32,000 bases of DNA from Acaryochloris thomasi RCC1774 (GTDB taxonomy: Bacteria; Cyanobacteriota; Cyanobacteriia; Thermosynechococcales; Thermosynechococcaceae). Below the pieces are notes generated by a model. That model was not told where the DNA came from. It worked only from the letters and a program-made list of their open reading frames with translations, and ran no database searches. The translations under genes were made by a program, and so were the position numbers. Location of the stretch: assembly GCF_003231495.1 (NCBI RefSeq), contig NZ_PQWO01000001.1, forward strand, positions 270,001-302,000. Reading direction: 5' to 3'. Positions within the stretch are counted from its first letter, which is position 1, and every line of letters begins with the position of its first letter. This document shows positions 1-32,000 of this stretch, piece by piece.

Positions 1-2560
1 ACGTTCGCCGCAGCATCCGCACAATATCGCCCTCATCTAAACTCGTGTGGGTACACAGCTCCAGCCAGTCCATTCCCAACGCCCACTGCTCCACAATGCC
101 AATCAGCTCCGTCTCCAACCCAATAGGACTCATAACATCCTGACGATACTGCTCCTTAAGCAACTGCCGCTGAATCGGACGCAGCTCAGCCAACGCCTCC
201 TGCACTTCTGCTGAAGGAGAAAAGTGAGTCCAGGTATCGGTGCGATTGTTGTCGTAAACCAGTGCCGTACAGGCCGCCGCCAACTGATGCGGAGCCAAAC
301 TGTCAAAAACGCCGGAGCTAAAAACCAGCCCTAGCCACAGCTCATTCTCGCCCCGTAGCCCAGAGGCCATCTCTCCCAAAGGCGTCGGTGTCACATCCTG
401 CAGACCGTTGAAGTGGCGCAGCACCTTGACCAGGCCCATAAACTCATCCCAGTGGTGGTGCGATCGTCGATGGAATTTAGTTTGACGATCTTCTAACTGT
501 GCTTCCAAGCTCTTCACCCGTCGCTGCCACCGCAAAATTGAATGGTGACTCTTACGCGAAGCATGGGCCGGATGCCCCTCTATCTTCTGCTGTACTGCCT
601 CCAATCGCTTGCTCTGGTCATGGACTTCAGGAGCCACCTGCCATTCTCCCGCCGGGATTTGCTTGGCAATAGCAACACTCGATTCATCCCCATTGGCAGA
701 CTGTCCTACTTTCGGCTGCAACGTTGCGGGAGGTGTCAATGCTTCCAGCTCAGCCTCTAGCGAAAGATGGCCTTCTAAGCTAGCAACCTCTTTATGGGAA
801 ATCACCTGCCAGCGGTTCTTCTGAGTTAAAGAAATAAAGTACGGAAGCTGACCGGAACTAGGCAACTGGCGGACCAAGATGGCTGAAACGGGGCTGTCTT
901 GTTCTGATGTTTGGACACCCACCACAGTTCCGATAGGCGCATGAGCCATAATCAGGGCTAGCTCTTGAGCGCGGTTTTCTTGGGCCTGCTGCTGCAAAAT
1001 TTTCAATAAGCGCCGCTCTTCTTTAACGCGCTGCCGCAGCTTTTGATAGCTGTTGAGTTCTGCTAGGTCGATATCGGCTAGCTTGGCTTGAAGGCTGGTC
1101 AGTTCTTGCTCTACAGATGCGATCGCATCTTTCTGCGGATTGAGCTGTAGCATCCCCAAATACTGCCCGAAGCTTTTCTCAATCAGAGCCTTAGCTTCAT
1201 CAAGGCTGTGCGTCTGCAGCAGATTCAGCACCATCCCGTAGCTAGGGGTAAACTGGCTTACCAGCGGATCAGCTCCTACAGTCGCCAGGTAGGATGCTTC
1301 CTTCGCCCCTTCAAAACGAGTTTGCACCGTGACGACGTGACCGCTATCATCCATCCCTCGCCGTCCGGCTCGCCCTGACATCTGCAAAAATTCAGAGGCC
1401 GTCAGCAGGCGATGGCCGTCGTCTGTGCGTTTCGATAGTGTAGAAATCACCGTCGTCCGCGCAGGCATGTTGATCCCTGCAGCAAGCGTTTCAGTGGCAA
1501 AGACCACCTTGATTAATCCCTGCTGGAATAGCTCTTCCACTAATCCTTTCCAAGCTGGGAGCAGACCGGCATGGTGGGCGGCAATACCGCGATAGAGGGC
1601 GTCAAACTGTTCCAGTTGCCCGACATCAGGGTTCTGCTGCCGGAAGGCATCCACCTGACGCTTCAGTTCTGAGGCTTCTGCATCATTGACGAGACTCAAA
1701 CCGCTGGCCTCTTGGACCGCTTTATCGCAGCCCCGCCGACTGAAGATGAAATAAATGGCAGGCAGCATGTCCCGCTGGCGCATCTGTTCCACAATGCTGG
1801 GGAGGCTGGGCACATTGGGCCGAGGTGGACGCTTACCGCGATGACGACCGCGACCGCGATTCTTATTACTGGGCTTCGCCATTTGTGACTTAAGCTGCGG
1901 ATGCATCTTCGTCTTTTGCTCATTGAGCAGACGGCAGAGGCCTTTATTTCCAGCGAAATGGAAGTTAAGGGGTACGGGTCGCCAATCGGAATCCACCAGA
2001 TCTGTGGGGCCATGCACCCAGCTAATCCAGTCCGTGAGCTGTCCCGCATTCGCCACCGTCGCCGATAGGGCAATAATCTGAATCTGGGGCGGACAGTAGA
2101 TAATTGACTCTTCCCAAACCGTGCCTCGTTGACGGTCGTTCATGTAGTGGCACTCATCCAGCACCACTGCTGACACATCCTCCAGTACCTCGTCCACATC
2201 CCCCAACAGCGTGCCGTAGAGAATGTTTCGGAAGATCTCAGTGGTCATCACCAATATTGGGGCGTCTCGATTAACGGAGCGATCGCCTGTCAATAACCCC
2301 ACCTTCTGCGGGCCAAATTGCTGACGAAACTCGTGCAGCTTCTGATTTGAGAGCGCCTTGAGGGGCGTGGTATAAAAGACCCGTTTCCCCAGACTTAAGG
2401 CCCGATGGATGGCGTACTCACCGATCACCGTTTTGCCTGCGCCCGTGGGGGCTGAGACAACGACCGAGTGGTTCTCGTTTAGAGATGCGATCGCATCTTT
2501 CTGAAACGCATCCAGCTCAAACGGGAAAAGAGTAGTTAGGTCCAGTGGAGAATGTGCCAC
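1..2560 (-). CDS. Ski2/HelY-like DEAD/DEAH-box superfamily-2 helicase, C-terminal end cut by the window edge
   Basis: Absent from the ORF track because it runs off the window. Manual translation from GTG (2560-2558) is open for 853 codons: VAHSPLDLTTLFPFELDAFQKDAI..., Walker A APTGAGKT, DECH box (VVLDECHY), SAT (LSATV), motif VI QMSGRAGRRG, then a long helical C-terminal region resembling the DSHCT/Ski2 C-terminus. The small listed ORFs 542-824 and 1696-2073 are out of frame or antisense inside it. Confidence 0.85.
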   Translation of the reverse strand, partial: MAHSPLDLTTLFPFELDAFQKDAIASLNENHSVVVSAPTGAGKTVIGEYAIHRALSLGKRVFYTTPLKALSNQKLHEFRQQFGPQKVGLLTGDRSVNRDAPILVMTTEIFRNILYGTLLGDVDEVLEDVSAVVLDECHYMNDRQRGTVWEESIIYCPPQIQIIALSATVANAGQLTDWISWVHGPTDLVDSDWRPVPLNFHFAGNKGLCRLLNEQKTKMHPQLKSQMAKPSNKNRGRGRHRGKRPPRPNVPSLPSIVEQMRQRDMLPAIYFIFSRRGCDKAVQEASGLSLVNDAEASELKRQVDAFRQQNPDVGQLEQFDALYRGIAAHHAGLLPAWKGLVEELFQQGLIKVVFATETLAAGINMPARTTVISTLSKRTDDGHRLLTASEFLQMSGRAGRRGMDDSGHVVTVQTRFEGAKEASYLATVGADPLVSQFTPSYGMVLNLLQTHSLDEAKALIEKSFGQYLGMLQLNPQKDAIASVEQELTSLQAKLADIDLAELNSYQKLRQRVKEERRLLKILQQQAQENRAQELALIMAHAPIGTVVGVQTSEQDSPVSAILVRQLPSSGQLPYFISLTQKNRWQVISHKEVASLEGHLSLEAELEALTPPATLQPKVGQSANGDESSVAIAKQIPAGEWQVAPEVHDQSKRLEAVQQKIEGHPAHASRKSHHSILRWQRRVKSLEAQLEDRQTKFHRRSHHHWDEFMGLVKVLRHFNGLQDVTPTPLGEMASGLRGENELWLGLVFSSGVFDSLAPHQLAAACTALVYDNNRTDTWTHFSPSAEVQEALAELRPIQRQLLKEQYRQDVMSPIGLETELIGIVEQWALGMDWLELCTHTSLDEGDIVRMLRRT

Positions 2561-2630
2561 GCAAATCAAGGATCCAGTTGTTACCCGGTCATCCTAGCAA
2601 GATCTGCTGGAGTAGGAAGAGAAATCAACC

Positions 2631-3719
2631 CTATACCTTAATCAGCACCTCACCCTGCAGCATTCGGTTAGCCGCATCCAGCAGCATTTCTTCTAGGTAG
2701 GGTTTCGTGAAGTAGCCCTTAGCCCCCAAATTCATCGCCATCTGCTTGTGCTTGGTGGCTCCCCGAGAGGTCAACATTGCTACCGGCAAATCGTGGAGAT
2801 CATCATCTTGCTGTAGCTTAGACAACAGCTCTAAACCATCCATTCTCGGCATTTCTACGTCACAGAAAACCAAATCACAGGGTAGACCTGAGCGCAGTTT
2901 CTCCCAAGCTTCCATGCCATCTCGAGCCTGCTCAACTCGATAGCCCACTTTATTGAAGGTCATCGACAGCAGCTCACGCACCGTAATGGAGTCATCCACA
3001 ATCAGCACCATCGGCGCTAGCTCTTCTTCCGCCGGTAGCATGTCGCCCGCATTGGCCCACAGATTGCTCGTGCTTTCAATACGGTCAAAGCTGAGGTCAA
3101 GAAGTTCGAGCACATCAGCAATCGGCATAATGCGGCCATCGCCCTTCACTGTGACTCCAGCAATGCCGAGGGGCTTTGGAGCCGGGCCCCCGAGCTGTTT
3201 AATCACAATTTCCTGCTCGCCCATCACCTGATCAACCTGAATGGCAACTCGCTCATCCCCACTGCGTAGAATCACAATGGAAACTTGGTCAGGATTCTCC
3301 TGCGGCAGACTATAGGCACTGCTGCGCTTCAGGCGACGATTATAGGTAAGCAGCTCACTCAGGGGCTTACATAGGATCTGCCGATCCTGCCAGGTGACAA
3401 AGACCTGGCCGTTCTCGTTGGGCTGGAGCTGAGCTTTAGGCACGTCGATCACGTCCTGAACACCATCCATCGGGAAGGCGATTTGCGATTTTTGGTTCTC
3501 ACAACACAGCGCCTTGGTGATGCTTAGGGTCAACGGCAGACGAATCGTAAAGGTGGTGCCCTTACCCAGGCCAGAGTCTGTATTAATGACGCCGCGAATA
3601 TCATTGATGCTGCTGCGGACCACGTCCATGCCGACGCCCCGCCCCGCCAAGTCTGTAACCTTATCTTGGGTCGTAAATCCTGACATGAACAGCAAGCCGT
3701 AGGCATCTTGCCGCGACAT
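2631..3719 (-). CDS. CheA C-terminal fragment (G2 region of the HATPase, CheW-like domain, C-terminal receiver domain). CheA homology continues upstream to 3836.
   Basis: Contains GRGVGMDVV, GKGTTFTIRLPLTL and receiver motifs LIVDDS, DVEMPRMDG, KPY. The upstream in-frame codons 3720-3836 encode QGNQTIISITDDGAGIDPERVKAKAIDNKLITPEQAKT (G1 box) without a start codon. Confidence 0.8.
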   Translation of the reverse strand: MSRQDAYGLLFMSGFTTQDKVTDLAGRGVGMDVVRSSINDIRGVINTDSGLGKGTTFTIRLPLTLSITKALCCENQKSQIAFPMDGVQDVIDVPKAQLQPNENGQVFVTWQDRQILCKPLSELLTYNRRLKRSSAYSLPQENPDQVSIVILRSGDERVAIQVDQVMGEQEIVIKQLGGPAPKPLGIAGVTVKGDGRIMPIADVLELLDLSFDRIESTSNLWANAGDMLPAEEELAPMVLIVDDSITVRELLSMTFNKVGYRVEQARDGMEAWEKLRSGLPCDLVFCDVEMPRMDGLELLSKLQQDDDLHDLPVAMLTSRGATKHKQMAMNLGAKGYFTKPYLEEMLLDAANRMLQGEVLIKV

Positions 3720-3836
3720 TGTTTTGGCCTGCTCTGGCGTAATCAGCTTATTGTCGATTGCCTTTGCTTTAACGCGCTCAGGATCAATCCCAGCGCCATC
3801 ATCTGTAATCGAAATGATGGTCTGATTCCCTTGATA

Positions 3837-3863
3837 TAGCGGTTCCTAGGCTGCTGAGGTGCA
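3837..3863. repeat. IS630-family terminal inverted repeat (end nearest the transposase stop codon)
   Basis: TAGCGGTTCCTAGGCTGCTGAGGTGCA, against the reverse complement of the other end, TAGCGGTTCTCGACCTGATGAGGTACA. There are 9 perfect terminal bases and about 20 of 27 matches overall. Confidence 0.8.
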
Positions 3864-4418
3864 GTAACAGCAATGAGTAAACCATCCTTGAAGGTCATCT
3901 AGCGACACTTTAGAGAACGCATCTTCAATGGCTTTTGCGAGGTCAGTGTAAGTTCTGGCACCGACGGAGCGTAGGAGACTTTTGATCTTCGACCAGCAGT
4001 TTTCAATGGGTGAGAAGTCAGGTGAGTATGGCGGCAGATAAATCAGCTTAGCCCCCGCTTTCTTAATCCAGGTTGCAATGTCCTCTCCAAGATGAATAGA
4101 GCAGTTATCCATAATGACACAGGCTCCTTTCCATAGCTTGGGTATGAGTTTTTGAGAGATAAACGCCTCAAAGGTGAGTCCGTCTGTTGCCCCCAGTAGG
4201 GCAACCTGAGTGACGACGCCCTGCAAGCTAATGGCACCAATCAAAGAGACATTCTTACCGCGCCGACTGGGGCGGTCTCCCCGTGCTCTTTCTCCCTTTG
4301 TTGACCTAGCGTATAACCGAGTCATCGCCAGGTTTATGCCCGACTCGTCAATGAAAATAAGATCCTGGGCGAGAATGCCTTGGATGAGTTCCCAGTATTC
4401 TGAACGCTTACGCTGCAC
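3846..4418 (-). CDS. IS630-family transposase, DDE catalytic part (orfB). The frame is open upstream to 4463.
   Basis: Catalytic motifs are IFIDESG, VIMDNCSIH and SPDFSPIENCW, with 34 residues between the second D and the E (DD34E). The upstream in-frame extension reads HEKKSLHPTEKESERVQRKRSEYWE. Confidence 0.85.
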   Translation of the reverse strand: MQRKRSEYWELIQGILAQDLIFIDESGINLAMTRLYARSTKGERARGDRPSRRGKNVSLIGAISLQGVVTQVALLGATDGLTFEAFISQKLIPKLWKGACVIMDNCSIHLGEDIATWIKKAGAKLIYLPPYSPDFSPIENCWSKIKSLLRSVGARTYTDLAKAIEDAFSKVSLDDLQGWFTHCCYCTSAA

Positions 4419-4422
4419 CCGT

Positions 4423-4800
4423 TCACTTTCCTTTTCGGTCGGGTGTAGGCTTTTTTTTTCGTGTCAAGTTCAGCTTCCTCAACATCCGAGCCATTGTTGA
4501 GCGTCCAATCGTAACGCCAGTGGCTTGTTTCAATTTTTCCTGCAACTCGGCTAAGGTCGCATCATTATTCGCATTCACGAGTGTTGCAAGCGTCTGTAGC
4601 TGTGCATCATTGAGCTTGGTCGGGGTTTGCTGAGTCCGAACTTTAGGGGCAATACTGCCTGTCTCTCGCTCTTGTTTGAGTAATTTCTCAATGAAACTCA
4701 GAGCCACTCGAAATCGTTTTGCTAATTGACGCTGAGATATTCCACCAGCTTGATAGGTATCAAAAATCTTTTGGCGTAAGTCAAGAGAGTAGGGTCTCAT
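4423..4800 (-). CDS. IS630-family transposase, N-terminal HTH part (orfA)
   Basis: MRPYSLDLRQKIFDTYQAGGISQRQLAKRF... is a typical IS630 N-terminus. The ATG at 4800 is preferred over the TTG at 4815 given in the track. The ORF ends just after an A9 run (T9 on the plus strand, 4451-4459). Confidence 0.85.
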   Translation of the reverse strand: MRPYSLDLRQKIFDTYQAGGISQRQLAKRFRVALSFIEKLLKQERETGSIAPKVRTQQTPTKLNDAQLQTLATLVNANNDATLAELQEKLKQATGVTIGRSTMARMLRKLNLTRKKKPTPDRKGK

Positions 4801-4811
4801 TCCTATCAAAC

Positions 4812-6776
4812 TCAATAGGGGGTTAGATTCTCTATTTGTACCTCATCAGGTCGAGAACCGCTATAGAAAGCCCGAATCTTGATCAGACCTTCTGTCTCTT
4901 TATCCACGGACTGACGAACATCAGGATATTCAATCCCGTGGAAAATTGCGTTGTTGACCAAGTGCGTCAGCGGATCGTAGAGACGCTCTAGAATGCTCTT
5001 ATCGACTAAGGTATTCTGTCCTTCCAGCTCCAGGCGTGCCTGTTTGCCACACTTGAGCGAAATATCGCGGACCGCCCGAGGCAGTCGCTCAGCCACCTGC
5101 CCAAAGGGCACCATGCGGGATTTTGTTAAGCCTTCCTGAACCTGCGTCGTCACCTGCCGGAAGATGCGGGTCACCTGCTCTGTGGAATCCACCACAAATT
5201 CAATATCGGAGGCTGCCTCTCGCACACGAACAATACGCTCAATCATTTCTTGAGAGAGGGTATGGAAGCCCGTAAAGCTATCCATCTCTAGGGCATCAAA
5301 GTCGGCACCGGTTGCGTGGGTGCTGCTACCGTTATCGCTGTTGCCACCGCCGCCGCTTGTAGCTTGGGCAGCACTGAGCAAGGAACCTTCTAAAAGCGAA
5401 CGCTCATAGAGGTCCTCCATTTTTTGCCCCAGGTCGTTGAGCTGCTGCACCTGAAATAAAAGGTTATCTAAGAACTGCCGGAGTCGATCTTGACCATCTT
5501 CTAGGGTATTCCGACTGACCAGTAGTTCACCCACCAAATCGCTGAGCTTATCGAGCTGCTTAACCGGAACCTTCATGGTTTGATTGAGGTTTCCACCCAC
5601 GCGGCGGCTGGCCCGTGGTGCTGCAGCAGCGACCCGTGGAGCAGCGACAGGAGCCGCTTTAGGCTCGTCTAAGAGCTGTTCGAGATCGTCAAAGTTGGTG
5701 GTCGCAGGGACCGGTTCTTCAGGGGAAGCCTCCGCAGGGCTGGGCTGGGGAGCGTCTGCCGTCAGCAGTTCATCTAGGTTCAGGGAATCGCTCTCGTTGA
5801 CGCTGATGGCTTCAGGCTGCGGCTCTTGCAGCAGATCATCCAGCAAGAAGTTGAGATCTTTATTAGTGCTGGTATCAGCAGGTTCATCGCCGAACAAATC
5901 ACCCAGCCAGTCGTCAGCCCCATTGGCGTTACTGGTCTCTACAGGTAACAAGGCGAGCAGGGCTGCAGAAGGAGCAATCTCGGTCGCTCGGTTATTGAGA
6001 ACGAGGTCCCGTGCTGCTTTAAGTTCAGGCACGACGACCTGAGCGAGGGTCTCCCAGGATTGACCGGGGTTTGCGATCGCAACTCTATTCTTCTCCACCA
6101 GATCCGTCCATCCAGGAATCTGAAAAGCCTGTCCCAGATCTTCAAGCCCTTGGCACACATTCTGCAGCTCTTGCCGGTGTGATACCTCATCCGGCCGCTT
6201 GAACACATCCAGCATCACGCGCAGTTGCTCCAACACATCCGTCTGGAATGCCTCTAGACACACTGGATCGGGTTCGGCCCCCACCGTCACAGCCACGGGC
6301 GCAGGTGCAGCCGCCACCGGTGCACTATGGAGTAAATCACTCAAATCAACCCCGGGCCCCACCAGTTGCGCGAGATGGTGATGTAAGTCATTAAAGGCAG
6401 GCTCAACACTATTGAGCGTCTGCTCAGAAATATCTGGAGAGAGCGCAAAAGAACTCTCCAGCTCTACCGTTAAGGCACTCAGCGCATCAAATCCTTGAAA
6501 AAATAAGGACTCTAGCTTTTGGTCAATCTGAATAGGATGCTCTTTAAGGACTTTAAAATAATCCTCTAGGCGATGGGCAATGTGCTGCATACTGTGGATG
6601 CCGAGCATAGCCGCCCCACCCTTCACAGAGTGTGCCGCTCGAAAGACATCATTAAGCATCTCTGGCTCTGCAAGCACATCTTGCAGATTCAGCAAACCAT
6701 GCTCAATCGTATTGAGGTGTTCCTTGGCCTCCTCAATAAAGTAGACCATAATCCGCTGTTGTTCTGGCTGCATCAC
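4812..6776 (-). CDS. CheA N-terminal fragment (HPt domain, P/A/E-rich linker, dimerisation region, N-box of the ATPase). The last 16 codons are read-through into IS sequence.
   Basis: Has the HPt signature RAAHSVKGGAAMLG and the N-box HLVNNAIFHGIE. After ...IRAFY the sequence SGSRPDEVQIENLTPY* is encoded by the IS terminal repeat. Confidence 0.85.
   Translation of the reverse strand: MMQPEQQRIMVYFIEEAKEHLNTIEHGLLNLQDVLAEPEMLNDVFRAAHSVKGGAAMLGIHSMQHIAHRLEDYFKVLKEHPIQIDQKLESLFFQGFDALSALTVELESSFALSPDISEQTLNSVEPAFNDLHHHLAQLVGPGVDLSDLLHSAPVAAAPAPVAVTVGAEPDPVCLEAFQTDVLEQLRVMLDVFKRPDEVSHRQELQNVCQGLEDLGQAFQIPGWTDLVEKNRVAIANPGQSWETLAQVVVPELKAARDLVLNNRATEIAPSAALLALLPVETSNANGADDWLGDLFGDEPADTSTNKDLNFLLDDLLQEPQPEAISVNESDSLNLDELLTADAPQPSPAEASPEEPVPATTNFDDLEQLLDEPKAAPVAAPRVAAAAPRASRRVGGNLNQTMKVPVKQLDKLSDLVGELLVSRNTLEDGQDRLRQFLDNLLFQVQQLNDLGQKMEDLYERSLLEGSLLSAAQATSGGGGNSDNGSSTHATGADFDALEMDSFTGFHTLSQEMIERIVRVREAASDIEFVVDSTEQVTRIFRQVTTQVQEGLTKSRMVPFGQVAERLPRAVRDISLKCGKQARLELEGQNTLVDKSILERLYDPLTHLVNNAIFHGIEYPDVRQSVDKETEGLIKIRAFYSGSRPDEVQIENLTPY
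4837..4863. repeat. IS630-family terminal inverted repeat (end upstream of the transposase)
   Basis: Partner of 3837-3863. The plus strand ends ...CCTCATCAGGTCGAGAACCGCTA and is followed by TA. Confidence 0.8.
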
Positions 6777-6833
6777 TTTTTCTCTATCTCCCTGAGGATG
6801 ATTTTAATTCCCGCAACGTTAATTAAATGTGGC

Positions 6834-9323
6834 CTAGCTGACTTCAGTACCGTCAACCCTAAATCTCTCCACAGAAGACTGGAGGTCGCTAGCAACACCC
6901 ACCAAGTTCTGAAGTGAATCAGAGACTCGCTGAGCCTCCTGCGATGTTTCTTGGGCCGTCAATTCGACTGACTGCATCACCTGAGACACATAGCGAGACG
7001 TCTCTGTCTGCTCTGATGTCGCTTGGGTAATTGAACTCACAAGCTGATTAATCTGTGACGAAACTTGAATGATGTCTTCTAGCGATCGCTTCGCCTGTTC
7101 CGCCCGCTGAGTTCCCTCAATAACCTGCTGTGTGCCTTCCTCCATTGCTGTCATCACAGAGCTAGTCTCACCCTGAATCTGGAGCACGATTTGCTCAATC
7201 TCTTTGGAAGCCTTCGCTGCTCGATCAGCCAACTGTCGAACTTCGTCCGCAACAATGGCAAAGCCTCGGCCTGACTCACCCGCTCGAGCCGCCTCAATAC
7301 TGGCATTGAGGGCCAGCAGGTTGGTCCGAGACGCAATCTGTGAAATCACACCCACAATCTTAGAAATCTCTTGAGAAGACTCCGCCAGACGCTTCACCTT
7401 ACGCGTACTCTCAGCCACTGTTTCTCGAATTTGAAGAATACCCGCCATCGTGTGTTCTACAGACTCGCCTCCCTTCAGTGCCGCATCTGACGCCTTTTGG
7501 GCCACCTGGTCCGCAGCTCGGGCGCTCTCAGCCACCTCTTGAATCGAAGCGGTCATCATTTGCACAGAGTTGAGAGAAACCGCCAGCTCCTCCGCCTGTC
7601 GCAATGCATCAGAAGACAAGCCGCGAGCAAACTCTTCATTGTCTGCTGCACCTCGGTTCACCTCACGCGCTGCCACCTTCACCTGCTTTACAATTTTCTG
7701 CAGGTTATAGATCGTTAAGTTAAAAGAGTCCGCAACTGCGCCCAGAATGTCAGCCGTCACCTCGGCCTGCACTGTCAAGTCACCTCGGGCCGCGCCTTCT
7801 ACATCATCCAGCAGGCGAATCACCTGACGCTGCAGATCTTCCTTCGCCTTTTCCTGCTCTTCTGCCTTATTCTGGACTTCTTGAGTTGTCGCTTCAATGA
7901 AACGCGTCATCTCGTTAAAGCTGGTCGCTAACTGACCAAACTCATCCTTTGAAAATTCTGTAGCCCGGACACTCCAGTCTCCCTGAGCAACCGCAGACAG
8001 CTTTGCCTGTAGGTCGCTGGTGGACGCCTTAATCTGCTTAGCGGTCATTTGCCCGAGCACCAGAGTGGTCGCCCCTCCGGCAAGACCCGCCGCCGCTGCA
8101 CCCATGCCAAGGGTTGCCCAAGCAGGTTGTGGTGCAGTCAAGCCCACGCCAATCACAGCGCCTGCAGAAAGAACGCCTGCAGCCGTCGCCGTAATCACCT
8201 GTTTTTGCTGCAAAGAGGCATTTGTAAACGGAGCCAAGATGCCGGAAGGCTTCTGCGGCGCAACCGGAGCAGCCATCCCCCCAGGGAAAGACATTCCAGC
8301 CCCCACGGCGCCAACACTGTTGTCTTGGTTGAGGGTCAAAGAAGAATCAACCGCATCAAAATCATCTAGCAATAAACCAGACTGATCGCCCGTGGCATCC
8401 AATAGACTGGGCGACGTCATCATATCCATCGAGTAGGAGGGGTCTAGCGCACTACTTTGATCGTCGAGTTCAAAATCAGCCAGGGTGGGCAGACCATCGC
8501 CCTCTATATCATCATCGTCGCTAGGCATGTCGCCCGAGGTCAGACTGTTATCGGCATAAGCAGATGCATCACTAGTTGCAGGAGAAGCCGCCCCCGAAGA
8601 CTCAGAATCAATAAAGTCTAAGATGCCGGTATTAGGTAGGTCATCTTCATCATCAGAGAAAGAATCGTCTAAGAAAGTTTGTCCACCGCCATTATTAGCG
8701 GTATGACCTAGCGCCGGAACATCTGAGATCGAATTATCTGATGCGAGAGCTTCTTGATTTTGGTGCATGAGGATGGTCATATCTTCCTCTGTATTCCCTT
8801 GATCCGCGCCATCACTTAGGTCCTGGAGGACCAAGGAAGCATCATCAGCGTTCTCATCAACGCTTCCATTTGAATCAAAAGGATTTGTATACATTGAATC
8901 GTCGCTGTGTGTCATTGTTGAATTCGAATCTCGTTCTGACTGCATGACTGTATTGCCCGAAGATTGTAAAAACGTTGCCTCTGCCGCGCCCGACGCATCA
9001 GAGTTCGAAGATGATCCCATCGACTGGATTGAAGTTGCTCCGCCAGAGTCGTCGATATAGTGACTCGTATCTGCTAGGCTAGAGCGAGCACAATCAACGA
9101 GTTCTGGGTCGCTCGTGAGGTCCAAAACAGACTGATACTGGCCTTGAGCATCTTTATATCTTTCTAGACCCCGATAAATATGCCCCCGTAGCAAGCGCAA
9201 ATTTGGATCATCAGGCTTGTACTCAACCAGGGAGTCCGTTGCCAAAATGGCTTCCTGATAATGCTCCTTCATATAAGCGCTAACGGCTTGTTGGTAGTCC
9301 TGGGCGTACTGGGTACTTGACAT
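6834..9323 (-). CDS. Methyl-accepting chemotaxis protein (PilJ/HmpD-like): TPR-like N-terminus, long acidic low-complexity region, two TM helices, HAMP, MCP signalling domain
   Basis: 829 aa. The signalling hairpin reads [40 protein letters not shown]. The HAMP-like segment reads [18 protein letters not shown]. Confidence 0.9.
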
Positions 9324-9489
9324 CTATCTGCTCCTGCCAATGGGTGATTCTGAATCCTAACGACAATACTGTTGGTGAGTAATCGGTTCGCAGTTCATTC
9401 GTTCATTTCAGAAAAGACGACACAGAGGTCGAAACGGTAAAACGGTTCAGGTTATCCTAGTCGGTCTCATCTACTTCTGTCTTCTATCT

Positions 9490-10023
9490 CTAGGTTGCCC
9501 ACCTTGCCGATCGTAAAATCGCAGTAGGGTCTAGGAGTCGAAGCGATTGATGGGTGCCATCCATCATCCACTCTCCTTTGAGAAAGGGAGCCATGCTGTC
9601 TGGTGCATTCGTTGACAAGGTGAGCTGCTCCGTATCTAGCCAGTCCATTCCCATTACCCGCTCAACCGCAAGTCCAACCGTCACTTCTTGAGTTTCGATG
9701 GCAACAATTGAAATTTCAGAGCGATCAGTATTTAAAGGTTGAGCATCACCTAGAAACTGACCAATATCTGTGACCCAAATGACCTGCCCCCGTAAATTAA
9801 GAATACCCATTAGTAGAGGTGAAACATTAGGGACCAAAGTGATTTGCTCTGGATCAAGGGACAATACTTCCCGAATACCCATAGCAGGCAGGGCAAACTC
9901 TTGACCTGACTCTACAAAAAAGCGTAGATATAAATCACCTTCAGGGTTTTGCAGCCCTTGGAGTTCGGGAAGCGGTTCTGAGGGATTCGTCGTGAGAAAT
10001 TCTTGATTCGTAGACATGATCAC
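9490..10023 (-). CDS. CheW-like coupling protein (PilI/HmpC-like)
   Basis: 177 aa with a CheW fold pattern (LRFFVESGQEFALPAMGIREV...LNLRGQVIWVTDI). The GTG start directly abuts the upstream stop codon. An alternative ATG lies at 10017. Confidence 0.85.
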   Translation of the reverse strand: MIMSTNQEFLTTNPSEPLPELQGLQNPEGDLYLRFFVESGQEFALPAMGIREVLSLDPEQITLVPNVSPLLMGILNLRGQVIWVTDIGQFLGDAQPLNTDRSEISIVAIETQEVTVGLAVERVMGMDWLDTEQLTLSTNAPDSMAPFLKGEWMMDGTHQSLRLLDPTAILRSARWAT

Positions 10024-10389
10024 TTAACCTGCGAGTAGTTCTTTAACGGTGACCAATAGTTCCTGAACAGCAAAAGGCTTAGCAAGATAAGCGTCTGCAC
10101 CCTGCTTCATTCCCCAATACCGATCAAAATCTTCTGTTTTAGATGAACAGATAACAACAGGTAGGTTTTGCGTACCTGGATCAGATTTAATCTTGCGACA
10201 AACTTCATAGCCATTCATTCGTGGCATAATAATGTCTAAGACTACAATATCAGGGTGAGTAGCCTCAATTTGCTGCAAGGCTTCTACTCCATCTGTTGCA
10301 ATCAATACAGTCAGGCCACTTTCTTCGAGTACATTACTCATGAGTTGCCGTTGTGTAATGCTATCGTCTACCACTAAAACCTTGTTCAT
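10024..10389 (-). CDS. Single-domain CheY-like response regulator (PilH/HmpB-like)
   Basis: 121 aa with VLVVDDS, DIVVLDIIMPRMNGYEVCRKIKSDP, FDRYWGMKQGADAYLAKPF. Confidence 0.9.
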   Translation of the reverse strand: MNKVLVVDDSITQRQLMSNVLEESGLTVLIATDGVEALQQIEATHPDIVVLDIIMPRMNGYEVCRKIKSDPGTQNLPVVICSSKTEDFDRYWGMKQGADAYLAKPFAVQELLVTVKELLAG

Positions 10390-10937
10390 TGGGTTGCTAC
10401 CTGAGATCTATAGATCATTCCGAGATGAGTTAACCTAGAGTCTGCGCTGAGTCTAAAACTCCGCAGGACCACGGGTGAGAAGCCGAAATATTCTCAAAAA
10501 AGGTGGGTCATCAACTGTGTACAATTGTGTACTCGTCGGTTGGGAAACTAGACTATGGGTCTAGGCCGATGGGCCTGTAGCTTTAGGATACCCGCCCTAG
10601 AGAAACAAATTTCAGCGGTTCTTGACGCAGATCTGGCAAAAGCTTTGTTTATCGCCTCTGTAAGGTGAACAGTATACCGATGCTCTTCAGCTTTAGCGCA
10701 GTTCAGGTCATGGTTTTTTATGGGTAACTTAAGATTAGGGAATGCAGGATCAGTAATGGCTGCGATAAATCTTATGTCTCACGGTATATTCTATGACTAA
10801 GGAATCTGCAAGATATGATTGCACGGTAACGTTATTGATCGACTAAAACTATGTAAGTTCTAGGTAGGGACGAAGCCAAAATCCAGTCCCAAAGAATAAG
10901 CCAAACTGTCAAGTCAGAAACGAAAGAGGATCGCGGG

Positions 10938-12632
10938 GTGCTGTATCTAGCAGAGATTAATAAGAAAAGTGGTTTCATGGGGGCAAAAACTGAGCTTAGG
11001 TTGTTAGCCCGCAAGCAATCTGAACACAATTGGAGTCCAGTCCCTGGGGAAGAGTTGCTGCCATTTGATGCCAGCAATGACTATAACCATGGCGTTCTCG
11101 TCTTGGTAGAGGTTGACACCAATCGGAATGTCAAAAACGTTCAAGATGCAACACGACAGCTGGTGGGCATTCTTAAGAATTTTTCACGCATGCGTGAAAA
11201 ATTTAAGACCCAAGAAGAGGAAATTGAGGGTTGGAAGCAGTCTCTTATTTATCAGAGTCAAGAGCTGACTCGCCGCGAAGTAGATATGGAAGCTCGCGCT
11301 GAGGAACTGCAGCAGCTTGAGTTGGAGTCTCAAAAAATTGAACAGCAGCGCAGCGAATTTGAAGATAGCCGCGATCAGATTCTGCAGCTCAAGGAGCAGC
11401 TAGAGGGAGATCGGCAGCAGCTAGAAGAGGCATGGGGGCGTTTACAGACTGCTCAACAACAGCTCGACACCGCTCAATCTGCCTCTTTGAGTGATGAGCA
11501 AGTTCATCAAGTTGAAGGTTTACTGCAGCGCCTAGAAACTGAATTAGGAAACGGGGGAGGCGCTGATGCAGGCATGCTCGAGCAGCAGCAAACTCACTTC
11601 AATCAATACTGGCAGTCATTAGAAGAGGATCGCAGTCAGGCTCAGCAACTTGAGGATGCGTTAAATCAGAAAACTCGCGATCTAGACCAAATCTGGCAGG
11701 ACTGGCGTCAGACCCAGGGGACTTTGGAGGAAGCACAGCTAGAGCTAAAGCTACAGGAAAAGATATTGACGGTGAAGTCAGAGAGCCTCAGCTTCTTAAT
11801 CACGCAGCTGCAGGCGCAGGCAGATATTGCTCAAGCCCTCAATCAGGTCCGAGATGGCTTTACCGGTAACGCGACGGTAAATTTGCAGGCTCTCAGATCT
11901 ATGTCTGTTGAAGACCTTGAAGAAACGGTTAGCCGCCTGCAAAAAGAGCTAGACAAGCTTTCAAGCTTTGTCAATGACCAAGAAGAGGAGCTAGAACTGC
12001 AGCAACAGACGATTAACGAGCTAGAGTCTCAGGTCGAGCAGGCGAGTGAGTATGAGCGTCTGAGTCTCACCGGTGACCTCGAGCAGGAACAGCAGCAGTA
12101 TAAGCTGTTGAATGAGACTCTTGAGGGCCAAAGAAAGACGCTACAGGAACGCGAAGGCGTCCTCCATTTGCATCAAGATATTTTGCGACAACGTCAGAAG
12201 GGCAAAGACAGCCGCACGCGCCAATCTATTGAGGTGAAGCTAGAGCCGATTCTGCAGCAGCTAGAGGCTGAGCAAGAGGAGGGAGATCAGCAAGTACAAG
12301 TGCTCAAAAATGAGATTGCGCGCATTCAGGTCTCTATTCAAAATGCGGAGGGAACGCTGCAGCCGCAGATCGCTGCACAACAAAACAAGCGCAGTCAAAT
12401 TGAGGCTCAGGAGCAGGAGCTGAACGAACAGCGGGCGACGGTCGCGCAGCGCTGGGGACGGGTCAAAACCCTTGAAGATGTCTTACAGCCGATGCAGAAC
12501 GCGCTTGATGCCATGCGTGGTCAGGGAAGCGAGAATGGTTCGTCGGGTGGTCCCCCTCACGAGGCCGTTGCGGAGTTAAAGCAGGTCTTGATGGCTCTGG
12601 GTAAGGTGCCCGATCTAACACCAGTGGCCTAA
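10938..12632 (+). CDS. hmpF: HmpF-like coiled-coil protein, divergent from the chemosensory operon
   Basis: 564 aa from a GTG start. The N-terminal MLYLAEINKKSGFMG... domain is followed by about 450 aa of Q/E/L-rich heptad-type coiled coil. The divergent position next to a Pil/Hmp cluster matches the hmpF arrangement I recall from Nostoc punctiforme. Confidence 0.6.
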   Translation: MLYLAEINKKSGFMGAKTELRLLARKQSEHNWSPVPGEELLPFDASNDYNHGVLVLVEVDTNRNVKNVQDATRQLVGILKNFSRMREKFKTQEEEIEGWKQSLIYQSQELTRREVDMEARAEELQQLELESQKIEQQRSEFEDSRDQILQLKEQLEGDRQQLEEAWGRLQTAQQQLDTAQSASLSDEQVHQVEGLLQRLETELGNGGGADAGMLEQQQTHFNQYWQSLEEDRSQAQQLEDALNQKTRDLDQIWQDWRQTQGTLEEAQLELKLQEKILTVKSESLSFLITQLQAQADIAQALNQVRDGFTGNATVNLQALRSMSVEDLEETVSRLQKELDKLSSFVNDQEEELELQQQTINELESQVEQASEYERLSLTGDLEQEQQQYKLLNETLEGQRKTLQEREGVLHLHQDILRQRQKGKDSRTRQSIEVKLEPILQQLEAEQEEGDQQVQVLKNEIARIQVSIQNAEGTLQPQIAAQQNKRSQIEAQEQELNEQRATVAQRWGRVKTLEDVLQPMQNALDAMRGQGSENGSSGGPPHEAVAELKQVLMALGKVPDLTPVA

Positions 12633-12715
12633 TTGACTGGCCCAGGTTTTAAAGTTCTTCTCGTCTTGCTGTCTGTAGGCTTCCTAAAGCTGAAGCGAGC
12701 GCGAGGGCCGCTGCG

Positions 12716-13357
12716 TTAGCGGTAGTGGGGCAGAACTGAATCCCAGGCAGAATATCCTTTCACTTGCTGCTGCTGACCTAGGGTCAGGAGAGCTTGGCTG
12801 AGGGAGCGATCGCTGAGGACTGCAGTGGGTAGTGAAAGTCTATGTTCGATGTTTTGCTGAGCAAGAGCCACGTCCCATTCAGAGTGGGTAAGGTGGCGAT
12901 CGCAACTCCTAACTTCCAAAGTTTGATCGGCCATCAGCTGATAGATGCCGCCGTGAACGTGTCCCTTTTGACCGGGCATGTCTACGGCAAGCGGAACATC
13001 GGGCTGGCAATGTTCTCCTGTGATGTAGACCCAGGCAAACATTGCTAGGGTCGAAACGCCGTAGAGAGGTAGATTGAGCTGTTGCGCTAGGGTGCGAGCT
13101 GTGACGACTCCGAGGCGAGTGCCGGTGTAGCCCCCTGGCCCCTTAGCAACGACAATCCAAGCTAGGTCAGGCCAACCACAGGGCGGCATAAAGGTTGCCA
13201 GCGACTGATGGAGATACATGGATAGATCACGGCCCAGCTCCCAGGACTGATTGCGGTTAACGTCAGCAAAGTTACTCAGTCCCAAGCGCAGGGTGGGACC
13301 GGTGGTGTCAATACCCAAAACAGACTGAGCTGAGGAGGAAGGGAAAGAGGGCTGCAC
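12716..13357 (-). CDS. tsaB: tRNA threonylcarbamoyladenosine (t6A) biosynthesis protein TsaB (YeaZ family)
   Basis: 213 aa with LGIDTTGPTLRLGL and VAKGPGGYTGTRLGVVTARTLAQQLNLPLYGVSTL. The start is uncertain (GTG at 13357 or a downstream TTG). Confidence 0.75.
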   Translation of the reverse strand: MQPSFPSSSAQSVLGIDTTGPTLRLGLSNFADVNRNQSWELGRDLSMYLHQSLATFMPPCGWPDLAWIVVAKGPGGYTGTRLGVVTARTLAQQLNLPLYGVSTLAMFAWVYITGEHCQPDVPLAVDMPGQKGHVHGGIYQLMADQTLEVRSCDRHLTHSEWDVALAQQNIEHRLSLPTAVLSDRSLSQALLTLGQQQQVKGYSAWDSVLPHYR

Positions 13358-13449
13358 AGAGGGAAAACCTGTCAGGAGAATCTTTCACATTGTTGCACTT
13401 GACGGATCGGCAGGTGGGGTACGCTTGAGAAAATGTTGATGCTTTCGCT

Positions 13450-14343
13450 ATGTTCCCTAGCTTTTTGCCTGCTGATACGGCTCAGCTCACTGAGGCCGCG
13501 TCTATCAATGCCGCACAGATGATTCAGCAGCACCCGATTCAGACCTGCTTTAGTGCTGATCCAATTTTGACGACCTATCTGCAGCAGGGGACAGATGGCG
13601 TTCCTCTACTGCTGCTGCACGGTTTTGACAGCTCGCTCCTAGAGTTCCGGCGATTCTTGCCGCTTGTCGCAGGACAGCGATCGACTTGGGCGGTGGACTT
13701 GCTGGGATTTGGATTCACAGATCGTCCGCTGGATATTACGTTTAGCCCTGCAGAGCTGAAGCTACATCTCTATCATTTCTGGAAAACCCTGATTGATCGG
13801 CCTGTGGTGCTGGTGGGAGCGTCGATGGGAGGGGCGCTGGCGCTGGATTTTTGCCTGACACATCCTGACTGTGTGGACCGGCTAGTGCTGTTGGATAGCG
13901 CTGGTTTTGCGACCTCGGCAGTACCGACAAAGCTGATGCGACCACCGATTGATGGCTGGGCGACGGCTTTTTTGCGGAATCCGGGAGTGCGACGACGAAT
14001 CAGTGTGCAGGCCTATTGCGATCGCAACTGTGTCACACCCGATGCCGAGATCTGTGCTTCTTTGCATCTGCAGCATCCTCGCTGGCAGGAAGCTCTAATC
14101 GCTTTTGCGAAAAGTGGCGGCTATAACTTTTTAGCGGACAAGATTGACCAAATCTCGCAGCCGACGCTGATTCTTTGGGGCGAGCAGGACCGCATTATGA
14201 ACCGCAAAGATGCGCCCAAATTTGAACAGGCGATCGCCGATAGTCAGCTTGTTTGGGTTCAAAACTGTGGGCACGTCCCGCATCTAGAGCAGCCGCAGAT
14301 CACGGCTCACCATATTCTAGAATTTACGGCAGCAAAAAGCTGA
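13450..14343 (+). CDS. Alpha/beta-fold hydrolase
   Basis: 297 aa with an HGF oxyanion region (LLLLHGFDSS), nucleophile elbow GASMGG, and the C-terminal catalytic His context NCGHVPHLEQP. Confidence 0.8.
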   Translation: MFPSFLPADTAQLTEAASINAAQMIQQHPIQTCFSADPILTTYLQQGTDGVPLLLLHGFDSSLLEFRRFLPLVAGQRSTWAVDLLGFGFTDRPLDITFSPAELKLHLYHFWKTLIDRPVVLVGASMGGALALDFCLTHPDCVDRLVLLDSAGFATSAVPTKLMRPPIDGWATAFLRNPGVRRRISVQAYCDRNCVTPDAEICASLHLQHPRWQEALIAFAKSGGYNFLADKIDQISQPTLILWGEQDRIMNRKDAPKFEQAIADSQLVWVQNCGHVPHLEQPQITAHHILEFTAAKS

Positions 14344-14485
14344 AGAGACTTCAGAGATTTCTAGAATTTCTATCATCAAGTTCTAATATTCCTGGCATAA
14401 TCTGCTTATTAAGACCGCTCAATGTTCATAGAGAGGTTCTACCGTCTATTTCGTAGGCATCCTTCTCTTTTAGTAGAGGTTCAAC

Positions 14486-15286
14486 ATGCAGCGTTTGCAA
14501 GGCCAAGTTGCGCTCGTCACTGGGGCAAGCTCCGGTATCGGCTCTGGTGTCGCGCTCTCCATGGCGCAGGCAGGAGCCAAGGTCGTTGTAAACTACGCCA
14601 GCAGTCCGAAGGGCGCTGAGGCTGTGGTTGATGAGGTTAAAGAACAGGGGGGAGATGCGATCGCAATTCAAGCCGATGTCAGCCAAGAAGATCAGGTCTT
14701 GAATCTATTCGCCAAAACCTATGAAGCCTTTGGCACCCTCGATGTTCTGGTCAACAACGCAGGTCTACAGAAAGATCAGCCCTTTACCGAAATGACCTTA
14801 GATGCCTGGAATAAGGTAATCAGCGTCAATCTCACCGGACAGTTCCTCTGTGCGCGGGAAGCGGCTAAGGAGTTCATTCGCCGTGGCGTTGTGCCTGAGA
14901 AATCCTGTTCAGCAGGCAAAATCATCTGCATGAGTTCAGTCCACGAGGTGATTCCCTGGGCGGGACACTGTAACTATGCCGCTTCTAAGGGCGGCGTTAT
15001 GCTGCTGATGAAAAGCATGGCCCAAGAGCTAGCGCCCCACAAAATACGAGTCAACAGCATCGGTCCAGGCGCGATCAAGACGCCCATCAATAAAGATGCC
15101 TGGGACACGCCGGAGGCTGAAGAAAGTTTGCTCAATCTGATTCCTTACAACCGTGTCGGTGAACCGACTGATATTGGTAAAGCTGCTGTTTGGCTAGCAT
15201 CCGATGAGTCCGAGTATGTTCACGGCATCACGCTCTTCGTCGATGGCGGCATGACACTTTATCCAGGGTTCGCGACGGGAGGATAG
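14486..15286 (+). CDS. Short-chain dehydrogenase/reductase, glucose 1-dehydrogenase-like
   Basis: 266 aa with TGASSGIG, NNAG, SSVHEVIPWAGHCNYAASKGG, PGAIKTPIN and a C-terminal LFVDGGMTLYPGF. By recall this is collinear with Bacillus-type glucose 1-dehydrogenase. Confidence 0.7.
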   Translation: MQRLQGQVALVTGASSGIGSGVALSMAQAGAKVVVNYASSPKGAEAVVDEVKEQGGDAIAIQADVSQEDQVLNLFAKTYEAFGTLDVLVNNAGLQKDQPFTEMTLDAWNKVISVNLTGQFLCAREAAKEFIRRGVVPEKSCSAGKIICMSSVHEVIPWAGHCNYAASKGGVMLLMKSMAQELAPHKIRVNSIGPGAIKTPINKDAWDTPEAEESLLNLIPYNRVGEPTDIGKAAVWLASDESEYVHGITLFVDGGMTLYPGFATGG

Positions 15287-15324
15287 TCCCTGTTCCCACT
15301 GAAGTATTCAAGAGCGGTGACGGC

Positions 15325-17349
15325 ATGGTTGTTCAGTTAGGTCGAGACATTTGTGGAGATCTGCCGACTGCAGAGAAAAGAGAATGGCTGATCACCAACG
15401 GCATGGGTGGATATGGAGCAGGCACCGTCGCTGGGCTGTTGACCCGACGCTATCACGGTCTATTGGTTGCAGCCCTGAAGCCGCCGCTGGAGCGCACGTT
15501 ACTGCTGACTAAGCTCGATGAGAGCGTTGATTATCAAGGGAAAGTCTACGAACTGGCGACAAACCGCTGGGCAGACGGCACGGTTGCACCGCAGGGCTAT
15601 CAGAATATTGAGCAGTTCCAGCTAGAAGGCAGCATCCCGTTATGGAAGTATGCCTGCGGGGAGGCACTGCTAGAGAAGCGAGTCTGGATGCAGCCGGGAG
15701 CTAATACGACCTATATTCACTATTGTCTCAAACGGGCCAGTGCGCCGCTCACCCTGACGATTAAAGCGTTCGTCAACACCCGCGATCATCACCATGAAAC
15801 GCGGGGGCAAGACTGGCAGATGCAAATCGCGCCTGTGCCTCATGGCGTTCGTGTGTCTCCGTTTGAGGAGGCAACCTCTTTCTCACTGCTCTGTGATCGA
15901 GGCGAGGTGAAAGCTGAACATCTATGGCACAGCGGTTTCGATATGTCCCTAGAACGATACCGAGGGCTGGGCGATCGCGATGACAACCTTCACTCCACAA
16001 CGATTGCGATTACGCTTCAGCCTGGGGAGACACTGACGATTGTGGCCAGCACTGAGAGCGATCCGAAGTTAGATGGCAAAGTGGCTCTCTCAGAGCGTCG
16101 TGCCCACGAGCAAAGGCTGTTAGCAAGTTGGAAGGTGGTCTCTCCCACTAAAGCAACAGCCCCTTGGATTGATCAGCTCATTTTGGCTGCGGATCAGTTT
16201 GTTGTGGATCGTCCATTGCCAGAAGCACCAGAGGGTAAAACCATCATTGCCGGATATCCCTGGTTTGGCGATTGGGGACGCGACACGATGATTAGCCTAT
16301 CGGGGCTGACGCTGACGACGGGGCGCGCTGAGATTGCTCGCACCATTATTCACACCTTTGCCCAATACCTCGATCAGGGAATGCTGCCCAATGTTTTCCC
16401 TGAAGTGGGAGAGGAACCCGGTTACAACACCGTCGATGCGATTCTTTGGTACTTCGAGGCGATCCGTGAATACTATGCGGCAACCAGAGATGATGCGCTA
16501 CTCGAAGAAATCTATCCAGCCTTAACAGAGGTGATTGCTTGGCATCAAAAGGGGACTCGCTACGCCATTCACTTGGATGACGATGGCTTGATCTATGCCG
16601 GGGAAGCAGGCGTTCAGCTCACCTGGATGGATGCCAAGGTTGGCGATTGGGTGGTGACGCCTCGCGTGGGTAAGCCAATTGAGATTAATGCTCTTTGGTA
16701 CAGCGCTCTGCGAATGATGGCGCAGTTGGCGCAACGGTTGGGTAAGCCCCACCAATCGTTTCAGGATATGGCTGAGCAGACCCGATCTGGCTTTCAGCGG
16801 TTTTGGTCGGCTGATCTGGGCTACTGCTATGACGTGTTGGATGGACCCGAGGGTAATGATGAGGCCCTACGTCCGAATCAGATTTTTGCGGTTTCTTTGC
16901 CAATGGCGTCGGGGCAAATTGGGAGTACTCCGCTACTCTCTCCTGATCAACAGCGGGCGGTGGTGGATATTTGCGGGCGGTCACTGCTGACTTCTGTGGG
17001 GTTGAGATCGCTTTCTCCAGCTCACCCAGACTATACAGGGCATTACGGAGGGGATCAGCTCAGTCGCGATGGTGTATATCACCAGGGCACGACGTGGGGC
17101 TGGCTGTTGGGGCCTTATGTACAGGCTCATATACAGGTATACAAAGATGCAGAGCAGGCGCGATCGCTCTTAGAGCCAATGGCGGATCATCTATCGGCTC
17201 ACGGTCTCGGAAGCATTAGCGAAATCTTTGATGGAGATGCGCCGTTTGTTCCCCGAGGCTGTTTTGCTCAGGCTTGGTCAGTGGCGGAGACTTTGCGAGC
17301 GTGGGTGGCTGTGGAGCGTTTTGCGAATGGAGCAGAGCAAGACAGATGA
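15325..17349 (+). CDS. Glycogen debranching enzyme, archaeal type (amylo-alpha-1,6-glucosidase family)
   Basis: 674 aa. The N-terminal motif is TNGMGGYGAGTVAGLLTRRYHGLL and the catalytic-domain motif is AGYPWFGDWGRDTMISL. Confidence 0.8.
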   Translation: MVVQLGRDICGDLPTAEKREWLITNGMGGYGAGTVAGLLTRRYHGLLVAALKPPLERTLLLTKLDESVDYQGKVYELATNRWADGTVAPQGYQNIEQFQLEGSIPLWKYACGEALLEKRVWMQPGANTTYIHYCLKRASAPLTLTIKAFVNTRDHHHETRGQDWQMQIAPVPHGVRVSPFEEATSFSLLCDRGEVKAEHLWHSGFDMSLERYRGLGDRDDNLHSTTIAITLQPGETLTIVASTESDPKLDGKVALSERRAHEQRLLASWKVVSPTKATAPWIDQLILAADQFVVDRPLPEAPEGKTIIAGYPWFGDWGRDTMISLSGLTLTTGRAEIARTIIHTFAQYLDQGMLPNVFPEVGEEPGYNTVDAILWYFEAIREYYAATRDDALLEEIYPALTEVIAWHQKGTRYAIHLDDDGLIYAGEAGVQLTWMDAKVGDWVVTPRVGKPIEINALWYSALRMMAQLAQRLGKPHQSFQDMAEQTRSGFQRFWSADLGYCYDVLDGPEGNDEALRPNQIFAVSLPMASGQIGSTPLLSPDQQRAVVDICGRSLLTSVGLRSLSPAHPDYTGHYGGDQLSRDGVYHQGTTWGWLLGPYVQAHIQVYKDAEQARSLLEPMADHLSAHGLGSISEIFDGDAPFVPRGCFAQAWSVAETLRAWVAVERFANGAEQDR

Positions 17350-17477
17350 AGAAGCGCGTGCAATTCTGCCAGATCCTACAGAGGCTTTTGTATGCACCGT
17401 AACCGACGTCTGATGGAATAAAGCTGAACACTTGAACATATCCACTTTTTTTCGTTGTTTTAGATAGAGATGCCACC

Positions 17478-20141
17478 ATGACCACTCCCGAAGAACAACG
17501 TCTGACAGAAAACCGCGATCGCATCTCCTATTGGAAGCGCTGGGGCCCCTATCTCAGCGAACGCCAGTGGGGCACGGTGCGCGAAGACTACAGCGCCTAC
17601 GGCGAAGCCTGGGATTATTTCTCTCACGATCAGGCCCGCTCAAGAGCCTATCGCTGGGGCGAGGATGGCTTGCTGGGCATCTCTGACAATCATCAACGCC
17701 TCTGTTTTGCCTTAGCGCTGTGGAATGGGGAAGACCCCATCTTAAAAGAGCGTCTTTATGGCCTAACCGGCAGCCAAGGCAACCACGGCGAAGATGTTAA
17801 AGAATACTACTTTTACCTCGACAGCACGCCGACCCATTCCTACATGAAGGGGTTGTACAAGTATCCGCAGGCCGCATTTCCCTATCAATGGCTTGAGGAG
17901 GAGAACCGCCAGCGCGGACGCGATGGGATGGAGTTTGAGCTGTTGGATACAGGGATATTCAACGAAGATCGCTACTTTGATGTGATGGTGGAGTACGCAA
18001 AAGCATCCTCTGAAGATATTTTGATGCGAATTAGCGTTACCAATCGCGGCCCGGAGACGAAAACGCTGCACCTGTTGCCGACGCTGTGGTTCCGCAATAC
18101 TTGGGCCTGGGACGAAACAACCTCGGAACCGTTTTTGAAAGCTAAGGATCCGCAGACGGTTCAGGTGTCTCACCCTGATTTAGGCGAACGCTGGTGGACC
18201 TGCTCAAAAGCAGCCGATCTACTGTTTACAAATAATGAGACCAATTTTGAGCGTCTATTCCAGACGGAGAATGCCAGCCCCTATGTGAAAGATGGCATTC
18301 ATAACTACGTTGTTCAGGGGCAAAAGGAAGCCGTTAATCCTGAGCGGGTGGGGACGAAGGCTGCGGCGTATTATCCGCTGACGATTGGGGCTGGGGAGAC
18401 TCAAGTGGTAGAGCTGCGGTTGAGTGACCGGGATGATAGTGGAGGAAGTGATTTTGAGGCGGTGTTTTGCGATCGCATCTCTGAAGCCGACGAGTTCTAC
18501 GCCACCGTCACCCCAAGCTGCACGAAAGATCTCTGCAATATCCAGCGCCAAGCCTTTGCAGGACTGCTGTGGACGAAGCAGTACTACCATTTCATTGTCG
18601 AGGACTGGCTCCAGGGTGACCCCAACAACCCTGAGCCGCCGGAAGGTCACCAAAAAGGACGCAACAGTCAGTGGAAACATCTCCACGCCGACGACATTAT
18701 TTCGATGCCTGACAAGTGGGAGTACCCTTGGTTTGCCGCCTGGGACTCAGCCTTCCATGCCATTCCTTTAGCTTTAGTAGATGCTGAGTTTGCCAAAAAG
18801 CAGCTCGATCTGATGACGCGGGAATGGTATATGCATCCCAACGGTCAGCTTCCTGCCTATGAATGGGCCTTCAGCGACGTGAATCCGCCGGTTCATGCCT
18901 GGGCCACTTGGCGCATATACAAGATTGAACAGAAACGAAAAGGGAAAGGCGATCGCAAGTTCCTAGAGCGCGTCTTTCAGAAACTATTGCTTAACTTCAC
19001 CTGGTGGGTGAACCGCAAGGATGTCGAAGGCAACAACGTCTTTGAGGGCGGCTTTCTAGGACTCGATAATATTGGCGTCTTCGACCGCAGTTCCCCGTTG
19101 CCAACCGGCGGATTTATCGAGCAGGCCGACGGCACGAGCTGGATGGGGATGTACTGCTTGAATATGCTGGCGATCGCGCTAGAGCTTGCCGTAGAGAATT
19201 CGGTCTACGAGGACATGGCGACCAAATTCTTTGAGCATTTCTTGTACATTGCCGAGGCCATGAACCACGTTGGTGGCGACGGCACCCAACTCTGGGATGA
19301 AGAAGATGGCTTTTTTTATGATGTTTTGCACCTACCCAATAACGACCGGCTTCCTCTCAAGGTGCGATCGATGGTGGGCCTGATTCCGCTGTTTGCAGTG
19401 ACGGTTCTAGAACCCGAAATGTTGGAGAAGGTGCCTGCGTTCAAGAAGCGACTGGAATGGTTTATTCAGCACCGGCCCGATCTGAAAACGAACGTCGCCT
19501 GCATGGAAACTCAGGGCATGGAGGCACGTAGACTGCTGGCGCTGTGCTACCTCACGCCCAACAAAGTGGTTTCAGAAGATCGCTTCCGCCGCATTTTGGA
19601 GAAGCTTTTGGACGAGACCGAGTTCTTCGGTGACTACGGCATTCGGGCACTGTCTCGCCACCACGCTGAACATCCCTACATTTTTGAGGTGGATGGTGAA
19701 GAGCATCGAGTGGATTACGAACCGGCAGAATCTAGTAGCGGCTTGTTTGGCGGCAATTCGAATTGGCGCGGCCCCGTGTGGTTCCCGGTCAACTATTTGC
19801 TGATTGAATCGCTGCAAAAGTTTCATCACTACGTTGGCGATGACTTTAAGGTGGAATGTCCTACAGGGTCCGGTCACATGATGACGCTCTGGGAGGTTGC
19901 GGCTGAAATTTCCCGGCGATTGATGCGGATTTTTACCCAAGATAAAGCCGGTCAGCGTCCGGTGTATGGCGCGATTGATACCTTTCAAAACAATCTCGAT
20001 TGGAAAGACTATATCCAGTTCCATGAATATTTCCACGGCGATAATGGAGCGGGCATTGGGGCAAGTCATCAAACGGGCTGGACTGGATTGATTGCTAAGT
20101 TGATTCAGCAAAACGGAGAAACGATGGGTGAGGATCTTTAA
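17478..20141 (+). CDS. GH63 / MGH1-like glycoside hydrolase (glucosidase)
   Basis: 887 aa with [50 protein letters not shown], typical of the large bacterial and fungal MGH1-like GH63 proteins. Confidence 0.75.
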
Positions 20142-20220
20142 GGGAATGGCGTTGCGATTTCATTCTTTGAAAAGCTGCTATTTATACAGGCTTGTCGATG
20201 AGACTCGTTCAACTCTGCAT

Positions 20221-20382
20221 TGGCCCCCCCGGCCCCCCAACTCTGGGGGGAGAGTCTCAACGGCTGGGCTATTTCCCTGAAAGTTGATGCTGTCGTCGAA
20301 ATTATTGGCAACAGCAAAAGTCTGACGGAAGAATCTGCGGCGTTAGGCCGTCCCCCCCAGAATTGGGGGGCTAGGGGGGCCA
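20221..20382. repeat. MITE-like element. Two inverted copies of a roughly 31-bp G6/C6 hairpin module flank about 100 bp.
   Basis: The left copy, 20221-20251, is TGGCCCCCCCGGCCCCCCAACTCTGGGGGGA. The reverse complement of the right copy, 20351-20382, is TGGCCCCCCTAGCCCCCCAATTCTGGGGGGGA. Each copy can fold on its own as CCCCCC-N6-GGGGGG. Confidence 0.65.
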
Positions 20383-20500
20383 GTGAAATATTGCTCGGCG
20401 CTTTCCGAGACCAGTTTACACATCACTACTCTTCGACTAAAAATCATCCAGGCTTCTTCATCGACAAGCAAAGATAGCGATTAAACGCACGAGAACCAGC

Positions 20501-21334
20501 ATGTTCCAAATCTTTCGAGACCATTGGCCCAACTATCTAATTGAAGCCTGGGGACTAGGCACCTTTATGGTGTCAGCCGGTGTTTTTGCAACGCTCTTAT
20601 ACGCAGAAAATTCGCCCTTGTCCTTTCCCCATCCGCTGTTGCGGGATCTGGTGATGGGGTTGGGTATGGGAGGAACCGCGATCGCAATTATCTATTCCCC
20701 CTGGGGCAAGCGCTCTGGCGCACACATCAATCCCGCCGTGACCCTAACCTTCTTTCATCTCAATAAAATCGCAGCCTGGGATGCATTTTTCTATATCCTA
20801 TTTCAGTTCATCGGAGCATTAGCCGGTGTTTTGCTCGTCGCGGTTGCTCTCGGCTCTCCATTCCAGGAGGCTCCCGTGAATTACGTAGTGACCGTACCGG
20901 GGCAGTGGGGATGGCCTGCAGCCCTAGTGGCAGAGTTTACGATTTCTTTTGTCCTGATGACGATGGTGCTCTGGGTCAGCAACACACCCCAGATTGCTAG
21001 GCTAACGGGACTTTTCTCAGGGATACTTGTAACGCTTTACGTTGTCTTCTCTGCGCCTATTTCTGGCTTTGGCATGAACCCAGCTCGCACCTTTGGCTCA
21101 GCTTTACCCGCTCAGACCTGGACGGCGTTTTGGATTTACTACTTTGCACCGCCGCTAGCAATGCTGTTGGCGGCAGACCTGTATCAGCGGATTACGAAGA
21201 TGAGATCGCACTCCATCTGCAGCAAACTTTGTCCCAACGGTGAAACGCCTTGTATCAGCCCGATCTGCTGTAGTGCATGTGATCAGGTTATCCGGCCCTG
21301 GCGGCAGAAAGAGAAAGTTGATGCTATCTCCTGA
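20501..21334 (+). CDS. MIP/aquaporin-family channel with a Cys-rich C-terminal extension
   Basis: 277 aa with two NPA boxes (SGAHINPAVT, GFGMNPARTF) and six hydrophobic segments. The tail reads SICSKLCPNGETPCISPICCSACDQ. Confidence 0.85.
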   Translation: MFQIFRDHWPNYLIEAWGLGTFMVSAGVFATLLYAENSPLSFPHPLLRDLVMGLGMGGTAIAIIYSPWGKRSGAHINPAVTLTFFHLNKIAAWDAFFYILFQFIGALAGVLLVAVALGSPFQEAPVNYVVTVPGQWGWPAALVAEFTISFVLMTMVLWVSNTPQIARLTGLFSGILVTLYVVFSAPISGFGMNPARTFGSALPAQTWTAFWIYYFAPPLAMLLAADLYQRITKMRSHSICSKLCPNGETPCISPICCSACDQVIRPWRQKEKVDAIS

Positions 21335-21348
21335 CGGCTATCGGCTTT

Positions 21349-21376
21349 CCTCCCAGAATTATGGAGCCAGGGGGCC
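21349..21376. repeat. Degenerate solo copy of the G6/C6 hairpin module
   Basis: CCTCCCAGAATTATGGAGCCAGGGGGCC compared with CCCCCCAGAATTGGGGGGCTAGGGGGGCC at 20353-20381, in the same orientation. Confidence 0.5.
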
Positions 21377-21447
21377 AGGACAAAACGTTGTATATAAGAC
21401 GTTAGAGCCATCATCTGTGTATATGTGTATACGTGAGGAAACGACGA

Positions 21448-22764
21448 ATGCTCCAAGATCTCAAACAAATTCAGAATCCGATTGCTCGCAGTGCGACAGC
21501 AGGTATTACCGTATCGTCCTTTATCCTGATTGCCGGTGTATTGGGACTTGGATTTTTTAAGCTTAAAGAGACCCACAAAATAGCGGTCTTAGGAGCAGCG
21601 GCAGGAGGAGGAGTGGGTGCGATCGCAGGTGCCGTCGTTGCCCCCACAAAAACAAAGTCGAAAACATCCCGACCACAGCCAAACGTTGCAGAGGACGGCT
21701 GGAAAGATTGGCGGCCCTTCGTCGTCCGTCGCAAAGTCAAAGAAAGCGAAGAGATCACTTCGTTCTATCTGGAACCTCAAGATGGTGGCCCCCTCCCAGG
21801 CTTCAAACCCGGACAGTTCCTAACGATCCAGCTCGACATCCCCAGACAGCCTCGGCCTGTGATTCGAACTTATTCACTCTCAGACTATGCCCAGACACCC
21901 AAATATTACCGACTCTCGATTAAGCGAGAACCAGCCCCCAAAGATCTAGACGTGCCACCCGGCTTGGCCTCTAACTTCATGCATGATCAGGTCCATGAAG
22001 GAACCGTTCTACCTGCCAAGCCCCCCAATGGGAAATTCTTCCTTGACCTCAACAAAAACGCACCCGCCGTCTTAATCAGCAATGGCGTTGGCATCACGCC
22101 CATGATCAGCATGGCAAAGGCCTGCAAACTTCAGGGCGGAGATCGGCCCGTCTGGTTTTTACACGGCGCGAGAAACGGTCAGTTCCATGCCCTACGCGAA
22201 GAGGTAAATAATATTGGCGTCAACGTTCACTATCGCTACAGTCGCCCTCGCCCTGAAGATGAAGGCCAATATCAAAGCACGGGCTATATCGATGCAGACC
22301 TGATTAAAACGGAGGTCTCACCGGCTCTCCAAAACGCATCTTTAGCCACGGCAGAATACTTTTTGTGTGGTTCACCACCCTTTATGGATGGCATTCGAGC
22401 GGGGCTACGAGACCTAGGCGTACCGGATGAAAACGTTTACTTTGAATCCTTTAGCAAACCCAAAGCGAAGGTCGAGACCTCAGAGGAGCCAGAGGGTGCA
22501 GTAGCAACGGCAGAAGTTGTATTCGCAACCTCAGGTAAAACCCTGACCTGGAAACCCAGCGACGGCACCCTGCTGGAGTTCGCGGAAGCCAACAACATCG
22601 ATCCGCCCTATAGCTGCCGCGCGGGCATCTGCCTCACCTGCATGTGCTCAATCCAGGAAGGGGAGGTGGCCTACGACGAAGAGCCGACCGGAACGCCAGA
22701 CGAAGGCTCGGTGCTGATCTGTATTTCTAAGCCAGGAACGGAGCGGGTCGTACTAGACCTTTAA
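21448..22764 (+). CDS. Membrane-anchored FNR-like flavin reductase with C-terminal plant-type 2Fe-2S ferredoxin domain (PDR/VanB-type architecture)
   Basis: RTYSLSD flavin-binding motif, SNGVGITPM nucleotide-binding motif, and C-terminal CRAGICLTCMC...LIC cluster ligands. The N-terminus has a hydrophobic helix (ITVSSFILIAGVLGLGFF) and a G/A-rich segment. The ATG at 21448 has GAGGA 6 nt upstream. The track's GTG at 21433 is the alternative start. Confidence 0.75.
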   Translation: MLQDLKQIQNPIARSATAGITVSSFILIAGVLGLGFFKLKETHKIAVLGAAAGGGVGAIAGAVVAPTKTKSKTSRPQPNVAEDGWKDWRPFVVRRKVKESEEITSFYLEPQDGGPLPGFKPGQFLTIQLDIPRQPRPVIRTYSLSDYAQTPKYYRLSIKREPAPKDLDVPPGLASNFMHDQVHEGTVLPAKPPNGKFFLDLNKNAPAVLISNGVGITPMISMAKACKLQGGDRPVWFLHGARNGQFHALREEVNNIGVNVHYRYSRPRPEDEGQYQSTGYIDADLIKTEVSPALQNASLATAEYFLCGSPPFMDGIRAGLRDLGVPDENVYFESFSKPKAKVETSEEPEGAVATAEVVFATSGKTLTWKPSDGTLLEFAEANNIDPPYSCRAGICLTCMCSIQEGEVAYDEEPTGTPDEGSVLICISKPGTERVVLDL

Positions 22765-22795
22765 GTTCCTACCTATTGCAACTGAGGAGAACTGG

Positions 22796-24331
22796 ATGAG
22801 TGAGCATTACGACATCATCATCGTCGGGACTGGTGCAGGGGGCGGAACCCTCGCCCATCGCCTAGCACCCAGCGGTAAGAAAATACTCGTCCTCGAACGG
22901 GGTGAATTTTTGCCCCGCGAAAAAGCAAACTGGGATGCGGTGGAGGTGTTCCAAAAGGAGCGCTATCACACCGATGAGATCTGGCAGGACAAAGATCGCA
23001 GAGTGCTGCACCCCGGTACGGGCTATAACGTCGGTGGCAATACCAAGGTCTACGGCGGTGCCCTGTTTCGCCTGCGGGAGCGCGACTTTGAGCAAATTAC
23101 TCACCACGGCGGTATTTCGCCTGAGTGGCCGCTGAAGTATCGAGATTTTGAACCCTATTATGATCAGGCTGAACAGCTCTATCAAGTGCATGGGCAGCAG
23201 GGACTCGACCCCACTGAACCGGCTCGGAAAGCGGACTATACTTTCCCTCCCATCAGCCATGAACCTCGCATTCAAGACATTCACTATCGGCTGGCGGATA
23301 AGGGACTAAACCCCTTTTATTTACCACTGGCGATTCGGCTCAATGAGGTCAATCAGCTCATGAGCGACTGTATTCGGTGTAATACCTGTGATGGCTTCCC
23401 CTGCATGGTTAAAGGGAAATCTGATTCTGATATCACCTGTATTCAGCCTGCGATGAATGCTGATAATCTGACGCTGCTCACAGGGGCGATGGTGCGGCGG
23501 CTTAAGACGAGTGCCTCAGGTAAAGAGGTTACGGGTGTCGAGGTTGAAATTGAGGGGGAACTAGAAACGTTCTCGGCCAATATTGTGGTGGTGGCTTGCG
23601 GAGCAATCAATTCGGCAGTTTTGTTGTTGCGATCGCAAACCGACCAACATCCCAACGGCCTCGCCAACGGCTCCGATCAGGTGGGGCGCAACTTCATGAA
23701 GCACCAGAACGGGGCGATTGTGGGCATCAGCCGCAAGCCCAATCCGTCAGTCTTCCAAAAAACGCTGGCGATTAACGACTACTACTGGGGCGAAGAGGGC
23801 TTTGACTACCCAATGGGCCACGTGCAGCTTTTGGGCAAAGTCAACAAAGACATGATGGTCTTAGATGCGCCGAAGTTGTCTCCAGGGATGGCGCTAGATG
23901 AGGCAGCAAAGCACTCTGTTGATTGGTGGTTGACCGCAGAAGACTTGCCGGAAGCAACCAATCGAGTTCGACTCCAGGATGACAAGATTACGCTGGAGTA
24001 CACCGATAACAATACAGAGGCATTTAATCGTCTTTCTAACCGCTGGACGCATGTACTGAAATCGATTGAATGTGGCGACACGATCATGCCCTGTTCACTT
24101 TATTTCCGGAAGCGTATTCCTTTGCAAGGGGTGGCGCACCAGGTTGGAACCTGTCGATTTGGCACAGATCCTAAGACTTCTGTTTTGGATCTCAACTGTC
24201 GTGCTCATGAAGTAGACAACCTCTATGTTGTTGATGGCAGCTTTTTCCCGTCTAGCGGAGCGGTCAATCCTTCCCTAACGATTATGGCGAATGCAATGCG
24301 GGTTGGCGATCACCTACTGAAAAAACTTTAG
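22796..24331 (+). CDS. GMC-family FAD-dependent oxidoreductase with an internal Cys4 motif
   Basis: 511 aa with the N-terminal dinucleotide fold DIIIVGTGAGGGTLA, the C-terminal GMC signature GTCRFG...NLYVVDGSFFPSSGAVNPSLTIMA, and CIRCNTCDGFPC at aa 192-203. GAGGAG precedes the ATG. Confidence 0.8.
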   Translation: MSEHYDIIIVGTGAGGGTLAHRLAPSGKKILVLERGEFLPREKANWDAVEVFQKERYHTDEIWQDKDRRVLHPGTGYNVGGNTKVYGGALFRLRERDFEQITHHGGISPEWPLKYRDFEPYYDQAEQLYQVHGQQGLDPTEPARKADYTFPPISHEPRIQDIHYRLADKGLNPFYLPLAIRLNEVNQLMSDCIRCNTCDGFPCMVKGKSDSDITCIQPAMNADNLTLLTGAMVRRLKTSASGKEVTGVEVEIEGELETFSANIVVVACGAINSAVLLLRSQTDQHPNGLANGSDQVGRNFMKHQNGAIVGISRKPNPSVFQKTLAINDYYWGEEGFDYPMGHVQLLGKVNKDMMVLDAPKLSPGMALDEAAKHSVDWWLTAEDLPEATNRVRLQDDKITLEYTDNNTEAFNRLSNRWTHVLKSIECGDTIMPCSLYFRKRIPLQGVAHQVGTCRFGTDPKTSVLDLNCRAHEVDNLYVVDGSFFPSSGAVNPSLTIMANAMRVGDHLLKKL

Positions 24332-24427
24332 ATTCGCTGCTGATACGATTTTGTTTTCAACCGATAGAGATCAGTCGCATATGCATCAACTAAAATTGTG
24401 ATATATATTTCCCACGGTGTAACTGCC

Positions 24428-24661
24428 ATGACCCTACAGGAACTACAGCAAGCAGTCTACCAATTGTCATCTGAAGAGCAGTTTGTACTTCTAGAAAGTC
24501 TAGTTCAGGCCCTGAAAGCTAAGCGACAAGACCCCGTTGACCGTCAGGCTCTAGTTAGTCAACTACGAGGCTGTCTCAAGCAACCCGGTCAGCCTGCCCC
24601 CTCAGATGCCGATCTCGAATCAATGCGGGAAGAACGCCTTGTGGAGAAATATCTTGCGTGA
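24428..24661 (+). CDS. Type II antitoxin (small helical addiction-module component, VapB-like role)
   Basis: MTLQELQQAVYQLSSEEQFVLLESLVQALKAK... Its stop overlaps the toxin start by 4 bp (GTGA). The ATG at 24428 is preferred over the ATG at 24398 used in the track. Confidence 0.65.
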   Translation: MTLQELQQAVYQLSSEEQFVLLESLVQALKAKRQDPVDRQALVSQLRGCLKQPGQPAPSDADLESMREERLVEKYLA

Positions 24662-25101
24662 GGGTGCTGCTGGACACAAACATCATTCTTGACTTCTTTC
24701 TAGAGCGAGAGCCATTTTTTCAGAGTGCGTCAAAGCTGTTTGATGCGATCGCAGATACAAAAGTAGAAGGCTTTGTTACAGCATCCAGTATCACTGACAT
24801 CTTCTACATTTGCAGACGTCAATCTCAGAGTCGTGAAGAAGCAAGGCAAATCTTGATCACAACCCTTGCCCTTCTGAGCATTTGTCCTGTCGATGGCTTC
24901 ATACTCGAAACAGCCCTCAAATCTGGCTTGGCTGACTTTGAGGATGCCGTACAAATCGCCTGCGCTGAAACACAGAATTTAGAGGCGATCATTACCCGCA
25001 ATCCCCAAGACTTCAAAACAGCTCACATCCCTGTGCTATCTGCCGATCAGATAGTAAAACAGCTAGAGAGTAGACTTCAATCGTTTGGTGAACAAGAGTA
25101 A
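24658..25101 (+). CDS. vapC: PIN-domain toxin (VapC family ribonuclease)
   Basis: 147 aa. The PIN acidic residues sit in context: VLLDTNIILDF, LERE, SITDIFY, DFEDAVQ. Confidence 0.8.
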   Translation: MRVLLDTNIILDFFLEREPFFQSASKLFDAIADTKVEGFVTASSITDIFYICRRQSQSREEARQILITTLALLSICPVDGFILETALKSGLADFEDAVQIACAETQNLEAIITRNPQDFKTAHIPVLSADQIVKQLESRLQSFGEQE

Positions 25102-25421
25102 ACTCATCTTCAAGTACCTCATACTCCGACTTTAAGTCTGGGTTGGCAAGAATCTGTTACGTATGGGTTTGCGATGGCCGAAGGCCGGTCGGAGACCATC
25201 GCACAAATAAAAACAACAGACATGCAAGTTGCCACGGTCGCCACCGGTTGCGACCAGAGCCGGATGCCAAGCCTATGAGAAAGCTGACTTTTCGGTATAA
25301 ATTCCTCGCGTGTAACTGTGCCAAACGCTTTAGAGAGAATCATTGGACTCTAAAATTTAAACTTCTCAGCAACATCTATTTTTGCGTTCAGCATCCCATT
25401 ATCTGATCCTCAAAGAGCACT

Positions 25422-25429
25422 TGTATAAT
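25422..25429 (+). promoter_or_regulatory. Candidate extended -10 promoter element (TGTATAAT) for the VOC gene
   Basis: An exact TGnTATAAT-type match about 130 nt upstream of the ATG at 25560. No convincing -35 element. Motif evidence only. Confidence 0.3.
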
Positions 25430-25559
25430 GGGCCACTGAGTTTGAACAATCTATTCAATGCAGCACAACATCTCGTCATGCTCGATGAGAGAAATATTGA
25501 ATGGGCATACGGAAGAAGCCAAGCTGCCGGACAGCCGATATCACCAACAAAACTGAACT

Positions 25560-26630
25560 ATGAGACCCAAATCGTTTCCTTTGATAGTCCTGCTCAGCCT
25601 GCTGGGAACGATCGCAACTGGCCTTCCAGCAACTTCTCAAATCCCAAAACCTCCAGCTCGACCCAAAGTTGTTCAGGTCGCTCAGAAGATATCTCAAGCC
25701 GTTGATGTTACATCCATTGGTATGACGGTTTCGGATATGGATCAGTCCATTGCGTTCTATCGAGATGTTTTGTCTTTCAAGTCCATCTCTGATGTTGAGG
25801 TCTTTGGCACCGAATACGAGAGACTTCAAGGTGTATTTGGCCTGCGGATGCGGGTGGTCAAAATGCAGCTTGGGCAAGAAACGATTGAACTGACGGAATA
25901 TCTGACGCCTAAGGGTAAACCAATCCCGGTTGATTCTCGCAGCAATGATTTATGGTTCCAGCATATTGCGATCGTGGTGCGCGATATGGATAAGGCCTAT
26001 CAGCACCTGCGCCAATACAAAGTGCAGCATGTTTCGACAGAGCCTCAGAAGCTACCCGAAACGATTCCGGCAGCAGCGGGGATTGAGGCATTTTATTTTC
26101 AAGATCCTGACGGTCACAATTTAGAGGTGATTTTCTTCCCAGTGGATAAAGGCGATCCGCGCTGGCAGAAGCCGACGGATGAGCTGTTTTTAGGAATTGA
26201 CCACACTGCGATCGCAACTTCCAGTACCCCTGCCAGCCTCAAGTTTTACCAAGATCTGCTGGGTCTTGAGCTAGCCGGTCAAAGCGAGAACTTCGGCACC
26301 GAGCAAGAGCACCTGAATAACGTGTTTGGAGCCAGACTTTTAATTAGCGGCTTAAAAGCCTCTAGCGGACCCGGCATCGAGTTTCTCAATTATTTAGCGC
26401 CCACCGGAGGCCGCCCCAAACCCCAGGATTCTCGCGCAAACGATCTCTTGCATTGGCAAACCACTCTTGAAGTGAATAATGTTGATGCTGTTGCCAACCA
26501 GCTTCGTACTGGGGGTGCCACCTTTGTGTCTCCAGGGGTCGTTGAATTACCCAATCGCTCCTTGGGCTTTAGTAAGGGATTTCTAGTTCAGGATCCAGAT
26601 GGGCATGTGTTACGCATTGTTCAACCTTAG
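25560..26630 (+). CDS. Secreted tandem VOC-domain protein (glyoxalase/bleomycin-resistance/extradiol dioxygenase superfamily)
   Basis: 356 aa with a signal-peptide-like N-terminus (MRPKSFPLIVLLSLLGTIATGLPA). It has two repeats of the VOC pattern (SIGMTVSDMDQSIAFYRDVLSF, FQHIAIVVRDMD, IDHTAIATSSTPASLKFYQDLLGLE, DPDGH twice). Confidence 0.75.
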   Translation: MRPKSFPLIVLLSLLGTIATGLPATSQIPKPPARPKVVQVAQKISQAVDVTSIGMTVSDMDQSIAFYRDVLSFKSISDVEVFGTEYERLQGVFGLRMRVVKMQLGQETIELTEYLTPKGKPIPVDSRSNDLWFQHIAIVVRDMDKAYQHLRQYKVQHVSTEPQKLPETIPAAAGIEAFYFQDPDGHNLEVIFFPVDKGDPRWQKPTDELFLGIDHTAIATSSTPASLKFYQDLLGLELAGQSENFGTEQEHLNNVFGARLLISGLKASSGPGIEFLNYLAPTGGRPKPQDSRANDLLHWQTTLEVNNVDAVANQLRTGGATFVSPGVVELPNRSLGFSKGFLVQDPDGHVLRIVQP

Positions 26631-26715
26631 CTATATCTTTTTCGTCTGGGAGGGGTGAGATGCGATCGCAAATCCTAGCAACCCTCCTCTAAATAATCAA
26701 GGAGCACAGTGAATT

Positions 26716-28077
26716 ATGACAGCAGCACCCTCCTCGTCCTCCTACTCCACCAAAGTCCCCACAATCAAGGGACTCTCTGCCATCCGACAACTCCTAAAGT
26801 TTTCCCGAGAACCCATCAAATTCTCAGAGCAATGTGTTCAAGAATACGGAGACGTCGCCAAGATTAGCATCGGTTCAACTCAAGTTTATTTGTTCCACCA
26901 TCCTGACCTGATTGCCGAAATTCTCAGCAAGCAAAACCAGCACTTTATCAAAGACATTAGCTATCGCTCTCTAGCCGGAATCTTCGGCAACGGCCTACTA
27001 CTCAGCGATGGAGATTTATGGCAGCGGCATCGACGCCTCATGCAGCCCGCTTTTACCCAGGAACGGATTGCGGCCTACGCGGCAACGGCGGTAGAAGACA
27101 CCGCTCAAATGCTTAGCACCTGGAAGGCCGGAGAAGTCCGCGATATCCATCAGGAGATGAGTCAGCTCACCGTCAAGGTGATCACCAGAGCACTGTTCGG
27201 AGTTGATATCACCCAAACAGCCCTAGAGACTGGGGAAGCCCTAGAGGCGATTATGCTCCAGTACTATCACAAAACCCAGACCGGCTTTCTGTTCCCCTCT
27301 TGGATGCCTACGCCCAGCAATCTTCGGGGGAATCAAGCCATCAAGCACCTCAACAAAATCGTAGACAACATCATTGAACAGCGTCGTCATTCTCCCCAAG
27401 ATGACTTACTGTCTAATTTACTCTCAGCCCAAGATGAAGATGGCAGCCAGCTCTCGATCAATGAGCTGCGGGATGAAGTCATGACGCTATTGTTAGCGGG
27501 GCATGAAACCACGGCCAACGCCCTGACTTGGACCTTGATGCTACTGGCCCAAAACCCTGAAGCTGCGACAAATCTAACAAGAGAGACCCAATCAATCTTG
27601 AAGGGAAGAGATCCAGATGTCACCGACCTACCCCAATTGCCTTACACAGAAATGGTTCTCAAAGAATCGATGCGATTATATCCACCAGCCTGGGCATTAA
27701 GTCGAGAAGTCGCGCAAGACTGCCAGATAGGCCCCTATTCACTAAAAAAAGGAACGGCTGTTTACTTTAGCCAGTGGGTCGTCCATCGGGATGCTCGCTT
27801 CTTCAAAAATCCAGAGCAGTTTTTACCCGAACGCTGGCAAGATAACTTGGAGAACAAACTTCCTCGCTGCGCTTATTTTCCATTCGGTGCGGGGCCGAGG
27901 GTTTGCATTGGCAAAGCCTTCTCAATGATGGAAGCAACCTTAAGCTTGGCGATGCTTGCCAAGCAATTTCACTTCACGCTGGTTCCAGATCAGGCCATTG
28001 AGCTACTACCGTCGATTACCTTACGCCCAAAACAAGGCATCAAGATGAGTTTGGAGTCTCCCAACATTCGACATTGA
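26716..28077 (+). CDS. Cytochrome P450 monooxygenase
   Basis: 453 aa with the heme-thiolate loop FPFGAGPRVCIGKAF, I-helix LLAGHETT, and K-helix ESMRLYPP. The N-terminal region GNGLLLSDGDLWQRHRRLMQPAF resembles CYP4/CYP110-type sequences. Confidence 0.9.
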   Translation: MTAAPSSSSYSTKVPTIKGLSAIRQLLKFSREPIKFSEQCVQEYGDVAKISIGSTQVYLFHHPDLIAEILSKQNQHFIKDISYRSLAGIFGNGLLLSDGDLWQRHRRLMQPAFTQERIAAYAATAVEDTAQMLSTWKAGEVRDIHQEMSQLTVKVITRALFGVDITQTALETGEALEAIMLQYYHKTQTGFLFPSWMPTPSNLRGNQAIKHLNKIVDNIIEQRRHSPQDDLLSNLLSAQDEDGSQLSINELRDEVMTLLLAGHETTANALTWTLMLLAQNPEAATNLTRETQSILKGRDPDVTDLPQLPYTEMVLKESMRLYPPAWALSREVAQDCQIGPYSLKKGTAVYFSQWVVHRDARFFKNPEQFLPERWQDNLENKLPRCAYFPFGAGPRVCIGKAFSMMEATLSLAMLAKQFHFTLVPDQAIELLPSITLRPKQGIKMSLESPNIRH

Positions 28078-28220
28078 AGACAGGGCGACCTCTATTCACA
28101 AGAGAGTTTAGACGGCTGACTCAGGCCGAGGGATTCATTCATTGGTTTCACTTATGATTTAATTTTTATAACTTTCCTGCCTAAATCAGGTTTAAGTCAA
28201 CAAAATTACTTATTCTGTTC

Positions 28221-28269
28221 ACAGACAGATCTCTGATTATCCGCGAAATAATTAGAGATCTCTGTCTGT
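28221..28269. repeat. Long imperfect inverted repeat (arms of 19 and 21 bp, 9-nt spacer) in an AT-rich gap
   Basis: ACAGACAGATCTCTGATTA-tccgcgaaa-TAATTAGAGATCTCTGTCTGT. The arms differ by one mismatch and a 2-nt indel. Confidence 0.7.
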
Positions 28270-28564
28270 ACTGCATTTGCACAAATCCATATCTATAGCA
28301 GTGCGCGTATCGATTAGGGCGTCAAAATGGCTGAATACCATATCTGTTAAAGAAGGGTTGTCCTAACTCAGCCGAGTACGGCTATATCAGAATCCGAAGC
28401 AGACATTAGCAAGTACTGATGGTCTAGTTGACGCATAATTCTGTCCCATATCCCACGAATTGCTTATCCGAATTAGACATGCGCTATCGCAGGTTTTAGT
28501 TCTTGATACAGCGTCGTGCTTGATGGCCCTAAATAAGTTTCTTGCCCTCTCAAGGAGGAAAAGC

Positions 28565-29641
28565 GTGAAATTCTATAGGTCAATGTTGGTCATTCTTGTA
28601 GCCATAGCAGCTTGGCTTATTTCAAGCCTAGGGTTATTTGAAGCATCAGCATTAGAGAGCAATCCGCTTGATCCTAACGTTAGTCACGTCCAACAATACG
28701 CAATGAGATTGACGCCATTGCAGACTCGACTTCTAGAGCTTGAGTCGCTAATCAAGGACGAAAACTGGAGCGAGGTGAAATCATTTCTGAGAGGGCCATT
28801 GGGTGATTTTGAGATCCGTTTGAGATTTCTCGAGAAATCTTTATCTTTATCTCAAAAAGGCGAGGCCAGTACAAAAATACAGAATATATCGAAGTATTTA
28901 ACTCAGCTTGATGCATCTGCTGTCGCGGGTAATCAGCGACAGTCGCTGGAAGCAGCCTATGCTTTGACGACTACGTTCGATGAAGTTTTGAGTTTAGCCG
29001 GAGCTAGTCACACAAACCCATCCCAAAGCGTTTATTCACAAAGCTCTCTCACGGGAGAACCTGCTAATGCACTGACTCAAAAAACAAGCAGCATACCAAT
29101 AGAGACATTCCTGACCCCCTCTTCAGAGACTAACAAGCAATCTCCTAAGACGGGAACGATTTTAGAGGCAAGGCCTCCAAACAATAACTTGGAAGCGGAA
29201 CTTAGCTCTTCTCCTTTGGGCAACAAAGCAATAGATGACACACTATCCACAAGCCAAAATACTATGGACACAAACTTATCGCCGGACCTCACATACATCG
29301 CGCTGCTCGTCTTAATTCCCCTGACGATTTACTTGCAAATACGCTACCAGCGTAAACACCAAGCCAATCAGGATAAAGTTTCAGAACTTGAAGGAAAAAT
29401 TGAAGCATTAAATCAGGACAAAGCCAATCTTGGGAGTGCTTTAGAACAAACGCAAGGTCGGCTTGTCACCATGTTCATGGACCTAGAGGAGACAAAGCCT
29501 GTCGCAAAATTACTTCAGCAACGAACGATCACGGTAGAAGAACAGGAAGAACTGATGCAAGAGAATGATTCATTTGTGCAAGCCTTACTGCAACAAGTCC
29601 AAGAGACCGTTTCACCTGAAGAACGTCACGTGGAAGGATAA
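28565..29641 (+). CDS. PsbQ-like (CyanoQ-like) domain protein with a C-terminal S/T/N-rich linker, TM helix and coiled coil
   Basis: The GTG at 28565 is preceded by AGGAGG with a 6-nt spacer. The track's start at 28460 is the alternative. There is an N-terminal hydrophobic signal or anchor (MLVILVAIAAWLISSLGLFEASA). The segment LQTRLLELESLIKDENWSEVKSFLRGPLGDFEIRLRFLEKSL...LTQLDASAVAGN...FDEVLSL follows the PsbQ-family pattern. A TM helix (LTYIALLVLIPLTIYLQIRY) and a heptad region (SELEGKIEALNQDKANLGSALEQ) follow. Confidence 0.5.
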   Translation: MKFYRSMLVILVAIAAWLISSLGLFEASALESNPLDPNVSHVQQYAMRLTPLQTRLLELESLIKDENWSEVKSFLRGPLGDFEIRLRFLEKSLSLSQKGEASTKIQNISKYLTQLDASAVAGNQRQSLEAAYALTTTFDEVLSLAGASHTNPSQSVYSQSSLTGEPANALTQKTSSIPIETFLTPSSETNKQSPKTGTILEARPPNNNLEAELSSSPLGNKAIDDTLSTSQNTMDTNLSPDLTYIALLVLIPLTIYLQIRYQRKHQANQDKVSELEGKIEALNQDKANLGSALEQTQGRLVTMFMDLEETKPVAKLLQQRTITVEEQEELMQENDSFVQALLQQVQETVSPEERHVEG

Positions 29642-29669
29642 TAAATTCTTTGGTCGTAAGTCCACGATA

Positions 29670-30425
29670 TTAGAATGCTGCTTCGAAAGACAACCCAATA
29701 CAAACGCACACACCGTTTTGAACATCTGATTCCACAATAAAATCACCCTGATGGGCTTCGACCAGCTGCTTAACAATCGCCAGCCCCAACCCCGTTCCAC
29801 TCTGCTTTGTTGAGAAAAAGGGGTTGGCTAGCTTCTCAATCTCACTCGGAGGGATCAATGGAGCCGGATTCTGAATTTGAATATACGCCTTCGCATCTGT
29901 CTTAAAGACCGTGCAACAGATACTTTCCCCAGGCTGGGTTGCTTCCACCGCATTACGAACCAAGTTGATGAGCACTTGCTTGAACTTTGCTGGATCAATG
30001 AGAACAGTCAAATTTTCGTCTGCACGGGTAAAGCTGAGCTTTCGAGTCGCAGCCGCTGGTGTCACGTCCCATTCATCCAGAACAGTTTGGACAAAGTCAT
30101 TGAGTTCCAGCAGCTGTCGGTTGAGTGACTGATATTTTGAGTAGTTGAGGATGCTATTAAGTAGCTCTCCAAGGTGATCGACCTCTGAGATCGCTAAATC
30201 CAATCGCTCTTGAGAGCTGGGCTGCAGTTCTAGAGACTGAAAATGGTCTAGCGCCATCATCAGTGTGGTGAGCGGATTGCGCAGCTCATGCACCATCATG
30301 GCTGAGAATGCACCCAGATCGGCCAGTCGCTGATGATGATAGACCTGCTCTGGATCCATCACCTGCTGTCTCGTCGCAAGCTGAGGGGCAATAGAGGGTT
30401 TTATGCTAGACATAATTTCTCTCAC
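29670..30425 (-). CDS. Soluble histidine kinase with no recognisable sensor domain (HisKA plus HATPase_c only)
   Basis: 251 aa with H-box MMVHELRNPLTTL, N-box LINLVRNAVEA and G2 GTGLGLAIVKQLVEAH. Only about 35 aa precede the H-box. The start is GTG at 30425 or ATG at 30413. Confidence 0.85.
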   Translation of the reverse strand: MREIMSSIKPSIAPQLATRQQVMDPEQVYHHQRLADLGAFSAMMVHELRNPLTTLMMALDHFQSLELQPSSQERLDLAISEVDHLGELLNSILNYSKYQSLNRQLLELNDFVQTVLDEWDVTPAAATRKLSFTRADENLTVLIDPAKFKQVLINLVRNAVEATQPGESICCTVFKTDAKAYIQIQNPAPLIPPSEIEKLANPFFSTKQSGTGLGLAIVKQLVEAHQGDFIVESDVQNGVCVCIGLSFEAAF

Positions 30426-30443
30426 TAGGATCCAAATAAATAT

Positions 30444-30587
30444 TCAAGCGGGAGCGAGGAGGCTGAAGTTCATATTGGGAGCTGAAGCAGATGCTTTGGC
30501 TGCAATGGCGGCTGGTTCTGCAGCGGCGGTTGGCCCCGTTGTGATCATCAATAGAGCAGCAATGCCTGGAGAGAAGAAGCGATGCAT
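30444..30587 (-). CDS. Hypothetical 47-aa small ORF with a signal-peptide-like N-terminus (below the ORF-track size cutoff)
   Basis: Manual translation gives MHRFFSPGIAALLMITTGPTAAAEPAAIAAKASASAPNMNFSLLAPA*. It ends 18-30 nt upstream of the kinase start on the same strand. GGAG lies 10 nt upstream of the ATG. The antisense frame also looks coding-like because of GCN periodicity, so this call is weak. Confidence 0.3.
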   Translation of the reverse strand: MHRFFSPGIAALLMITTGPTAAAEPAAIAAKASASAPNMNFSLLAPA

Positions 30588-30690
30588 AGGAAGTCAGCTC
30601 CGTGTGGGTGGGTGGACGAAAAGAAATGCTTGCGTCAATCCTACAAAATTGGCCTTCGCACTCTCTGAAAAATCTGCGAGGAACAGAAAA

Positions 30691-31596
30691 TTAGACCCAT
30701 TGGCTGTGAAGCTGAGGGGGGATCCCTACACTATGGACTGATAATGGCGGGATAGAACACTTGTTGCGATAGGTCTTGGGGGTGGTGCCGGTGAACCGAC
30801 GGAACTGAACGATGAAGTGACTTTGATCATAGAAGCCGCACTCTAAGGTAATGTCGGCAATGGATAGATCCGTTTCAGCTAACAGCTGCTTTGCTAAGTT
30901 GATCCGCTGCGAGAGAATGTATTGATGGGGCGATTGGCCCACGGCATCTTTGAAGACGCGGGAAAAATGAGAGGGGCTCACGCCATAGATATCGGCAAGA
31001 TCGGCAATTTTGAGGTTTTCGTCAATGCATCGATGAATATGGTTGAGAACAGGAGCTAGCTTTGAAATCGCAACCCCTCCCTCAGATCCAATGGGTACAA
31101 TATCAGCCTGGGCATATTTGGCAATCAAGTGAACCGCGAGTAGCTTGACCAGCATCGTGCGATATAGATTAGAGACCGAGCAACGCTCAGTCAGCCAAGG
31201 CCGGAGCATCTGAGCGACAGAGCGGATTGTTTCATCTTCGAGAGCATAGTGACCGGTGAGACTCCAGTGAGGGCTGCGCAGCACCTCATGGGTTGTACGG
31301 ACGATGAACTGAGGGTCTAAAAAAATCTGCATCAGTTCACTCGGTTCAGCAAGCTGAAGGGCATGGGACTGCTGAGCCGGAATGATACATACTTGCTCAG
31401 GACAAAGCATTTCTTGTTGCTGATCTTGGGCCTCCTGCCACGTCAGGTTTGCGACAGTCCTGCCGAAAGGCACTAAGATTTCGACCTGCTCATGACACTC
31501 TTGCGGCCAGTCTGTCGGTGCTGCGGCACAGTAAAAAATACTGTAGCCGTCAAATTCATAGGTCTCTGAAGACTGTGGTGGAGGGGTGTCAGTCAT
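30691..31596 (-). CDS. AraC/XylS-family transcriptional regulator (N-terminal cupin-like ligand domain, C-terminal double HTH)
   Basis: 301 aa with ...IADLADIYGVSPSHFSRVFKDAVGQSPHQYILSQRINLAKQLL...ITLECGFYDQSHFIVQFRRFTGTTPKTYR. Confidence 0.85.
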   Translation of the reverse strand: MTDTPPPQSSETYEFDGYSIFYCAAAPTDWPQECHEQVEILVPFGRTVANLTWQEAQDQQQEMLCPEQVCIIPAQQSHALQLAEPSELMQIFLDPQFIVRTTHEVLRSPHWSLTGHYALEDETIRSVAQMLRPWLTERCSVSNLYRTMLVKLLAVHLIAKYAQADIVPIGSEGGVAISKLAPVLNHIHRCIDENLKIADLADIYGVSPSHFSRVFKDAVGQSPHQYILSQRINLAKQLLAETDLSIADITLECGFYDQSHFIVQFRRFTGTTPKTYRNKCSIPPLSVHSVGIPPQLHSQWV

Positions 31597-31780
31597 GGCT
31601 AGCCAGATGAAGCAATGAACCTATCCTAGAGATATTGCTCTCCGGCCACGACTAGCCAGAAGCCTGACTTTTTACACAGTCACCAGTAGGGAGCTATCTC
31701 TACTGGGTAAGCGGGTGGCATCCATAGCGATGGGTGGGGAGGCACCCTAACCGATCGGCTAGGTTGACAGGCGTTGACTG

Positions 31781-32000
31781 CTAGTCATCTAGACGCACAA
31801 GGCCCCGGCGCAGTGCGGCAATCACAGCTTGGGTACGGTCGTTGACGCCCAGCTTCTGAAAAATATGGTTGATGTGAAACTTGACGGTTCCCTCAGAGAT
31901 GTTGAGAGCTTTGGCAAGGGCGGGGGTGCTGGTGCCTAACACCATCAGATTGAGAACGTCCTGTTCTCGTTCAGTTAACTCTTCGGTATCCATTCGCTCA
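31781..32000 (-). CDS. LuxR/FixJ-type HTH domain, probably the C-terminus of a NarL-family response regulator whose N-terminus lies beyond the window
   Basis: LTEREQDVLNLMVLGTSTPALAKALNISEGTVKFHINHIFQKLGVNDRTQAV. The reading frame stays open upstream of the listed ATG (31993) to the window edge (..ERMDTEE). Confidence 0.75.
   Translation of the reverse strand, partial: ERMDTEELTEREQDVLNLMVLGTSTPALAKALNISEGTVKFHINHIFQKLGVNDRTQAVIAALRRGLVRLDD

What the first reader, a model, noticed from the sequence alone, without database searches (positions are those of the whole stretch)
2631..6776. The sole kinase of a pilus-motility chemosensory operon is split by an IS630 element, and in-silico excision restores a perfect 1038-aa hybrid CheA
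Seen in the sequence:
- The 4812-6776 ORF carries HPt, linker, dimerisation region and ATPase N-box, then reads into foreign sequence and stops.
- CheA homology resumes at 3836 (QGNQTIISITDDGAGID...) and runs through a CheW-like domain and a receiver to 2631.
- The intervening 1027 bp has TAGCGGTTC termini in inverted orientation and a duplicated TA.
- Deleting 3837-4863 plus one TA gives 1913 + 1204 = 3117 nt, in frame across ...AFY|QGN..., with no other lesion. This argues for a recent insertion.

Established knowledge: hybrid CheA (PilL/HmpE type) is the phosphodonor of Pil/Hmp systems that control type IV pilus motility in cyanobacteria. From memory, pilL of Synechocystis PCC 6803 also exists as split pilL-N and pilL-C genes, so a split kinase may be tolerated or recurrent.

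Inference: either this pathway is null in this strain, or two fragments are made. The C-terminal fragment has an internal ATG at 3719 and could be driven from within the IS.
Basis: partly seen in the sequence, partly recalled or inferred. Interest (0 to 1): 0.7.

Follow-up and report, generated by a model that had tools for sequence, protein, structure and literature searches.

The report
Pilus-signalling kinase gene broken by IS630
In the cyanobacterium Acaryochloris thomasi RCC1774, a 1-kb jumping gene (IS630 family) has landed inside the kinase gene of the signalling system that controls type IV pili, almost certainly switching the kinase off; this is an ordinary, recent gene knock-out.

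Summary
A 1027-bp IS630-family element (window 3837-4863) sits inside a hybrid CheA gene on the minus strand. It has 27-bp imperfect inverted ends and a duplicated TA. Removing it plus one TA gives an uninterrupted ORF of 1037 aa from the true ATG at 6773 (1038 aa from the upstream GTG). The ORF has the domain order HPt, dimerisation, ATPase, CheW, receiver. The restored junction KIRAF-Y-QGNQ is collinear with eight intact homologues. A related metagenome contig (81% nt identity) has the empty site at exactly that TA.

The operon (CheY, CheW, MCP, CheA) lies divergent to hmpF, so it is the Hmp/Tax3-type system that regulates type IV pili. The source is Acaryochloris thomasi RCC1774.

The analogy with the split PilL of Synechocystis does not hold. 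That split falls between whole domains. This one cuts the ATP-binding domain between the N box and the G1 box. The downstream piece has no start codon before Met676, and no promoter-like site was found. The kinase is most likely null.

Both halves still look purified by selection (dN/dS about 0.05), and the IS looks intact, so the insertion is recent. The strain has been cultured since 1975 and is described as non-motile. This is an ordinary IS knock-out of modest interest.

The parts
4864..6773 (-). 5' part of the hybrid CheA gene (hmpE/pilL type): native residues 1-636 plus the first two bases (TA) of codon Tyr637. Carries HPt (His48), the linker, the dimerisation domain and the N box (604-615) of the ATPase domain.
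   Evidence: 100% identical to P0017 'Chemotaxis protein CheA [Acaryochloris thomasi RCC1774]'.
4812..4863 (-). IS-encoded tail of the truncated N fragment: the third base of the Tyr codon, then 16 foreign codons (SGSRPDEVQIENLTPY) and a TGA stop.
   Evidence: translation; ORF end.
3837..4863 (-). IS630-family insertion sequence, 1027 bp, with the transposase in the same orientation as cheA.
   Evidence: Pfam HTH_Tnp_IS630 and DDE_3. NCBIfam transpos_IS630 at 180.8 bits against a cut-off of 100 for the fused protein. Relatives are 1009-1063 bp with similar ends.
4837..4863 (.). Inverted end proximal to the transposase start (TAGCGGTTCTCGACCTGATGAGGTACA as read on the minus strand).
   Evidence: 9 perfect bases, 20/27 matches to the other end. 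Same consensus as relatives.
3837..3863 (.). Inverted end distal to the transposase start (TAGCGGTTCCTAGGCTGCTGAGGTGCA on the plus strand). It contains the transposase stop codon.
4864..4865 (.). TA, one copy of the target-site duplication.
3835..3836 (.). TA, the other copy of the target-site duplication.
   Evidence: The empty site in L001 has a single TA in codon TAT.
4423..4803 (-). Transposase orfA (helix-turn-helix DNA-binding part), ATG at 4803.
4451..4459 (-). A9 run where the transposase changes frame. Eight A's would give one continuous 317-aa ORF. Likely a slippage site.
   Evidence: 20 of about 23 genomic relatives change frame at a poly-A run (A6-A11) at the same place. The uninterrupted homologue P0121 (80% id) reads straight across the junction.
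3846..4418 (-). Transposase orfB (DDE catalytic part). The motifs FIDES, MDNCS and PIEN are all present.
   Evidence: Pfam DDE_3 1.4e-35. P0166 'hypothetical protein C1752_00277 [A. thomasi RCC1774]'.
2631..3834 (-). 3' part of the hybrid CheA gene: third base of Tyr637 to residue 1037 plus the stop. Carries the G1 box (648-654), F box, G2 box (701-707), CheW-like domain and receiver (Asp962). The first usable start codon is ATG 3719 (Met676).
6834..9323 (-). MCP of the operon (TPR-like N terminus, HAMP, MCP signalling domain).
   Evidence: Syntenic in L001, L041 and L042.
9490..10023 (-). CheW of the operon.
10024..10389 (-). Single-domain CheY-like response regulator, first gene of the operon.
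10938..12632 (+). hmpF (pilus motility taxis protein), divergent from the operon. It identifies the operon as the Hmp/Tax3 type.
   Evidence: NCBIfam NF038350 at 526 bits against a cut-off of 200. Same arrangement in L042.

Best explanation
A cut-and-paste IS630-family insertion sequence transposed into a TA dinucleotide inside codon Tyr637 of the hybrid CheA kinase (HmpE/PilL type). This kinase belongs to the Hmp/Tax3 chemosensory operon of Acaryochloris thomasi RCC1774.

The insertion splits the ATP-binding (P4) domain between the N box and the G1 box. The upstream product is a 653-aa protein with HPt, the dimerisation domain and half an ATPase domain. Any downstream product can start only at Met676, so it lacks the G1 box. 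Neither piece can bind ATP and autophosphorylate, so the kinase is null (inferred). The signalling input to HmpF and type IV pili is then lost (inferred).

The event is evolutionarily recent. It may have arisen during the strain's culture since 1975 (speculative).

The IS itself looks functional. Its two-frame transposase joined at an A9 run is the normal arrangement for this IS630 subgroup.
For: Shown:
- Exact IS boundaries, inverted ends and TA duplication; excision restores a 3117-nt ORF.
- The five CheA domains are recovered in order.
- The junction is collinear with eight intact homologues.
- The orthologous contig L001 aligns on both sides, and the gap equals the IS.
- IS630 membership by curated HMM cut-offs and by ends and length like relatives.
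- Alignment to T. maritima CheA P4 (1b3q) places the break between the N-box helix and the DDGxGID G1 strand.
- There is no ATG, GTG or TTG between the IS stop codon and ATG 3719.
- No minus-strand promoter-like site was found in 2400-7000.
- dN/dS against L001 is 0.054 for the N part, 0.035 for the C part and 0.069 for the intact MCP. All catalytic motifs are intact.
- hmpF is adjacent. The same synteny with an intact kinase is seen in L041 and L042.

Literature:
- The strain is described as non-motile. It was collected in 1975 and stays in suspension in culture although it was benthic in the field (PMC6002478).
- Hmp/Tax3-type systems control pilus assembly through HmpF (PMC12288463).
- Loss of Synechocystis PilL-C removes thick pili (PMC7656254).
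- A lab strain with a deletion in pilL-C lacks pili and phototaxis; it also carries an spkA mutation, and its authors attribute the phenotype to both (PMC4632739).
Against: - No expression or phenotype data tie this lesion to a trait.
- The whole genus Acaryochloris is described as non-motile even where the kinase is intact (P0007 and P0015). The lesion may therefore change nothing visible.
- The promoter scan is a crude sigma-70 consensus search, so a weak outward promoter is not excluded.
- The assembly is 20x short-read data, and I could not inspect the reads.
- dN/dS over a divergence of dS about 1.1 cannot date the insertion finely.
- Other CheA kinases in the genome might phosphorylate the surviving HPt fragment. 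I could not search the genome.
Confidence: 0.85

Rival explanations
1. Functional split kinase. Both fragments are made and reassemble, or the HPt fragment is phosphorylated in trans, so the pathway still works, as with PilL-N and PilL-C of Synechocystis.
For: Synechocystis runs this pathway with two separate polypeptides that interact (PMC7656254). Both fragments here are free of further lesions.
Against: The cut lies inside the ATP-binding fold, between the N box and the G1 box, not between domains. The first start codon for the C fragment is Met676, after G1. No promoter-like site was found. The N fragment carries a 16-aa foreign tail.
Confidence: 0.05
2. Assembly artefact or minority allele. 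The IS is really elsewhere, or only some chromosome copies of this polyploid cyanobacterium carry it, and an intact allele coexists.
For: Draft genome from 160-bp paired reads at 20x. Cyanobacteria are commonly polyploid (general knowledge).
Against: A mis-join would not create a perfect TA duplication and an in-frame restoration at a conserved codon. The IS is assembled inside a 605-kb contig, and only one A. thomasi transposase of this type appears in the protein database. This suggests a single-copy element that short reads can place unambiguously.
Confidence: 0.06
3. Old pseudogene. The pathway was abandoned long ago in this non-motile lineage, and the IS is one of several decay events.
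For: The genus is described as non-motile.
Against: There is no other stop or frameshift in 3117 nt, all catalytic motifs are intact, and dN/dS is 0.035-0.054, no higher than the intact MCP. Close and distant relatives keep the gene intact in the same synteny. The IS ends and the duplication are undamaged.
Confidence: 0.04

Closest known systems
IS630 family (IS630/Tc1/mariner superfamily) insertion sequences of cyanobacteria, e.g. the copy annotated 'IS630 family transposase' on Nostoc punctiforme plasmid pNPUN03
   Same: About 1.0 kb long. HTH plus DDE_3 transposase with D, D and E motifs (34 residues between the second D and the E). Imperfect inverted ends of the type TA|(C/T)AGC...GAGGTACA. 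TA target duplication. Frame change at a poly-A run.
   Different: Only 67-72% nt identity to plasmid copies, and at most 82% aa identity to the nearest genomic relative (Acaryochloris sp. CRU_2_0). It is apparently single-copy in this assembly. Transposition activity and the slippage mechanism are untested.
HmpE of Nostoc punctiforme, and PilL (Hik36 plus Hik43) of the Synechocystis tax3/pilG system
   Same: Hybrid CheA with HPt, dimerisation, ATPase, CheW and receiver domains. Encoded with CheY, CheW and MCP next to hmpF (PMC12288463).
   Different: No PATAN-type response regulator in the locus, here or in relatives. In Synechocystis the natural split separates the HPt protein from a complete kinase core at distant loci. 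Here an IS cuts the ATPase domain.
Loss of pilus or motility genes in laboratory cyanobacteria, e.g. the 981-bp deletion in slr0322 (pilL-C) of Synechocystis GT-G
   Same: The same kinase is disabled in a long-cultured strain that shows no pili or phototaxis (PMC4632739).
   Different: The mechanism is an IS insertion, not a deletion. For RCC1774, timing relative to isolation and the phenotypic consequence are unknown.

Membership tests
IS630 family insertion sequence | Transposase with an N-terminal HTH and a DDE_3 catalytic domain that scores above curated family cut-offs | tested here: met
   Pfam HTH_Tnp_IS630 36.5 bits (cut-off 21.3) and DDE_3 122.7 bits (cut-off 28.6). NCBIfam transpos_IS630 180.8 bits (cut-off 100) for the frame-joined protein.
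IS630 family insertion sequence | Catalytic D, D, E residues present with spacing of about 34-35 residues | tested here: met
   FIDES, MDNCS and PIEN read from the translation, with 34 residues between the second D and the E. The same motifs are conserved in P0121, P0123, P0126 and P0135. Assignment is by motif only, not by structure.
IS630 family insertion sequence | Terminal inverted repeats | tested here: met
   9 perfect bases, 20/27 overall. Same consensus in relatives.
IS630 family insertion sequence | Duplication of a TA target | tested here: met
   TA at 3835-3836 and 4864-4865. There is a single TA at the empty site of L001.
IS630 family insertion sequence | Able to transpose (active element) | not testable with these tools
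   Ends and ORFs are intact, and the frame change at the A run is shared with relatives. No activity data.
Hmp/Tax3 (type 1) cyanobacterial chemotaxis-like system controlling type IV pili | Hybrid CheA with HPt, dimerisation, ATPase, CheW-like and receiver domains | tested here: met
   Met only after in-silico excision. As it stands, the gene is interrupted.
Hmp/Tax3 (type 1) cyanobacterial chemotaxis-like system controlling type IV pili | Encoded next to hmpF | tested here: met
   NF038350 taxis_HmpF at 526 bits against a cut-off of 200, divergent at 10938-12632. The adjacency criterion comes from PMC12288463.
Hmp/Tax3 (type 1) cyanobacterial chemotaxis-like system controlling type IV pili | CheY, CheW and MCP genes in the cluster | tested here: met
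Hmp/Tax3 (type 1) cyanobacterial chemotaxis-like system controlling type IV pili | Second, PATAN-type response regulator (HmpA/PilG) in the cluster | tested here: not met
   No such ORF between cheY and hmpF. It is also absent from the loci of relatives L041 and L042. It may be encoded elsewhere.
Hmp/Tax3 (type 1) cyanobacterial chemotaxis-like system controlling type IV pili | Regulates pilus assembly or motility | not testable with these tools
   Inferred from homology and gene neighbourhood only.
Naturally split PilL kinase (PilL-N/PilL-C of Synechocystis) | The split lies between complete domains (HPt alone; dimerisation, ATPase, CheW and receiver together) | tested here: not met
   The break is at Phe636/Tyr637, between the N box (604-615) and the G1 box (648-654) of the ATPase domain. 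Synechocystis domain maps from PMC7656254.
Naturally split PilL kinase (PilL-N/PilL-C of Synechocystis) | Each part is an independent gene with its own start | tested here: not met
   The first start codon of the 3' part is Met676. No promoter-like site was found (weak test).

The most novel reading that the evidence does not exclude
The insertion is not a simple null. Instead, the surviving HPt-dimerisation fragment and a CheW-receiver fragment (from Met676) are both made and rewire the pathway. For example, the HPt fragment could be phosphorylated in trans by another CheA, or the IS could act as a reversible off-switch that is repaired from intact chromosome copies. A milder and more likely version: this one lesion arose during 40 years of culture and explains why a benthic isolate grows as non-motile suspended cells.
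Probability: 0.07. Interest if true: 0.55.

Novelty: new member of a known kind. Interest (0 to 1): 0.25.

Why it matters
The finding flags a probable loss-of-function in the pilus-regulating kinase of the type strain of A. thomasi. The public annotation hides this: it lists a 'CheA', a 'hypothetical protein' and presumably a separate C-terminal ORF. Anyone using RCC1774 to study adhesion, motility, competence or lifestyle should know the Hmp kinase is interrupted.

It also offers a cheap, testable explanation for a puzzle raised by the describing authors. The strain was benthic in the field but grows in suspension in culture. Beyond that, it is a textbook IS knock-out.

Tried and rejected
- A genome-contig scan for the IS A-run region found nothing, not even the window itself. 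The A. thomasi genome is therefore apparently not searchable there, and IS copy number and other CheA genes in that genome could not be determined directly.
- A metagenome-contig scan for the 33-nt empty-site sequence found nothing. No same-species empty or filled allele is available.
- A look-up of P0017 by exact sequence found no record.
- The promoter and terminator scan found no minus-strand promoter-like site, so it gives no support for IS-driven expression of the 3' part. This test is weak.
- Rfam on the whole window gave no hits.
- I considered that the frame break in the transposase means a dead IS. I rejected this as the default reading, because about 20 relatives share a frame change at the same poly-A run and RefSeq annotates a Nostoc copy across it.
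- I considered the Synechocystis split-PilL analogy and rejected it on domain position.
Full report
**Observation**

The region was read on the minus strand, and the junctions were extracted by script.

- The upstream CheA ORF ends ...GLIKIRAFY and then runs 16 codons into foreign sequence to a TGA stop at 4812-4814.
- CheA coding resumes in frame with (Y)QGNQTIISITDDGAGID at 3836 and continues to the stop at 2631.
- The intervening 1027 bp (3837-4863) starts TAGCGGTTC and ends GAACCGCTA. This is 9 perfect bases, and 20 of 27 when extended. It is flanked by TA on both sides.
- Deleting it with one TA gives 3117 nt with no internal stop.
- Homologues begin MQPEQQ, so the real start is ATG 6773. 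The restored protein is 1037 aa and the truncated N fragment is 653 aa. That is the length of the database entry P0017, 'Chemotaxis protein CheA [Acaryochloris thomasi RCC1774]', which is 100% identical.

The window therefore comes from the 605,849-bp contig of that draft genome.

**The gene and its repair**

Pfam on the restored protein finds five domains in order:

| Domain | Residues (numbered from GTG 6776; subtract 1 for the ATG-6773 numbering used elsewhere) |
|---|---|
| Hpt | 10-87 |
| H-kinase_dim | 398-451 |
| HATPase_c | 601-740 |
| CheW | 746-884 |
| Response_reg | 914-1026 |

Eight intact cyanobacterial homologues (about 60-90% identity over the whole protein) read KIRAF-Y-QGNQTIIS without a gap across the junction.

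A metagenome contig encodes the closest intact homologue (L001; 89% aa and 81% nt identity). It aligns to the window as 9604-5755, 5796-4863 and 3836-1. The only missing stretch is the IS, and L001 has a single TA in codon TAT at that point.

The phospho-accepting His48, N box, G1, F and G2 boxes and the receiver Asp962 are all intact. dN/dS against L001 is 0.054 for the 5' part and 0.035 for the 3' part, compared with 0.069 for the intact neighbouring MCP gene. No decay is detectable. The insertion is therefore recent on the scale that this comparison resolves (dS about 1.1).

**The insert**

The two ORFs of the element hit HTH_Tnp_IS630 and DDE_3. They are joined at an A9 run (4451-4459), and removing one A gives a 317-aa protein. 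That protein scores 180.8 bits on NCBIfam transpos_IS630, against a cut-off of 100. It reads across the junction exactly like the uninterrupted homologue P0121, which is 80% identical.

Among 38 related loci from other cyanobacterial genomes, about 20 of the 23 or so that span the site change frame at a poly-A run of 6-11 A's at the same place. The copy on Nostoc punctiforme pNPUN03 has A9, and RefSeq gives it a single CDS of 955 nt, which is 1 mod 3. A frame change at an A run is a known way of expressing IS630-family transposases, for example transcriptional realignment in a Roseiflexus IS630 (PMC5009743). The two-frame layout is therefore the normal state of this subgroup, not evidence of a dead element. 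Whether the mechanism is slippage by RNA polymerase or by the ribosome is untested.

Relatives are 1009-1063 bp long and have ends of the same type, TA|(C/T)AGC...GAGGTACA. All structural defining features of the IS630 family are met.

Only one transposase of this type from A. thomasi appears in the protein database (P0166, orfB, annotated as hypothetical, one contig). The element was also assembled inside a 605-kb contig from 160-bp reads. Together these suggest a single copy in the genome. This is an inference.

**The operon**

Upstream on the same strand lie a CheY (10024-10389), a CheW (9490-10023) and an MCP with HAMP and signalling domains (6834-9323). Divergent from them, 10938-12632 encodes HmpF (NF038350, 526 bits against a cut-off of 200).

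According to a recent review, HmpF is typically encoded next to the chemotaxis-like systems of 'type 1' (Nostoc hmp, Synechocystis tax3). These systems control type IV pilus assembly and act through HmpF (PMC12288463).

Relatives show the same order, CheY, CheW, MCP, intact CheA, then a DEAD/DSHCT helicase. L042 also has HmpF, TsaB and the hydrolase. The IS is therefore the only difference from the lineage's normal layout.

The PATAN-type regulator (HmpA/PilG) is not in this locus, here or in those relatives.

**Consequence**

Alignment to the Thermotoga maritima CheA P4 domain (1b3q) puts the break between the N-box helix and the strand leading to the G1 box: LILSARH|EGNNVVIEVEDDGRGID.

- The N fragment keeps the HPt and dimerisation domains and the N box.
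- The G1, F and G2 boxes lie downstream of the IS.
- There is no ATG, GTG or TTG between the transposase stop codon and ATG 3719 (Met676), so any C fragment lacks G1.
- No sigma-70-like site was found on the minus strand in 2400-7000. This is a weak test.

This differs from Synechocystis. There, Hik36/PilL-N is an HPt protein and Hik43/PilL-C carries complete dimerisation, catalytic, CheW-like and receiver domains. The two are encoded at distant loci and interact (PMC7656254).

I therefore infer a kinase-null allele. In Synechocystis, loss of PilL-C nearly abolishes thick pili. A laboratory strain with a deletion in the same gene lacks pili and phototaxis, though it also carries an spkA mutation and its authors attribute the phenotype to both (PMC4632739).

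**Context of the strain**

RCC1774 was collected in February 1975 and sequenced about four decades later. It is described as non-motile. The authors remark that, although it was benthic in the field, it lives in suspension in culture (PMC6002478).

An IS hit in the pilus-regulating kinase during long culture would fit this, but the link is speculative. The genus as a whole is described as non-motile, and the direction of pilus effects on aggregation differs between cyanobacteria. The genome paper mentions neither transposases nor chemotaxis genes.

**Rivals**

- Functional split kinase: unlikely, for the structural reasons above.
- Assembly artefact: unlikely, because a mis-join would not produce a TA duplication and an exact in-frame restoration at a conserved codon. 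A mixed population of chromosome copies cannot be excluded without the reads.
- Old pseudogene: contradicted by the absence of any other lesion and by the low dN/dS.

**Verdict**

The hint that the split may be tolerated is not supported. This is a clean and probably recent IS630 knock-out of the Hmp/Tax3-type kinase in a long-cultured type strain. It is a new instance of a well-known kind of event. It is useful for annotating and using this strain, but not surprising to a specialist.

Noticed in passing
window 3834-3851: The transposase orfB stop codon (TAG, 3846-3848) lies inside the inverted end. It is in the same reading frame as the 3' part of cheA, so one stop codon separates the transposase from ...EPLYQGNQ. 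This is probably coincidence (a 1 in 3 chance).
   Followed up: partly
window 10390-10937; L041 5849-6362; L042 5792-6417: No PATAN-type response regulator (HmpA/PilG) lies between cheY and hmpF. The roughly 550-bp gap is non-coding, and relatives have the same four-gene operon. This lineage's Hmp-type locus has only one stand-alone response regulator.
   Followed up: partly
window 4451-4459 and loci L003-L032: The poly-A run at the transposase frame change is conserved across cyanobacterial relatives, but its length varies (A6-A11). Both +1 and -1 frame arrangements occur, and uninterrupted versions exist in metagenomes (P0121).
   Followed up: partly
window 1-2560 (-): A DEAD/DSHCT-type helicase gene starts 70 bp downstream of cheA on the same strand and runs off the window. 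It is syntenic in L001, L041 and L042. The IS could have polar effects on it if the two are co-transcribed.
   Followed up: no
window 28460-29641 (+): A 393-aa ORF with a TTG start has a PsbQ (CyanoQ-like) domain only at residues 75-178. This is much longer than a usual CyanoQ. The start may be over-extended, or there may be an extra C-terminal region.
   Followed up: no
window 21433-28077 (+) and 30691-31596 (-): A run of oxidative enzymes lies near an AraC-type regulator: a ferredoxin-reductase-like protein with a 2Fe-2S domain, a GMC oxidoreductase, a glyoxalase/dioxygenase-fold protein and a cytochrome P450. Function unknown.
   Followed up: no
window 15325-21334 (+): A glycogen debranching enzyme, an MGH1-like/GH63 glycoside hydrolase and a MIP-family channel lie in a row. 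This may relate to storage-glucan or compatible-solute turnover.
   Followed up: no
whole window: An exact 38-40-nt pattern from the window was not found in the genome-contig collection. No A. thomasi locus came back for the transposase. The source genome seems to be absent or masked there.
   Followed up: partly

Follow-up and report, generated by a model that had tools for sequence, protein, structure and literature searches.

In the 32,000-nucleotide stretch of the Acaryochloris thomasi RCC1774 genome analysed here (hereafter the window), a gene for a membrane-anchored reductase, which we term RED, lies directly upstream of a gene for a GMC flavoprotein, termed GMC, that carries a CxxCxxCxxxxC (Cys4) motif. 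This arrangement raises the question of whether the two proteins form a self-contained electron-transfer pair, as a sequence-only reading of the window had proposed, or are associated in some other way. The features of RED and GMC described in that reading were all found where it had placed them, and we therefore begin with the two proteins themselves. All features given below lie on the forward strand.

Features of RED and GMC

The open reading frame listed for RED (21433-22764) opens at a GTG at 21433. Because homologues begin at an ATG at 21448, with a GAGGA just upstream, this ATG is likely the true start (gene at 21448-22764, 438 aa) and the GTG probably is not. Pfam searches and the alignment of homologues point to an anchor of two membrane helices, a module for FAD and NAD(P)H (FAD_binding_6, aa 97-202; NAD_binding_1, aa 214-322) and a 2Fe-2S ferredoxin domain (Fer2, aa 369-434, E 2e-12). 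RED had been described as a PDR/VanB-type reductase, and in its layout this holds: an FNR-like flavin/NAD(P)H module is followed by a plant-type 2Fe-2S domain with a C-x4-C-x2-C...C pattern (ligand region 22615-22722), and the cofactor motifs (RTYSLS, with its RxYS signature; NGVGITPM, with GVGITP; CGSP) and ferredoxin cysteines (C395, C400, C403 and C430) are invariant across 22 aligned family members. RED shares this domain order and these motifs with phthalate dioxygenase reductase (2PIA, E 6e-20), PaaE (117 bits against the model), VanB, GbcB (109 bits) and Hcr. It departs from this group in an anchor of about 80 aa with two transmembrane segments and in its flavin module, which is nearest to the FAD/NAD module of flavohaemoglobin rather than to that of PDR (3OZU, E 3.5e-53, versus 2PIA, E 5.7e-20). 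The reductase module of flavohaemoglobin Hmp (3OZU, 1CQX, 1GVH) is the best match to RED residues 83-341, the GWKxWR linker motif included, although RED lacks the globin and has in its place a membrane hairpin, together with a C-terminal 2Fe-2S domain. All NCBIfam hits of RED fall far under the family cut-offs, the best being the Hmp model (249 bits; cut-off 432), and no named equivalog cut-off (PaaE, GbcB, BenC, Hcr and others) is reached.

The N-terminus of RED had been read as a single transmembrane helix followed by a soluble G/A-rich stretch. The membrane tether stands, but both parts proved to be hydrophobic segments (21493-21648), the second a Gly-zipper-like G/A-rich helix, with Kyte-Doolittle 19-residue means of 1.3-2.5 and hydropathy peaks conserved in 22 of 22 family members. 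The N-terminus is therefore predicted to form a two-helix hairpin, leaving the catalytic part in the cytoplasm. The family alignment contains no conserved histidine able to bind haem in the anchor helices, and RED has no recognised quinone site.

GMC (22796-24331) carries the Pfam domains GMC_oxred_N and GMC_oxred_C and a GxGxxG FAD motif at aa 11-16. It has no signal peptide and begins directly with the FAD motif; we predict it to be cytoplasmic. Its best PDB sequence matches are 6A2U/8HDD (E 9e-34) and 7W2J (E 1e-25), and when a high-confidence AlphaFold 2 model (pLDDT 93.9) was submitted to Foldseek, the top nine matches were all chains of fructose dehydrogenase (FDH) or FAD-glucose dehydrogenase (FAD-GDH), with TM scores of 0.82-0.84, whereas other GMC enzymes scored 0.70 or less. 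The catalytic pair, H448 and N491, is invariant or nearly so, and both residues align with those of FAD-GDH. The Cys4 motif, CIRCNTCDGFPC, was confirmed at 23369-23404 (residues 192-203, with cysteines C192, C195, C198 and C203) and is a predicted Fe-S site: it aligns with the CCGNNNC..MPIC loop of FAD-GDH, placing C192, C198 and C203 on Cys212, Cys218 and Cys222. All four cysteines are invariant in the GMC alignment, and the motif is present in 119 of 120 homologues of 68-91% identity, in 72 of 80 metagenomic relatives and in most 50%-cluster representatives, a degree of conservation that is not due to chance. Judged by sequence and predicted fold, GMC is thus a stand-alone protein related to the catalytic subunits of the FAD-dependent glucose and fructose dehydrogenases, whose His/Asn pair and Fe-S loop it keeps. 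In FAD-GDH, Cys212, Cys218 and Cys222 of the Cys-rich loop bind a 3Fe-4S cluster, through which electrons from FAD reach a partner subunit (PMC6719666, PMC9727119), so that the precedent invoked in the sequence-only reading is real, and it is to this lineage that GMC stands nearest.

The alpha subunit of Burkholderia cepacia FAD-GDH (6A2U/8GRJ/8HDD) shares its fold, catalytic pair and Cys-rich surface loop with GMC; however, the two are only about 23% identical, even though this is the best sequence match. The fourth cysteine of GMC, C195, occupies the position of FAD-GDH Asn215 and creates a ferredoxin-like CxxCxxC; because this middle cysteine stands where FAD-GDH has Asn, the cluster in GMC is probably 4Fe-4S. 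In GMC, Ile replaces FAD-GDH Cys213, the cysteine that is disulfide-bonded to the gamma subunit, and Val85 stands at the position of His105, the residue that carries the covalent 8-alpha-histidyl FAD (PMC6719666). GMC has no route to the periplasm, and neither a hitchhiker gamma subunit nor a multihaem cytochrome c subunit is encoded near it: in the window it is flanked by MIP and RED on one side and by a toxin-antitoxin pair and VOC on the other (see below), and at 200 related loci neither Tat-signal hitchhiker nor multihaem cytochrome c genes occur among the recurrent neighbour clusters. The best Foldseek match, the large subunit of Gluconobacter japonicus FDH (7W2J/8JEJ; E 4e-43, TM 0.84), is an FAD and 3Fe-4S catalytic subunit that passes electrons to a membrane-bound partner. 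There the partner is a tri-haem cytochrome c on the periplasmic face, whereas the candidate partners of GMC are NAD(P)H flavoproteins (RED here, NDH-2 elsewhere) on the cytoplasmic face.

RED stops at 22764 and GMC opens with the ATG at 22796, leaving the 31-nt spacer (22765-22795) previously noted, with its GAGGAG at 22784-22789. A scan of this gap found no terminator-like or promoter-like site; given the short gap, the Shine-Dalgarno sequence and the lack of a terminator, RED and GMC are probably co-transcribed.

The gene island in the window and across phyla

RED and GMC lie within an island whose order in the window is SDR, GDE, GH63, MIP, RED, GMC, a toxin-antitoxin insertion, VOC and P450. 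The first gene, SDR (14486-15286), matches adh_short_C2 (E 6e-67) and is followed by GDE, an archaeal-type glycogen debranching enzyme (15325-17349; GDE_C, E 1e-124, and GDE_N; NCBIfam TIGR01561, 442 bits, over the cut-off), which recurs in the island elsewhere, at both RED and metagenomic GMC loci. GH63 (17478-20141) encodes an 887-aa glycoside hydrolase of the GH63/MGH1-like type (MGH1-like_GH, E 5e-27; Glyco_hydro_63), and MIP (20501-21334; Pfam MIP, E 7e-31) a channel whose conserved place is next to GMC on the upstream side; here RED is interposed between the two genes. Downstream of GMC, an antitoxin-like ORF and a PIN toxin (24398-25101; PIN_3, E 4e-25) are likely an insertion before VOC. 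In other cyanobacteria this place is taken by a DUF5996-like gene, which was not found in the window or the rest of the genome with the query used. VOC (25560-26630; two Glyoxalase domains), the conserved downstream partner of GMC, is an exported two-domain protein of the VOC/glyoxalase fold whose signal peptide is of the Sec type, without a twin arginine; that of DM13, an island protein of other genomes, is likewise Sec-type and not Tat. A cytochrome P450 (26716-28077; p450, E 7e-93) forms a genome-specific tail.

When neighbours were counted at each of 80 metagenomic GMC loci, we found VOC at 42, MIP at 30, SDR at 24, GH63 at 23, GDE at 16 and NDH-2 at 15, with DM13 (9) and FMN reductase (7) being rarer. 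Where MIP is present it is usually directly upstream, so the previously suggested link between GMC and the adjacent MIP holds. Cyanobacterial GMC loci have the same set of neighbours, and the window itself corresponds to it, with a Cys4 GMC flanked by MIP and the exported VOC, and GH63, GDE and SDR nearby. By gene content, GMC thus belongs to an island of many bacterial phyla, normally without RED. The same core (MIP, GMC flavoprotein, glucose 1-dehydrogenase, debranching enzyme and glucosidase) is found in Synechococcus elongatus PCC 7942 as Synpcc7942_1571-1575 (MIP, GMC, Gdh, GDE and 'malQ'), a cluster known from transcript data, which is reported to be linked to glycogen catabolism and up-regulated in the subjective night; Synpcc7942_1573, the counterpart of SDR, is annotated as glucose 1-dehydrogenase, and unlike the window this five-gene cluster has no RED listed (PMC11889915).

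Association of RED with GMC

In other lineages, the slot beside GMC that is held here by RED is occupied by NDH-2-type NADH dehydrogenases, or these are fused to GMC there. The order DM13-NDH2-GMC-VOC (loci L172 and L208) matches DM13-RED-GMC-DUF5996L-VOC (L062); the closest RED-less orthologue examined (L089) has an NDH-2-like gene and a DoxX gene directly upstream of GMC, and tblastn found the NDH-2-like gene upstream of GMC in L089-L091. NDH-2::GMC fusions occur in both domain orders and keep the Cys4 motif and both nucleotide-binding sites; the well-supported ones form a single lineage (65-84% mutual identity), and those in reverse order are single ENA records that could be gene-calling errors. 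Fusion and adjacency of genes indicate a functional link, which is not proof of direct electron exchange. NDH-2 is absent from 65 of the 80 metagenomic loci, and most islands have no NAD(P)H flavoprotein gene beside GMC. Like RED, NDH-2 is a membrane-associated, NAD(P)H-oxidising flavoprotein, but its fold, with two dinucleotide-binding domains, is unrelated, and it reduces quinone directly and has no Fe-S cluster. Taking gene position as the only guide, RED may play the same role.

RED has so far been found in cyanobacteria only, amid many different neighbours, and its tree follows taxonomy. At least one island gene is present in 45 of 78 RED loci. RED-GMC adjacency was seen in Nodosilinea, Leptolyngbya, Scytolyngbya, Pseudanabaena, Chroococcidiopsis and Calothrix/Heteroscytonema, with GMC-adjacent REDs at five or more places on the RED tree, corresponding to at least five cyanobacterial lineages. 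A GMC-family gene is present elsewhere in 35 of the 40 RED genomes without GMC near RED, compared with 37 of 250 in the phylum sample, a co-occurrence that may just come from relatedness and large genome size among terrestrial or benthic cyanobacteria. Taken together, the NDH-2 slot, the recurrent adjacency and these GMC-family genes show that the position of RED is not random.

Were the two a dedicated, self-contained pair, GMC would oxidise an alcohol, polyol or sugar delivered by MIP, and electrons would pass from its Cys4 cluster to the 2Fe-2S centre and then the FAD of RED, and on to NAD(P)+ or quinone. Such a pair would fit the tight junction with its Shine-Dalgarno sequence, the homology of the GMC loop to one whose cluster hands electrons on to a partner subunit (PMC6719666), the recurrence of the adjacency from Nodosilinea to Calothrix/Heteroscytonema, and the NDH-2::GMC fusions, in which this type of GMC does team with an NAD(P)H flavoprotein. 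The proposal fails, however, on co-conservation: RED lies beside GMC at none of the 80 metagenomic loci and at 1 of about 14 cyanobacterial Cys4 GMC loci, being absent from 13, and it was not found in the genomes of the closest GMC orthologues (68-70% identity). Conversely, GMC is near RED, that is, inside a stretch of up to 10 kb on each side, at 11 of 80 RED loci; DM13, SDR and MsrA, the commonest neighbours, stand beside RED more often, and 20 RED genomes hold their GMC gene elsewhere, in its own context. In addition, PDR-class reductases normally take electrons from NAD(P)H and deliver them to 2Fe-2S; for most alcohol oxidations, sending electrons the opposite way, to NAD(P)+, would be uphill. 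Since the GMC island normally lacks RED, we regard RED as an optional cyanobacterial add-on rather than half of a dedicated pair, a pairing that we now consider unlikely.

Equally unlikely, in our estimation, is that RED has nothing to do with GMC and is a general NAD(P)H-driven donor, akin to Fre/MsrQ or NqrF, to other membrane or envelope proteins of a stress island (the four-histidine membrane protein DUF4079, exported DM13, the MsrA repair system and, here, the P450), with shared regulation alone explaining the adjacency. DM13 is directly upstream of RED in 22 of 80 loci, and MsrA (11), FMN reductase (8) and DUF4079 (7) also lie near it; however, the GMC island itself regularly begins with DM13 (9 of 80 metagenomic loci), so that the adjacency of DM13 to RED may only reflect island order, and both DM13 and VOC bear Sec signal peptides, whereas the catalytic part of RED is predicted to be cytoplasmic. 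The FNR module of RED resembles that of NqrF (E about 1e-15), but its anchor helices lack a conserved haem-binding histidine, and MsrA works by thiol chemistry. A further match of RED is to the PDR-like reductase domain of 6LAA, a self-sufficient P450 (E 4e-22), and a P450 lies 4 kb downstream, yet a P450 is near RED at 1 of 80 loci only. An oxygenase partner (Rieske or di-iron) is not among the recurrent neighbour clusters of the 80 RED loci, where the only cytoplasmic metal-centre neighbour is the predicted Fe-S protein GMC, at 11. Two of four sampled RED genomes have GMC genes of the Cys-less type only, which fits a general donor, and RED must therefore have other partners.

That the adjacency is a recent neutral rearrangement of this lineage, without functional meaning, is very improbable: the PIN toxin pair between GMC and VOC and the wide variation of gene order within the island would be in keeping with it, but the RED-GMC order is repeated in at least five lineages separated on the RED tree, genome-level co-occurrence is strong and the gap is tight, with a Shine-Dalgarno sequence.

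Discussion

The explanation we favour, with modest confidence, is that RED and GMC belong to one conserved sugar-oxidation island and are transcribed together, with RED serving as an optional membrane module linked to NAD(P)H and GMC being independent of it. Substrate, acceptor, cluster type and direction of electron flow are all inferred, for RED as for the GMC clade, in the following scheme. At night or under stress, GDE and GH63 would act on glycogen or on a compatible solute and release glucose or a glucoside; GMC would oxidise a hydroxyl of the sugar and pass electrons from FAD to its surface Fe-S cluster, and would do so without needing RED. RED, anchored by its two helices, would oxidise NAD(P)H (supplied, for example, by SDR) via its FAD and 2Fe-2S centre, and may serve, close to the membrane, as a module for electron entry or docking that is also able to exchange electrons with the GMC cluster.

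More tentatively, and on balance doubtfully, the Cys4 GMC clade and its NAD(P)H flavoproteins could represent an undescribed class of cytoplasmic two-component flavo-iron-sulfur sugar dehydrogenases. In most phyla the partner would be NDH-2, which some planctomycete-like lineages have fused to GMC; in cyanobacteria it would be the RED protein with its two transmembrane helices, which would have arisen there as a non-orthologous replacement of NDH-2. Electrons would hop between the surface cluster of GMC (4Fe-4S instead of 3Fe-4S) and the FAD or 2Fe-2S centre of the partner at the membrane. If this is true, oxidising stored sugar during the night or under stress would, in such a two-component class, be coupled directly to the pool of quinone or NAD(P).

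The GMC flavoprotein and its cysteine motif

Both genes of interest lie where the sequence-only reading had placed them, with the membrane-anchored FAD/NAD(P)H and 2Fe-2S reductase (RED) at 21433-22764 and the GMC flavoprotein at 22796-24331. GMC opens directly with the FAD-binding GxGxxG motif, has no signal peptide and conserves the catalytic residues His448 and Asn491. Its best PDB match is the catalytic subunit of Burkholderia FAD-glucose dehydrogenase (FAD-GDH; E 9e-34), followed by that of Gluconobacter fructose dehydrogenase (FDH; E 1e-25). A structural model was generated with AlphaFold from a 58-sequence alignment (pLDDT 93.9; single-sequence model, pLDDT 33), and its nine top Foldseek matches were all FAD-GDH and FDH (TM 0.82-0.84, E 1e-38 to 1e-43), with all other GMC enzymes clearly apart (TM 0.70 or less, E about 1e-28). 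GMC appears to work like the catalytic subunit of these complexes, but it lacks their hitchhiker subunit, cytochrome c subunit, periplasmic export and covalent FAD, and so is not a strict member of the group. The family is large, comprising ~1,500 cluster representatives at E <= 1e-30 in an exhaustive search and thousands more members at 90% clustering.

In FAD-GDH, a surface 3Fe-4S cluster held by Cys212, Cys218 and Cys222 receives electrons from FAD and hands them to the cytochrome subunit, Cys213 is disulfide-bonded to the hitchhiker subunit, and FAD is covalently attached at His105 (PMC6719666, PMC9727119). In a HMMER alignment, C192 and C198 of GMC fall on Cys212 and Cys218, and C203 lies one column off Cys222, beside a two-residue gap; Asn215, Cys213 and His105 are replaced by C195, Ile193 and Val85, respectively. 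As aligned, the three putative cluster ligands are thus kept, whereas the disulfide cysteine and the covalent-FAD histidine are not. The fourth cysteine, C195, completes a ferredoxin-like CxxCxxC and, by analogy with 3Fe and 4Fe ferredoxins, we infer that GMC would hold a 4Fe-4S cluster.

The full CxxCxxCxxxxC motif (Cys4), to which the sequence-only reading had drawn attention, proved to be conserved among orthologues: of the homologues of 68-91% identity, 119/120 carry it, as do 72/80 metagenomic relatives, and all four cysteines are invariant in the GMC alignment used here (A3). Judged by these alignments, the motif is under selection. There is also a sister clade with three cysteines (Cys3), in which the third is replaced by Phe (CIRCDTFDGYPC), and, at ~50% identity, a clade without them that includes a paralogue on contig 9 of the window's own genome. 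This second gene (G000, L121:5163-11278, minus strand; 48% identical, no Cys motif) belongs to an operon encoding DM13, a YHS-domain protein, YjeF_N (NAD(P)HX epimerase), GMC, a membrane protein and, last, a 655-aa protein in which a Rieske 2Fe-2S domain is fused to a thiamine-diphosphate enzyme.

A conserved island around GMC

Neighbourhoods were built from genomic and metagenomic loci by our own ORF calling, tblastn and clustering. Metagenomic GMC loci (n=80, mostly from soil and not cyanobacterial) were found by a scan with alignment A3. Among these 80 loci, VOC was found at 42, usually directly downstream of GMC, and MIP at 30, usually directly upstream; SDR (24), GH63 (23), GDE (16), type II NADH dehydrogenase (NDH-2; 15), DM13 (9) and FMN reductase (7) were also found near GMC. 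These counts define a core, conserved across phyla, in which MIP-GMC-VOC is accompanied by enzymes that cleave glucans or glucosides. The full set is present in the window, as SDR (14486), GDE (15325), GH63 (17478), MIP (20501), RED, GMC and VOC (25560). Between GMC and VOC lie an antitoxin-like ORF and a PIN toxin gene (24398-25101), at the position taken in other cyanobacteria by a DUF5996-like gene of ~290-300 aa; a search of the window and the whole genome with one query found neither this gene nor a remnant of it. The Synechococcus elongatus PCC 7942 cluster 1571-1575, which comprises MIP, GMC (Synpcc7942_1572), glucose 1-dehydrogenase, debranching enzyme and 'malQ' but no RED gene, is reported to be up-regulated in subjective night and has been linked to glycogen breakdown (PMC11889915).

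VOC and DM13 carry Sec-type signal peptides without a twin arginine, implying that the products of the island act in different compartments. Export of GMC by riding on either protein, as the alpha subunit of FAD-GDH rides on gamma, was rejected for the same reason. Elsewhere in the window, an IS630-family transposase (DDE_3 and HTH_Tnp_IS630 ORFs at 3846-4815) apparently interrupts a CheA-like histidine kinase gene (2631-6776, minus strand) that belongs to a chemotaxis-like cluster (MCP, CheW, CheY). A 564-aa ORF with no Pfam match (10938-12632) lies between this cluster and the island.

The membrane-anchored reductase

The Pfam domain order of RED, FAD_binding_6 then NAD_binding_1 then Fer2, agrees with the phthalate dioxygenase reductase (PDR) plan previously assigned to it. 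RED shares this plan with PDR but differs in its added membrane hairpin and in the lack of an oxygenase partner among the recurrent neighbours at 80 loci. For its flavin module the nearest match is the FAD/NAD module of flavohaemoglobin (3OZU, E 3.5e-53; NCBIfam Hmp model, 249 bits), with PDR more distant (E 5.7e-20); in the NCBIfam search RED reached no named equivalog. In an alignment of 22 family members, RxYS, NGVGITPM, CGSP and the four ferredoxin cysteines (C395, C400, C403, C430) are invariant. Since the homologues begin at the Met encoded at 21448, with GAGGA just 5' of this codon, RED probably starts there rather than at 21433 and is 438 aa long. Two hydrophobic segments within the N-terminal 80 residues are conserved family-wide and point to a membrane anchor formed by a helical hairpin, the flavin and Fe-S domains being predicted to face the cytoplasm. 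Among the loci examined, the RED family occurs only in cyanobacteria.

A 31-nt gap, with GAGGAG at 22784-22789, separates the stop codon of RED from the start codon of GMC, and a scan of it revealed no terminator-like or promoter-like site. An ECF-type promoter-like element, GGACA-N17-CGTT, at 21378-21403, lies ~45 nt 5' of the RED start; it was not found upstream of RED in other genomes. Upstream sequence of RED and island genes is common to close Nostoc relatives only, and no promoter motif shared by these genes could be generalised from Nostoc to the window.

Facultative linkage of RED and GMC

The sequence-only reading had proposed that RED and GMC might form a self-contained dehydrogenase electron-transfer pair. 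Of 250 sampled genomes of the phylum, 4 encode RED and 37 a GMC-family protein, and the two are adjacent in one. GMC lies near RED at 11/80 RED loci from named cyanobacterial genomes (stretches of up to 10 kb each side), and RED is found at 1 of about 14 cyanobacterial Cys4 GMC loci, at 0/80 metagenomic GMC loci, and in none of the genomes of the closest GMC orthologues (68-70% identity). The gene neighbourhoods therefore go against the proposal: RED and GMC are not an obligate pair, their linkage is facultative, and a dedicated partnership, of which the adjacency in the window would be an instance, is improbable. We judge it equally doubtful that RED serves other partners only.

When neighbours within 6 kb were clustered across 80 RED loci, the most frequent was DM13 (22, directly upstream), followed by SDR (18), MsrA (11), MIP (11), FMN reductase (8) and DUF4079 (7); at least one island gene was found at 45/78 loci. 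A P450 was rejected as a regular partner, being near RED at 1/80 loci only. The DUF4079 membrane protein adjoins RED at six loci (L058, L060, L072, L074, L077, L078), often with a response regulator and a kinase; these loci belong to Pseudanabaena, Chroococcidiopsidaceae and Microcoleus. A GMC-family gene is present elsewhere in 35/40 RED genomes without GMC near RED, versus 15% of the phylum sample, a genome-level co-occurrence that is suggestive only, as related genomes are not independent. Twenty of these GMC loci have the usual SDR/MIP/GH63 context (12 Cys4, 8 Cys3).

The RED tree tracks cyanobacterial taxonomy, and GMC-adjacent REDs fall at no fewer than five places on it, with well-supported branches forcing at least three; the lineages are the window's clade, Nodosilinea, Pseudanabaena, Leptolyngbya/Scytolyngbya, Chroococcidiopsis and Calothrix/Heteroscytonema. 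RED is not a random neighbour of GMC, and a neutral adjacency is hardly credible.

An equivalent slot filled by NDH-2

The slot beside GMC is often filled by an NAD(P)H flavoprotein other than RED. The NDH-2 genes of the 15 metagenomic islands (Pyr_redox_2 plus NDH2_C) occur, for example, in the order DM13-NDH2-GMC-VOC (L172, L208), which is mirrored by the cyanobacterial order DM13-RED-GMC-DUF5996L-VOC (L062). At the closest RED-less cyanobacterial locus examined (L089), an NDH-2-like gene and a DoxX-type gene lie directly upstream of GMC. The ORFs of this locus (span 5807-7829) include a 171-aa DoxX/MauE-like membrane protein after the NDH-2-like gene, and an NDH-2-like flavoprotein also precedes GMC at L090 and L091.

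A search for longer relatives of GMC revealed NDH-2::GMC fusion proteins of ~1,000 aa. A conserved lineage of these fusions, whose members are 65-84% identical to one another, is represented in an NCBI Gemmataceae MAG, among others. In two records the domains come in the reverse order, and all of the fusions keep Cys4 and both NDH-2 nucleotide-binding sites. RED and NDH-2 are shown to occupy an equivalent slot beside GMC. GMC is also found fused to G6PD (in both orders), GH15 glucoamylase, an MFS sugar transporter or a VOC domain (P0405, P0408, P0410, P0412, P0416, P0406, P0418), and two GH15-GMC fusions carry part of cytochrome bd subunit I; as most of these rest on single ENA records, gene-calling artefacts may be among them.

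Discussion

On balance, we lean towards a reading in which RED is a facultative module beside GMC in a sugar-oxidation island. With GDE and GH63 acting on glycogen or a compatible solute, glucose or a glucoside would become available; GMC would oxidise a sugar hydroxyl and send electrons one at a time from FAD to its surface cluster. RED, oxidising NAD(P)H at the membrane via FAD and 2Fe-2S, would act as an electron-entry or docking module, for which an exchange of electrons with the GMC cluster is possible. In reductases of this class, electrons normally flow outward from NAD(P)H; in GMC homologues they flow outward from the substrate. Since most GMC orthologues occur without RED, GMC would not need it.

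To our knowledge, every described Fe-S GMC dehydrogenase is a periplasmic complex of three subunits, a type valued for direct-electron-transfer biosensors. The Cys4 GMC family is, as predicted from its sequences, cytoplasmic and stand-alone; its members carry the full CxxCxxC...C motif and lie in a conserved island. Our literature searches turned up no cytoplasmic Fe-S GMC enzyme, no link of GMC with DM13, no account of the island as a general stress regulon and no Fe-S in glucoside 3-dehydrogenase; for the RED and GMC families they found no description beyond transcript data.

The acceptor of GMC, once found, would explain the oxidation of stored sugar outside the standard pathways in cyanobacteria and many soil bacteria. 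The occupant of the neighbouring slot, RED here and NDH-2 elsewhere, sometimes fused to GMC, is a concrete and testable candidate for that acceptor, and the slot provides a first functional context for the membrane-anchored RED family.
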